A stretch of DNA of 54,004 nucleotides from an uncultured Gammaproteobacteria bacterium (GCA_913009875.1 CAJVYS010000005.1:1-54004); one strand, 5' to 3'; positions 1 to 54,004 are shown, numbered from the stretch's first letter. Notes: generated by a model from the letters alone, not told the origin. Translations and numbers: made by a program.

Positions 1-2
1 AC

Positions 3-956
3 GTGTGCTTTTCCGATCTTGATTTAGATGGAATAGTTGTTAAACGCTACGATGGTGTGACAGGAGAATTTGGGAAATTCGACGATGAAGATGCTGCGTA
101 CATTCGTTACGGAAGTGGAGGTCTCGCTGGTATTGGAGGATTAGTTTTTGGTCCTGATGGCAATATCTATGTTAGCGACCCCCTCAACAACACTATCAAC
201 CGTTATCAGGGGCCGTTTGGGAATACGCCGGGCGCTTTCATTGATAGTTTTGTTACTTCGGGTAGTGGTGGGTTAAATTTTCCGACAAAACTAACATTTG
301 GACCGAATGGTAATCTTTACGTCGTAGGTGGAGGCAGCAAGGTGTTGAGCTTTCATGGACCACTTGCCGTTGACGCGGGAGCCTTTATAGGTGAATTTGT
401 TCGATCAGGCAGTGGCGGCTTGATTAGGCCTAGGGATTTGGCCTTCGGGTCGGATAATAACCTTTATATTGCAAGTGCAACGGATAATATTTTACGCTAT
501 CAAGGACCTTTGGGATCCAATCCGGGATTTTTTATCGACGAATTTATTTCTTCTTTACGCAATGGTGGTTTGAGTTCTCCGCAGGGGATGGCTTTTGGTC
601 CACAAGGAGATCTTTATGTAAGTGCTAATATTGTTGGTGGTTCTCATAAAGGTGGTATTATGCGTTATGATGGTCAGACCGGAACTTCTAAAGGTACGTT
701 TGCATTTGTCAGTTCGCCCCGAGCCTTAATTTTTTCTTCCATACCAAAACCGGTATTGGTAGGTGATTTAAATAATGACGAGTGTGTGGATCGAACAGAT
801 TTAAACGTTATCTTTGCCGAGATCCGAAGCTCGTCCGGTGAGTACAATGTCGCTTTTGATTTCAATGTGGATGGAAAGGTAAACGTTGCAGATGCTCGTA
901 AACTTGTGACATTGTTTAATAATTCAAGAGGAGCGGCCTGTGGTGCGCCGGCCTAG
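3..956 (+). CDS. NHL/beta-propeller repeat protein with C-terminal dockerin-like (double EF-hand) domain; probably 5'-truncated by the window edge
   Basis: Repeated (F)VxSGSGGL..P..L.FGP.GNLYV blades; C-terminal GDLNNDECVDRTDL...DFNVDGKVNVADA pair; ORF open at window start; AT-richer than neighbouring genes. Confidence 0.7.
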   Translation: MCFSDLDLDGIVVKRYDGVTGEFGKFDDEDAAYIRYGSGGLAGIGGLVFGPDGNIYVSDPLNNTINRYQGPFGNTPGAFIDSFVTSGSGGLNFPTKLTFGPNGNLYVVGGGSKVLSFHGPLAVDAGAFIGEFVRSGSGGLIRPRDLAFGSDNNLYIASATDNILRYQGPLGSNPGFFIDEFISSLRNGGLSSPQGMAFGPQGDLYVSANIVGGSHKGGIMRYDGQTGTSKGTFAFVSSPRALIFSSIPKPVLVGDLNNDECVDRTDLNVIFAEIRSSSGEYNVAFDFNVDGKVNVADARKLVTLFNNSRGAACGAPA

Positions 957-1071
957 CAAGAAGCTAGTGGACTAAACTGATTTGACGTTTTGAATGAAAC
1001 AGAGTCATCGTTGATATCACATGCAATAAGAGTATATGGAGATTTTGGATGTAGTCTCCAGCCATTTTCCC

Positions 1072-2451
1072 TCAAATAAAATTAATATGCTCCGGTGGAT
1101 TACGGATGTCCCACAGAAACTTGTTGACGTAATCCTGCCGGCAGCCGATGGCGCAGTCCTTGTGTACGTCCACCGATTCGGCGATGTCCCTGTGCACATT
1201 CCAGTAATGGTCGCTGTTGACCAGATCGAAAAATGAACCATCGTGCAGGTCGCCCATGTAGAAGCGTTCCTTGTTGAAGAAGGGGCCGCAGGGGTAAATC
1301 TTGCCGTTGCCGGAGATCTGCAGCAGGAAGGGTGTGCCCAGGCAGACGTCGTACTTGCGGTAGCCGTTGCGGTAAAGCTCCGTTTCCTCGCTGGCGCGGA
1401 TCTTGTTCCACTTGGCCTGCACCACATAATCCTCTGTCGACAGGCCTTCTGCCTGTTTCAGCACGTCTTCGATGCTGGCGTAATCCTTGTAGTCGATGCC
1501 GATTTCCTTGTACTCGGAATCGGAGCAGTGCTTGATGACGAAATAGTCCACGCCCAGCTCCGCACCCAGCTCCGCCTCAGCCAGAACCTGATCGTAGCAT
1601 TCAGGGATCAGCACCATTTGCAGGCCGATGGTGCAGTCGTAGTTATGTTCTTTTTTGATGGCCACCAGGCTGCGAATTTTTTCCACCAGAAGATCGAAGT
1701 TTTTGCCCTTGGACTGGTGTACCCGTTGAAACCCCTCGGGTGTGCCGGCGGAGAGATTGAAGCGAATCCACGACATATTGGCCAGCAGGTCGTGGGCACG
1801 ATCCATGTCCAGCAGCAGGCCGTTGGTGGCCATGGCGGTGTCGATGCCCTGTTGCCCTGCCAGCACGGTGGCGTCGTAGAGCACCGGGTTCAGGGTCGGC
1901 TCGCCATCGCCGATGAAGCCCAGCGAGCGCACGCCGAGGCGCCCGCAGTCTTCGATGTAACGCAGCAGGGCATCGCGCTCGATCATGCTGCCCTTGGTCA
2001 TGTTTTGCACCACGGCGTAACAGTAAATACAGGCCGTGTTGCAGAACTTGGTCAGCCCCATGTCGATGTGCACGGGGGCGAAGCGCTCACCGTTCTGCCA
2101 GGCCATCACGCGGTCGAGATGGTGCAGCATTTTGTGGCCGTCGAAGCGAAAGCGCTCGCTGTGGTTGCGGTAGCTGGGGCCGGTGAACTGGTTGGGCACG
2201 CTGGCCGGTTGCGCCGTTTCCAGGCGCACCAGGCCGATCTGCCCCTTGGCGTGCACCAGCTCGACCTTCTGGCCCTGCAGGGTGTGCACCGAGGCGCTCT
2301 GTGTGTTGCCGGATTTCAGTTCGCTGCGGTCGACGATATCGTTGGAGGTGCGCAGCTTGTGGCCAGGGCGCTGGGCGCGTGGTGCGTCGTCGGGCAGGTC
2401 GGTCTGTACGGTATTACCGAAGCGGTTTTTCTGTGACTGGTTGTCAGGCAT
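1072..2451 (-). CDS. Radical SAM protein with SPASM/twitch-like C-terminal domain (paralog A)
   Basis: CNTACIYC (CxxxCxxC), GDGEPTL motif, C-terminal C..C (GKIYPC) and CAIGC cysteines. Confidence 0.85.
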   Translation of the reverse strand: MPDNQSQKNRFGNTVQTDLPDDAPRAQRPGHKLRTSNDIVDRSELKSGNTQSASVHTLQGQKVELVHAKGQIGLVRLETAQPASVPNQFTGPSYRNHSERFRFDGHKMLHHLDRVMAWQNGERFAPVHIDMGLTKFCNTACIYCYAVVQNMTKGSMIERDALLRYIEDCGRLGVRSLGFIGDGEPTLNPVLYDATVLAGQQGIDTAMATNGLLLDMDRAHDLLANMSWIRFNLSAGTPEGFQRVHQSKGKNFDLLVEKIRSLVAIKKEHNYDCTIGLQMVLIPECYDQVLAEAELGAELGVDYFVIKHCSDSEYKEIGIDYKDYASIEDVLKQAEGLSTEDYVVQAKWNKIRASEETELYRNGYRKYDVCLGTPFLLQISGNGKIYPCGPFFNKERFYMGDLHDGSFFDLVNSDHYWNVHRDIAESVDVHKDCAIGCRQDYVNKFLWDIRNPPEHINFI

Positions 2452-2478
2452 GGTGTTTCCTTGCGGTTCGTTCCGGCC

Positions 2479-3588
2479 TCAGAAGGGGCCGCGAAAATCG
2501 GGGTTGGGAATATCCGTCGGCGTGTCCGGCTGTAGCTTGTCCAGTTCCTGCCGCTGGGCCTCGCCGATGCGAACGCCACACACCTGTAGCGCCTGCTCGG
2601 CGATGGTGGCGGCGGTTGGATAATAATGTCCGGCCCAGGCATGGGAGGTGGGGCAGGGCAGGTCGGGCAGGGTGACGCTGGCGGGCGCGGCGCGCAGGTG
2701 GTCGAAGCCTTGGCGGGTGACGCGGGCGATGAGTTCGGCGGCGACGCCAAAGCTCTGGTGTCCTGTGTCCGCCACCAGCAGGCGCCCGGTCTTGGCCACC
2801 GAGCGCAGCACCGCGGGCACATCCAGCGGGCTGACGCTGCGCATGTCGATGACTTCGGCCTCGATGCCCAGCCGGGCGAGGCCGCGTGCGGCGCTCAGGG
2901 CTTCGAGGGTCATGTAGGAAAAGGCGGCGATGGTGATGTCGCTGCCTTCGCGGCATCGCCGCGCCTTGCCCAGTGGTGTCTCGAAATAGCCGGTAGGGAC
3001 TTTGCCGCGCAGCGGATGTATCCAGCGGTGCTCGATGAAGATCACCGGGTCGTCGTCGGCGACGGCGGCGCACAGCATGCCCTTGGCGTCGTCGGGGAAC
3101 ACTGGCATCACCACTTTCAACCCCGGAATATGGGCGAACAGGCTCTGCAGGCTTTGCGCGTGCTGTGGCCCCTGGCCCCAGCCACGACCGACGATGCAGC
3201 GCACCACCAGCGGTACCCGGGCCTGGCCGCCGAACATGTAACGCCATTTGGCGGCATTGTTGATCAGTTGGTCCATGGCCAGCAGGGCGAAGTCGATGCG
3301 CTGATGCACCATGATCGGCCGCAGGCCGCTGATGGCGGCGCCGATGCAGATGCCGGTGAGGGCGTTTTCCGCCAGCGGCATGTCCAGCACGCGTTGCGGG
3401 CCGAAGCGCTGGCGCAGGCCGCTGGTGGTGCCGAAGATGCCCTTGGGGTCGGGCACGCCCTCGCCGATCAGCAGGGTCGTCGGGTCGCGTTGCAGGCACA
3501 GGACCAGGGCATCGTTGATGGCCTCGATGCCGGTTTTCTCGTGCACGGCGGGCGACGGAGAGATATCGGCTAATGGATTACTGGCCAT
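2479..3588 (-). CDS. TPP-dependent dehydrogenase E1 beta / transketolase C-terminal-like subunit
   Basis: LIGEGV...FGPQRVLDMPLAEN, GWGQGPQHAQ, DPVIFIEHR, EVIDMRSVSPLD motifs of E1 beta. Confidence 0.9.
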   Translation of the reverse strand: MASNPLADISPSPAVHEKTGIEAINDALVLCLQRDPTTLLIGEGVPDPKGIFGTTSGLRQRFGPQRVLDMPLAENALTGICIGAAISGLRPIMVHQRIDFALLAMDQLINNAAKWRYMFGGQARVPLVVRCIVGRGWGQGPQHAQSLQSLFAHIPGLKVVMPVFPDDAKGMLCAAVADDDPVIFIEHRWIHPLRGKVPTGYFETPLGKARRCREGSDITIAAFSYMTLEALSAARGLARLGIEAEVIDMRSVSPLDVPAVLRSVAKTGRLLVADTGHQSFGVAAELIARVTRQGFDHLRAAPASVTLPDLPCPTSHAWAGHYYPTAATIAEQALQVCGVRIGEAQRQELDKLQPDTPTDIPNPDFRGPF

Positions 3589-4540
3589 GGAGGTGTCTAT
3601 ACATGTCTTCCACGCGGGGCAGTGGGGCGCGCTGGGCGCTATCGAAGGCGCAGTCTATTTCGTGTTGGATGGCGTTTTCGATGTGCTGCCTGCCGATGTC
3701 GTCGAGCAGCCCGAGCGCGCGCAGGCGTGCGGCCTCCTGTTCGATGGGGCAGCGGGCCAGCCAGTCGGCCTGTGCCTCGGGCGCGCGATAACCCAGGTGG
3801 TCATCGATATCCGGGCCACAGTGCTCACGCCAGCGCCAGGTGTGCAATTCCAGAAACTGCGGGCCGTCGCCGGCGCGGGTGCGGTGTACGGCCTCGTCGG
3901 CCGCGGTGCGCACGGTGTGTAGACGATTGCCGTCCAGCTCCTGCACGTGCAGGCCATGGGCGCTGGCGATGGCGTGGATCGGTCGACCGGGCTGTCTTTC
4001 TTCTAACGGTGTGTAGACGGCATAGTGGTTGTTTTCACACACGAACAGGATTGGCAGCCGGTGCAGGGCGGCAAAGTTCATCGACTCGTGCATCACGCCT
4101 TGCTCGAAGCAGCCGTCACCGAAGAACAGGCAGACCACACGGCCCTCGCCACGCAGCTGGCTGGCCCAGGCGGCACCCACCGCCACTGGCACGGTGCCGC
4201 CGACGATGGCCGTGGAGCCCATGAAACCGGCGTCGGTGTCGATCAGGTGCATGGAGCCGCCGCGCCCTTTGCTACAGCCGCTGGCGCGGCCATAGAGTTC
4301 GGCGATCATGGCAGTGAGATCACCCCCCTTGGCCAGATAGTGGCCATGGGCGCGATGGCCGCTGAATACGCGGTCGTCTTCCGCCAGGGCGGAGACGACG
4401 CCCACCGCGGCGGCCTCCTGACCGATGCACAGGTGCATGGGGCAGCGCATTTCCTGCTCGGCGTAGCGCTCGGCCAGTGCCTCCTCGACGCGGCGAATGC
4501 GCAGCATCTGGCGGAACAGTTCATCCATGGCGTTGCTCAT
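3578..4540 (-). CDS. TPP-dependent dehydrogenase E1 alpha-like subunit
   Basis: HLCIGQEA, GRGGSMH, GDG...ENNHY TPP-binding motif; start set at ATG 4540, overlapping the upstream stop (ATGA). Confidence 0.9.
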   Translation of the reverse strand: MSNAMDELFRQMLRIRRVEEALAERYAEQEMRCPMHLCIGQEAAAVGVVSALAEDDRVFSGHRAHGHYLAKGGDLTAMIAELYGRASGCSKGRGGSMHLIDTDAGFMGSTAIVGGTVPVAVGAAWASQLRGEGRVVCLFFGDGCFEQGVMHESMNFAALHRLPILFVCENNHYAVYTPLEERQPGRPIHAIASAHGLHVQELDGNRLHTVRTAADEAVHRTRAGDGPQFLELHTWRWREHCGPDIDDHLGYRAPEAQADWLARCPIEQEAARLRALGLLDDIGRQHIENAIQHEIDCAFDSAQRAPLPRVEDMYRHLHGQ

Positions 4541-6108
4541 TTCAGCAGGGTGGTGAGATATTTCTGGAACTGCACCGGGTCCACCGGCTCGCGGTTGCAC
4601 ACGGTCTGCACGTTCATGGCCCCGGCGATGCTGCCGAAGAAGGCGGCGATGTCCGCCGGGATGCCCGCAGACAGGCACAGTCCGGCCAGGGAGAGAAAGG
4701 CGTCGCCGGCGCCGATGCGATCAACCACCCGTCCCGATAGCGCGGGGATGGCGTGGCTGGCGTCGATGGCGCGCTCCTGCATCAGCACGCCACGGGTGCC
4801 GCGGGTGACGGCGAGATGCGCGGCGCCCAGGCGGCCGGCGATGTCGCGGGCGATGCTCTCGATATCGCCCTGGCGGTTGCCGGCGGCCATGCGCAGCTCG
4901 GGTTCGTTGAGGGAGACGAAGTCGGCGCGCGGGTAGCGGGTGATGACGTGATAGCCACGGTTGCCGCTGTTGACCTGGGTGTTGACGGCGAGAAAGCGTG
5001 CGCCGCCGGCGAGGCTGTCGACCATGCCCTCGGTAATGAAACCGTTGCCGAAATCGGGCACGATGACGGCGTCGAAGCGTTCGAGGTGACTGTCCAGCCA
5101 GTGGCGTATGTCATGCTCTATTTGTAGTGAGGTCAGGGCCTCGCCGCCGAAATAGACCTCAAACAGTTTGCCGGCATCGTCGCCGATGTAGCGGCGTTTG
5201 ACCAGGGTGTGAGCACGGTCATTGGTGAAGAAGCGTGGCTGGACATTGTCACGCAGGTGTTCGCGGATGAAGTCTTCGTGCGATGCCTGGCCGCCGAGGC
5301 CGCCCAGCAGGGTGACCTTGCGGGCAAAGCCGGCGATGTGATTGGCCACGGCGATGGCGCCGCCGGCGAAGCGCTCCTGGCTTTCGTATTGCACCGCCAG
5401 TACGTTGCCCTTGCCGGTCTGACCCAGCGGGCGGGTGTAGTGATATTCGTCGATGATGATGTCGCCGAGCACCAGTACTTCGAGACCGGCCAGGCGGTCG
5501 AGGCACAGTTTCAGGCTTTCACCGTCGTGGCGTTGGCGAAAGCCGCGCAGGAAGTCGCGCACCTCGTCGTCGAGGGCGCTGAAGTGTTCGTTGAGCAGGT
5601 TGCTGGAGCTGAAGGTGGCCTCCTGGGTGAAGTGGATGCGGCCACCCACACTTTCCACGGCGGCCTGCTCGCGGCGGATATTTCCCGTTACGTCGTCCTG
5701 TGTGCGGATGTAGTCGCTGCCCTTGACGTAGACGTGGGGACGCAGCGCCTCGATGACATCGATGGCGGTCTCGGCGGCATTGATGGCCACGCCGTCCACG
5801 CAGTCCAGGGCGGCGATGCTCTCGCCACGCAGGGTTTCGGTGAACACGGGGCGGTCCGGACCCTTGTTGACAAAGGCGTCGGCGGTCAGCGTCACCAGCA
5901 GCCGGTCGCCGAGCTTGCGCGCCGCCTGCAGGTGCTTGATGTGGCCGATGTGCATGAGATCATAGGTGCCGTGGCAGAGCACGACGCGTTCGCCACGGCG
6001 GCGGCAGTCGGCGGCGAAGGCCGTCAGCGCCGGCAGGCTCATGAGCTTGCCCGGCGGATTTTCCGCGGCTTCCTGCGGGTTGAGTTTGACCACGCTTCCC
6101 TTAGCCAT
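4537..6108 (-). CDS. Bifunctional cytidylyl/adenylyltransferase (N-terminal) and PfkB sugar kinase (C-terminal); HldE-like with reversed domain order
   Basis: N-terminal HGTYDLMHIGH (HIGH) and YVKGSDY; C-terminal VLGDIIIDEY and DRIGAGD PfkB signature. Confidence 0.85.
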   Translation of the reverse strand: MAKGSVVKLNPQEAAENPPGKLMSLPALTAFAADCRRRGERVVLCHGTYDLMHIGHIKHLQAARKLGDRLLVTLTADAFVNKGPDRPVFTETLRGESIAALDCVDGVAINAAETAIDVIEALRPHVYVKGSDYIRTQDDVTGNIRREQAAVESVGGRIHFTQEATFSSSNLLNEHFSALDDEVRDFLRGFRQRHDGESLKLCLDRLAGLEVLVLGDIIIDEYHYTRPLGQTGKGNVLAVQYESQERFAGGAIAVANHIAGFARKVTLLGGLGGQASHEDFIREHLRDNVQPRFFTNDRAHTLVKRRYIGDDAGKLFEVYFGGEALTSLQIEHDIRHWLDSHLERFDAVIVPDFGNGFITEGMVDSLAGGARFLAVNTQVNSGNRGYHVITRYPRADFVSLNEPELRMAAGNRQGDIESIARDIAGRLGAAHLAVTRGTRGVLMQERAIDASHAIPALSGRVVDRIGAGDAFLSLAGLCLSAGIPADIAAFFGSIAGAMNVQTVCNREPVDPVQFQKYLTTLLK

Positions 6109-6697
6109 TGTCTTCGTCGCTCCAGTCCAGGCCCAGCAGATCGGCGACGTAATGCAGCAGGAACAGGTGGCCGATTTCCACCATGCCGTAGTCGTCGGAG
6201 TCTAACCAGTAGTTGATGTCTCCCAGCTGACGTAACGGATTGTCGGCGCGGAAGCCGGAGAGAGTGACCACTTTTGCCGCGCAGGCGGTGGCGCTGCGGC
6301 AGGCGTTGATGATGTTTTTTGACTGCCCCGAGCTGCTGATGGCGATGAGTACGTCGTTGGCCGTGAGCAGGCGTTCGACACGGCGGGAGAAGGCGTTTTC
6401 GTAGCCGTAGTCGTTGCTGAAGCAGGTGAGGGTGGATGAATCGTGCAGGGTCATGGCGCGCAGGCCGCCGACGTTGAAGAAGTCGGTGACGGCGTGGCTG
6501 GCGACGGCGGCGCTGCCGCCATTGCCGATGATGTACAGGCCGCCGCCCCGGGCGCGGGTGTCGGCCAGCAGGCGGGTCAGCTGTTTGATACCCTGATCGC
6601 GCGCAAGTTCTTGCGTGGTTTTTTCGCTGAATGTGCCAGCGCTGACGACGCTGGAAAATTCCCGGGCGTGGGTGGTGAAGGCGGTCCGTGTCAGCAT
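6101..6697 (-). CDS. SIS-domain phosphosugar isomerase, GmhA-like
   Basis: IGNGGSAAVASH, NDYGYENAFSR, IAISSSGQSKNI motifs; start moved to ATG 6697, right after the epimerase stop. Confidence 0.85.
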   Translation of the reverse strand: MLTRTAFTTHAREFSSVVSAGTFSEKTTQELARDQGIKQLTRLLADTRARGGGLYIIGNGGSAAVASHAVTDFFNVGGLRAMTLHDSSTLTCFSNDYGYENAFSRRVERLLTANDVLIAISSSGQSKNIINACRSATACAAKVVTLSGFRADNPLRQLGDINYWLDSDDYGMVEIGHLFLLHYVADLLGLDWSDEDNG

Positions 6698-6698
6698 G

Positions 6699-7688
6699 TC
6701 AGTGGTCTCCGAGATATTTGAACCAGCTGCGGGTGGCTTCATGGATGGAGCCGGCATCCCACAGCGGCGCCTCGCGCCACAGTTCGATGGATTCGAGCAT
6801 GCGGGAGACACCGGTGGCGAAGTCCACCTTGGCCTTCCAGCCCAGTTGTGTGTGAATACGGTGGATGTCGGCGAAGGTGCAGTCGGGTTCGCCGGGGCGT
6901 TTGGGGATGTATTCCACCGCGCCGCCGAGGTGGCCGACCAGCTCGTTGATGCTGTAGTGGTGGCCGCTGCCGACGTTGAAGATCTCGCCGCTGATGTCGC
7001 TGGCGGCGGCGCAGGCAAAGGCGTCGGCGACGTCGCTGACGTAGGTGAAGTCGCGGCTCTGAGTGCCGTCGCCGACCACCGTGTAGGGTTTTCCCGCCAG
7101 TTTCTGGGCGAGGAACACGCCGAACACTGCACCGTAGGCCCCGGTGGTGCGCGAGCGCGGGCCGTAGACGTTGAACAGGCGCAGGGAGAGGGTGGGCAGG
7201 CCGTAGACCTGCGCCCAGTGCAGCACCATTTCCTCGCCCAGGTATTTGGTCAGGGCGTAGGGATACTGGGGACGGATCTCGGCGCTCTCCGGCGTTGGGT
7301 AGACATCGGGGATGCCATAGCAGGAAGAGGAAGCGGCATAAACCAGCCGCTTGATGTTTGCCGCCCTGCCGCATTCCAGCACGTTGAAGGTGCCTTGCAC
7401 ATTGGTGGCGTAATAGATGTCGGGGTGTTCGATGGAGGGCACGATGTCGGCCTTGCCGGCCAGGTGGAATACCCAGTCCACGTCGTCGAAATGGGGGTGG
7501 ATGGCCGCCTTGTCGGTGATGTCGGCCTCGACCTGCTGCAAGCCCGGGGCGCCCTTTACCGGCGCCAGGTTTTCCCAGCGGCCGCTGGAGAGATCGTCCA
7601 GCGCGATGACCTGATGGCCATCGCGGATCAGTCGTTCGACCAAGTGGCTGCCGATGAATCCCGCGCCGCCGGTGACCAGTGCCTTCAT
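6699..7688 (-). CDS. NAD-dependent nucleotide-sugar epimerase/dehydratase (extended SDR)
   Basis: VTGGAGFIGSH, YALTK (YxxxK), RLFNVYGP, GDGTQSRDFTYV. Confidence 0.92.
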   Translation of the reverse strand: MKALVTGGAGFIGSHLVERLIRDGHQVIALDDLSSGRWENLAPVKGAPGLQQVEADITDKAAIHPHFDDVDWVFHLAGKADIVPSIEHPDIYYATNVQGTFNVLECGRAANIKRLVYAASSSCYGIPDVYPTPESAEIRPQYPYALTKYLGEEMVLHWAQVYGLPTLSLRLFNVYGPRSRTTGAYGAVFGVFLAQKLAGKPYTVVGDGTQSRDFTYVSDVADAFACAAASDISGEIFNVGSGHHYSINELVGHLGGAVEYIPKRPGEPDCTFADIHRIHTQLGWKAKVDFATGVSRMLESIELWREAPLWDAGSIHEATRSWFKYLGDH

Positions 7689-7740
7689 GGGTTGTTCTCC
7701 GTGGATATTCTACTGATGCAGCAAACAAACGCCTTGCTCC

Positions 7741-7757
7741 TGCACAAACCTTGCCGC
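7741..7757 (-). promoter_or_regulatory. Candidate sigma-54 (-24/-12) promoter of the epimerase operon
   Basis: Minus strand CGGCAAGGTTTGTGCA, GG-N10-GC, about 50 bp upstream of ATG 7688. Confidence 0.5.
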
Positions 7758-7790
7758 TGAAAATAAAATGTACCCAGGATGTATGCGTCG

Positions 7791-8714
7791 TTATGCCGGT
7801 TTAATGACAATATTTTCTCCTGCATGCATTGGAATTCTATCGATAACGATTAAGCCATTTTCACAGATGAACTGGTCATAGTCTGCTCTATTCGGGGCGA
7901 GCACTTCCAGCATTACAGATGTATGGTGTTCACGCAGTTTGTCGATGGCGGGCTGAAGGACTTCCTTTTCCATTCCTTCAATATCCATCTTGACAAAGCG
8001 AGTGGTTTCATTCAGTAATTGGCTTAAGGTAACTGATGGGACTTTAATACCCAAAGAATCCTCACTGCGGCGCGTGCTGGATACACTATTACGAAATTGC
8101 AGACTAATAGGGTCCTCACTAGCGGAAACCGCAAATCCCAGCTTTGACATATCCACATTATCGACTTTATTGATTGCCATATTTGCTTTCAGTATTTCTA
8201 CTCCCCTTGGTTCGGGCTCAAATACGACAACCTGTACATCAGGGCGGTGTTTAGCAATAAACACCGCGTGATTACCCACGTTGGAGCCGATGTCAAGAAA
8301 CGTACTGTTGGGGGGGATATGCTCTTTTAAATAAGCGATTTCGTTTGGTTCGTAAAAACGCCCATTTATCCACTCATATTCTATTTCCCAGTTTTGTCCT
8401 GTAATGGGTAATAAAAAATCAATACCCGCATCATTGATCATAGCCGCATCACCGCCATGATGTATGAAGTTAAGCACGGCAAGGAATTTGTTGGCTGGCT
8501 CAAAGGCTTGGCCAGAAAGTAGTTCGTTAAGAACATTCCTGGCTTCATCTAGATTTCCCTTTGAGGCCAGAATCCCTGCGGCCTCGAAAAGAAACATTGG
8601 GTTTTTTGCATGCCTATAACCTTCACGCAGCAGATTTTCTGCTTCGTGAAACTGTCCTTGGCGCTCCAGGAACAGGGCAGCAGGAAACACTTTATCCAGA
8701 CTTATTTCGACCAT
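7791..8714 (-). CDS. FkbM-family methyltransferase with N-terminal TPR-like helical region
   Basis: FLDIGSNVGNH, VFEPEP, VKMDIEGME motifs; markedly AT-richer than flanking genes. Confidence 0.8.
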   Translation of the reverse strand: MVEISLDKVFPAALFLERQGQFHEAENLLREGYRHAKNPMFLFEAAGILASKGNLDEARNVLNELLSGQAFEPANKFLAVLNFIHHGGDAAMINDAGIDFLLPITGQNWEIEYEWINGRFYEPNEIAYLKEHIPPNSTFLDIGSNVGNHAVFIAKHRPDVQVVVFEPEPRGVEILKANMAINKVDNVDMSKLGFAVSASEDPISLQFRNSVSSTRRSEDSLGIKVPSVTLSQLLNETTRFVKMDIEGMEKEVLQPAIDKLREHHTSVMLEVLAPNRADYDQFICENGLIVIDRIPMHAGENIVIKPA

Positions 8715-8810
8715 GAGTTAACTCCTTTATAACGCGTTATTGTGACTGTTGTTGTCACTAAATCAATTTTTGGAAAATATGGATGTTGTATTCTTGGTTA
8801 ATAGTTGGCT

Positions 8811-9968
8811 CTAAATAAAATTTACATGCGTAATGCCGTCCGACCCCAGCGCGTGCAGGTAGCGGTTGATGTCGTCCATGCGGCAATTGGTGCGGCAGTC
8901 GCGGATGTCCAGCTGTTTTCGCACATAACTGAAATTCGCTTTTCTTTCTTCGCCCTGCCAGATGTCCTCGAAGCTTTGCTGATTGAGGTTGCCGTAGTTG
9001 AAGCGCCGGTCGGTGAGATAGGCGCTGCAACCGTACACGGAGCCGTCCGCCATCACGTAGGCCCAGAAGAAGGGCGTGGCGCTGCAGCGGGGATAGCGCT
9101 GTTCCCGCTGCTCGCCGAGCTTGCGCATGGTGTTGCTGCGGAATATCACGCTGAAACCGTCGCGGTTTTCCGCCGCCAGTTCGGCGGCCAGCTGGTCCAT
9201 GTCGTCGTAGGTAATGCCTTCGTAGACATGGGTATTACTGAACAGGTGTTGGGAGTAGGGTTTCACCACCAGGTAGTCGAGGCCGATGTGGTCGCGGCAG
9301 AGGCGCGCCAGCTCGACCATTTCGTGGCGATTCTCCGGCAGCAGCAGGGATTGCGCCCCCAGGGTGCAGCGATGACCGTGCTGCTCGCGCTGTTCGACCA
9401 GGCGTTGCAGGTTGGCGACCACGCGCGGGAAATCCTCGGCATCGGTGCGGTGGATGTCGGCGTAGGTGGTCGCGCGGCCGGCGTTCACCGAGGCCTTGAT
9501 CCAGGACAGGTGCGGCAGGCCGCGATCGAGAAATTTGTCGGAGACCACCGTGGCGTTGCTGGTGATGGCGGTGTCGATGCCACTCTCGGCGCAGACCTCG
9601 ATCATCTCCGGCAGCTGCTTGTGCAGCAGGGGCTCACCCTCGCCGGCGAACATGATGCTCTTCACCCCCAGCTCGCCCATTTCCCGCAGCCGTGGCGTGA
9701 TGCGCTGCAGATCCAGGCGCTGGGCCTGATAACCGATGTAGTCCACTGCGCAGAAGGTGCAGCGGTGATTGCAGGCACCGACGGGGGAGAGCTCCACATA
9801 CAGGGGATAGACACTGCGGGCCTTTTGCCAATCGTCGCCCACGTCCAACCACTGGGTAACTCGCCGGGGGTGGTAGATCAGCTTGTGGCCGTCGATGGCG
9901 AAGCGGTCCGTGCCTGGTGTTGCGGGCCGGGCGGGCTTTTCAAATTGGACGAGGGTTGACGATTTCAT
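8811..9968 (-). CDS. Radical SAM protein with SPASM/twitch-like domain (paralog B)
   Basis: CNHRCTFC, GEGEPLLH, GSVYGC and CRTNC motifs. Confidence 0.87.
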   Translation of the reverse strand: MKSSTLVQFEKPARPATPGTDRFAIDGHKLIYHPRRVTQWLDVGDDWQKARSVYPLYVELSPVGACNHRCTFCAVDYIGYQAQRLDLQRITPRLREMGELGVKSIMFAGEGEPLLHKQLPEMIEVCAESGIDTAITSNATVVSDKFLDRGLPHLSWIKASVNAGRATTYADIHRTDAEDFPRVVANLQRLVEQREQHGHRCTLGAQSLLLPENRHEMVELARLCRDHIGLDYLVVKPYSQHLFSNTHVYEGITYDDMDQLAAELAAENRDGFSVIFRSNTMRKLGEQREQRYPRCSATPFFWAYVMADGSVYGCSAYLTDRRFNYGNLNQQSFEDIWQGEERKANFSYVRKQLDIRDCRTNCRMDDINRYLHALGSDGITHVNFI

Positions 9969-10007
9969 GGCGCTGCTTCGATCTGCTGGGTGGTTTGGGT
10001 GGGAATT

Positions 10008-10024
10008 AGCAGATTGTGTGCCAG
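10008..10024 (-). promoter_or_regulatory. Sigma-54 (-24/-12) promoter candidate for the radical SAM/sugar cluster
   Basis: Minus strand CTGGCACACAATCTGCT, near-consensus TGGCAC-N5-(T)TGC, 40 bp upstream of ATG 9968. Confidence 0.7.
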
Positions 10025-10090
10025 CTTGTCAGTTGCTCAGAAGGAGGCGTCTACTTGTCGTGATAGCCTCGCTTGAATTAGTCTGCCCCC

Positions 10091-10654
10091 ATGTCTCAAT
10101 CATCGTGTGATACCGACGTCCCCACCGGGGTCCATTTTCAGGCCGAGCTGCCCATCGCCTGGGAGCCGCTGCCGGGGCCGCCCTCGGAGGTTGAACGGCT
10201 GAGTGAAAGCCAGGCCAACGAGGAATTGCTGGGCAATCTGCTGGTTCTCGATGAGGCCGTCACCGAGCCGGAGGAGGACGCGCAGCAGGAACACTGGCGG
10301 CGGGTGGAGGCCAAGCTCGACCTGATGCTGAGCCTGCTCGGCGAGATGCTGGCCGGGCAGCGTGGGTTGCCGGTGGCCCGCCCGGTGTGCCTCGGCGGTG
10401 AGGTGTTGTGTATCGACGGCATCAGTGACCAACCCCTGCCGGCGGCGGGTGAATGGCTGCGGGTGCAGCTGTACCTGGTGCCGAGCATCCCGCGCCCGCT
10501 GATGGTGGATGCCGAGGTACTGCCGACCGAGGCGCCGAACCGGCTGTTGCTGCGCCTGACGGGCCTGCCGGAAACCACCCGCGACCTGCTCGAACGCTTC
10601 GTCTTTCGCCAGCATCGGCGTGCAATTGCACAGGCCAGGAGCCACGCCTCTTAA
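10091..10654 (+). CDS. PilZ-domain protein (flagellar-locus type)
   Basis: RVEAKLDLML helix, C-terminal LLERFVFRQHRRAIA typical of PilZ proteins next to fleQ; genomic context. Confidence 0.7.
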   Translation: MSQSSCDTDVPTGVHFQAELPIAWEPLPGPPSEVERLSESQANEELLGNLLVLDEAVTEPEEDAQQEHWRRVEAKLDLMLSLLGEMLAGQRGLPVARPVCLGGEVLCIDGISDQPLPAAGEWLRVQLYLVPSIPRPLMVDAEVLPTEAPNRLLLRLTGLPETTRDLLERFVFRQHRRAIAQARSHAS

Positions 10655-10666
10655 AAACGTTGTCTC

Positions 10667-10774
10667 GTCACACCGCTCTGCGGTGTGTCGCAAGGAAGCC
10701 AGAGTAATCCGCTGAGGTGGAGGTGGCGCTGAGCGCCACAGGATGTGTGACACCGCAGAGCGGTATCACAAGTT
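10667..10774. repeat. Palindromic dispersed repeat (CACCGCTCTGCGGTGT family), copy 1
   Basis: Internal IRs; about 50 bp near-identical inverted copy at 40406-40457. Confidence 0.8.
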
Positions 10775-10901
10775 CAAAGGCGTCCCGCCAAACCACTGAA
10801 TGAATAGTGAGTTGAACCCGCTTCTTTGTATCCGTGTTCAGATAAAACGGATAGCTTACCGTTTTTAAAGGCATTTTTTCTTTAACGCCCGCGACAATAT
10901 T

Positions 10902-10930
10902 TTGACATATTGAAAATCAGGTGTTTTACT
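10902..10930 (+). promoter_or_regulatory. Possible sigma-70 promoter of fleQ
   Basis: TTGACA-N17-TTTACT. Confidence 0.35.
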
Positions 10931-11015
10931 TAGTGGGCCTGGGAAAACTGACGAAGGCCGAGTGCACCGTCAGGACTATCTTGATGGAGTATCAGACCGG
11001 TACACGGAGAAAAAA

Positions 11016-12443
11016 ATGCCCGATTCCATGACCATTCTGCTGGTGGAAGACGACAAGCAGCAGCGCAACAAACTTGCTGCGATACTCGAATTCGTTGCCC
11101 AGGAGCCGATCACCATCATCGACTACCAGGCGGCCAGCGATAAGCTGGACGACGGGGTTGAGGCCATTATTCTGGGTGGTTGCAGCTCCGCAGAGGCACG
11201 CAAGGTAACCTTTGATGCTCTGCGCAAGGCATCTGAAAACATACCCATCCTGGTGCTGGTGGCGGAAAACGGCGAGCGTGATCTTGACAAGGACATGGTC
11301 AAGCACGCCTTCAGTTTGATCAATCTCCCCATGCGTTACGCCGAGGTCTCCGACGCCCTGCACCGCGCCCAGGTCTATCGCCTGAGTCAGAAGCGCGGTG
11401 GTGGTGGTATGAACCTGGAACTTTTCCGTAGTCTGGTGGGTAATAGCCGCGGTATTCTTGAGGTGCACAAGCTCATCGAGCAGGTGGCGGACACGGGCGC
11501 CACGGTGCTGATTCTGGGTGAGTCCGGTACCGGCAAGGAAGTGGTGGCACGCAACCTGCATTACCATTCCTCCCGCCGCGATAAGCTTTTCGTCCCCATC
11601 AACTGCGGCGCCATTCCCGGCGAGTTGCTGGAAAGCGAACTGTTCGGTCACGAGAAGGGCGCCTTCACCGGCGCCATCAGTGCTCGCCGCGGCCGCTTTG
11701 AAATGGCCGAGGGCGGTACCCTGTTCCTTGATGAAATCGGCGATATGCCCACGACCATGCAGGTCAAGCTGTTGCGGGTATTGCAGGAACGCACCTTCGA
11801 GCGTATCGGCGGTAACAAGGTGCTGACCGCGGATGTGCGTATCGTCGCCGCCACCCATCGCAATCTTGATGAGCTGATCAGCACGGGTAATTTCCGCGAA
11901 GACCTGTATTACCGCTTGAATGTCTTCCCCATCGACATGCCACCCCTGCGTGAGCGAATCGATGATGTGCCCTTGCTGGTGAATGAACTGATCGCACGTA
12001 TGGAAAACGAAAAACGTGGCTCGGTGCGCTTTACGCCGGCTGCCCTGATTGCCCTGTGTCAGTACCGCTGGCCGGGTAATGTGCGCGAGCTGTCCAACTT
12101 GCTCGAACGGCTGGTCATCATGCACCCGTACGGTATTGTCGATGTGGGTGATTTACCGGTCAAGTTCCGTCCTGCTGGCAGTGCCGAAAATCTGCCGCAG
12201 ATCACACTGGATCCACAGTTGACACCGGTGATGCCCATGCAGCCCTCCCGGCTGCCACGTGAGGGGCTGGATCTCAAGGAGCATATTTCCACCGTCGAGT
12301 GCTCGCTGATCAAGCAGGCGCTGGATGAGGCAGGTGGCGTGGTGGCCCATGCCGCCAAGCGGTTGAAGATGCGCCGCACCACCCTCGTCGAGAAACTGCG
12401 CAAGTACGGCCTGCAGCGCAGTGAATCCGTGACGGGAATTTGA
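11016..12443 (+). CDS. fleQ: Sigma-54-dependent flagellar master regulator FleQ/FlrA
   Basis: REC-like N-terminus, GESGTGKE, GAFTGA, C-terminal Fis-type HTH (RRTTLVEKLRKY); upstream of fleSR-fliE; start 11016 after GGAG. Confidence 0.9.
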   Translation: MPDSMTILLVEDDKQQRNKLAAILEFVAQEPITIIDYQAASDKLDDGVEAIILGGCSSAEARKVTFDALRKASENIPILVLVAENGERDLDKDMVKHAFSLINLPMRYAEVSDALHRAQVYRLSQKRGGGGMNLELFRSLVGNSRGILEVHKLIEQVADTGATVLILGESGTGKEVVARNLHYHSSRRDKLFVPINCGAIPGELLESELFGHEKGAFTGAISARRGRFEMAEGGTLFLDEIGDMPTTMQVKLLRVLQERTFERIGGNKVLTADVRIVAATHRNLDELISTGNFREDLYYRLNVFPIDMPPLRERIDDVPLLVNELIARMENEKRGSVRFTPAALIALCQYRWPGNVRELSNLLERLVIMHPYGIVDVGDLPVKFRPAGSAENLPQITLDPQLTPVMPMQPSRLPREGLDLKEHISTVECSLIKQALDEAGGVVAHAAKRLKMRRTTLVEKLRKYGLQRSESVTGI

Positions 12444-12496
12444 CCCCGTCTTCGTTCGAATGTCCTAACCGGCTGAATAAAAAGGAAAACATTATT

Positions 12497-12513
12497 TAGG
12501 CACGCATTTTGCT
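12497..12513 (+). promoter_or_regulatory. Sigma-54 promoter of fleSR
   Basis: TAGGCACGCATTTTGCT, GG-N10-GC with near-perfect consensus, upstream of fleS as in Pseudomonas/Vibrio. Confidence 0.8.
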
Positions 12514-12580
12514 CTAATCCGGCTGTCGAGATACCGCCTGCGGGAAAACCCGCAGCGGACAGCAACCGTCAGAGCGAGGC

Positions 12581-13702
12581 GTGACCATGGCCGTACAGCA
12601 GACCCCACAGATTCAGACCCTGGAGCACTCATTTCAGGTCTTCGATCTGGCTTCCCCGCGACGGGAAGCTTCCTATCCGCTACATTCCGTTCGCCTGACA
12701 CCTCCATCCGTTCCGGACAAGGCACAGCACCTGCAAGCCATCTTCAATGCCCTGCCGTCCGGTGTCGTGGTACTGGATGCCTCGGGGCGGGTGCAGGAAT
12801 GCAATCCCGCCGCCATCGAATTGCTCGGTGAACCGCTGACGGGCGAGCAGTGGACCGACATCATCGGTCGTGCCTTTTCTCCTCGCAGTGACGACGGCCA
12901 CGACATCTCGCTGGCCGATGGCCGCCGTGTCAGCATCTCCACCTGCCCGTTGGGCGATGAGCCGGGCCAACTGCTGTTGCTCAACGATGTCACCGAAACC
13001 CGTGAACTGCAGCAGCGTTTGAGCCAGCACCAACGGCTCTCGGCGCTGGGCGAAATGGCCGCCGGCCTCGCCCATCAGGTGCGCACGCCGCTGGCCTCGG
13101 GCCTGTTGTACGCCTCCCAGCTCAAGCGACCCCATCTTGATGTGGAGTCCCGCGCCGAACTGGCTGGCAAGGTGGTCACCCAGCTGCGCCAGCTGGATGC
13201 CCTCACTAACGACATGTTGCTGTTTTCACGCAGTGGCTATGGTGGGGAAGACATCATCGAACTAGACAGCCTGCTTGCCAGCCTGGCCGGCGCAGTGGCG
13301 CCGCACTGCGAGGAACGCAACACCGAATTGCAGATTACCAATGCCTGCGAAGGGGCACGCGTGCAGGGCAATCCACGCACCCTGCTCAGCGCCCTGTTGA
13401 ACCTTACCAACAACGCCATGCAGGCCATGGGGCAGGGTGGTGTGCTGCAGCTGGGGCTGCGTCAGGGCACCTGCAACATGCTGGAAATCACTATTACCGA
13501 CACCGGCCCCGGCATCCCCGCCGAGGTGCGGGAGCATCTCTTCAAACCCTTTTTCACCACCCGTGCCAACGGTACAGGCCTGGGCCTGTCCGTGGTGCAG
13601 GCCGTGGCCCAGGCCAACGGTGGTGGTGTGCGGGTGCATAGCCGGCTGGGCGAGGGCAGCGAATTTATCGTGCAGCTGCCATGCCTGGATGACGGCCAAT
13701 GA
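12581..13702 (+). CDS. fleS: PAS sensor histidine kinase FleS/FlrB
   Basis: PAS domain; LGEMAAGLAHQVRTPL H-box; DTGPGI and GTGLGL boxes. Confidence 0.88.
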   Translation: MTMAVQQTPQIQTLEHSFQVFDLASPRREASYPLHSVRLTPPSVPDKAQHLQAIFNALPSGVVVLDASGRVQECNPAAIELLGEPLTGEQWTDIIGRAFSPRSDDGHDISLADGRRVSISTCPLGDEPGQLLLLNDVTETRELQQRLSQHQRLSALGEMAAGLAHQVRTPLASGLLYASQLKRPHLDVESRAELAGKVVTQLRQLDALTNDMLLFSRSGYGGEDIIELDSLLASLAGAVAPHCEERNTELQITNACEGARVQGNPRTLLSALLNLTNNAMQAMGQGGVLQLGLRQGTCNMLEITITDTGPGIPAEVREHLFKPFFTTRANGTGLGLSVVQAVAQANGGGVRVHSRLGEGSEFIVQLPCLDDGQ

Positions 13703-13739
13703 TCCGTCCGTGGCAACAGACTTCAGTTCAGGAGGTGTT

Positions 13740-15167
13740 ATGAAACAGGCAGTGATTCTGGTCGTGGAAGATGATGCGGAGCTGCGTGGCGCCCTGTGCG
13801 ACACGCTGACCCTGGCGGGCTATGCAGCGGAAACCGCTGACAATGGCTACGCGGCGCTGGATATTCTCGACCGCAAGACGGTGCAGATGGTGATTACCGA
13901 TATCCAGATGCCGCGCATGGATGGCCATACCCTACTAAAACAGATCAAACGGAAATGGCCGCAGTTACCGGTCATGTTGATGACCGCCTTCGGCTCTATT
14001 GAAATGGCGGTCGAGGCCATGCGTGACGGCGCGGTGGATTACCTCACCAAGCCTTTTGAGGCCGAGGTGCTGGCGGCCAATGTGGCGTTGCACGTTGATT
14101 CGCGCGCCGGCGCGGTGATCGGCGCCGACGATGCCGACGACGGCATGGTGGCGGTGGATGCGCGCAGCCGACAACTGGTGGAGCTGTCAAAGCGCGTTGC
14201 TGCCAGTGACGCCACGGTGATGCTCACCGGTGAGAGCGGCGTCGGCAAGGAAGTGCTGGCGCAGTATATCCATCGTCATTCGGCGCGTGCCGATCAGCCC
14301 TTCATCGCCATCAATTGTGCGGCAATCCCCGACAATATGCTTGAGGCCACCCTGTTCGGCTACGAGAAGGGTGCCTTTACCGGCGCCTACAAGGCCTGCC
14401 CCGGCAAGTTTGAACTGGCCCAGGGCGGCACCCTGTTGCTGGATGAAATCTCCGAAATGGATGCCGCCCTGCAGGCCAAGCTGCTGCGCGTGTTGCAGGA
14501 GCGGCAGGTGGAGCGGCTGGGCGGCAACAAGCTCATTGAACTGGATGTGCGTATCCTGGCCACCTCCAACCGCGACATGCGCAAAGAGGTGAAGGCCGGT
14601 CACTTCCGTGAAGACCTGTTCTACCGCCTCAACGTCTTCCCGATTCGCATTCCTGCACTGCGTGAGCGTGCCGACGACATTGTGCCGCTGGCCGAGCGTC
14701 TGTTGCAGAAGCATTTCCGCGTCGTCAGCGGCACGCTTTCTGCTTCTCTTTTGCTGAATAGCCCGGCCAACAGTCCGGCGAAGGCCCCGTTGCTGAGTGC
14801 GACGGCAAAGACACAACTGCAGAGCCATCACTGGCCCGGCAATGTGCGCGAACTGGACAACGTCATCCAGCGTGCGCTGATTCTGTACAACGGTGACTGC
14901 ATTGCCGCCGAGGACATTCAGTACGAACTGGTCGATGAGCTGTCAGCGCTGCCGGATGGTGACGACGACGGCCCCACGTCGCTGGGCGATGAAATGAAGG
15001 GCCATGAATACAGCCGCATCCTGTCGGTGCTCAAGGCCGATCACGGCAACCGCAAGACCGCCGCCGAAAAGCTGGGCATCAGCCAGCGCACCCTGCGCTA
15101 CAAGCTGGCGCGGATGCGTGAAATGGGTATGTCGGTACCGGGCCGCTACGGCGCGGAGATGTCATGA
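13740..15167 (+). CDS. fleR: Sigma-54 response regulator FleR/FlrC
   Basis: REC (VVEDD...TDIQMP), GESGVGKE, GAFTGA, HTH RTLRYKL; GGAGG RBS before ATG 13740. Confidence 0.9.
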   Translation: MKQAVILVVEDDAELRGALCDTLTLAGYAAETADNGYAALDILDRKTVQMVITDIQMPRMDGHTLLKQIKRKWPQLPVMLMTAFGSIEMAVEAMRDGAVDYLTKPFEAEVLAANVALHVDSRAGAVIGADDADDGMVAVDARSRQLVELSKRVAASDATVMLTGESGVGKEVLAQYIHRHSARADQPFIAINCAAIPDNMLEATLFGYEKGAFTGAYKACPGKFELAQGGTLLLDEISEMDAALQAKLLRVLQERQVERLGGNKLIELDVRILATSNRDMRKEVKAGHFREDLFYRLNVFPIRIPALRERADDIVPLAERLLQKHFRVVSGTLSASLLLNSPANSPAKAPLLSATAKTQLQSHHWPGNVRELDNVIQRALILYNGDCIAAEDIQYELVDELSALPDGDDDGPTSLGDEMKGHEYSRILSVLKADHGNRKTAAEKLGISQRTLRYKLARMREMGMSVPGRYGAEMS

Positions 15168-15196
15168 GCAGTCGTTTGTCGGTGGGTAATGATGTA

Positions 15197-15429
15197 CCAC
15201 AGAAACACAGAGCACACAGAGCACATGTAGGAGCGGCCCCTCAGGCCGCGAAGGATTTTACCGCCTCGGGCATTCGCGGCCTGGGGAGCCGCTCCTACAG
15301 GAGGATGTCCATGAGTCCTTTTGTTGTAGGAGCGGGCCATGCCCGCGATGTGGCAAAAATTAACCGCAAAGATGCGCGTATTTGCTGCCCATAGATTTAC
15401 GGGCCTCTGTGTACTCTGTGTCTCTGTGG
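15197..15429. repeat. Nested palindromic element: outer CCACAGA(A/G)ACACAGAG IRs enclosing a GTAG REP doublet (15227-15298) and a single REP (15326-15348)
   Basis: 15197-15221 is the near reverse complement of 15405-15429; GTAGGAGCGGCCCCTCAGGCCGCGAA...TTCGCGGCCTGGGGAGCCGCTCCTAC. Confidence 0.8.
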
Positions 15430-15478
15430 CGCAATGAATGGTTACGGGTTTTACAAGGTTTTACAGGAGGATTCCATC

Positions 15479-15805
15479 ATGAATGAAATCGATACCAGCC
15501 AGTTGTTGGTGCAAATGCGTGCCATGGCCGCCGCCGCGCAGGGGCAGGCCGCTGCCGCTCCAGGGCAGGCCAACGGCACCGCCGAGGACTTCAGCGCCTT
15601 GCTGAAACAGAGCATCGACGGTGTCAATGGCTTGCAGAAAAACTCGGGCAAGCTGGGTAACGCCTTCGTCATGGGCGACTCCAGTGTGAGCCTGGCCGAG
15701 GTGATGATTGCCAAACAGAAATCCGGCATCGCCTTCCAGGCCACGGTGCAGGTGCGCAATAAATTACTGGATGCCTACAAGCAGATCATGGCGATGCAGG
15801 TCTAA
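15479..15805 (+). CDS. fliE: Flagellar hook-basal body protein FliE
   Basis: EVMIAKQKSGIAFQATVQVRNKLLDAYKQIMAMQV; AGGAGG RBS. Confidence 0.95.
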   Translation: MNEIDTSQLLVQMRAMAAAAQGQAAAAPGQANGTAEDFSALLKQSIDGVNGLQKNSGKLGNAFVMGDSSVSLAEVMIAKQKSGIAFQATVQVRNKLLDAYKQIMAMQV

Positions 15806-15865
15806 CCTGTGTTTTTGTACAGTGATTCGATTCGCAGTGATTCAACGTAGGGGCAACGAGCTGAA

Positions 15866-17509
15866 ATGGCACTGGTAAAAGCAGAAGAAATGTCGGCCTC
15901 GTTTTCGGGTCTGAATGGGCTGGACGCACTGCGTCAGATCGGCCTCATGGTCGGCTTGGCGGCCAGCGTGGCCATCGGCGTCACGGTGGTGTTGTGGTCA
16001 TGGACGCCCAACTACGGGGTGCTGTACGGCGCGCTGGCGGAGCAGGATGTCGGCACGGTGCTGGATGCGCTGCGGCAGAGCGGCATCGATGCCAAGCTGG
16101 ACGAAACCTCCGGCGCGGTGCTGGTGCCGGCGTCCGATATTCATTCGGCGCGCATCAAGTTGGCGGCCATGGGACTGCCGAAGGGCGTCAGTGCCGGTTT
16201 TGAGGCGCTGGATAAAAAGAATACCTTCGGCATCAGCCAGTTCATGGAAAAGGCGCGCCACCAGCGGGCGCTGGAGATCGAGCTGGCGCGCACCGTGCAA
16301 AGCCTTCGCAGTGTGCAATCCGCGCGCGTGCATCTGGCGCTGCCGCGACAGTCGGTGTTTGTGCGCAACCGGCAGAAGGCGCGTGCCTCGGTGGTAGTGG
16401 ATCTGTACCCGGGCCGGGTGCTGGAGAAGGGGCAGGTCACGGCCATTGTGCACATGGTGTCCTCCAGTGTGCCGAATCTGGAAACCGCCCAGGTGACGGT
16501 GGTGGATCAGAAGGGCAATCTGCTCACCCAGGGTGATATGGACAAACGGCTGGCCCTGAGCAATTCCCAATTTGAATATACCCGGCGTCTGGAAAAGAGT
16601 TACATCGAGCGCATCGAGGGTATCCTCGGCCCGCTGCTGGGAAGCAACGCCCTGCGCGCCCAGGTGACGGCGGATCTGGATTTTACCGCCAGTGAGCAGA
16701 CTCAGGAAACATACAACCCGGATAGCGCCGTGCTACGCAGCAATCAGACCACCGAGGAATCATCCAGCGGTACGGCCGATGGCGGTATTCCCGGCGCGCT
16801 GAGCAACCAGCCTCCGGGTATCGCGCAGGCACCGGAAACCTTGCCGCAGGGTGAGGGTGCCACGGCTCCCGGTGCGCCAACACACAGCCGCCGCCGTGAG
16901 ATCCGCAACTTCGAGCTGGACAAGACCATTAGCCACACGCGTTATGCCATGGGTAACCTGCGGCGCCTGTCGGTGGCGGTGGTGGTGGATGACAGGGTCA
17001 GTGTCGATGAGGCGGGTCAGGTGACGCGTCAGCAGCGCAGCCCGGAAGAGCTGGAACGTATGACCGAGCTGGTGAAGAAGGCCGTTGGCTTCAATACCGA
17101 GCGCGGCGACAGCGTCAACGTGATCAATTCCGCCTTTACCCTGCCGGCAGAACCCGAGCCCCTGCCGGAGGTGCCCATCTGGGAACAGCCCTGGGCGCAG
17201 GATCTGGTGAAGAAGGGTGTGGGTGGCCTGTTGGTGTTGTTGTTGATCTTCGGTGTGCTGAAGCCGGTGATGAAGTCACTGGCCGCGCCGCGGGCGCAGG
17301 AACTGATCGCTGCCAGTGAGGGCGGGGAGGGTGCTGCCGATGGTATTGCCGAGGACACCGTAAGCCTGAGCCAACAAGCGGTGCAACCGGCACTGGGTGG
17401 GCCGCCCGGCTCCTATGAGCAGAATCTGGCCACGGCCAATGCGGCCATCGAACAGGATCCGAAACTGGTGGCGCAGGTGGTAAAAAACTGGGTTAAGCAG
17501 GATGGCTGA
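15866..17509 (+). CDS. fliF: Flagellar MS-ring protein FliF
   Basis: Two TM segments, ARVHLALP, GIPGALSNQPP, RRLSVAVVV. Confidence 0.95.
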   Translation: MALVKAEEMSASFSGLNGLDALRQIGLMVGLAASVAIGVTVVLWSWTPNYGVLYGALAEQDVGTVLDALRQSGIDAKLDETSGAVLVPASDIHSARIKLAAMGLPKGVSAGFEALDKKNTFGISQFMEKARHQRALEIELARTVQSLRSVQSARVHLALPRQSVFVRNRQKARASVVVDLYPGRVLEKGQVTAIVHMVSSSVPNLETAQVTVVDQKGNLLTQGDMDKRLALSNSQFEYTRRLEKSYIERIEGILGPLLGSNALRAQVTADLDFTASEQTQETYNPDSAVLRSNQTTEESSSGTADGGIPGALSNQPPGIAQAPETLPQGEGATAPGAPTHSRRREIRNFELDKTISHTRYAMGNLRRLSVAVVVDDRVSVDEAGQVTRQQRSPEELERMTELVKKAVGFNTERGDSVNVINSAFTLPAEPEPLPEVPIWEQPWAQDLVKKGVGGLLVLLLIFGVLKPVMKSLAAPRAQELIAASEGGEGAADGIAEDTVSLSQQAVQPALGGPPGSYEQNLATANAAIEQDPKLVAQVVKNWVKQDG

Positions 17510-18521
17510 TGCACAGGGAAAGGTAAAAGAACTCAACGGGGTTCAGCGTTCCGCCATCCTGCTGATGACGCTGGGGGAAAAGGCGGCCTCTGAGGTGCTC
17601 AAGCACATGGACCCGAAAGAGGTGCAGAAGCTGGGCGCGGCGATGGCGCAGATCGACAATATCAGCCGCCAGCAGGTCGATGATGTGCTGCGCAACTTCT
17701 GCACCACGGTTCAGGAGGAGACGGGTCTCGGCCTGGGTTCCGATGAATACGTGCGCAAGGTGCTCATCAATGCCCTCGGGCAGGACAAGGCCGAGGGCCT
17801 CATCGATCGCATTATCCAGGGTGGTAACACCAAGGGGCTGGAAACCCTGAAATGGATGGATCCGCGTGCGGTGGCGGAGATCATTCGCCTGGAGCACCCG
17901 CAAATCATGGCGATTGTGCTGTCCTATCTGGAACCGGATCAGGCTGCCGAAGTGCTGGCGCTGTTCCCGGACCGCGTGCGCGTGGACGTGACCCTGCGCA
18001 TCGCCAGCCTCGATGGTATTCAGCCCAGTGCGCTCAACGAACTCAACGACATTCTCGAAAAGCAGTTTTCCGGCAATTCCAACGTCAAATCCTCCAGTGT
18101 CGGTGGCATCAAGGCCGCCGCCAATATTCTCAACTTCATGGACAGCGGCATCGAAGGCGAGATCATGGACAGCATCAAGGAGGTGGATGCGGACCTGGGG
18201 CAGAATATCCAGGATCTGATGTTCGTCTTCGACAACCTGCTGGAAGTGGATGACCGCGATATTCAAACCATCCTGCGCGAGATTTCCTCCGAATCGCTGG
18301 TGCTGGCGCTGAAGGGTGCGGAGGATGCGCTGCAAGAGAAAATCTTCAAAAACATGTCCAAGCGCGCCGCGGAAATGCTGCGCGATGATCTCGAGGCCAA
18401 GGGGCCGGTGAAGCTATCCGACGTGGAAGGGGCGCAGAAGGAAATCCTTTCCGTCGCCCGCCGCCTGGCCGATGCCGGCGATATCTCGCTGGGTGGTGGT
18501 GGCGGCGAAGAATATGTCTAA
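17502..18521 (+). CDS. fliG: Flagellar motor switch protein FliG
   Basis: EHPQ motif, MFVFDNL, NMSKRAAEMLRDD. Confidence 0.96.
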   Translation: MADAQGKVKELNGVQRSAILLMTLGEKAASEVLKHMDPKEVQKLGAAMAQIDNISRQQVDDVLRNFCTTVQEETGLGLGSDEYVRKVLINALGQDKAEGLIDRIIQGGNTKGLETLKWMDPRAVAEIIRLEHPQIMAIVLSYLEPDQAAEVLALFPDRVRVDVTLRIASLDGIQPSALNELNDILEKQFSGNSNVKSSSVGGIKAAANILNFMDSGIEGEIMDSIKEVDADLGQNIQDLMFVFDNLLEVDDRDIQTILREISSESLVLALKGAEDALQEKIFKNMSKRAAEMLRDDLEAKGPVKLSDVEGAQKEILSVARRLADAGDISLGGGGGEEYV

Positions 18522-19230
18522 GCTGATCGACAAGAAAGAGGCCGACGGGGGTTATCAGCGCTGGAAGCCGCCCCAGGTGGCGGATCTGTCCACCGCCGGT
18601 GCCGATGTGTCAGCGTCCAGCCTGCTGACGGCCGAGCAACTGGAGAACATACAGGCACAGGCCTACAAAGAGGCCTGGGACGAAGGTTTCAATAAGGGCC
18701 GGGAAGAAGGCCTGGCGGCGGGGCAGACAGAGATCACCCGGCGTGCCGCCTTGTTGGACGGATTGGCACAGGCTCTGGGCCGGCCCTTCGAGGAAATGGA
18801 TGCGGCGGTGGAGCAGGCACTGGTGGATCTCGCCATGACCCTCGCCCAGGCCCTGGTGCGGCGCGAGCTGCGCAGCGATCCCGGCCAGGTGGTGGCGGTG
18901 GTGCGCGAGGCCCTGGCCGCGTTGCCGGTGGCCTCACGCCATGTGCGTGTCTGCCTGCATCCGGACGATGTTGCCGTGGTGAGCGAGGCCTTGGTGGCGC
19001 GTGATGCCGGCAGCGATGCCCGTCGTGATTGGCAACTGCAGGAAGACCCCACCCTGATGCGCGGAGACTGCCGTATTCTCAGCGAAAATTCACAGATCGA
19101 TGCCACTATGGAAAAACGCCTTGCCGCGGTGGTGGCGCAGCTCAGCGGCGGCGAGCGTGAGCAGGATGCCGCTGTCGTCGATACCTCTGCCGACGGCGAC
19201 GCCGCAGCCACGGATGCCGCCTTGCCGTGA
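18514..19230 (+). CDS. fliH: Flagellar assembly protein FliH
   Basis: AxxxGxxxG repeats, LHPDD, GDCRI...IDAT; located between fliG and fliI. Confidence 0.9.
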
Positions 19231-20651
19231 GCACTGCCGATCCGCCCATGTTGCCCCGCAGCCCGCGCTGGATTCGCCACCTCAGCGCCGCCCGTGAGCG
19301 GGTCGAGAAACCCCGCTTTATCGTTGAGGGCCGGCTCACGCGCATGGTGGGCCTGACCCTGGAGGCCGTGGGCTGCCATGCCCCGGTCGGTGCACGCTGC
19401 CTGGTGGAAGGTCCGGACGGGCAGGACATCGAGGCCGAGGTGGTCGGCTTCTCCGGTGAAAAACTGTTTCTGATGCCCATCGGCCGGGTGCAGGGCATCG
19501 TGCCCAATGCCCGTGTCACGCCCACCGGCGAGGCCTATGACGTGCCCGTCGGCCCGGCCCTGCTGGGGCGGATACTGGATGGTGGCGGCAACCCCCTCGA
19601 CGGCAAGGGCCCCATTACCCATACCCACCGCACACCGCTCACGGGGCGCAACATCAATCCCATGGCGCGCCAGCCCATCCGTGAGCCGCTGGATGTGGGC
19701 ATTCGCAGCATCAATGCCCTGATGAGCGTCGGCCGCGGCCAGCGTATGGGCCTGTTCGCCGGTTCCGGCGTCGGTAAGAGCGTGCTGCTGGGCATGATGA
19801 CCCGCTATACCACGGCGGACGTGATCGTGGTGGGCTTGATCGGCGAGCGAGGCCGTGAGGTGAAGGAATTCATCGAGAATATCCTCGGCGAGGAGGGCAT
19901 GGCGCGCGCCGTGGTGATCGCCTCGCCGGCCGATGACTCACCGGTGATGCGCCTGCACGGCGCGGCGCTGGCCACCAGTGTGGCGGAGTATTTCCGTGAT
20001 CAGGGCCTCAACGTGCTGCTGCTGATGGACTCTCTTACCCGCTATGCCCAGGCGCAGCGCGAGGTGGCCCTGGCCATCGGTGAACCGCCCGCCACCAAGG
20101 GTTATCCACCTTCGGTGTTCGCCAAGATCCCACAGCTGGTGGAACGCGCCGGCAACGGCGACAGCGGCGGGGGTTCCATCACTGCCTTTTATACCGTACT
20201 CACCGAGGGCGATGACCAACAGGACCCCATTGCCGACGCGGCACGCGCCATCCTTGACGGCCATGTGGTATTGTCGCGGGAACTGGCGGAGGCCGGGCAT
20301 TATCCGGCCATCGACGTCGAGGCCTCCATCAGCCGTGCGATGACCGAGATCACCCGCGATGAGCACCTCAAGGCGGCGCATCGTTTCAAGCGGATATATG
20401 CCATCTATCGCCAGCACCGCGACCTCATCAGCGTCGGTGCCTACCAGCCCGGCAGTGATCCACAGGTGGACGAGGCCATCGCCCTCTATCCGCAGCTCAC
20501 GCGGTTCCTGCAACAGGGCATGAACGAGCCCGTGTCGCTGGCGGAAAGCATCTCGGCGCTACAGGGATTGTGCCCGCCGGAGCCTGAGCCCGAAGTTGCC
20601 CAAAGTGCCCCTGTGCCCGTGACGGTCGTGCCTGCCGCTGGAAATCCATAG
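19227..20651 (+). CDS. fliI: Flagellar export ATPase FliI
   Basis: GSGVGKS Walker [27 protein letters not shown]. Confidence 0.96.
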
Positions 20652-20830
20652 GCAGGCGGGGGATAGTGTCGGAGAAGGCTGCGGGAAATTAAGGAAAGAA
20701 TCTCCATTCCAGTCAGCTGGCGTTCAGTTTCAGGCTTTAGACTGACGGGCCGTGTCCGATCTAGTAGGGACATAATTGACGAGCTACACTAGACCGACAA
20801 CAGCCCCAAAACCGAGAGTTACACAGCAAG

Positions 20831-21367
20831 ATGCCCAGCAAAATGTGTTTTCGAAGATTACGACTAGCGACCTTTCTGATGATCCTCAGTGGGCCGCTAT
20901 TGGCCCAGGATTGCGATCCCAAGACCTATGCGTCGACCCCCAGTGATCAGTTCCGGGAACATGCCGATGGCACCGTGACCGATACCAAAAGCAAACTGAC
21001 CTGGATGCGTTGTCCCCTGGGTATGCAGTGGCAGGGTGGCAATTGCGTGGGTGTGGCGGCCCAGTATGAATGGGTGGATGCCGGGCGCTTTATCAAACAA
21101 ATGAATGGTAACGATGGATTTGCCGGCCACCGCGACTGGCGCCTGCCGGCCCTGAAAGAACTCGAAGGCATCGTCGAACACCGCTGCATCAGCCCGGCCA
21201 TCAATCTCGAAATATTCCCTGCCACGCCGCCGACCGGTTTCTGGTCAGCCACCCCGGAAAAGGATTATGACAAGGGTGTCTGGCTGATGTACTTCCTGCA
21301 CGGCAAGAGCTACATGGGCAATGCACAGCAGGAGTGGAAAGTGCGTCTGGTGCGCGACGCGCGTTAA
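20831..21367 (+). CDS. Secreted DUF1566 (Lcl C-terminal-like) domain protein
   Basis: Signal peptide; DGTVTD..L.W.RC, DWRLP...EL, VRLVR. Confidence 0.8.
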   Translation: MPSKMCFRRLRLATFLMILSGPLLAQDCDPKTYASTPSDQFREHADGTVTDTKSKLTWMRCPLGMQWQGGNCVGVAAQYEWVDAGRFIKQMNGNDGFAGHRDWRLPALKELEGIVEHRCISPAINLEIFPATPPTGFWSATPEKDYDKGVWLMYFLHGKSYMGNAQQEWKVRLVRDAR

Positions 21368-21392
21368 GTCGTTTTTTTGCTGACAAGTTGAC

Positions 21393-21430
21393 AAAGGCCT
21401 GTCCCCAAGGGGGCGGGCCTTTTGTTTTTG
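21393..21430 (+). terminator. Rho-independent terminator
   Basis: AAAGGCCTGTCCCC-AAG-GGGGCGGGCCTTTT hairpin followed by T-rich tract. Confidence 0.7.
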
Positions 21431-21436
21431 TCTATC

Positions 21437-21763
21437 TTTATTAGTCTCAGCTAAAGGTTAAAACCACCGCCTTTAGGCGGTCAGATTTATCAGCCATGTT
21501 TGGTGTGTGAGCGTTGAAGTTGGAGAGGGCAGTTGCCTCTCAGGTAGGATGCCGGTGAGCGGAGCGAACCGCATCGGTCGCGTCTCTGGAGTCTGTGCAG
21601 GCGCCCATCGGGAGGTCTTCAGCTCTCGAATGATGCGGTTCGTGGAGCTCACCGGCATCCTACAGGAAGCTCCAAAGTGGCCTTCAAGAACGGGGCTATT
21701 GACCCGTATCCGGACTTTCAGTCCGTTAGACTAACCCACCAGCTTTAGCTGGTGGTTGTTGAG
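21437..21763. mobile_element. Non-autonomous IS200/IS605-like element (PATE-like) without transposase
   Basis: Subterminal hairpins ACCGCCTTTAGGCGGT (about 21466-21481) and CCACCAGCTTTAGCTGGTGG (about 21736-21755) resemble IS200/IS605 ends; no sizeable ORF inside. Confidence 0.55.
21544..21663. repeat. GTAG-type REP doublet inside the PATE-like element
   Basis: GTAGGATGCCGGTGAGC..GAACCGCATC ... GATGCGGTTCG..GCTCACCGGCATCCTAC. Confidence 0.8.
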
Positions 21764-21790
21764 TATCAAAGCCTTTGTTGAAAGAGGCAT

Positions 21791-21813
21791 TTCGCGGCTG
21801 AAGCCGCTCCCAC
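21791..21813 (-). repeat. Single REP (GTGGGAGCGGCTTCAGCCGCGAA family)
   Basis: Exact reverse complement of copies at 37448, 39871 and 43878. Confidence 0.85.
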
Positions 21814-21835
21814 AAAGTCAAATTTTTTGGGGAGA

Positions 21836-22279
21836 TTACAGGGTTTCGGAACGGCCGCCGCGCTGTGAGCGTTCATCCTGTTCCTGCTGTTCCCGGCGTG
21901 AGGCCTGCTGTTCTTCAATGGCCCGATAGCGGGCAACCACCGTATCGAGCATGCGCGCCTTGCCGCGCAAGGCAAACCACAGGGCACGTTTGGCCTCGGC
22001 CTCCTGTGTGGCCTGCACGACCTGCAGCCCCTGTTGTTCGATGGCCTGTCCCAGCTTATGCAGGAACTGCTGGTAGTCCTCCAGTTGTGCCGCACCCATG
22101 CCCGTGGCGCCAGCCTGTTGAAAGCGCTGTCGGTAGTCATCACGATAACGCTGGAGTTCTTCCAACTGCTGCTGCGCCTGGCCCAATCGGGCCTGGGCTG
22201 CGCCCAGTACCCGCGCCGCCTGCTGCTCACGATCCTCGGCAACCCGGACAACGGGTTTCAAACGCCTGGATTTTTTCAT
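21836..22279 (-). CDS. fliJ: Flagellar export chaperone FliJ
   Basis: MKKSRRLKPV..AEDREQQAA, LEELQRYRDDY, YQQFLHKL, REQQEQDE pattern; about 147 aa coiled coil. Confidence 0.9.
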   Translation of the reverse strand: MKKSRRLKPVVRVAEDREQQAARVLGAAQARLGQAQQQLEELQRYRDDYRQRFQQAGATGMGAAQLEDYQQFLHKLGQAIEQQGLQVVQATQEAEAKRALWFALRGKARMLDTVVARYRAIEEQQASRREQQEQDERSQRGGRSETL

Positions 22280-22312
22280 TATCCGCAACCACTCCCAACA
22301 ATTAACTTAGAA

Positions 22313-25213
22313 CTATTTCAGCAGCCGCACGACCACCGATTTCCTGCCGGCACTACTCTCGGGCACCTCCTCAAGCGGCATCGGCATGCCAATATGAAAA
22401 CCCTGAGCATAATCCACGCCAATTTCCTTCAGGATGGCGACACACTCCTCGCTGTCGACATACTCGGCGATCGTCGTCTTGCCCATGGCATGGGCGATGT
22501 CGTTCATGGAGCGCACCATCGCCAGCTGCAGGGCATCACGCTGAATGTCGCGCACGAAGGAACCATCGATCTTAACGCTGTCCACCGGCAGATCCTTGAG
22601 ATAGGCGAAGGACGAATAACCCACGCCAAAATCGTCCAGCGCCGTATGGCAACCCAGTGCGCGCAATTGTTCGAGAAACTTCAACGCGGCACCGAGGTTG
22701 GCTATGGCCACGGTCTCCGTGACCTCGAAGGTCACCGCCGTAGGCGGCACGCTGTGCCGTTGCAAGGCATTGGTAATGACCTCCAGCATGCTCGCCTCAC
22801 CGATGGATTCGGCCGACAGGTTGATGGAGAAATGCAGCGTGGGCTGTTCTTTCAGCAGGTGGCCCAACGCCTCGATGGCATGATCGATCACCCAGCGGTC
22901 AATGGCGCGCATCAGGCCAAAGCGCTCGGCGGCGGAAATAAAGCCGGCAGGCTGGATGATATGACCGTCTTCGTTGCACATGCGCAACAACACTTCGTGA
23001 CGATTCATCTTGCCCGTCTTCAGATCCATGATGGGCTGGCTGACCAGACTGAATTGGTCGCGACTGATGGCTTCCTTGATACGCCGCGCCCAGCCCATGT
23101 CCTCGGACATGGCGGCCAAATCCTGCTGATCCTCGACCTCGTACAGATGTACGCAATTGCGCCCGGAACGCTTGGCAATATGACAGGCGATATCGGCTTG
23201 CATGAGCAGGTCTTCCTTACTGACCACGGACTGGCCGAACAGACTGACGCCGATGGAGCAACCGAGCTGGATCGCCTTGCCCTCATACTTGAAGACGTAG
23301 TCGGCAAGCAAACGACGATGGGCTTCGGCGGCCTGCATCACATCCGTTTCATTGGTGTCGTAGATGAGCAGGGCAAACTCGTCACCGCCCAGGCGGGCGA
23401 GCAGGTCGCTCTTGCGATTGCGCTGGCTGAGCATCTCGGTCACCTCCACCAGCACCTGATCCCCGGCCATATGCCCGAGGGTGTCATTGACGAACTTGAA
23501 GTTGTCGAGGTCGAGATACAGCAGGGCATAGTCCCGCGGGCTGCCACGGCGGGCATTCTCGACCACACGCTCCAGTTCGTTGAGGAAATATTCCCGGTTG
23601 TAGAGGCCGGTGAGGGAATCATGCTCTGCCATTTTACGCAGATTTTCCATCATCGCCATGCGCTCGCCGATGTCATCGACCAGGGCGATATAGAGCGTTC
23701 GGCCCTCTATCTCCAGTTTATTGACCTTGACCGACATGGGGAAACTGGAGCCATCCCGGCGCAACGCAGTGACCGTTGTTTCGTGACCGGAAATACTCAT
23801 CGAGGGTGATTTACAGAGTTCGAGAAAACTGGCAAAAACACCGCCCGGCGATAAAGGTACGATGCTCATGACCGGGCGCCCAATGGCCTCCACGGCAGGA
23901 TAATCAAAAAGCTGCTGTGCGGCATTGCTGAAGGTTTCGATCATGCCATGCTCATCCAGCGTAATGATGCCCTCGGCGGCATTGTCGAGGATGGACTCCA
24001 GGCGCGTCTGGCGCGACTGGACCTGGCCCTGCATGCGCAGAAACGCCTCCACCAGCACCGCGGTTTCCTGGGTGCGGGGAACCAGAGCCAGCAGATAATC
24101 CTCGCCCTTGCCGTGGGCCTCCAGGGCCCGTGTCACATCGAGAATGGGCCGGCGAATCACCCGCTCGAACATGAGGTAGGCGAGCAGCAGGACGATGGCC
24201 ATAAAGGCGGTAAATACCCAGACGATCAGGGACAGGGTATCGGCTGTATCCAGCGTGCGGATAATGTTCTTCTCGGAGAGGCTGGCCATCTCCTGCCTCA
24301 TAAGATCCAGAATCCCCCAGGCCTGGTCGAGTATCGGGCGAATCTCATTGCGCAAAATGGGCAGATCCGTACGCCAGTTATTCGAGGTGTATATCTCCAC
24401 GGCACGCCGGAAATCGGACTCATACTGCAACCTGACTTCCTGCATTATCCCCAGGGATTCGCGCTGCTGAAAATCCAGTTTGCCCAGTTCGCGATAGGCT
24501 TCCAGCTCGACCAGCAGCTCATCCACACGATCAATATAAGTCTCGCGGTTGATCAGATTATTCGCCATGCTGACAACCGGGTCGCCAAACACTCCGGAGC
24601 GATTGGCGACGAAGACCCGCACGGAACTGATCTGCTGCGCCCAGGCATAGCGCAGCTCATTCAGTGCCTGCAAAATAACCGGCTGGTCCGGTTTATCCGT
24701 CATTCCGGTCGCTTCGTCAATGGCCAGATTCACGGCCTGAAGAAAGGCCACGTTGCCCGGTTGCAAGTCGTTGAGCAGGATGGCTGCGGCCGGAAAACGG
24801 GTTTCCACATCAGACAGCACCGCCAGCAGCTTCTGGGTTTCTTCATCCAACCGCTGCACAGCAAAGACCAGATTGACGGCAAAATCATGGATGAAGGGGT
24901 GACGACGCAAGGCATAATGCTCCGTCAGCTGGCGCGCCTGCAGCTTGGTCTCCGCCAGACGAACAAGGATATTGCGATAAGACCTGGCATCCAGCATCAG
25001 GGGGTACTGATAAATGGCGCTTTCCGTCACCTGCAGGGAATCCGTCAGGGAATCAAAGGCCCAGCCCAAATCCTGATCCTCCTGAATCAGCCGAAAGCTT
25101 TCTTGGGTCAACAGGTGGACGCGGTGCTGAGTATACAGCGCCGCGGGCAATGACAGCATCGCCACCACGGCTGCCGTCAACAAAAAGCGTGCGCGAATAC
25201 TCTTGGCCATCAC
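22313..25213 (-). CDS. Membrane-anchored PAS-GGDEF-EAL diguanylate cyclase/phosphodiesterase
   Basis: Two TM helices flanking a periplasmic domain, PAS, RKSD I-site with GGDEF, EVLLR, DDFGVGYSS. Confidence 0.92.
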   Translation of the reverse strand: MMAKSIRARFLLTAAVVAMLSLPAALYTQHRVHLLTQESFRLIQEDQDLGWAFDSLTDSLQVTESAIYQYPLMLDARSYRNILVRLAETKLQARQLTEHYALRRHPFIHDFAVNLVFAVQRLDEETQKLLAVLSDVETRFPAAAILLNDLQPGNVAFLQAVNLAIDEATGMTDKPDQPVILQALNELRYAWAQQISSVRVFVANRSGVFGDPVVSMANNLINRETYIDRVDELLVELEAYRELGKLDFQQRESLGIMQEVRLQYESDFRRAVEIYTSNNWRTDLPILRNEIRPILDQAWGILDLMRQEMASLSEKNIIRTLDTADTLSLIVWVFTAFMAIVLLLAYLMFERVIRRPILDVTRALEAHGKGEDYLLALVPRTQETAVLVEAFLRMQGQVQSRQTRLESILDNAAEGIITLDEHGMIETFSNAAQQLFDYPAVEAIGRPVMSIVPLSPGGVFASFLELCKSPSMSISGHETTVTALRRDGSSFPMSVKVNKLEIEGRTLYIALVDDIGERMAMMENLRKMAEHDSLTGLYNREYFLNELERVVENARRGSPRDYALLYLDLDNFKFVNDTLGHMAGDQVLVEVTEMLSQRNRKSDLLARLGGDEFALLIYDTNETDVMQAAEAHRRLLADYVFKYEGKAIQLGCSIGVSLFGQSVVSKEDLLMQADIACHIAKRSGRNCVHLYEVEDQQDLAAMSEDMGWARRIKEAISRDQFSLVSQPIMDLKTGKMNRHEVLLRMCNEDGHIIQPAGFISAAERFGLMRAIDRWVIDHAIEALGHLLKEQPTLHFSINLSAESIGEASMLEVITNALQRHSVPPTAVTFEVTETVAIANLGAALKFLEQLRALGCHTALDDFGVGYSSFAYLKDLPVDSVKIDGSFVRDIQRDALQLAMVRSMNDIAHAMGKTTIAEYVDSEECVAILKEIGVDYAQGFHIGMPMPLEEVPESSAGRKSVVVRLLK

Positions 25214-25349
25214 ATGGACACCATAAGTGTTATCTGCAATACCTGATTATCAACTTATCGTCCAAAAGCGCCTCCGGAATAGGTCCGCGCCACCCATCAA
25301 ACGCGGGAATTCCTATAGAATCACTCCACTTTTTGTCAAATACCCATCA

Positions 25350-26039
25350 ATGTCAATGATTCTGCTGCTCAACAAGCCCTTCGATGTTCTCTGCCAGTTC
25401 ACGGATGCAGACAATCGTCACACCCTGGCCGACTTTGTCGACGCCCCCGGGGTCTATCCGGCCGGGCGCCTGGATCGTGACAGTGAAGGTCTGGTGATCC
25501 TCACTGACGACGGTGGCCTGCAACACCGCATCAGCCACCCCCGCCACAAACTGGCCAAAACCTACTGGGTGCAGGTCGAAGGCGAACCGGATCAGCATGC
25601 GCTGGATCAGCTGCGCCGGGGCGTGCCGCTCAAGGACGGCATGACCGCACCCGCGCAGGCCCGGCTGATTGCCGAGCCCGACATCTGGTCACGCACACCG
25701 CCGGTGCGTTACCGCGCCAGCATCCCCACCCGCTGGATCGAGCTGACTCTTCACGAGGGCCGCAACCGCCAGGTGCGGCGCATGACCGCGGCAGTCGGGC
25801 ACCCGACCCTGCGCCTGCTACGTGTGCGCATTGGACCATGGTCGCTGGACGGCCTGATGCCCGGCCAGTGGCGGGAGGCGCAAATGCCCGACGAATGGCG
25901 TAAAATGCCGCCCCATGAAAAGGAAACCCGGGCTCGGCATCGCCGCCCTCATCATACATCCCGTCATAAGGCTTCCTGTCATAAAGAAAGTCCCGCCCCG
26001 GGGCGCAGCGGGAAAAACCGGCGGCCTCCACGTGATTAA
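25350..26039 (+). CDS. rluE: 23S rRNA pseudouridine synthase RluE-like
   Basis: [31 protein letters not shown]; adjacent to mnmA; start uncertain (25350 or 25356). Confidence 0.8.
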
Positions 26040-26054
26040 GGACATTCATTAGCC

Positions 26055-27191
26055 ATGACAGCATCGGCCAACAACTCGCCAAACCCTGCAGTCGCGCCCC
26101 CCATGCCCCTGCACAATATTCTGGTCGGCGTCTCCGGTGGCGTGGACTCCGCCGTGGCAACCTACCTGCTGCGCGAGCAGGGCTTCGAGGTGCAGGGCAT
26201 GTTCATGAAGAACTGGGACGAAGACGACACAGCGGGCTATTGCTCGGCCGCGGTGGATCTTGAAGACGCCAGCAGTGTCTGCGAACAACTGGGCATCGAA
26301 CTGCATACACGCAATTTTTCCAGCGAATACTGGGACCATGTGTTCAGCTATTTTCTCGACGAATACCGCGCCGGCCGCACCCCGAACCCGGACGTCCTTT
26401 GCAACCGGGAAATCAAATTCAAGACCTTTCTTGAGCATGCCCTGATGCTCGGTGCCGATCACATCGCCACCGGCCATTACGCGCGAGTGGAATACCGTGG
26501 CGGCCACTATCGTCTGTTGAAGGCCCGTGACGGCAACAAGGATCAGACCTATTTCCTGCATGCCCTCGGCCAGCAACAGCTGCAACGGGCGCTGTTTCCA
26601 CTGGGCGAACTGTGCAAACCGGACGTGCGCCGCATCGCCGAACAGCAGGGTTTCACCAATGCGGCAAAAAAGGACAGCACCGGAATCTGCTTCATCGGCG
26701 AACGCAAATTCAAGCAATTTCTCAGCCGCTTCCTGCCCGCCCGGCACGGCGAGATGCGCACCCCGGAAGGCGAGCTGATCGGCCGGCACGATGGACTGAT
26801 GTATTACACCCTGGGTCAGCGTCAGGGCCTGGGCATCGGTGGCAGCCAGGGCGGCAGCGGTGATCCCTGGTATGTGATAGGCAAGGATCTCGACAACAAT
26901 ATTCTCATCGTCGCCCAGGGCCATGATCATCCACTGTTGTTCCGCTCCGAACTCACGGCCAACCAATTGAACTGGATTGCCGAGCGGCCCGCAGCACTGC
27001 CCTTCCACTGCATGGCCAAGACCCGCTATCGCCAGGCGGACCAGGCCTGCACAATTACTGAGCTGGGAGCCGAACTGGACGGGGACCACTGCCAGGTCCG
27101 CTTTGAACAGCCGCAGCGCGCCATCACTCCGGGCCAGTCGGTAGTGTTCTATCTGGGCGATGAATGCCTTGGCGGTGGTGTCATCAAATAA
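26055..27191 (+). CDS. mnmA: tRNA 2-thiouridylase MnmA
   Basis: [40 protein letters not shown]. Confidence 0.97.
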
Positions 27192-27240
27192 CTGCGGGAC
27201 ACATAGCCCATCAACCCACATCGAGACCCAAGCCCACAAC

Positions 27241-27894
27241 ATGAAGTACACCAACACCGACCGCACCATTGCCCTGGCGGGCATTTTTCAGGCCACCCAG
27301 CTGGTCCACCAGCTTGCCTATACCGGCAAGGCCGATGGCGATGACTTCGAGACCTGCATCAACAGCCTGTTCCTTACCGATGTTGACACGCCGGTTGCCA
27401 CCTTTGGCGACATCACCCGCCTGCACAGCGGTCTGCAGGCACTGATCGAGCAGCTCGGCGGCAGCAGTGGCGCACCCAATCAGCCACAGCAAAACCGACA
27501 GCTGAGCACGACAAAGTACGCCATCGGCATCATGGTGCTGGAGCGCAAGCTCAGCAAGGATCCGGACATGCTCAAGGCGCTGTTCGATGGCATCGAGCAC
27601 GCCCGCAGTCAGGCCGGACATTTTTCCGCGACCCATGAAAATGTCATCGCCAGCCTGGCACACACCTACAGCCAGACCATCAGCACCCTGCGGCCAAAAA
27701 TCATGGTCAACGGCGAACACACCCATCTTGCCAATCCATCCACCGCGGATCGCATTCGCGCCCTGCTGCTGGCGGCAATCCGCGCCGCCGTGCTCTGGCG
27801 CCAGTGCCAGGGCAACCGCTGGCAGCTGTTTTTCAAACGCAAAAAGATTCTCGATGAGGCGCAGCGCCTGCTGATAAAGGCCGAGGCGGTGTAG
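27241..27894 (+). CDS. hflD: High-frequency lysogenization protein HflD
   Basis: IALAGIFQA, IRALLLAAIRAAVLWRQ; follows mnmA. Confidence 0.92.
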   Translation: MKYTNTDRTIALAGIFQATQLVHQLAYTGKADGDDFETCINSLFLTDVDTPVATFGDITRLHSGLQALIEQLGGSSGAPNQPQQNRQLSTTKYAIGIMVLERKLSKDPDMLKALFDGIEHARSQAGHFSATHENVIASLAHTYSQTISTLRPKIMVNGEHTHLANPSTADRIRALLLAAIRAAVLWRQCQGNRWQLFFKRKKILDEAQRLLIKAEAV

Positions 27895-27939
27895 GCCGAT
27901 AGCCGCCGGAAACCCGGAAACAAGAAGACCCTGAAGCAA

Positions 27940-28067
27940 GTAGCCTGGGTTGAACGTAGCGAAACCCGGGGAGTTGGCACGATAGATTCCCGGGTTTCGC
28001 TACGCTCAGCCCAGGCTACGGATTTAGCCCGTAAGTTGGGGGTGAACGTTTTTTGTGAACCCCAACA
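27940..28067. repeat. REP doublet (GTAGCCTGGG family, 27940-28019) plus a degenerate GTAAGTTGGGG REP (28031-28067)
   Basis: GTAGCCTGGGTTGAACGTAGCGAAACCCGGG ... CCCGGGTTTCGCTACGCTCAGCCCAGGCTAC. Confidence 0.8.
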
Positions 28068-28090
28068 TTCCCGCTGGACGCAGAAACAGA

Positions 28091-28115
28091 AAGGCCCTGA
28101 ATCATTCAGGGCCTT
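28091..28115. terminator. Perfect hairpin between convergent genes; possible terminator
   Basis: AAGGCCCTGAAT-C-ATTCAGGGCCTT. Confidence 0.5.
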
Positions 28116-28161
28116 ACGGTGACAAAAGCGTGGTGAAGGTGCGTAATAAACAGCTTGGCGT

Positions 28162-28590
28162 TTACTTGAGATTCAGCACCTTGACCGAATCATTCACCGA
28201 GTTTCGGTACACATAGCCCAGTGCCAGAGGCTGTTCCGCCACCCACGCCAGCATGGCTTCATCACCCTTCTTGACGATCGGCGGCGTTCCCTTGCCGGTG
28301 AAGATCCGCTTCGACCAATACGCTTTCAGCCTGGATGCACTCTTGCCGATCATCACTTCGTAGAAGATCTTTCTGACGGTGCTTTTTTCCGGCTGATCCG
28401 CGGGAATGACCTTCCCCCCGCCGGGAAAGAATTTATTCTTGCCCAGATAGATCTTTTTCACATTCTTCAGGGTCATTTCAGACAGGGGGTTGGCCGGGTT
28501 AACGATCAATACGACCTCGTCAGCCTGGGCAGCAGTGGCGGCAAAAATCAATACCGCCATCAGCATCAGCGTACTCACATAGGTTTTCAT
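28162..28590 (-). CDS. Small periplasmic PBP-like protein (family usually annotated 'phosphate ABC transporter substrate-binding protein')
   Basis: Signal peptide AQA, VIVNPANP-like start, IYLGK, YWSKRIFTGKGTPP, ALGYV. Confidence 0.75.
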   Translation of the reverse strand: MKTYVSTLMLMAVLIFAATAAQADEVVLIVNPANPLSEMTLKNVKKIYLGKNKFFPGGGKVIPADQPEKSTVRKIFYEVMIGKSASRLKAYWSKRIFTGKGTPPIVKKGDEAMLAWVAEQPLALGYVYRNSVNDSVKVLNLK

Positions 28591-28602
28591 GCTTCATGAC
28601 TC

Positions 28603-29661
28603 CTAAAAGACCAGCTCCAGTGCGACGCCGTAAATGAGAACATTATCCTCATCCGGCTTGGTATTAAACAGGCCGTAGCCACCATCATCATTGGGGTTAT
28701 CTCCCGGTGTCACCTGTTTAACATCGACCTTCAGGGCCGTATTCGAGGTCAACTCCGTGCGCAGTCCGAGGGTGATTTCCTCCTGCCCCCAACCCCCATT
28801 CACATCCCAATGGCCATAGGTCACATGGGGCATGAAGTCCCCAAAGCGGTACCCCATCATGGCATAACCGGTTGTGGTCTTCATCCTGTCTACGCCCATG
28901 GTGGAACGACCGATCTCGGCGCTGAAAACAAGGCTTTCCATGTCCAGACCAATGCCTGCGGCATAGGTGGTGTGCTGTTTGTTATTCATGGGGGCTCTAG
29001 GACCCGTTTCAATCTCCATGATACCCGTGGTGGCACTTAACTGGAGGCGTAGCATGTCCGCCCAGTTAAAGCCCAGCTTGGCGCCAATCAACTGGTTGAG
29101 ATGGCCATCCGGCACATCCAGCAAACCACCAAAAAGATTGAAGTCGAATTCTGTCTCATCGCCGATCGAGGTAAATACCAAGCCGACGCCGCTATAGGAA
29201 ATCGGCGTCATATTTGGCCCAATGGCATTCTGATTATAGAAGGCCTCCGGCGCACGTATCCAGGGATAGGTATAACCCACCTCGGCATATTCGTTATACA
29301 ACCCGACCGGGTATTTAATTTCACCCACGTTGACGGCAAACCCGTCGGAGTAGTCATAGGTGGCGTAGGCCCAGTCCATCTCCATGCTGTAATCTTCGAC
29401 GCCCTTGGCCTTCATCTGCGCCGCAAAACGCCATTTTTCATCGACCTGGGTCGTCACGGTCAGGCCCAGGCGGGTGTCCTTGGTGGTGCCTTTGTCAGAG
29501 ATATCGCCAGAATAATGGACATCCTCACCCGCACCGGATGTCGCCATGTAGGCACCGGTCAAAAAACCATGCCATTGGATCTCACCAATTTCTCCCCCAC
29601 TCGCCGTAAACGGCGCAGCTACGCATAAGGTAGCTATGCAAAATCGCCCTAACTTGTTCAT
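28603..29661 (-). CDS. Outer-membrane beta-barrel/porin-like protein
   Basis: Signal peptide, DWAYATY, VGYTYPWIRAP, terminal YGVALELVF; GGAGGAG RBS. Confidence 0.75.
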   Translation of the reverse strand: MNKLGRFCIATLCVAAPFTASGGEIGEIQWHGFLTGAYMATSGAGEDVHYSGDISDKGTTKDTRLGLTVTTQVDEKWRFAAQMKAKGVEDYSMEMDWAYATYDYSDGFAVNVGEIKYPVGLYNEYAEVGYTYPWIRAPEAFYNQNAIGPNMTPISYSGVGLVFTSIGDETEFDFNLFGGLLDVPDGHLNQLIGAKLGFNWADMLRLQLSATTGIMEIETGPRAPMNNKQHTTYAAGIGLDMESLVFSAEIGRSTMGVDRMKTTTGYAMMGYRFGDFMPHVTYGHWDVNGGWGQEEITLGLRTELTSNTALKVDVKQVTPGDNPNDDGGYGLFNTKPDEDNVLIYGVALELVF

Positions 29662-29994
29662 GCAGGTACTCCTCCTGGTCTCATCAAACTTCAATTATCC
29701 ATGCATAACCATCACCATCGGCAGGCACATGGAAAACTTTACAGTGCTTCTGATTAACGTGAAGCACCTTCGGACAGGGATATCCCCCATTAATCCAATG
29801 GAAAATTAATGAGTGCATAATGAAAACACATATTGCACAATTGGCCAAACCATATTTGTTGCTCTCTCGTGCCCAAGCACTTACCGGTCATGGTCTTAAG
29901 ATTATTCTATGCCAGTCGATACAAGACTTGCCCCCCAGCCCGGACAGTTAGAGAGGGCTTTCACTACTTGGACCCGCAAGAAGGTAACTTCACT

Positions 29995-30873
29995 ATGCGT
30001 CATTTCGCCACGATGCGACTTATCATCAGAACATTGTTCATTTTGCTACTATCAGCACTTGCGCCACAACTGGTGTTTGCCGATGACGACTTGCAAACGC
30101 TTCGCCAGGCCGCTGAGACGGATCAATCCGCCAAGGCCCAGTACCAGCTGGGGCTCCGGTATTTGCAGGGTAAAGAAGTCAATCAGGACAGCCGATCGGC
30201 CGTGATGTGGCTGCAGCGTGCGGCAGAACAGAATTATGCGCCGGCCCAGTATCAGCTGGGAGAGCTGTACCGGACCGGCAATGGGGTCGATATCGATGCG
30301 GCCGCGGCCGTCGAATACCTGACCAGTGCAGCCGAACAGGGATACCCTACGGCACAATACAGGCTGGGCACCCTGTATCTGACCGGCAACCTGGTTGAAC
30401 AGGATCTGATTACCGCCACAGAATGGATGGAGCTGGCATCAGAGCATGGCTATACGGAAGCCAGGCAGGCCCTGGCCGACCTTAATGAAGCGATGCCAGC
30501 CGACACCGTCACAACGCCAAGCCCAGAGGCACAACAGACAGAAGACCCTACCAACGAAGAATCCGCCCCCCCCTTGACCCTCGACACCCGTGCAGCGGAG
30601 CAGGATGATGCGGAGACGCAATATCAGCTGGGCGAAGCCTACCGAACGGGTACCGGAGAGGGCATTTCCCGCAGTTTCAAGGAGGCCGCCCGATGGTACG
30701 GGCTGGCCGCCGAACAGGGACATCCCGAGGCCCAGTACCAGCTTGGCGAGTTTTACTCCAAGGGGAGGGGCGTTAAGAAGAACAAAAAAATAGCACAAAA
30801 ATGGTACAAGGCTGCCGCCGAGCAAGGCCACGTCAAGGCCAAATACCGGCAACGTGGCTGTGGGTTTTGCTAG
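29995..30873 (+). CDS. Sel1-repeat (SLR) secreted protein
   Basis: Multiple AQYQLG..Y..G.GV...A..W...AAEQG repeats; start uncertain (29995 or 30013). Confidence 0.85.
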   Translation: MRHFATMRLIIRTLFILLLSALAPQLVFADDDLQTLRQAAETDQSAKAQYQLGLRYLQGKEVNQDSRSAVMWLQRAAEQNYAPAQYQLGELYRTGNGVDIDAAAAVEYLTSAAEQGYPTAQYRLGTLYLTGNLVEQDLITATEWMELASEHGYTEARQALADLNEAMPADTVTTPSPEAQQTEDPTNEESAPPLTLDTRAAEQDDAETQYQLGEAYRTGTGEGISRSFKEAARWYGLAAEQGHPEAQYQLGEFYSKGRGVKKNKKIAQKWYKAAAEQGHVKAKYRQRGCGFC

Positions 30874-30920
30874 TACTCCGACAAGGTTGTACTAGAACCT
30901 AAGCAGATATGGAAGCAAAG

Positions 30921-31694
30921 ATGAAATTACTGCTCGTCCTTTTATTGTTGATCTTTCCCCTGGTCTCGACAGCGGCGGCCTATCGCTGGGTGGATGAAAA
31001 CGGCAATGTACGTTTTGGCAGCAAGCCCGAACCGGAAAAATCTGTACCTGCCGCAAAAATTGAACCAAAAGCACCCGCCAAGGTGTCAGATAAACCCATC
31101 GGCACGAAACCGATACCGGACAAGGTGCTGCCCACTGCACCTGTCACGTCGCCCGAGGCCCGTCGCGGTATCAATTCCCCCCTATCCACACAGAGACCCC
31201 AGCACACAAAACCGGCCACAAGGGCTATGCCTGTAGATAGCGGGAAAACACCCAAACCGGCGCCTGCCAGGCCGGTATTGAAGGCCATACCCACACCCGC
31301 ACCGGTACCCAAGGTAGAGGTCAAACCCGCACCAATACCCGCGCAGAGGGCCAACAAACCACCGGCAGCCAAGCCCGTCCCGCAAAAGAAAAAAGAGAAG
31401 GTGGTCAAAACTGCACCGAAAGCCAACAAGAAGATCAGCCAGCCATCTGCCACCAAGCCCGCCAAGAAGAAACCGGCGACGAAGAAAGCCATAGCGAAGA
31501 AGGCACCCGCCCCCAAACCTGCAACCCCGGCAACAGATGCCGACACCGACAAGAATGCGGAGTTATGCGGGATGTTTACGAACTATGTCAGCAACTATCA
31601 GAACAAGCTCATAGGCTGCCAGGGAGCGACCTGTACCATCTACGAGAAATCACTGGTCAAATATCAGAAAAAACAGAAGACCTACTGCCGCTGA
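30921..31694 (+). CDS. DUF4124-like secreted protein with Pro/Lys/Ala-rich linker and Cys-containing C-terminus
   Basis: Signal peptide then YRWVDENGNVRFGSKP. Confidence 0.7.
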   Translation: MKLLLVLLLLIFPLVSTAAAYRWVDENGNVRFGSKPEPEKSVPAAKIEPKAPAKVSDKPIGTKPIPDKVLPTAPVTSPEARRGINSPLSTQRPQHTKPATRAMPVDSGKTPKPAPARPVLKAIPTPAPVPKVEVKPAPIPAQRANKPPAAKPVPQKKKEKVVKTAPKANKKISQPSATKPAKKKPATKKAIAKKAPAPKPATPATDADTDKNAELCGMFTNYVSNYQNKLIGCQGATCTIYEKSLVKYQKKQKTYCR

Positions 31695-31766
31695 CCTTTT
31701 TACCTTCAGCGACTTGTCGTGCCCCTCACCCCAATCCTCTTCCAGAGAGGAGTATCAACCTCGCAT

Positions 31767-31933
31767 CGTCATGCCGGACTTTTTCCGGCATCCAGTGGTT
31801 TTACGTTCGTAGGTTGGGGTGAGGGACGAACCCCAACATGCCGAGAGTTTTGTATTGTGCGGTTTTGTTTATTTGGGGTTCGTCCCTCACCCCAATCTAC
31901 CGCACTGGATTCCGGAACAGGCCCGGAATGACG
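31767..31933. repeat. Nested element: outer GTCAT(G/T)CCGG...CCAGTG IRs enclosing a GTAGGTTGGGG REP doublet (31809-31900)
   Basis: CGTCATGCCGGA..CCGGCATCCAGTG pairs with CACTGGATTCCGG..CCGGAATGACG; inner GTAGGTTGGGGTGAGGGACGAACCCCAA pairs with TTGGGGTTCGTCCCTCACCCCAATCTAC. Confidence 0.8.
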
Positions 31934-31953
31934 GCCGTAAGCTTGGTTAGGAC

Positions 31954-34734
31954 TTACCCGGTGCCTAACAGCTTATGGATCGTCGCCAGCATCGGGCCAC
32001 GGTCATAGGGTTTGCTGAAGAAGCTGCGAATACCCACAGCCCTGGCCGCTTCCTTGTCGACCTGTTCGCTGCATCCGCTACAGAGGATGATTGGCAACCC
32101 CGGCCGCAACTCAACAATTTCCGCCGCCAGCTCCACACCGGTCATGGCTGGCATGGTCTGATCCGTAATCACCAGATCAACCTGTTCCGGGTGCTGCTGA
32201 AAATAGCTCAGGGCCTGCCGGCTATCAGCAAAGGTCTGTATGTCATAGCCCGCCCGGGAAAGCCAGGCCCGCATGAATCCGAGAATGGCTTTTTCATCAT
32301 CCACGATCAGAATATGCTGGCCCTCCCCCCCTGCAGCCGGGACATCGGCAGCGGGATTCTCTGATGGAAGTTTTCCATCGCTCTCCACGGGCTCAAACAG
32401 AAGACGGAAACTTGTCCCCTTGCCGATGGCTGAATCGACACGGATATGCCCGTGGCATTCATGCATGATGCCATGCACCATGGATAGGCCCAACCCGGTC
32501 CCATCACCCACATTCTTGGTGGTAAAAAAAGGTTCAAACAGATGCATGAGGGTGTAGCTGTCCATTCCCTGCCCGCTGTCACTCACTACTAATTCGACAT
32601 AATCACCGCTGATTGAATCGTGACAGGAGGCACACTCGTCCCCTGCGTGACGACGAAAATTCAGCCCCACCGTCAGCTCCCCCTTACCGTGCATGGCGTC
32701 ACGGGCATTGATGCAGAGATTCATGATCAGTTGCTGTAGCTGTACCGGCTCTGCACGGATCTGCGGAAGATCTTCCACCAGTCTGTCAAACTTCAAATGG
32801 ATGCTCGCCGGCAGGGTAGCCGTGAGCATTTTGAGGGTTTCCTTGACCAACGGCACCGGATCAAGTGGCTTGGCCTGACTATCACCGGTACGGCTGAAGG
32901 TCAGCATCTGCTGAATCAGATCCCGCGCACGTTCGCCGGCGCGATACACCTGCCCCAGATACTCCTCGAGCTTTTCCTGCCCTTCACCGACACAACGAGT
33001 CATTGCCAGATCGGTGTAACCCATAATGCTGGCCAGAATATTATTGAAGTCATGGGAAATACCTGCGGTTAGCTGCCCAACCACCTCCATCTTTTGCGCC
33101 TGCTGCATACGTTCATCCATGCGGCGGCGCTCTTCCTGAACATCACGATGCTCGGTGACATCCTGCAGGTAGACCGACATCCCTTCAGGCGATGGGTAGA
33201 TATGCAACGAGAACCAACGTGACATTGGCGGATAAAAACCTTCTGAGCGCACCAGGGACTGGGTTTTCATGGCCTGATGCAGAGGTTTGAAGAAGAAACT
33301 CGCCACCTCGGGCAGGACATCCCAAATAATCTCTCCCCTGACCTCATCCCACGAGGTGTCGAACATCATGCTGGCGGTTTGATTCAAATAGGTAAAATGC
33401 CAGTCGGCGGTCAGAGAAAAGAAGCCATCGCTAATGCGATTGAGCATTTTGAACAATTCATCATTGCGTGCCGCCAGGGCTGTTTCGGCAGCCATGCGCT
33501 GCAACTCCAGTGCCGCACGCTCTGCCGCCACGCACAACAGGGCTCGATCCGTGGAAGACTCCACACAAGGTTTGTCATCCAGGGCGAATAAAATACCGAT
33601 GCATTCACCTTCGGTACCCAGCAGTCGCTCACCACGGTAACAAACGGCACCGATGTCACGCAGCATGTCATCATCCGGATAACGCTCCGCAGCCCGATCC
33701 GGAATGATCAGAGAGCGGTGATCACGACACACCTCGGCACAGGGCGTACCGGCCAGATCGTAGCTGAAGGTTTCAGCCTCATGATCCGTATCCCAGAAAC
33801 CCAGCACCTCAACACGCTTTCCGTCATCGATGAGGCGCCCGATACCCGTCCAGCGATAGCCCAGTGCTTGCGAAACAGACCGGGATATATCGTGAAAGAC
33901 ATGCTGGGAAGAGGCCGTCACGGTCAGTGACTCCAGGGCCGTGTTGATCCGCTGCCGTTCACTGATATCACGCACAATGGCAATGCACTGGCCATGATCC
34001 GGGCCTTCCGGAAAATACTGCAGGAATATTTCCACCGGTATGCGCTTGCCGGATTTGGCCACGTGCGTGGTCTCCAGGGTCAGGTGATCCCGTTCCCCCC
34101 CGATCAGCGGGGCCATCGTTTCACGGAACCGGGCTTCATCATACCCAGGCTTGATATCCAGCGGCGTCATCGCCAGCAGTTCAGGCTCCGTATAACCCAC
34201 CTGTTCCACCGCCCCCAGATTGACATACATAAATCTGAGCGTGCGCGAATCAAACAGGAATACGCAGTCCAGCGTCTGGTCGAGGATATGTTTGAAATGC
34301 GCCAGCCCCTTTTGCGCACGAATGCGATCACTCACATCGGTGCGGATCGAAATATATTGCTCAGGTTTCCCCTTTTCATTGAGCAGCGGCATGATGGTGG
34401 TCTGCACCCAATAGGAGGGACCTTCCTTGGTGCGGTTCTCAATCATCCCCTGCCAGGCATCACCATTAACAATGGTACGCCACATATCACGGAAGAAACC
34501 GTCGGAATGGACTGTCGATTTCACAATGCGATGATTCCGCCCCAGCAGCTCCTCTCTGTGGTATCCCGAAATCTCACAGAACTTGTCATTGACGTAGGTA
34601 ATCTTTCCGCTGACATCCGTGATGGAAACCACGGCATGCTCATCCAGCACCACCTGCAGGCCCTGCAATTGTGCGATCGACAAGGCCTTTTTTTCATACC
34701 GCATCGGAGAATCACTACTTGGTGCCATCTTCAC
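31954..34734 (-). CDS. Cytoplasmic hybrid histidine kinase (PAS-PAS-GAF-PAS-HisKA-HATPase-REC)
   Basis: GISHDFNNIL H-box, NARDAM, GTGLGL, C-terminal TDQTMP REC; start uncertain. Confidence 0.9.
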   Translation of the reverse strand: MKMAPSSDSPMRYEKKALSIAQLQGLQVVLDEHAVVSITDVSGKITYVNDKFCEISGYHREELLGRNHRIVKSTVHSDGFFRDMWRTIVNGDAWQGMIENRTKEGPSYWVQTTIMPLLNEKGKPEQYISIRTDVSDRIRAQKGLAHFKHILDQTLDCVFLFDSRTLRFMYVNLGAVEQVGYTEPELLAMTPLDIKPGYDEARFRETMAPLIGGERDHLTLETTHVAKSGKRIPVEIFLQYFPEGPDHGQCIAIVRDISERQRINTALESLTVTASSQHVFHDISRSVSQALGYRWTGIGRLIDDGKRVEVLGFWDTDHEAETFSYDLAGTPCAEVCRDHRSLIIPDRAAERYPDDDMLRDIGAVCYRGERLLGTEGECIGILFALDDKPCVESSTDRALLCVAAERAALELQRMAAETALAARNDELFKMLNRISDGFFSLTADWHFTYLNQTASMMFDTSWDEVRGEIIWDVLPEVASFFFKPLHQAMKTQSLVRSEGFYPPMSRWFSLHIYPSPEGMSVYLQDVTEHRDVQEERRRMDERMQQAQKMEVVGQLTAGISHDFNNILASIMGYTDLAMTRCVGEGQEKLEEYLGQVYRAGERARDLIQQMLTFSRTGDSQAKPLDPVPLVKETLKMLTATLPASIHLKFDRLVEDLPQIRAEPVQLQQLIMNLCINARDAMHGKGELTVGLNFRRHAGDECASCHDSISGDYVELVVSDSGQGMDSYTLMHLFEPFFTTKNVGDGTGLGLSMVHGIMHECHGHIRVDSAIGKGTSFRLLFEPVESDGKLPSENPAADVPAAGGEGQHILIVDDEKAILGFMRAWLSRAGYDIQTFADSRQALSYFQQHPEQVDLVITDQTMPAMTGVELAAEIVELRPGLPIILCSGCSEQVDKEAARAVGIRSFFSKPYDRGPMLATIHKLLGTG

Positions 34735-35791
34735 TCCAGGTCAGGGCGCCGGTACGGAGGATATTCTCGAATATTTCCGTTCCCATATCGGCCTCGGACG
34801 AAGCGGGCATGCACAAGTCCTCCGGACGGCTTTGCAGAATATCGTGAAAAACCATCATCAGCTCAGGGTCACGCCAGCCCTTCCCTGTCTCCTCCTCCAG
34901 GATGGCGAGGATCTTTTCATCGGAGAAGGCCTTTTTGTAGGGCCGTTCATTGGCCAGGGCATCGTAAATATCGGCAAACTGGAAAATACGTGCCAACAGA
35001 GGAATTTCCTTGCCTTTCAGGCCGTCCGGGTAACCGCCGCCATCCCAGCGCTCGTGATGATTCCTCACCACCGGCAAGGTCAGATCCATGCTCTTCAGCC
35101 CCTGCAACAACTCGGCGCCGATGATGGTGTGCTGGCGCATGACGACCCATTCCTCATCGGACAGCGGCCCGTTCTTGAGCAGGATGCTGTCGGGGATGCC
35201 GAGTTTGCCGATATCATGCAGCACACCACCACGCCGCAGGGCGGTCAGCTCTTCTTCGCTCAGCCCCAGCGCCTTGCCGATAACCACCGAGGTATGCGCC
35301 AGGCGGGAACAGTGATTGCCGGTGTGCTCATCACGTGCCTCCACCATGCGCGCGAGAGCGAACAACAGGGTCTCGGCGTTCTCCAGTTGGTCGGTCAGAC
35401 GCTTGTAGCCGGCAAAGTTCTCGGTACGGGCGATCAGCTCCAGTGGATTGTAGGGCTTGCGAATAAAATCATTGGCGCCGGCCCGCATGCTCTTGAGCAG
35501 CTCTTCACGGGCATTGGTGCCGGTCACCATGATCACCGGCAGCAAATCCAGCCCCAGCTCACCACGAATGCGCCGGCACAGCTCATCGCCATCCATGCCC
35601 GGCATACGCTTGTCCAGCAGTACCACGTCGAACTCCTGCTCGCGCAGCAGGACCAGTGCCTCCTCGCCATTACTGGCCTCGCTGATAGCGTACTGGGGGC
35701 CATCCAGCACCTCCTTCTCAAGGGTGCGATGGATCTCCTCGTCATCGACAAGCAGGATTCGATAGGGTTTCTGGCTATCGGACGGATTCAC
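34715..35791 (-). CDS. REC and HD-GYP c-di-GMP phosphodiesterase (RpfG-like)
   Basis: LLDKRMP REC; LHDIGK, HHERWDGGGYP. Confidence 0.9.
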   Translation of the reverse strand: MNPSDSQKPYRILLVDDEEIHRTLEKEVLDGPQYAISEASNGEEALVLLREQEFDVVLLDKRMPGMDGDELCRRIRGELGLDLLPVIMVTGTNAREELLKSMRAGANDFIRKPYNPLELIARTENFAGYKRLTDQLENAETLLFALARMVEARDEHTGNHCSRLAHTSVVIGKALGLSEEELTALRRGGVLHDIGKLGIPDSILLKNGPLSDEEWVVMRQHTIIGAELLQGLKSMDLTLPVVRNHHERWDGGGYPDGLKGKEIPLLARIFQFADIYDALANERPYKKAFSDEKILAILEEETGKGWRDPELMMVFHDILQSRPEDLCMPASSEADMGTEIFENILRTGALTWSEDGTK

Positions 35792-35898
35792 AACACATCA
35801 GGGCTCTTGAGTAGTAACAATTTTGGAATACCCAGCAAGGATTATCGACATAACAAGCATAATCTTGATGCCAAGTGATAATGCTGCACGGTGAAAAA

Positions 35899-36792
35899 TC
35901 AGCGTGCCGTCAGCGCCACATACAGCGATTTATCCTGCGCCGTGGCGCCGCGCCGTTCGCACAGGGCCGAGGCGAAGACGATAGCCTGATCCAGCATCTG
36001 CTGCGGCGGGTGTCCTCGCATCAGCCCGGCGATAAGCACAGCGGAAAAGCCATCGCCGGCGCCCACTGTATCCACCAGGTTCTGCACCGGCACCGGCACA
36101 CCATTGAGGATGCCTTCGGGCAGCACCATAAAGGCGCCCTTCGCGCCGCAGGTGACCACCAGCATTTGTAGTTCACACTGCACAAACAGCTCCCGCGCCG
36201 CCTCCTGTTGCGTCTCCAGGGTATCGAACTGCCCGCGCATGGCGCTGTTCAGTTCATCGCTGTTGAGCTTGACCCAGGTGGCGTGGCGCAACAGGGACAC
36301 GGTGTGAGCCGGGTTCCACCACGGGTCACGAATATTGAGATCGAGAAAAACAGGCAGTCCGCTCTCTGCCTGCAGTTGCAGCAGGGCCGCCCGCGAGGTG
36401 GCGTTGCGCAGGATCAGGCTGCCGTGATAAATCAGCCCGGCCGGCACCTGCTGCACGGCCACCATCGCCGCCTCGGCATCGATGGCGTCATAGGCCTGGT
36501 CGGGCAGGATATTGTAGCTGGGCTCGCCCTCCTTTACCTGCACCGCCACCACCCCAGTGGGCTTCTCGGGGTCCACCTGCACGGCATCCACCGGCAGCCC
36601 CCACTCCTGCATCAGGCGCAGCACCACGTTACCGCGCTCATCGTTACCGACACGGGAAATCAGCAGCGGCGTCACGCCCAGCCCCTGCAGATGCCAGGCA
36701 ACATTGAACGGTGCACCGCCAAGGACGATATTGCCGTCGGCAAAGCAGTCGAACAGCACTTCACCGAACAGGATGGGTTGGCCTTCAATCAT
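35899..36792 (-). CDS. PfkB-family carbohydrate kinase (fructokinase-like)
   Basis: GGAPFNVAWHL, DTVGAGDGF. Confidence 0.88.
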   Translation of the reverse strand: MIEGQPILFGEVLFDCFADGNIVLGGAPFNVAWHLQGLGVTPLLISRVGNDERGNVVLRLMQEWGLPVDAVQVDPEKPTGVVAVQVKEGEPSYNILPDQAYDAIDAEAAMVAVQQVPAGLIYHGSLILRNATSRAALLQLQAESGLPVFLDLNIRDPWWNPAHTVSLLRHATWVKLNSDELNSAMRGQFDTLETQQEAARELFVQCELQMLVVTCGAKGAFMVLPEGILNGVPVPVQNLVDTVGAGDGFSAVLIAGLMRGHPPQQMLDQAIVFASALCERRGATAQDKSLYVALTAR

Positions 36793-36850
36793 CGCCTGCG
36801 GGGATTCCTTCGTCGTGTGGGGCTAAAAACATGAACGGGTACTCGCTGCT

Positions 36851-37372
36851 TCAGGGTATCGGCGTGGGAGATGCCTCCGGCAACGGCCCCTCCCCGATCC
36901 ACACCCGTGTCCCCACCTCAACCTGATCGAACAGCGCCGCCACCTCGCGGTTGCGCATCTTTACACAGCCGTGGGAGCCGGGCTGGCCCAGCACGTCGTC
37001 GTCGGGGCATCCATGAATATAGACATAGCGGCGCAGGGTATCCACCACGCCGAGACGGTTGCGACCCCGCTCCAGCCCGGACAGCCAGAGGATGCGGGTC
37101 AGCACCCAGTCGCGCCGTGGATGCTGCACGCGCAACGCCGGGGTATAGATCTCACCACTGGGACGACGGCCGACAAACACCGTGCCGAGCGGCGCATCGG
37201 TGCCAATCTTGGCACGAATCTGATGCCAGCCGCGCGGCGTGCACTCACTGCCACGTTGTTCGCCGGGGCCATTGGCCGCCGTGGATACCGCCACGTCCAT
37301 CAGCACATGCCCACCCTCGCGCAGCTGCAGGCGCTGTTCGGCAATGCTTATCAGGATCATCTTTTCCACCAT
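36851..37372 (-). CDS. L,D-transpeptidase (YkuD family)
   Basis: YIHG...GSHGCVKM catalytic motif. Confidence 0.85.
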   Translation of the reverse strand: MVEKMILISIAEQRLQLREGGHVLMDVAVSTAANGPGEQRGSECTPRGWHQIRAKIGTDAPLGTVFVGRRPSGEIYTPALRVQHPRRDWVLTRILWLSGLERGRNRLGVVDTLRRYVYIHGCPDDDVLGQPGSHGCVKMRNREVAALFDQVEVGTRVWIGEGPLPEASPTPIP

Positions 37373-37394
37373 TTTATCGCCTCGCAACTCGTTT

Positions 37395-37572
37395 GTAGGA
37401 GCAGGCCATGCCCGCGATTTTTTCTGACTGGCATGTTCTGGCGTTATGTGGGAGCGGCTTCAGCCGCGAATATCAGCAAGTTTTATTCGCGGCTAAAGCC
37501 GCTCCCACAATGTCTAAAACGACAAGCTCTGTGGTAAAAAAAAAGAACCATCGCGGGCATGGCCTGCTCCTA
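37395..37572. repeat. Composite REP element, copy A: outer GTAGGAGC.GGCCATGCCCGCGAT doublet enclosing an inner GTGGGAGCGGCTTCAGCCGCGAA doublet
   Basis: Both IR pairs visible; homologous inverted copy at 39807-39991. Confidence 0.85.
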
Positions 37573-37587
37573 TCAACATAAATACCG

Positions 37588-39048
37588 CTATTCACGCCGC
37601 ACCGACACCAATCCATCATAGTTGCCATCCAGGCTCAAGGCATAGCCCGCTATGCCCTCGCGTGCAGCAAATACATGATCCTCGTACCACAGCGGCACAT
37701 AGGGCAGCAGTTCCAGCAAACGCGCCTGCAAGCGACGATATAACACCGCCTGCTCCTCCAGTGTCGGCGCCGCGGCCGCCAGTTCAATCAGGGCGTCCGT
37801 CTGTGCATCACGGAAGCGGCCACGATTGGCACCATTGGGGGGCACCGCATCACTGTGAAACACATAACGAAAGATGTCCGGCGTCTTGATACCCACCCAG
37901 GACAGACTGAACATCTGGAAATTGCCGGCCTTGATATCACCGTAAAAGGTACCCCAATCGTAACTGCGCAGGTCCACCTCGATGCCCACTTCGCGCAGCT
38001 GGCTTTGCAGCACGGTGGCCAGGCGCACGCGGAACTGGTCCGTGGAGGTCTTGTAGCTCAGGCGCAGGGGATTATCCGGTGTGAAGCCGGCGGTGTGCAG
38101 GAGCGTCCGCGCGGACTCGGGATCGTAGGCGATCAACGGCAGATCGGCATTGCCGGCCCAATGGTCCGGCGGCAGCAGGGCGCTGGCCAGCCGCGCCGAC
38201 CCGTCCATCAGGTAGTGCACGATGGTCTCACGGTCGATGGCCTGGGCGATGGCGCGGCGCACGGCGGGATCGGCCAGCTGTGGGTCATCGAGATTGAAGC
38301 CGAGATAGGTGAAATTGGAGCCGCGCGCGCGCCGCACAGTGATGCCCTCTTCCTCCTTATTTTGCAGATAGTGCACCAGTTCCGGCGACAGGTCGTTCTG
38401 CAGCAAATCGACCTCGCCGCGCAGCAGCTTCAGCACCCGTACGGTGGGGTCGGAGACGCGTAGGAAGGTCAGCGCCTGACCGTCGTGCAGTCGCACCAGC
38501 TGCAGGTGGCCGTCGTCGGGCCAGGCCTGAAAACGGAACGGCCCGCTGCCCAGCGGATCACGGCTGAAGGCATGGCCGGCGGCCATCGCCCGTACCGGCA
38601 GAATGCCGATGACCAGATAGGCGGGAAACAGCACATCGGCACGGGAGAGGTGGAAATCGAGGGTGTCGCCGTCGATGACCTCGATGCGCTCGATCAGGGT
38701 CAGCGAGGCACGGTGCGGTGAGGCGTTGGCCGGGTCGAGAATGAAGTCGTAGGTGGCCTTGACATCACGCGCGGTGAGCCGGCTGCCGTCGTGGAATTCC
38801 CGCCCCGTGTCGCCAAGGCGGAAACGGTAGTGGGTCGGCGACAATCGTTGCCAGTCCGCGAGGGCCGGCACAGGCATCAGCCGCTCATCAAAATCCACCA
38901 GCCGTGCATACAGCAGGCGGTTGATGCGCGTGGAGGTGGCGTCGGTGGCGAAGCGTGGATCCAGGGTCACCGGGGCGCTGGCAAGGCCGAAGCGCAGAGT
39001 GTCATCCGGTGCGCGCGTGCAACCGCTGAGCAGCAGCGCGGCCAGCAT
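37588..39048 (-). CDS. ABC transporter peptide/nickel substrate-binding lipoprotein (family 5)
   Basis: LSGC lipobox, LDPRFATD, YLGFN..VRRAIAQAIDR; start codon uncertain. Confidence 0.85.
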   Translation of the reverse strand: MLAALLLSGCTRAPDDTLRFGLASAPVTLDPRFATDATSTRINRLLYARLVDFDERLMPVPALADWQRLSPTHYRFRLGDTGREFHDGSRLTARDVKATYDFILDPANASPHRASLTLIERIEVIDGDTLDFHLSRADVLFPAYLVIGILPVRAMAAGHAFSRDPLGSGPFRFQAWPDDGHLQLVRLHDGQALTFLRVSDPTVRVLKLLRGEVDLLQNDLSPELVHYLQNKEEEGITVRRARGSNFTYLGFNLDDPQLADPAVRRAIAQAIDRETIVHYLMDGSARLASALLPPDHWAGNADLPLIAYDPESARTLLHTAGFTPDNPLRLSYKTSTDQFRVRLATVLQSQLREVGIEVDLRSYDWGTFYGDIKAGNFQMFSLSWVGIKTPDIFRYVFHSDAVPPNGANRGRFRDAQTDALIELAAAAPTLEEQAVLYRRLQARLLELLPYVPLWYEDHVFAAREGIAGYALSLDGNYDGLVSVRRE

Positions 39049-39073
39049 CAGCAGCAGGGAAAGAACGAAGGAG

Positions 39074-39541
39074 CTACCAGTCTTTATAGGGGTGCGTGAC
39101 CAGACAGACGTTGTAATAGCGCTTGTCGTGCGACACCTCTTCGTCCAGCCAGGGTGGCCGCTCAAAGGCCTCGTCGGCGCTGCCGAGCTCAATTTCGGCC
39201 ACCACCAGGCCCGCGTTGTCGCCACTGAAAACATCGATCTCCCAGGTGTGTTCGCCATGGCGCACATGATAACGGGTTTTCTCGATCAGCGGCCGCTCGC
39301 AAAGGGTATCGAGCAGCTCCTCGGCATCGGCGAGGGGAATCTCGTATTCATACTCCTGACGCTCCACGCCGAGGGTGGCGCTCTTGATGTTGAGGTGGGC
39401 GCACTCGCCGCCGACACGCACCCGCACCGAGGCCCGTTTGGCGCCGATGAGATAGCCCTGGCGCATCGATATACCGGCATCGGCATCACGGCGCCAGCTG
39501 TCGTCACGGAGGAGGAATTTACGTTCGATTTCGGTGGCCAT
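39074..39541 (-). CDS. CYTH-domain protein
   Basis: EIERKF, QGYL, VRVR, EYEYEIP, WEIDVF, VAEIEL. Confidence 0.9.
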   Translation of the reverse strand: MATEIERKFLLRDDSWRRDADAGISMRQGYLIGAKRASVRVRVGGECAHLNIKSATLGVERQEYEYEIPLADAEELLDTLCERPLIEKTRYHVRHGEHTWEIDVFSGDNAGLVVAEIELGSADEAFERPPWLDEEVSHDKRYYNVCLVTHPYKDW

Positions 39542-39554
39542 GGTTTTCTTTTTA

Positions 39555-39777
39555 CCACAGAGACACGGAGGGCACAGAGGAATTTGTTTCTCGCTGCATG
39601 GATTACTGCCAGTCATTTTCCCAGGCAGGATTTTTCACTGTTGGTGTAAGAAACGCAGAGGTCGCCAAGGCGCAAAGGACGCAACGTTTTTTCAAGGGCC
39701 TTTCTCTGGGTCCTTTGCGCCTTTGCGTTAAAACGCCGGGCCAGACAATGCCTCTTGAGCCTCCGCGCCCCCTGTGG
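39555..39777. repeat. Nested element: degenerate CCACAGAG IRs enclosing CGC(C/A)AAGGCGCAAAGGAC IRs (39663-39727)
   Basis: Inner IR 17/18 match; outer IR imperfect. Confidence 0.65.
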
Positions 39778-39806
39778 CGGATCAGGGATCACTGTAACGA
39801 AAAAGT

Positions 39807-39991
39807 GTAGGAGCCGGCCATGCCCGCGATGGTTTTTCTCTTCACCACAGAACTTGTTGTCTTGGATATTGTGGGAGCGGCTTCAGCCGCGAATATAGGC
39901 TAGTTTTATTCGCGGCTGAAGCCGCTCCCATAAGTCCCAAGACAATCTCAGTAGTGTCGGACAAACCATCGCGGGCATGGCCCGCTCCTAC
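39807..39991. repeat. Composite REP element, copy B (inverted relative to copy A)
   Basis: Same outer/inner doublets and homologous spacer (ACCACAGA.CTTGT.GT.TT.GA.ATTGTGGGAGC). Confidence 0.85.
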
Positions 39992-40014
39992 GGTTCCTTT
40001 TGAAGGCGTGCCGG

Positions 40015-40374
40015 TCAGGGGTTCTCGGGCAGGATGATGGTGGTGGTTTCCAGCGCCCGGGTGCCCTCGTCGATAAGAGTGAATGCGTGGCCGCCGATGC
40101 GTACCGTCTCATCGTGTTTCAGCATGTGGCGTTTGCTCAACCGCTTGTCATTGACGAAGGTGCCATTACTGCTGCCGAGGTCCTCAATCAGCAGATCCAG
40201 CAGACCTTCCAGATAGGCGCTGGGACGAGTGGTGATGAGCGCATGACGACCGCTCACGGTCTCGTCATCGAGGGTGATGTCGCAGTCGGGGGCACGGCCG
40301 ATACTCAGGGTACCTTCCTGCAGGTCGAATTCACCGAGAAAGCGGCCGTCACGGGAATGGATGAGTTTGGGCAT
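40015..40374 (-). CDS. FHA-domain protein
   Basis: IGR, VSGRHA, DLGSSNGTFVN. Confidence 0.9.
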   Translation of the reverse strand: MPKLIHSRDGRFLGEFDLQEGTLSIGRAPDCDITLDDETVSGRHALITTRPSAYLEGLLDLLIEDLGSSNGTFVNDKRLSKRHMLKHDETVRIGGHAFTLIDEGTRALETTTIILPENP

Positions 40375-40405
40375 CTTGCTGACCTCAATAGATAACTGCA
40401 GTTAT

Positions 40406-40514
40406 AACTTGTGACATCGCTCTGCGGTGTCACACATCCTGTGGCGCTCAGCGCCACACTGCCCAAGGCGGACGAACCCACCCATTTCCGTTACACCGCA
40501 GAGCCGTGTAACGA
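40406..40514. repeat. Palindromic dispersed repeat (CACCGCTCTGCGGTGT family), copy 2
   Basis: Inverted near-identical match to 10723-10774. Confidence 0.8.
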
Positions 40515-40527
40515 ACGCATAGTTTTT

Positions 40528-41310
40528 TTACTCTCCGCGCGGTGGCCCGATACCGACAATCACCACGGAAATATTGTCCCGCCCACCGTGCTGATTGGCC
40601 AGATCCACCAGCCGCTGCGCGGCACGTTCCCAGTGGCCCTGCACGGCGAGCAGGGTTTCTGCGATCTCGCTGTCTTCCACCATATCCGTCAGACCATCGG
40701 AGCACAGCAGATAGACATCGCCGGGCGTCGCCTCGAATTCCTGAATCTCGGCATCGACTGCCTCGCGTACCCCCACGGCCTGGGTGATGACATGGGTGAA
40801 GGGGCTATCGTGCGCCTCTTCCTCGGTCATTATCCCTTCCGCCATCATCTGCCGCACCAGCGAGTGGTCACGGGTCACGGCGGTCAGTTCACGCCCGCGC
40901 AGACAGTAAAGCCGAGAGTCACCCACATGTGCAACCAGCACGCGATCATCGTGCAATACCAGCACAACCAGGGTGGTGCCCATGCCCTTCTGCTGTGCGC
41001 TCGCCTCGCCAGCGGCGAACACGGTATCGTTGGCCTCGTTGATCGCACTGTCGAGCAGACCCGCCAAGAGACTTATGTCTTCTTCATCCCCGCTCTCGGG
41101 TAGCGGCTGCTCCAGCGCCGGCTGCAGGTTTTTTTTGATGCTTTCGATACTCATGCGGCTGGCCACATCACCGGCCTTGTGACCGCCCATACCATCGGCC
41201 AACAGGGCCAGGCCACGTTCGGCATCCCAGGCGATAAAGTCTTCGTTGTGATCTCGTTTCAGGCCGGTGTCGGTCTTGCCGGCCATGAACAGGGTGAAAT
41301 GAGAGGTCAT
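40528..41310 (-). CDS. PP2C-family Ser/Thr phosphatase (Stp1/PrpC-like)
   Basis: RDHNED, ADGMGGH, HVGDSRLY, LCSDGL, GGRDNIS. Confidence 0.92.
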   Translation of the reverse strand: MTSHFTLFMAGKTDTGLKRDHNEDFIAWDAERGLALLADGMGGHKAGDVASRMSIESIKKNLQPALEQPLPESGDEEDISLLAGLLDSAINEANDTVFAAGEASAQQKGMGTTLVVLVLHDDRVLVAHVGDSRLYCLRGRELTAVTRDHSLVRQMMAEGIMTEEEAHDSPFTHVITQAVGVREAVDAEIQEFEATPGDVYLLCSDGLTDMVEDSEIAETLLAVQGHWERAAQRLVDLANQHGGRDNISVVIVGIGPPRGE

Positions 41311-41347
41311 GTAATACCTTGTCTTGTTCTTGTTACAGGGCCGGCTT

Positions 41348-41416
41348 TGCCACAGAGACGCAGAGACATGCTTTCTGTCACAACACACCCTCCGTGCAGC
41401 CTGCGTCTCTGTGGCA
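41348..41416. repeat. CCACAGAG-family hairpin
   Basis: 16-bp perfect IR TGCCACAGAGACGCAG / CTGCGTCTCTGTGGCA. Confidence 0.8.
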
Positions 41417-41449
41417 TGAGTTACATTCCTTTTTCGGCGCCCGCGCCCG

Positions 41450-43834
41450 TCACTTGAGATATCCCGCCCGCTCGCCACAGCGGCGCAACGCCTCGGCCAT
41501 GGCCTTGCCGTTGGCATAGCGCCGCTCTGCGTCCTTTTCCAGCGCCTTATTGATAACACGCGTCAGACAGCCAGGAAGTTCCATGCGCAGCTTGCGAATC
41601 GGTTTCGGCTTGTCATTGGCGATACGGTACATGAGGGTATTGAGGTTTTCACCCTGAAACGGCAGCTGTCCGCACCACAGCTGGTACAGGGTCACGCCGA
41701 GGGAAAACAGATCCGAGCGGCCGTCCACCTTCTTCCCCGCCAGCTGCTCCGGCGACATGTAAAAGGGGCTACCCAGCACGGTGCCGGTGCGGGTCTTGCT
41801 GTGGTCGGTGAGGCAAGCAATACCGAAGTCCGTCACCTTGAGCTGGTCGCTGTCGGCATCGAAAAGGATGTTGCCGGGCTTCACGTCGCGATGCACCACC
41901 TTCTGCGCGTGGGCGTAGTCCAGCGCCTCGGCGACGCGGATACCGATCTCGAACACCTGGGCAATGGGCAACAGGTCGTCGCGATGCACAAAGTTATCCA
42001 GGCTGTCGCCGGCGATGTAGTCCATGGCGATATAGGCCAGATCGTGCTCCTCGCCGACGTCGTAGATGGTGACGATATGCGGATGACTGAGCCGCCCGGC
42101 GGTCTCCGCCTCCTGGAAGAAACGCTGGCGCACCTCCTCCAGCTGCCGGCCGTCGAACTCATCGGACAGTGGCAGGGTCTTGATGGCCACGGTGCGGCCG
42201 ATGCGCGGGTCGCGGCCCAGGTACACCGTGCCCATGGCACCACGTCCCAGCTCATTTTCGATCTCGTAACGACCCAAAACCGGACGCTCAACCTTCGGGT
42301 CATCGACGATCATGGTGGCATTCAGCCCGCCACTGGCCGCCAGCGGCGCCGGACTGACGGCGCGATGGCGCTCGCAGCGCTCGGCAATGTCGCGGAATGT
42401 CGGCTGCTGCGCGGCGATCCGCTCAAACACCGCCAACGCCTTGCCGAACTGGCGGCGGCGCTCGTATTCCAGCCCCAGCTCATACAGGGCCTCGAGGGCC
42501 ACGCCCGGTGGCAGGGTGCACAGGGTGTCAAAGGCCGGATCCAGCTTGCCCTGATTGCGCAGCTCGGCGGCCAGGGCAAGATTCGCCGCCTCGGCCTGTC
42601 CGCGCAGTGCCAATAGATGACCGGCAAGGCGATGATGGACGGCAAGCAGGGGCTGCCCCAGCAGCAGATACAGCGCCGGCAGAGCCAGCGGCAGCCAGAG
42701 GTTCTCCACCACCAGCCCCAGCAGGCTGGCGTTGACCACCAGCAGCAACAGCACGCCACCCAGCAGCAATCCACCACGCCCCCGCAGGCGGCGCGGCAGC
42801 AACAGAAAATAGAGCAGAATCAGCAACAACCCGCCGCGTTCAACGCCCTGCGACCAACCGGGCACCCGCACCAGATCACCCGTTTGCAGAGCATTAATCA
42901 CCTGCGCCTGCCACGCCACTGGCGTCAGCCGTGGCCCGCCCGGCGCAACAACGCGATAACTCAGGTGCGGCGCGGTAATACCCAGCAGCACGATGCGGCC
43001 GCGTAGTTCGGCCTCCGGCACGCGGCCCTCCAGCAGGTGTTCGGCGGAAAACAGCGGTAATGGATTGTCCTCGGGGCGCGGTCGCGGATAGACCCGCAAT
43101 GCCGCATCGGTAGCGAAAAAGACATCGCCCAGTTGCACCCCGGGTTGCCCGGCCAGGCTGGGCGAAATCACCGCCTCACTCACCGGCACTCCACGTGCCC
43201 GCGCCAGCAGGTTCAACGCCAGACTGGGTCGGTAGACGCCATTGACCGCCAGCATCAGCGGCTCGGCGTACACCGGTTCGTCCTCGGCGGCCAGCGCCAG
43301 CACGCCGACGCGCGCCACATCAAAATGTGCCACCGACGACGACTGCAACTGCCACGGCAGGTGCGGTGGCCACAGCAGCGGCACAAACCAGGGCTGCTCC
43401 GCCGCCGCCAGCCCGGCGAGCAGCGATGGCATCCGCGCCGCTTCATTGTGTAGCGCCAGCAGGCCGCGGCGCTCCTCGACCTCGCTGGCCGGCCAGGCCA
43501 GTACCACACCCTGGTGCGCCAGCAACGTCCGCGCCTGCTGTGGTTGGCCGATGGGCAGAATCAGGCCGATGGCCGCAACATCGGATGCCGCAAGAATGTC
43601 CACGAGATCCGTCAGCCGCTGTGTCTCCCAGGGCCAGGGGCCGAAATCCACGAAGGTGCTTTCATCCAGCGCGACCACACTGACGTGGTTCTCCACCGGC
43701 GCCATCGGCACGGCGTGGATCAGCCAGTGATACAAACGTGACTCCACCGCCTCACCCAGCGGCAGGTAACTGGCCACAAACAACGATGCGCCCAGCAGGG
43801 TGATCCATAAACGATGGCTGGCAAAAAATCTCAT
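41450..43834 (-). CDS. CHASE2-domain membrane Ser/Thr protein kinase
   Basis: N-terminal CHASE2-like region (FGPWPW, RIVLLG), 3 TM helices, GRGAMG, VAIK, HRDVKPGN, DFG, YMSPE. Confidence 0.9.
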   Translation of the reverse strand: MRFFASHRLWITLLGASLFVASYLPLGEAVESRLYHWLIHAVPMAPVENHVSVVALDESTFVDFGPWPWETQRLTDLVDILAASDVAAIGLILPIGQPQQARTLLAHQGVVLAWPASEVEERRGLLALHNEAARMPSLLAGLAAAEQPWFVPLLWPPHLPWQLQSSSVAHFDVARVGVLALAAEDEPVYAEPLMLAVNGVYRPSLALNLLARARGVPVSEAVISPSLAGQPGVQLGDVFFATDAALRVYPRPRPEDNPLPLFSAEHLLEGRVPEAELRGRIVLLGITAPHLSYRVVAPGGPRLTPVAWQAQVINALQTGDLVRVPGWSQGVERGGLLLILLYFLLLPRRLRGRGGLLLGGVLLLLVVNASLLGLVVENLWLPLALPALYLLLGQPLLAVHHRLAGHLLALRGQAEAANLALAAELRNQGKLDPAFDTLCTLPPGVALEALYELGLEYERRRQFGKALAVFERIAAQQPTFRDIAERCERHRAVSPAPLAASGGLNATMIVDDPKVERPVLGRYEIENELGRGAMGTVYLGRDPRIGRTVAIKTLPLSDEFDGRQLEEVRQRFFQEAETAGRLSHPHIVTIYDVGEEHDLAYIAMDYIAGDSLDNFVHRDDLLPIAQVFEIGIRVAEALDYAHAQKVVHRDVKPGNILFDADSDQLKVTDFGIACLTDHSKTRTGTVLGSPFYMSPEQLAGKKVDGRSDLFSLGVTLYQLWCGQLPFQGENLNTLMYRIANDKPKPIRKLRMELPGCLTRVINKALEKDAERRYANGKAMAEALRRCGERAGYLK

Positions 43835-43877
43835 TGGGTTCCGAAGCAGTATTCTGGGTCGCTATTTGCGCTTACTT

Positions 43878-43938
43878 GTGGGAGCGGCTTCAGCCGCGAA
43901 GAATCTTCCCTCCCTTTTGCGGCTGAAGCCGTTCCCAC
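43878..43938. repeat. REP doublet (GTGGGAGCGGCTTCAGCCGCGAA family)
   Basis: IR pair visible. Confidence 0.85.
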
Positions 43939-43953
43939 AAAAGATCGCATCAA

Positions 43954-45228
43954 TCATCTATCGGCCGTACCTTCGCGAGCTTCACCCGCCACCTCCACCC
44001 GCGACAACAGCCATGCCCCGGCCACGAACAACAGGATCAGCGACAACATCCCGGCCCGGTGGCTGTCCGTGGCGACACTGACAACCCCCACCATCAGCGG
44101 CCCCAGCAGGGCTGCAAACTTGCCCAGCATATTGTAAAAACCGAAGAACTCCGCCGCCTTGTCCGTGGGGATCAGGCGCGCATACAGAGAGCGGCTGAGG
44201 GCCTGGATGCCGCCCTGCACCAGACCAATGCACACCGCCAGCAGGTAAAACTCCCAGGTCTCTTCAATCAGCACCGCCCACAGCGTGACCGCCACATACA
44301 CGCCGATAGCAATAAAAATGCCACGCTTCGCCCCGATCTTCTGCCCCAGCCAGCCAAAGGCCAGCGCCGCTGGGAAGCCCACAAACTGGGTGATCAGCAG
44401 TGCACCGATGAGGTGGGTCTGCTCAAGACCGATGGCGAGGCCATAGTCCACCGCCATGCGCACGATGGTGTCGACGCCATCGATGTACAGCCAGTAGGCC
44501 ACGAGAAACAGAAACACCGGACGCAGCTGGCGAATGTGCCGGAAGGTGTCGATGACCTGCCGATAGCCGGCACACACCACGGCCCAACCCGACAGCCGCT
44601 GTGCTACGGGTGGCTCTTTCACCATAAGCACCAATGGCAAAGAAAACAGCACCCACCACAGGGCCACACTGAGGAACGAATAACGCACCGCCTCTTCCGC
44701 GCTGTCCAGTCCAAAGCTGTCCGGCGACAAGGTCATGGCCACGTTGATGCCGAACAGCAGCCCGCCGCCGAGATAGCCCATCGCATAGCCGATGGCCGAT
44801 ACCATGTCCCAGTCTTCTTTACGCGCCACCACGGTGAGCAGGGCGTCGTAAAACACATTCGCGCCCATAAAACCCACCGTAGCGGCCACGAACAGGCCCA
44901 GCGCCGCCGCCCATTCCCCTGCCCCCACAGTACTCAGAGCCGCGGTACAGATCACCCCCAGCAGGGCGAACAACAGCAGGAAGCGTTTGCGCAGGCCACC
45001 ACGGTCGGCAATGGCGCCCAGCAGTGGCGCGGCCAGCACGATAAACAGGCTGGCCACAGCATTGCCCACACCGAGCTGAAAGGTGCTGGTGGTGCTGTCG
45101 AGGCCGCTGCCCCAGTACTGCTTGAAGAACAACGGAAAAAAACCGGCCATCACCGTGGTGGCGAAGGCGGAGTTGGCCCAGTCGTAAAAGGCCCAGGCGA
45201 TGATCGGTCGAGTGAGGTAGCGTTTCAT
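43954..45228 (-). CDS. MFS transporter (Atg22/YxiO-like, UMF1 family)
   Basis: WAFYDWANSAF, FYDALL, GYAMGYLGG, QALSRSLY; about 12 TM segments. Confidence 0.85.
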   Translation of the reverse strand: MKRYLTRPIIAWAFYDWANSAFATTVMAGFFPLFFKQYWGSGLDSTTSTFQLGVGNAVASLFIVLAAPLLGAIADRGGLRKRFLLLFALLGVICTAALSTVGAGEWAAALGLFVAATVGFMGANVFYDALLTVVARKEDWDMVSAIGYAMGYLGGGLLFGINVAMTLSPDSFGLDSAEEAVRYSFLSVALWWVLFSLPLVLMVKEPPVAQRLSGWAVVCAGYRQVIDTFRHIRQLRPVFLFLVAYWLYIDGVDTIVRMAVDYGLAIGLEQTHLIGALLITQFVGFPAALAFGWLGQKIGAKRGIFIAIGVYVAVTLWAVLIEETWEFYLLAVCIGLVQGGIQALSRSLYARLIPTDKAAEFFGFYNMLGKFAALLGPLMVGVVSVATDSHRAGMLSLILLFVAGAWLLSRVEVAGEAREGTADR

Positions 45229-45278
45229 TGCCCGAGCCTGCTCCTCAAAGAGGAGAAATGATGCCAAAAAACAACCCG

Positions 45279-45350
45279 GCAGGAGTGGCCTCTCAGGCCG
45301 CGAAAGCGCTCTCGACACTGAACTTTCGCGGCCTGAGGGGCCACTCCTAC
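45279..45350. repeat. REP doublet (same family as 15227-15298)
   Basis: GCAGGAGTGGCCTCTCAGGCCGCGAA ... TTCGCGGCCTGAGGGGCCACTCCTAC. Confidence 0.8.
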
Positions 45351-45366
45351 GGGCAAATAGGTTACG

Positions 45367-45807
45367 CTATTTCCCCGCCAGTTTCTTGAACCGCTTATCC
45401 CACTTTTTGTAGCGCTTGCGGCAGTAATCATCCAGTGCCTGATGGCTGTCGAAGAACAGGTCGAAGCCCTCCTCCGCCGAGCTATCGAATTCGCATTCAT
45501 CGTTAGAGTAACCGCGACAGATCATAGGGCGAATCTCATAGATACCGCATTGCCCCGTCTCCGTGATGTGCTCACAGGCCGCCTCCACAACCAGCATGAA
45601 CCAGCCATCAGCGTCCTTGTAAAACTGGATATTGCGATGCGACACCTGCCACAGCAGGGTGTCGAAGTCCGACATCGAGCGTGGCGTATCGATGTGCAAG
45701 GTAATGTACTGGCAGCACTTGGTGCCGGTACAGAGACTGCACTTGTTCTCTGGCGTGACTTTTATCGCCTTCATCGCCTTAGCGGCCTTTTTCTTTTTAT
45801 TCGCCAT
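45367..45807 (-). CDS. YkgJ/UPF0153-family cysteine-cluster protein
   Basis: CSLCTGTKCC and CGIYEIRPMICR motifs. Confidence 0.8.
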   Translation of the reverse strand: MANKKKKAAKAMKAIKVTPENKCSLCTGTKCCQYITLHIDTPRSMSDFDTLLWQVSHRNIQFYKDADGWFMLVVEAACEHITETGQCGIYEIRPMICRGYSNDECEFDSSAEEGFDLFFDSHQALDDYCRKRYKKWDKRFKKLAGK

Positions 45808-45990
45808 CAAAATCCCCTCGGGTACGATGTCGCATAATATTAACCCGGCAACGATATATGTTGCGTTCAGCCGATGTGTGCCCGCCTGCAGCAAGGCATC
45901 AAAACGCCACTGTAGCATTCCTACAGTCAGTTTTGATAACGCAGCCTGCAGGCGGGCACACACCGGCCTGCCCCTTGTAAAATTATACTG

Positions 45991-46094
45991 TCAGGGGCTT
46001 CAAGAATGGCCCGGCTCTGCGTTGTAGCTCTTGCCAAGGGAACCACCATTACCCGCGAACTACGCCTTGATCCGGGCCATTCTTGAAGCCCTGA
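45991..46094. repeat. About 104-bp MITE-like element with about 23-bp terminal IRs
   Basis: TCAGGGGCTTCAAGAATGGCCCGG ... CCGGGCCATTCTTGAAGCCCTGA. Confidence 0.7.
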
Positions 46095-46191
46095 ACACGA
46101 CATATATCGCCGCCGGGTTAATAACAAACCCGGCGACTGGAAATAGCCATGAGATAATGCGATAACTAGTAAGCCATCTGGATGTCTTCCC

Positions 46192-47694
46192 ATGCCCATA
46201 GACCCGCCTGCCAACGAAACCTTCGCCGCCATCGACCTCGGCTCCAACAGCTTTCATATGATCGTCTGCCGCCTCAGCAACGGTGAACTGCATGTGGAGG
46301 ACAAACTGCGTGAAATGGTGCGTCTCGGTGCCGGGCTGGACAAAAAAAACCGCCTCGATAACGAAACCCAGGAACGTGCCCTGGCCTGTCTGGAACGCTT
46401 CGGCCAACGCCTGCATGGCCTGCCGCCACAACGCATCCGCGCGGCGGGCACCAATACCCTGCGCATTGCGCGCAACACCAGCGACTTCCTTGCCCGTGCC
46501 GAACAGGCTCTGGGACATTCCATCGAAATCATCGCTGGCACGGAAGAGGCGCGCCTCATCTATCTCGGTGTGGCACACAGCACCGGTGCGGACGAAAGGC
46601 GCCGCTTTGTCATGGACATCGGCGGCGGCAGCACCGAGCTGATCATCGGCGAAGGCTTCGAACCGCGCTACATGCAAAGCCTGTACATGGGCTGCGTGAG
46701 TATGACGCGTAACTATTTTGCCGATGGCGTCATCACGCCCAAGGCGGTGAAACGCGCCGAGCTGGCCGCACAGGTGGAACTGGAGCCGGTCAAGACCACG
46801 TATCGCAACATGGGCTGGGAAAAGACCCTCGGCGCCTCCGGCAGCATTCGCTCTATTCGCAACGTAGTGCAGGCCGAGGGCTGGAGCAACGATGGCATCA
46901 CCCTCGATTCACTCAAGACATTGCGCACCGCAATGCTCGACGCCGGGCATATCGATAAATTGTCATTCAAGGGGCTAACGGTGGAGCGCGCGCCGGTATT
47001 CCCCGGTGGGGTAATGATACTCCTGGCCACCTTCAAGACCCTGGGCATCGAGCAGATGCAGGTATCGGACGGCGCCCTGCGCGAAGGGCTGATCCATGAC
47101 CTGCTGGGGCGCGTGCACCACGAAGACGTGCGCGGCCGCGCGGTGAACAATCTGGCGCAGCGCTATCACGTCGATCTGCCACACGCGCAGCAGGTGGTTG
47201 AAACCGTGCAGACCTGCGCGACACAGGTAGCCGAAAGCTGGTCACTGAATCTGCAAGAGAGCCGGCAATGGCTGCAATGGGCCGCGCTGCTGCACGAGAT
47301 CGGCCTTGATATCGCCCATAGCGGCTTTCACAAACATGGTGCCTATATCGCCGAATTTACCGACCTGTCCGGTTTTTCCCGCAACCAGCAACGCCTGCTT
47401 GCGACGCTGATCCGTACTCACCGTCGCAAGCTCTCCGCTACCTCCTTCGACCACCTTGTCGAAAAGCATCAGCACCGCGCCCGGCACTGGGCCATCCTGC
47501 TGCGCCTGGCCGTTTTGCTGCACCGCAGCCGTAGCCCGGAGGCACTACCGAAGTTCAAACTCAAGGCCGGCAAAGACAGCCTGAAAGTAAAATTCCCCGA
47601 GAACTGGCTGGACGAACATCTGCTGACCCGGACTGATCTGGCACGGGAAGCGGAGTACCTGCAAGCGGCAGCATTCTCGCTCAGTTTTTCCTGA
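46192..47694 (+). CDS. ppx: Exopolyphosphatase Ppx/GppA
   Basis: AIDLGSNSFHM, EEARLIYLGV, DIGGGSTE, ALREG, HD-like C-terminal domain. Confidence 0.9.
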   Translation: MPIDPPANETFAAIDLGSNSFHMIVCRLSNGELHVEDKLREMVRLGAGLDKKNRLDNETQERALACLERFGQRLHGLPPQRIRAAGTNTLRIARNTSDFLARAEQALGHSIEIIAGTEEARLIYLGVAHSTGADERRRFVMDIGGGSTELIIGEGFEPRYMQSLYMGCVSMTRNYFADGVITPKAVKRAELAAQVELEPVKTTYRNMGWEKTLGASGSIRSIRNVVQAEGWSNDGITLDSLKTLRTAMLDAGHIDKLSFKGLTVERAPVFPGGVMILLATFKTLGIEQMQVSDGALREGLIHDLLGRVHHEDVRGRAVNNLAQRYHVDLPHAQQVVETVQTCATQVAESWSLNLQESRQWLQWAALLHEIGLDIAHSGFHKHGAYIAEFTDLSGFSRNQQRLLATLIRTHRRKLSATSFDHLVEKHQHRARHWAILLRLAVLLHRSRSPEALPKFKLKAGKDSLKVKFPENWLDEHLLTRTDLAREAEYLQAAAFSLSFS

Positions 47695-47723
47695 TTCAGG
47701 CAAGGGGCCGAGAAAAAATAGCC

Positions 47724-48614
47724 ATGGCACACGACCACCAACACGACATTGACGCCATGGGTGACCGTCGTCTGGGCTGGGCCATCGTCATCAACATGCT
47801 CCTCACCGTGGCACAGGTGATCGGTGGCGTCATCTCCGGCAGCCTGTCACTGATCGCCGATGCCCTGCACAATTTCAGCGATGCCGCCTCGCTGTTGATC
47901 GCCTGGGTGGCCCGCAGGATCGGCAGACAGCCTCCCGACCACTTCAAGACCTTTGGCTACAAACGCGCCGAGGTGATTGCCGCCCTGATCAACCTCGTCA
48001 CGCTGGTTCTGGTGGGTTTGTATCTGATCTATGAGGCCCTGTGGCGCATGGTCGAGCCGCAGGTCATTGAAGGATGGACGGTGGTTATCGTCGCCAGTGT
48101 CGCGCTGGTGATCGACATCGCCACGGCAATACTGACCTACAGCATGTCCCGCCACAGCATAAATATCCGCGCCGCCTTTCTGCACAACGTTTCCGATGCC
48201 CTTGCCTCCGTAGGCGTCATCATCGCCGGCAGTCTTATCTTGCTCTACGACTGGTACTGGACGGATACCGCTTTGACCCTACTCATCGCCGGCTATGTGC
48301 TCTATCAGGCCGCGACGCTGTTACCCAAGACCATACACATCCTGATGCAAGGCGCGCCGGAAGACATCTCCATTGCAGAAGTCATCGACGCCATGGAGCA
48401 CGTCGAAGGCGTTGTAAACATCCATCACCTGCATCTGTGGCAACTCGACGAGCACAAAAATGCCCTGGAGGCCCATGTCGTGATCAAGGATTTTGCTGGC
48501 ACGGAAAAGATTAAAATGGCCTTGAAAGGCGAACTTGAAAAACGCTTTGCGATAACGCATTCAACACTGGAGTTTGAAACCGATCATTGTAGTGATACAA
48601 CCCGGTTGGCATAA
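47724..48614 (+). CDS. Cation diffusion facilitator (CzcD/ZitB-like)
   Basis: ADALHNFSD, TFGYKRAE, AAFLHNVSD, HHLHLW. Confidence 0.9.
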   Translation: MAHDHQHDIDAMGDRRLGWAIVINMLLTVAQVIGGVISGSLSLIADALHNFSDAASLLIAWVARRIGRQPPDHFKTFGYKRAEVIAALINLVTLVLVGLYLIYEALWRMVEPQVIEGWTVVIVASVALVIDIATAILTYSMSRHSINIRAAFLHNVSDALASVGVIIAGSLILLYDWYWTDTALTLLIAGYVLYQAATLLPKTIHILMQGAPEDISIAEVIDAMEHVEGVVNIHHLHLWQLDEHKNALEAHVVIKDFAGTEKIKMALKGELEKRFAITHSTLEFETDHCSDTTRLA

Positions 48615-48763
48615 ACGTCTTTCGTAAACCCCAGCGCATTACGCCAGCCCAAGGGGGCGCTGTGCGCACCAATACCGGAAAAAACAAGGCAAGGAATCAA
48701 TCGCTGGAAGTACGGGACTGTAGGCAAACGTGCCGTAACAAACAACGCCTACCCATTAGCGGG

Positions 48764-49306
48764 TCAGAAACTGTAGACAATACTGGCCGTCAGCACATCG
48801 ATTTCGTCATCAAGCGAATAACGCTCCCAGGCACCCAGGAAGCCTATGCTGCTCGACAGATCGAAGCGTCCACCCAAGCCATAGAACAGATCGACGTCAC
48901 CCGTTGTCACCATACCGCCGGTGGGACCGCTATTGCTCCACTTGGAATCCCAGACCAGGAAACCGAGCTTGCCGAAGACGGCAAACTTGTCAGCAAAAGG
49001 ATAACTGCCAATAGCGGAAAACTCGAGACCCGATGACGAAACGGCTTTGATCTCACCATTGGGCATCACCGGACCATCCATTTTACCAAAGGATATGTAG
49101 CCGGCTTCCAGGGCAAGATACCGGCTCACCGAATAGCCACCGAAAAGTTTCCAGCCCATCATGCTGTCGTACACACTATTGTCCGGCGAGACACTTCCCA
49201 GGCCAAAACCGAAATATGAATCACCTTCACCCGCACAAACCGCCGAAGAAGCACCCAGCACCGCGGCGAGGGCACTGGAAATCAGATATATCTTGCCATC
49301 CTTCAT
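48764..49306 (-). CDS. OmpA-like outer-membrane beta-barrel protein
   Basis: Signal peptide, KLFGGY..YLALEAGY, terminal YSF; GGGAGG RBS. Confidence 0.8.
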   Translation of the reverse strand: MKDGKIYLISSALAAVLGASSAVCAGEGDSYFGFGLGSVSPDNSVYDSMMGWKLFGGYSVSRYLALEAGYISFGKMDGPVMPNGEIKAVSSSGLEFSAIGSYPFADKFAVFGKLGFLVWDSKWSNSGPTGGMVTTGDVDLFYGLGGRFDLSSSIGFLGAWERYSLDDEIDVLTASIVYSF

Positions 49307-49391
49307 ATTTTCCTCCCAAGTAGCGGAATTACCCCGCTCCCTACATTTTTGTGCCTGATTTAACTTGTCCAGCCGCAAAGGAGCAAAGCCC

Positions 49392-50096
49392 TTAACTGGC
49401 TCCGCCTACTACTATTTTTGTTGGCCGGCCACGCCTGTCCTGCCCCACTTTACACCCCAATTTTTTCTCGACTTTTTCTCGAAAATTATCATTTCCCAAG
49501 GGTGTGCCCGTTTGCCAGGCTGCACGAATCGTCGCCAAGGTCTCTGTATCAACGTGCGCCTTAAACAGGGCAGTGTATGCCGTGGTCCGTGACTTAGCTC
49601 CTCTGCCCAGTGATAGATACAGGGGATGCGGCGTCACCAGGTCATCCACTTGTCCCTTTGCATTATGGCGATAGCTTGACCAACGGTACTGTGCAGGTTG
49701 ACGCACCATGTTCGCCCGCACCGGGTTGAGTTCGATATACTTCATACAGATCAAAAGGTAGTGCTCTTCCTGAACCAGGCTGGCCTTGTAGCGTCCTTCC
49801 CAGATGGAACCGCTGGAGCCATAAGCTTGGTTAATATAAGGCACATAGCGACGTCCCACATATTGCATCATACGGGTAATACCAATGCTGTCAGACGGCG
49901 TGGCGAGTATATGAATATGGTTCGTCATGAGCACATAGGCATGAATATCACAGTGATACCGCCTTGCACCCTCCAGAAGCCAATCACGATAAGCCGCATA
50001 ATCCGAATCCTCAAAGAAGACCGGTTCTCGGCTGTGCCCTCTCTGCACAATGTGCACAGGTACACCAGGGATAATAAAGCGGGGTTTTCTTGGCAT
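49392..50096 (-). CDS. Y1 HUH transposase (IS200-like/RAYT-like), copy 1
   Basis: MPRKPR..PG..HIVQRG, YVLMTNHIHIL (HUH), WEGRY, YIELNPVRA, YRWSS. Confidence 0.88.
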   Translation of the reverse strand: MPRKPRFIIPGVPVHIVQRGHSREPVFFEDSDYAAYRDWLLEGARRYHCDIHAYVLMTNHIHILATPSDSIGITRMMQYVGRRYVPYINQAYGSSGSIWEGRYKASLVQEEHYLLICMKYIELNPVRANMVRQPAQYRWSSYRHNAKGQVDDLVTPHPLYLSLGRGAKSRTTAYTALFKAHVDTETLATIRAAWQTGTPLGNDNFREKVEKKLGCKVGQDRRGRPTKIVVGGAS

Positions 50097-50168
50097 AGTG
50101 CTTACCTCTTACACTCTCTGCGTAAAAACTAACACAATTAATCCCATACTTAAAGGGCTTTGACCCCT

Positions 50169-51095
50169 TTAATCAGAGTAAAGAGCAGGTTTCCTTATCG
50201 GCAGAAATGACCTATTGATCTGTTTCCGTCCCTTTTGTCCGGAGGTACTATTGAGTTTTTGTTTGATGAGGTAGAGGTAGCTGTTGAGGGGGTTTCTGCG
50301 CGTTGTTGTGTGCTCCCCAAGATAGCGTGCTTGATACGTCGCTTTTCCATATAGATTTTTGCAGGGCGTCCAATCGCCTTTATTTACAAGCTTTATGAGG
50401 TCTCGGTTACGAATACGGCCCACATAATCCCAGCCCAATGCGATGACCATTTTAAACCAGGGATTGCGAAAACCGGCATCGGTAATGACAATTGGGTGAC
50501 AGTCATCGGGCAGCAGCTTTTTCAGGGTGTGTAAAAATCGCTTGTGGACTTTCGAGCTGCCGATCTTTTTTTGGGGTGGACTTCTTCATATCTCAAGTTT
50601 CGGGGTTCATTTTCACCCCTACAAAATCCCACTAACTAGCTGTATTTACAGTAGATTACTCTTGTACAAGCAATATAAAGGAACCAACAGCAACGAAAGC
50701 ACCCTATAAAATGGTGCTTCAAATTCAATGATGAATGCAGGTCGTTGTTGATCTATCCCGTTCAACTTTGCATGGCATTTTCCAGGGGAATATCAAATAT
50801 ATTCAAGTCGTTACGACCAAGTTCCCGCTGCTTTTGAACCCCGAAACTTGAGTTCATATAAGGTTAAGGCACGTCCACCAACGGGAAGGAAGGCACGCAG
50901 CAAGTGGTAATCACGGTCTGTGGTTAATTCTGACCAATCGACAATGACCAAGGGCCGCTGACTTCCTTTGAGTAGCTCTTGCGCTTTGAATTGGTAAAAG
51001 CTGTTTCATTCCTGATGCAGGTGTGTGTTGCCCAGTAAGCGGTCAATGCGTTTGATGTTGTGTTTTACTAATGCCTTTGAGGCTAAACGCCGGCC
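50169..51095 (-). pseudogene. IS4-family (IS10-like) transposase remnant
   Basis: Minus-strand translation KHNIKRIDRLLGN...VIVDWS...GRALTLYEEVHP...IVITDAGFRNPWF...GWDYVGRIR, with an internal stop, a frameshift in an A-run near 50570, a MITE insertion and both ends truncated. Confidence 0.8.
50592..50852. mobile_element. 261-bp MITE with 18-bp perfect TIRs and 7-bp target-site duplication
   Basis: CTCAAGTTTCGGGGTTCA / TGAACCCCGAAACTTGAG; TTCATAT at 50585-50591 and 50853-50859; excision restores the IS4 reading frame. Confidence 0.9.
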
Positions 51096-51096
51096 G

Positions 51097-51708
51097 CAAG
51101 GGTTTCCCCATCTATGCAGGGGCTGCCTTTGTTTTGTTTGACAAGCTCGTAAGCGTGTTGCAGTACGTCGCTCCGATAGACTTTGTCATAGAGACTGTAG
51201 AATCAATGGTGCTTGGCTTTACGGTATAGCTTCCTCGGCAACTGCTCCTGCGTCCTTGCAGTCGTATCAACCCCTCAGACTTCCAATACGGCCAGATTCA
51301 ATTTTGCTCTTCGCTTATAGGAATCCGTTGGCGCTGCAAACACCACCGTATTGGATCTCGGCTTTGACTCCTGTGTCGCCCTACCTCCTAAATCCATTTA
51401 GTCGTCCCGTCCTGTACAACATATCTTCCGCTACATGCCACTCTTACAATCCCGGAGGATCTACCCGAAACACTCTCTGTCAGTCGGACGGCATCAGCTT
51501 TCCCCTTCAAGTCAGAGGGTCAACATCCCCAATAGGTTAACGAGACTAATACAGACTCACTGGCGCTGCGGCCTGTAGTTTTGCCATCGCAGAACTTACA
51601 GCATGCAATTACTCACATACTGCTCTGCTGTACTACCGGGGTGAATGAGCAATTTCCCGGACGGGACTTTAAACCCGCTAGACACGCTGCCGATGACGGT
51701 GTGCGCTC
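51097..51708 (-). mobile_element. 5' fragment of a group II intron with degraded N-terminus of its RT/maturase
   Basis: 5' GAGCGC..., GGGTTTAAAGTCCC domain-I-like stem; translation LPRKLYRKAK..*FYSLYDKVYRSDVLQHAYELVKQNKGSPCIDG resembles intron RT domain 0. Confidence 0.7.
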
Positions 51709-51930
51709 TGCCCCCTTTTCTCATGCTGTTTTCAGCAGGGATTCATTTGGACTATTGACCAGGATTTGGGGGCCACTTTAGGGTGCCCCCTGTTCTATTC
51801 AATTACCCCCGAAAATCTTTATTTTGTCAGCTTTTTTTACACCCTTTCCAATCGCTGATTACCAATCCAACACATTTCGCGCTAACAGATATAACTCATT
51901 GATACTGCTGAAAATGACTGGGCGGTATCT

Positions 51931-51960
51931 GGTGTAATATGCTTCGCTATTGCACCCTAC
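51931..51960 (-). repeat. Single GTAG REP-like palindrome
   Basis: Minus strand GTAGGGTGCAATAGCGAAGCATATTACACC. Confidence 0.6.
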
Positions 51961-52016
51961 GGAGGCGGACAAACCGGTCGTGACCGGAAAACTGTGAAAT
52001 AAATTTGCAATAAAAC

Positions 52017-52033
52017 TGTCAGTTTTTTTTACA
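52017..52033. promoter_or_regulatory. Possible enhancer-binding-protein site (TGT-N11-ACA) upstream of the PEP-CTERM promoter
   Basis: TGTCAGTTTTTTTTACA about 75 bp upstream of a sigma-54 motif. Confidence 0.4.
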
Positions 52034-52037
52034 CTTT

Positions 52038-52075
52038 GCCATGCCATAGCATGGCATGCCATGCCATGCCATGCC
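52038..52075. repeat. Imperfect (ATGCC)n pentamer tandem repeat
   Basis: GCCATGCCATAGCATGGCATGCCATGCCATGCCATGCC. Confidence 0.75.
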
Positions 52076-52106
52076 TAACTAACTGAAAAATATACAAATG
52101 GAAGGA

Positions 52107-52123
52107 ACGGCATAATATTTGCT
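52107..52123 (+). promoter_or_regulatory. Sigma-54 promoter of the PEP-CTERM gene
   Basis: ACGGCATAATATTTGCT, GG-N10-GC. Confidence 0.7.
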
Positions 52124-52222
52124 GTCTTAATACCTGTCTCTGAGAAATGAATTGTATACCAGGTAAAGAGGCGCATAGAGAAACGCTGTAAAGCGCATCA
52201 AATGTAAGTGGAGTAATTAATA

Positions 52223-52951
52223 ATGAACACAAAATACATTGTTTCGCAAATCACAAAAGCGGCTGCCATCGCTGCAGTATTAGCGATGTCCAGCCAGGCT
52301 CATGCACTAGCCTTCGTCAACGGAGGTTTTGAAGGTTATACAGGTGATACTAATACCTGGAATTCAGCTGTTCCTCCTGGATGGACCACCACCGGCGGAA
52401 CTCCCGATACTTTCGATGCAAACACTACTATGTGGGGCTTCACATGGGCGCCAAGCAGCACCGGCGGCGACTTCCTTCACGGCATTGGTATGCAACCATT
52501 TTGGACGGAAAGTGCTCAACAGCTTGCTCTTGATGGCCTGGTAATTGGTCAAGAATATGAGATCTCTTTCGAGCAAAGCATCTCTCGCGGTATCGGGTCA
52601 CAAGCAGACGGCTTCTGGCGTATCTTTTTTGGCGACGAATCTTTTGATTCTGATCTCATGGCAATACCAGATTCCGGCGTTTTTGGGGGCTGGGACTGGC
52701 AGACCATGATGTTCACGGCTACTTCGACAACACAGTCACTTACAGTCTCAGCAATGAGCGCTACTAACAACTGGAGAACTGATATCGGAATCGATAGTTT
52801 CTATCTTGGCGAACCTGGCCAGAACCCTGACAATCCAGATAATCCAGATAATCCAGATAATCCTATTAATGTACCTGAGCCATCAACACTAGCGTTGTTT
52901 GGACTTGGTATGCTGGGATTTATATCTAGAAGAAGGCTGCTGAAGAGGTAA
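52223..52951 (+). CDS. PEP-CTERM sorting-domain protein
   Basis: Signal peptide AHA, NGGFE domain start, (NPD)n linker at 52823-52864, VPEPSTLALFGLGMLGFISRRR. Confidence 0.93.
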   Translation: MNTKYIVSQITKAAAIAAVLAMSSQAHALAFVNGGFEGYTGDTNTWNSAVPPGWTTTGGTPDTFDANTTMWGFTWAPSSTGGDFLHGIGMQPFWTESAQQLALDGLVIGQEYEISFEQSISRGIGSQADGFWRIFFGDESFDSDLMAIPDSGVFGGWDWQTMMFTATSTTQSLTVSAMSATNNWRTDIGIDSFYLGEPGQNPDNPDNPDNPDNPINVPEPSTLALFGLGMLGFISRRRLLKR

Positions 52952-52975
52952 ATCGACAACGACTGCAATTCACTG

Positions 52976-53016
52976 AAAAAAAGCTCTTGCTAGTTAAATC
53001 AGCAAGAGCTTTTTTT
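52976..53016. terminator. Bidirectional rho-independent terminator
   Basis: AAAAAAAGCTCTTGCT-loop-AGCAAGAGCTTTTTTT between convergent genes. Confidence 0.8.
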
Positions 53017-53887
53017 ATGTCGAGAAACGAATAAGGGTCTTGCCCTTTGCCTGGTCTTGTTGCCGAACAATCCGACTGACACGCGAGTAATGCAAACCAA
53101 AATGTTCACCGATATCCCTCAATGTATACCCCCCACTTGCATACGCCTCCGCGATAGCCGTGTCCCTATCTGGATAGCGTTCCGCATAGTACGTTAACGC
53201 CCTGGGTACTTGGCGTCTGTGGGCAGAGGGGATCTCGCTCAGATCGGCATCGGGAATCAGCCTTCTCTGCACGCTCACCACGAAAGATTCCGAACCAAGA
53301 TATATCTGGTTCTTAAGCTGTCCCCAAGGTGAGGGCTGATTCTTGCCCTCGGCAATAAAGGTACGATAGCGCTCGACAGCTGTTCGACGTTTCTTTGCGA
53401 ATGCCGAGAGAATCCAGTCTGGCTCGAGCCATTCACTGATCCTGGAAAGGCCAGCAGTGGACCGATAGCTGCTCCAGGGCCAGTCCTTCGCCGCCCGTAC
53501 CATTTTAGCGCGCACAGGATTGAGCACGATGTAACGCGCCAGCTCCAGCAGATAGGACTCCTTCTGTACAAGGATGGCCTTGTACCTTCCCTGAAAGACA
53601 TGACCAACCCGGCCGTGCCGGCGGTTGAATCGCTGGGTGTAGACTCCATTGAGATGACGCATGCCGCGAGCCAAATTGCCGTCTGGCGTCTCCACCAGCA
53701 GGTGATAATGATTGGTCATTTGACACTCGGCATATACTACCCAATTGAAGCGCCGACACACTTCCAAAAGCACTGCGTAAAAGACACGACGATCTTCATC
53801 ATCATGGTAGATATCCTCCTGCCCATCTCCTCGAGATGTCACATGATAGATAGCGCCGGAGAATTCAATGCGAAGTGGACGAGCCAT
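53015..53887 (-). CDS. Y1 HUH transposase (RAYT-like) with C-terminal HTH, copy 2
   Basis: MARPLRIEF.GA.YHVTSRG, MTNHYHLL, GHVFQGRYKA, YIVLNPVRA, WPWSS; TLRDIGEHFGLHYSRVSR HTH. Confidence 0.88.
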   Translation of the reverse strand: MARPLRIEFSGAIYHVTSRGDGQEDIYHDDEDRRVFYAVLLEVCRRFNWVVYAECQMTNHYHLLVETPDGNLARGMRHLNGVYTQRFNRRHGRVGHVFQGRYKAILVQKESYLLELARYIVLNPVRAKMVRAAKDWPWSSYRSTAGLSRISEWLEPDWILSAFAKKRRTAVERYRTFIAEGKNQPSPWGQLKNQIYLGSESFVVSVQRRLIPDADLSEIPSAHRRQVPRALTYYAERYPDRDTAIAEAYASGGYTLRDIGEHFGLHYSRVSRIVRQQDQAKGKTLIRFST

Positions 53888-54004
53888 GAGCCAAGCTTAG
53901 TCAAGGATAGGCAAAAGGCAAGACTTGACCCCCTATTCTTGTAGTCAAGGCAGAACTCCAAACGAGACTTGTATCGAAATCTTAAGTTTTCCAATTGTCA
54001 CAGC

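Follow-up and report, generated by a model that had tools for sequence, protein, structure and literature searches.

What does a run of eight minus-strand genes, two of them for radical SAM enzymes, produce when it lies back-to-back with a block of flagellar regulators, and is the product meant for the flagellum? We analyzed the locus in a window of 54,004 nt from an uncultured Gammaproteobacteria bacterium (GCA_913009875.1 CAJVYS010000005.1:1-54004), where gene calls and profile searches place the run at 1072-9968 (Table 1) and, beside it on the plus strand, the series tPilZ-fleQ-fleS-fleR-fliE-F-G-H-I, with tPilZ transcribed divergently from rSAM-B. Spacings comprise a 1-nt gap between the SDR and GmhA-like genes, an 8-nt overlap between the GmhA-like and HldE-like genes, an ATGA shared by the HldE-like and E1 alpha genes, an 11-nt overlap of E1 alpha with E1 beta and a 27-nt gap before rSAM-A. 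The sequence-only reading of this DNA had thus correctly counted eight co-oriented genes and described five as overlapping or nearly abutting; it was equally right in listing neither E2/E3 nor a glycosyltransferase, as neither was matched among the 55 window ORFs scanned (16 at E<=1e-3, 39 at E<=1e-10). Maf and flagellin are also absent from the window.

Table 1. Features of the locus, in window coordinates; the position of the motif before the SDR gene was calculated from its offset.
Feature	Position	Strand	Basis or remark
rSAM-A, second radical SAM/SPASM enzyme	1072-2451	-	profile search
E1 beta-type subunit	2479-3588	-	Transket_pyr + Transketolase_C
E1 alpha-type thiamine diphosphate enzyme subunit	3578-4540	-	Pfam E1_dh, 208 bits
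HldE-like NTase(N)-PfkB kinase(C) fusion	4537-6108	-	profile searches
GmhA-like sugar-phosphate isomerase	6101-6697	-	SIS_2
Extended SDR, epimerase type, GalE/TviC-like	6699-7688	-	Pfam Epimerase, 211 bits
Weak GG-N10-GC motif CGGCAAGGTTTGTGCA before SDR	7742-7757	-	8/11 specified positions match
TPR + FkbM-family methyltransferase	7791-8714	-	Pfam/NCBIfam FkbM
rSAM-B	8811-9968	-	Pfam Radical_SAM+SPASM
Sigma-54-type -24/-12 motif TGGCACacaatCTGCT	10008-10023	-	55 nt before rSAM-B ATG
tPilZ (atypical PilZ), first of flagellar regulator block	10091-10654	+	Pfam tPilZ, 60 bits
fleQ	10962-12443	+	sigma-54 activator
Sigma-54-like site AGGCACgcattTTGCT	12498-12513	+	precedes fleS
fleS	12581-13702	+	sensor kinase
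fleR	ORF 13437-15167	+	sigma-54 activator

Comparison with 48 related loci separates one gene from the rest. The FkbM gene is a strain-specific, low-GC insert outside the conserved unit, with a GC of 0.44 and GC3 of 0.42 against 0.59-0.67 and 0.76-0.84 in its neighbors, and no homolog in any of the 48 loci (E<=1e-10); O-methylation, earlier entertained as a possible modification of the sugar, is therefore not a feature of the pathway. Judging from their joint recurrence, the other seven genes form a portable cassette. Indeed, 22 of the 48 loci combine rSAM-B, SDR, GmhA-like, HldE-like, E1 alpha and E1 beta genes, for the most part in conserved order; 15 of these 22 additionally carry a third radical SAM gene, and record titles of cassette loci name Gamma- and Betaproteobacteria, Nitrospira, Sericytochromatia and Syntrophobacteraceae. 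The full seven-gene cassette is present in a Herbaspirillum isolate genome (G006), and versions of it are also found in uncultivated phage contigs. The sugar-pathway unit proposed from the window is thus real, and a portable seven-gene cassette common to several phyla and to uncultivated phage contigs is what is new here; no published description of it was found in the literature searched. Partial versions exist as well: five loci, each with >6.8 kb downstream, hold rSAM-B/SDR/GmhA/HldE without any E1, and three others hold rSAM-B and E1 without GmhA/HldE. Because both kinds occur, the steps are separable and the data do not fix their order.

Among the closest known systems is the ADP-heptose pathway (GmhA, HldE, GmhB, HldD), which shares with the cassette a SIS isomerase, a PfkB kinase with a cytidylyltransferase-like NTase and an extended SDR, and heptose enzymes are the best named matches of all three. 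The cassette differs, however, in placing the NTase (residues 45-168) before the kinase (210-502), in lacking a GmhB-type phosphatase by profile search and in scoring far under the family cut-offs, whereas the source genome keeps a separate, canonical, kinase-first HldE (392 bits, contig C114). The fusion reaches 108 bits for rfaE_dom_II (cut-off 181.5) and 105 bits for rfaE_dom_I (cut-off 345), and a GmhB-like gene elsewhere, on contig C2, also remains under its cut-off (94.5 bits, 149.6 needed). The GmhA-like protein has phosphoheptose isomerases as its best PDB matches (E 2e-23) and scores 94.4 bits for TIGR00441, short of the curated cut-off of 209.45. When it is aligned to 5ltz/5lu7, both histidines are kept among the metal and catalytic residues of B. 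pseudomallei GmhA (His64, Glu68, Gln175, His183, Asp61), with Glu68 replaced by Asp, Gln175 by Glu and Asp61 by Val; a second GmhA/DiaA-like copy, 32% identical, resides on contig C4 of the same genome, and the cassette isomerase is, by sequence, a divergent paralog. The SDR carries the motif AASSSCYG...YxxxK and has GalE as its best NCBIfam match (182 bits, cut-off 262). Because all family scores lie under the curated cut-offs, the substrate may be something other than a heptose.

The hub gene of the cassette, rSAM-B, is predicted to encode a radical SAM enzyme whose auxiliary cluster domain is of the twitch/SPASM type, with CxxxCxxC and four further cysteines invariant in 23 homologs, and 47 of the 48 related loci, other phyla included, hold most of the gene at 53-87% identity. 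Its best PDB sequence matches are BlsE, viperin and DesII, the last a radical SAM enzyme with a TDP-sugar substrate; DesII is also its closest solved fold (E 6e-16, TM 0.62), with the nucleotide-modifying viperin and MoaA among further close folds. The three sequence matches and the DesII fold point to nucleotide-type substrates. It is not an ortholog of DesII: the fold is similar, but identity is only ~20% and the score for the DesII family TIGR04426 is 52.2 bits (cut-off 450), and the protein lies far under every NCBIfam cut-off. In most related loci the SDR gene is the next one after rSAM-B, as it is in the window if the FkbM insert is disregarded. This adjacent pair resembles AprD4/AprD3, a pair of radical SAM dehydratase and SDR reductase. 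A difference from DesII and AprD4/AprD3 is that the cassette has no conserved aminotransferase. The second radical SAM enzyme, rSAM-A, is a paralog of rSAM-B (26% identical) with a ~100-aa N-terminal extension; it is 74-95% identical in close relatives (L005, L007, L009, L010, L012, L013, L044), and a different third radical SAM protein (379 aa, 36-40% identical) takes its place in eight distant loci.

The E1 alpha and beta subunits constitute a thiamine enzyme without E2/E3 within a sugar cluster, as do YerE/YerF of yersiniose and AviB1/AviB2 of avilamycin, the latter a stand-alone E1 pair for C2 addition to a keto-sugar. In translation, E1 alpha has an intact ThDP motif (GDG...NN); it scores 309 bits for TIGR03182 (cut-off 394) and has a 42% identical paralog on contig C3. 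The thiamine step is integral to the cassette and the enzyme type interchangeable: most related loci have E1 alpha/beta in this slot, L048, L068 and L073 have split transketolase/DXS-like enzymes, and L072 has one of ALS/YerE type. Because YerE/ALS-type or transketolase-type enzymes replace E1 alpha/beta in some versions, the earlier idea of C2 addition gains indirect support: YerE joins a pyruvate-derived C2 unit to a CDP-4-keto sugar (PMC9306805). In yersiniose, however, E1/E3 deoxygenation gives the keto-sugar, whereas in the cassette a radical SAM enzyme would do so, on a sugar of heptose type.

In the pathway that we propose, the GmhA-like isomerase and the NTase-kinase fusion would start from a ketose phosphate (most likely sedoheptulose-7-P) and, in parallel to the ordinary ADP-heptose enzymes, yield a nucleotide-linked sugar of heptose type, which the DesII-like, twitch-domain rSAM-B and the adjacent SDR would turn into a keto- or deoxy-keto sugar. 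E1 alpha/beta would decarboxylate pyruvate and add the C2 unit to the keto-sugar carbonyl, as YerE and AviB1/B2 do, and rSAM-A could carry out a further radical step, such as epimerization, C-C closure or methylation. In the source lineage, a sigma-54 promoter adjacent to fleQ/fleR would drive the cassette, and the cassette product would serve flagellar (flagellin) glycosylation, while in other bacteria and phages the same cassette would supply other surface glycans. On balance, we consider it probable that seven of the genes constitute a portable cassette making an unusual activated sugar, that one strain-specific methyltransferase has joined them, and that in this lineage the system is flagellar and sigma-54-driven; more broadly, the cassette most likely builds an unusual sugar decorating flagella or other surface glycans.

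The putative promoter before rSAM-B, TGGCACacaatCTGCT, has one mismatch to TGGCAC-N5-TTGCW, and the spacing of its -24 GG and -12 GC fits, as does its orientation. Sigma-54 sites in the window do not exceed chance (7 found, 3.5 expected, 12 of 100 shuffles reaching 7), and the evidence for this motif is therefore its placement and conservation. It stands at -54 to -59 in eight of nine aligned close relatives, L012 being the one in which it was not found, and forms in L009-L011 an island of identity amid unrelated upstream DNA; in more distant loci (67% identity or less) it is absent. The earlier reading had placed GG-N10-GC motifs before both rSAM-B and the epimerase gene, and while the near-consensus motif before the former bears this out, the epimerase (SDR) motif is weak, its GG-N10-GC being kept in only three of ten relatives examined (L005, L006, L010); L007 and L008 have lost the GC, and L004, L009 and L011-L013 have no such motif. 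An activator other than FleQ/FleR could drive the putative rSAM-B promoter.

Two distant lineages, G002 and G005, independently support the tie to flagellar glycosylation: their cassettes are embedded in flagellin glycosylation islands that include a Maf or other flagellin-modifying transferase, with Maf/nonulosonic-acid genes on one side and flagellin on the other, on the same contig and ~14 kb away. The order in G002 is nonulosonic-acid genes, Maf, cassette, four PF13524 glycosyltransferases with tailoring genes, flagellin, FlaG, FliD, tPilZ and FleQ; in G005 (Sericytochromatia), one strand carries FliS-FliD-FlaG-flagellin, GT2s, a Maf-like gene, the cassette and a legionaminic-type cluster. 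Islands of this kind pair Maf with pseudaminic or legionaminic acid or, in the Pseudomonas type, lie next to fliC, and no cassette genes were found in those described in the literature searched. The window cassette adjoins tPilZ-fleQ, the very pair that follows fliC-flaG-fliD in G002, but unlike the islands the window has no Maf, glycosyltransferase or flagellin; the source genome has Maf beside flagellin on contig C151 and a legionaminic-type gene set, with flagellin, Maf and nonulosonic-acid genes all on contigs other than the window's. Of the 48 loci, only 6 abut tPilZ/fleQ, and all of these are close relatives.

The cassette is not specific to flagella. Other versions have as neighbors a Wzt-type ABC transporter (L016, L048), GT2 pairs (L020) or, in L009, a KpsC-like capsule gene; in L018, from a MAG with the label Chitinophaga, GDP-mannose genes and a NusG-like regulator accompany the cassette, and phage contigs carry it too. 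The same chemistry might then feed LPS O-antigen or capsule, with the fleQ adjacency a leftover of rearrangement devoid of flagellar role, a reading that the Wzt-, KpsC- and GDP-mannose-type contexts favor, as do the missing window glycosyltransferase and the failure to find Maf in G003 and G004 (two of five whole genomes checked, with flagellins on other contigs). Orthologous clusters already characterized as LPS or capsule loci unlinked to flagella had been named as what would overturn the flagellar proposal; the non-flagellar contexts approach this, yet none of those loci is characterized. We regard an LPS or capsule destination as credible but unlikely, given the conserved sigma-54 motif facing the flagellar regulators, the islands in G002 and G005, and L010, where glycosyltransferases lie between cassette and tPilZ. 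A different order of steps, with E1 or transketolase lengthening an aldose phosphate by C2, the GmhA-like/kinase/NTase enzymes activating the product and the radical SAM enzymes and SDR tailoring it last, would follow the lincosamide octose pathway (LmbR/LmbN/LmbP/LmbK/LmbO), which builds a longer ketose phosphate before activation and, like the cassette, combines a carbon-chain builder with a GmhA-like isomerase, kinase and NTase, there to activate a higher-carbon sugar; it uses a transaldolase and no radical SAM enzymes. The split transketolases and the low heptose-family scores, which fit a different chain length, speak for this order, but the ALS/YerE-type enzyme of L072 does not, nor do the five loci without a thiamine enzyme, so that the activation branch works alone; a GmhA-type isomerase would moreover not be expected to act on the 1-deoxy-ketose that pyruvate would give, and we find early thiamine action doubtful.

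The proposal of a sugar made by the cassette itself also has to be set against two further readings. It is very unlikely that the cassette merely modifies a nonulosonic acid (legionaminic or pseudaminic) or builds its substituent: the GmhA/kinase/NTase genes would have no role, and Herbaspirillum G006 has the full cassette and no NeuB match, G007 showing only a marginal fragment, even though NeuB is present in all of G000-G005 and NeuB-type clusters in 5 of the 48 fetched loci, directly upstream in L014, L021 and L031. Least probable of all is a role outside surface glycans, such as making a cofactor or secondary metabolite or, for the phage versions, modifying DNA, for which one could cite the viperin and MoaA folds and the phage contig L069, where cassette genes adjoin DNA polymerase and primase. 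No PKS/NRPS or resistance genes were seen near the cassette, however, glycan loci that include glycosyltransferases account for nearly all of the bacterial contexts inspected, and the phage versions L069 and L072 themselves carry GT2 genes.

We regard the locus as a nucleotide-sugar cassette of the type found in glycosylation islands, and our confidence that it supplies a glycan precursor is high. The window represents the whole of contig C5 in a 3.56-Mb genome (211 contigs, genome GC 0.58), and a family scan together with the gene coordinates bears out the architecture proposed in the sequence-only reading, namely eight co-oriented genes (of which five overlap or almost touch), no E2 or E3, and flagellar regulators in divergent orientation. 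Neighbouring genes from the SDR through E1 beta overlap or lie 1 nt apart, followed by 27 nt to rSAM-A, and the divergent block opposite rSAM-B reads tPilZ, fleQ, fleS, fleR and fliE-F-G-H-I. No matches to E2, E3 or glycosyltransferase families were detected among the 55 window ORFs scanned. Because the fleS ORF runs 266 nt into the longest fleR ORF, translation of fleR probably starts further downstream. An Lcl_C-domain protein follows fliI where the flagellar block ends and is itself followed by a GGDEF-EAL protein; fliJ or later flagellar genes were not found on the window contig.

Coordinates of the cassette genes, motifs and flanking features in the window
Feature	Position	Strand	Family or remark
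rSAM-B	8811-9968	-	Radical_SAM+SPASM
TPR-FkbM methyltransferase	7791-8714	-	
Extended SDR	6699-7688	-	epimerase-type
GmhA-like SIS isomerase	6101-6697	-	
NTase-kinase fusion (HldE-like)	4537-6108	-	cytidylyltransferase-like NTase (residues 45-168) + PfkB kinase (210-502)
E1 alpha	3578-4540	-	
E1 beta	2479-3588	-	
rSAM-A	1072-2451	-	
Sigma-54-type motif ahead of rSAM-B	10008-10023	-	
Sigma-54-like site ahead of fleS	12498-12513		
fleS and fleR ORFs	12581-15167	+	fleS to 13702; longest fleR from 13437
Lcl_C-domain protein	20831-21367	+	
GGDEF-EAL protein	22313-25213	-	
NHL-repeat/dockerin protein	3-956	+	partial; GC 0.44
Low-GC contig end	48000-54004		GC 0.47-0.53
IS200-like Y1 transposase	49392-50096		
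IS200-like Y1 transposase	53015-53887		

To follow the cassette beyond the window, we scanned one genome per species with rSAM-B and scored the window proteins against the 48 loci returned, whose record titles span Gamma- and Betaproteobacteria, Nitrospira, Sericytochromatia, Syntrophobacteraceae, Planctomycetota and one metagenome-assembled genome (MAG) labelled Chitinophaga. In the 47 loci where the gene is present over most of its length, rSAM-B identity is 53-87%. rSAM-B, SDR, GmhA-like, HldE-like, E1 alpha and E1 beta occur together in 22 of the 48, mostly in the same order, and 15 of these six-gene loci have a third radical SAM gene as well; contig ends truncate several of the loci with fewer than six genes. 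Five loci carry only rSAM-B, SDR, GmhA-like and HldE-like genes, each with >6.8 kb of downstream sequence, three combine rSAM-B with E1 alpha/beta in the absence of GmhA and HldE, and three have rSAM-B alone. A protein search with rSAM-B retrieves thousands of relatives whose annotation goes no further than 'radical SAM protein' or is a mistaken MoaA label, and the ESM Atlas yields generic 'radical SAM' clusters only, one of them labelled mostly Uroviricota. Searches of open-access papers and preprints returned no account of this gene combination.

None of the 48 related loci has a counterpart of the FkbM gene, which is a strain-specific insertion separating rSAM-B from the SDR gene, with a GC content of 0.44 and GC3 of 0.42 against 0.59-0.67 and 0.76-0.84, respectively, in its neighbours. 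In relatives L004-L010 the same spacer contains a long hairpin with perfect pairing, resembling a REP element or a terminator, which is absent from the window, where the FkbM gene stands in its place. Eight loci (L016, L017, L020, L021, L023, L028, L030 and L047) feature an alternative third radical SAM gene of 379 aa, in each case following a small ORF (~110 aa) that matches no family. The 379-aa protein of the Herbaspirillum locus L020 is 85-88% identical to those of the other seven, which are titled as MAGs of Gallionella, Methylobacter, Nitrospira and Nitrosomonadaceae, and such similarity suggests recent horizontal transfer of this cassette version.

Although the best named relatives of the isomerase, kinase and NTase are heptose enzymes, their scores fall far under the curated cut-offs, and the NTase-kinase fusion has its domain order reversed relative to HldE. 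Aligned with solved GmhA structures, the GmhA-like protein retains the two histidines and carries Glu68→Asp, Gln175→Glu and Asp61→Val substitutions, numbered as in the B. pseudomallei enzyme. No phosphatase gene lies within the cassette. Elsewhere, the genome encodes a canonical, kinase-first HldE (392 bits; contig C114), a GmhB-like protein and a second GmhA-like protein, which argues that the cassette isomerase, kinase and NTase copies are specialised paralogues. As for the radical SAM enzymes, rSAM-A and rSAM-B are paralogues with 26% identity. rSAM-B features a CxxxCxxC motif and four further invariant cysteines in a twitch-like pattern, as seen in an alignment from which three references were left out. 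By sequence it is closest, among solved structures, to DesII, BlsE and viperin, and its AlphaFold model (mean pLDDT 80) returns DesII as the top fold match (E 6e-16, TM 0.62), followed by SuiB, SkfB, BlsE, anSME, PqqE and viperin. Led by DesII in both comparisons, these matches point to a fold kinship with radical SAM enzymes of nucleotide-linked sugars, with rSAM-B an orthologue of none of them.

The thiamine position is held by E1 alpha/beta in most loci, by a split transketolase in L048, by split transketolase/DXS-like genes in the viral contigs L068 and L073, by short E1-like genes in L067 and L069, and by an acetolactate-synthase/YerE-type enzyme (TPP_enzyme_N/M/C) in L072. The YerE type is the textbook enzyme for putting a pyruvate-derived C2 unit onto a CDP-4-keto sugar (PMC9306805). 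We argue from the occurrence of three thiamine enzyme architectures in one slot that carboligation would be integral to the pathway.

We propose a route, in whose exact chemistry our confidence is low, that would begin with a ketose phosphate, probably sedoheptulose-7-P, being isomerised, phosphorylated and nucleotidylated. rSAM-B and the adjacent SDR could then generate a keto- or deoxy-keto sugar, a step with parallels in DesII and the AprD4/AprD3 pair. The thiamine enzyme would put on a two-carbon unit, the second radical SAM enzyme may catalyse a further radical step, and glycosyltransferases encoded elsewhere would attach the product. The loci lacking thiamine genes suggest a simpler product there, a deoxy- or epi-heptose. 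A rival to this order of events has the thiamine enzyme building the carbon chain early, as in the Lmb octose route. At its most ambitious, and in our estimate improbably, the proposed route would make the cassette the missing path to C9 higher sugars from heptose and a pyruvate-derived C2 unit, with one radical SAM enzyme making the deoxy-keto intermediate, the second closing or rearranging a C-C bond to give caryose-like carbocyclic or 4-C-branched nonoses, and the whole passing horizontally among many bacterial phyla and travelling with phages that use it to alter glycans of the surface or flagellum. A 2022 review gives the origin of caryose as unknown and attributes the formation of sugar carbocycles, established or proposed, to radical SAM enzymes (PMC9092360); for bradyrhizose too, the genes were described as unknown (PMC4743980). 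The cassette combines two radical SAM enzymes, a thiamine-dependent carboligase and heptose-type activation, and identification of its product would provide a new route of sugar C-C chemistry, could account for orphan higher-carbon or branched sugars and would offer a marker by which to trace a glycan decoration that is mobile and widespread. The unusual sugars found on flagella, LPS and capsules shape how bacteria move, bind phages and are recognised by the immune system.

Whether the cassette serves the flagellum in the window's organism is, in our judgement, about an even call. The cassette adjoins tPilZ/fleQ in 6 of the 48 loci, all close relatives (L004-L008 and L010, the last with tPilZ 9 kb off), and occurs in two flagellin islands, but it is found in other settings too. 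In the Ectothiorhodospiraceae MAG G002 (rSAM-B identity 67%), a 63-kb contig carries, in succession, nonulosonic-acid genes and two Maf genes, the cassette, four PF13524 glycosyltransferases accompanied by aminotransferase, methyltransferase and carbamoyltransferase genes and a further radical SAM gene, and then flagellin, FlaG, FliD, tPilZ and FleQ. In the Sericytochromatia MAG G005, a single strand encodes FliS, FliD, FlaG, flagellin, two TPR-GT2 proteins and a Maf-like protein together with tailoring genes, the cassette and a legionaminic-type cluster, with ~14 kb between flagellin and cassette. These two islands are flagellin links independent of the window's lineage, and the window arrangement looks like the G002 island after departure of flagellin and Maf. 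Maf was not found in genomes G003 or G004, where flagellins reside on other contigs. The rival destination, LPS or capsule, draws on loci where the cassette adjoins a Wzt-type ABC transporter (L016), a KpsC-like gene (L009), a GT2 gene pair surrounded by unrelated metabolism genes (L020, a cultured Herbaspirillum lusitanum isolate) or GDP-mannose genes (L018, the Chitinophaga-labelled MAG), settings that speak against an exclusively flagellar use. At E<=1e-20, the window's own genome has no counterpart of the glycosyltransferases, sulfotransferase and B12-rSAM flanking the cassette in L010-L013.

Modification of nonulosonic acids is a further candidate function. The fetched loci include nonulosonic-acid genes in 5 of 48 cases, and the window's genome divides its own legionaminic-type set over two contigs, C151, where Maf, a LegB/PseB-type dehydratase and an aminotransferase adjoin flagellin-FlaG, and C26, with NeuC, NeuB, an acetyltransferase, a CMP-synthetase and PtmE alongside a PF13524 transferase and an ISL3 transposase. 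However, no NeuB was found in the Herbaspirillum genome G006, which has the full cassette; the cassette is therefore independent of that pathway, and we reject nonulosonic-acid dependence as a general rule. A non-glycan role stands as the remaining rival to a glycan-precursor function, the reading in which our confidence is high.

Regulation was the other proposed tie to the flagellum, through GG-N10-GC elements ahead of both rSAM-B and the epimerase gene, and only the former is upheld by comparison with relatives. The rSAM-B motif, TGGCACacaatCTGCT, deviates from TGGCAC-N5-TTGCW by one mismatch, lies 55 nt ahead of the rSAM-B start in the 122-bp divergent spacer and is correctly oriented for that gene. 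Of 9 close relatives, 8 have it at -54 to -59, and in three of these 8 (L009, L010 and L011) the upstream gene differs and the flanking DNA does not align. The epimerase-proximal motif matches 8 of 11 specified positions, with GG-N10-GC retained in only 3 of 10 relatives, and was rejected as a promoter for such unreliable conservation. The window shows no excess of sigma-54 sites (7 with <=1 mismatch versus 3.5 expected, a number reached in 12 of 100 shuffles), so their count proves nothing. A comparable site precedes fleS, as expected in a FleQ-type hierarchy. Since the rSAM-B-type motif is absent from more distant orthologous loci (rSAM-B identity <=67%), sigma-54 control would be a trait of the window's clade and not of the cassette as such; within this lineage, the decoration seems to come under the sigma-54 flagellar hierarchy.

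The cassette also extends to viruses. A scan of IMG/VR identified 11 uncultivated viral contigs (L067-L077) with rSAM-B at 37-49% identity, accompanied in most cases by another radical SAM gene and a thiamine enzyme, and in some by SIS, NTase, kinase and SDR genes. Three contain phage hallmark genes: in L067 the cassette directly precedes the portal gene, with protease, major head, adaptor and tail genes following, in L068 it is surrounded by neck, tail and tape-measure genes, and in L069 its genes adjoin a DNA polymerase and a primase. A GT2 gene is added in L069 and L072, the latter also with an HAD phosphatase. Among GenBank phages, rSAM-B had a single weak match (24% identity), and no cultured phage with the cassette was found there. 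The co-occurrence of cassette and phage hallmark genes indicates that the cassette is mobile and in use by uncultivated phages, which could employ it to remodel host glycans or decorate the virion or, less likely, to modify DNA.

At the contig margins, the low-GC end of the window harbours two IS200-like Y1 transposase genes, and the partial NHL-repeat/dockerin gene at the opposite end corresponds to a 749-aa, 95%-identical version that neighbours rSAM-A in L010.
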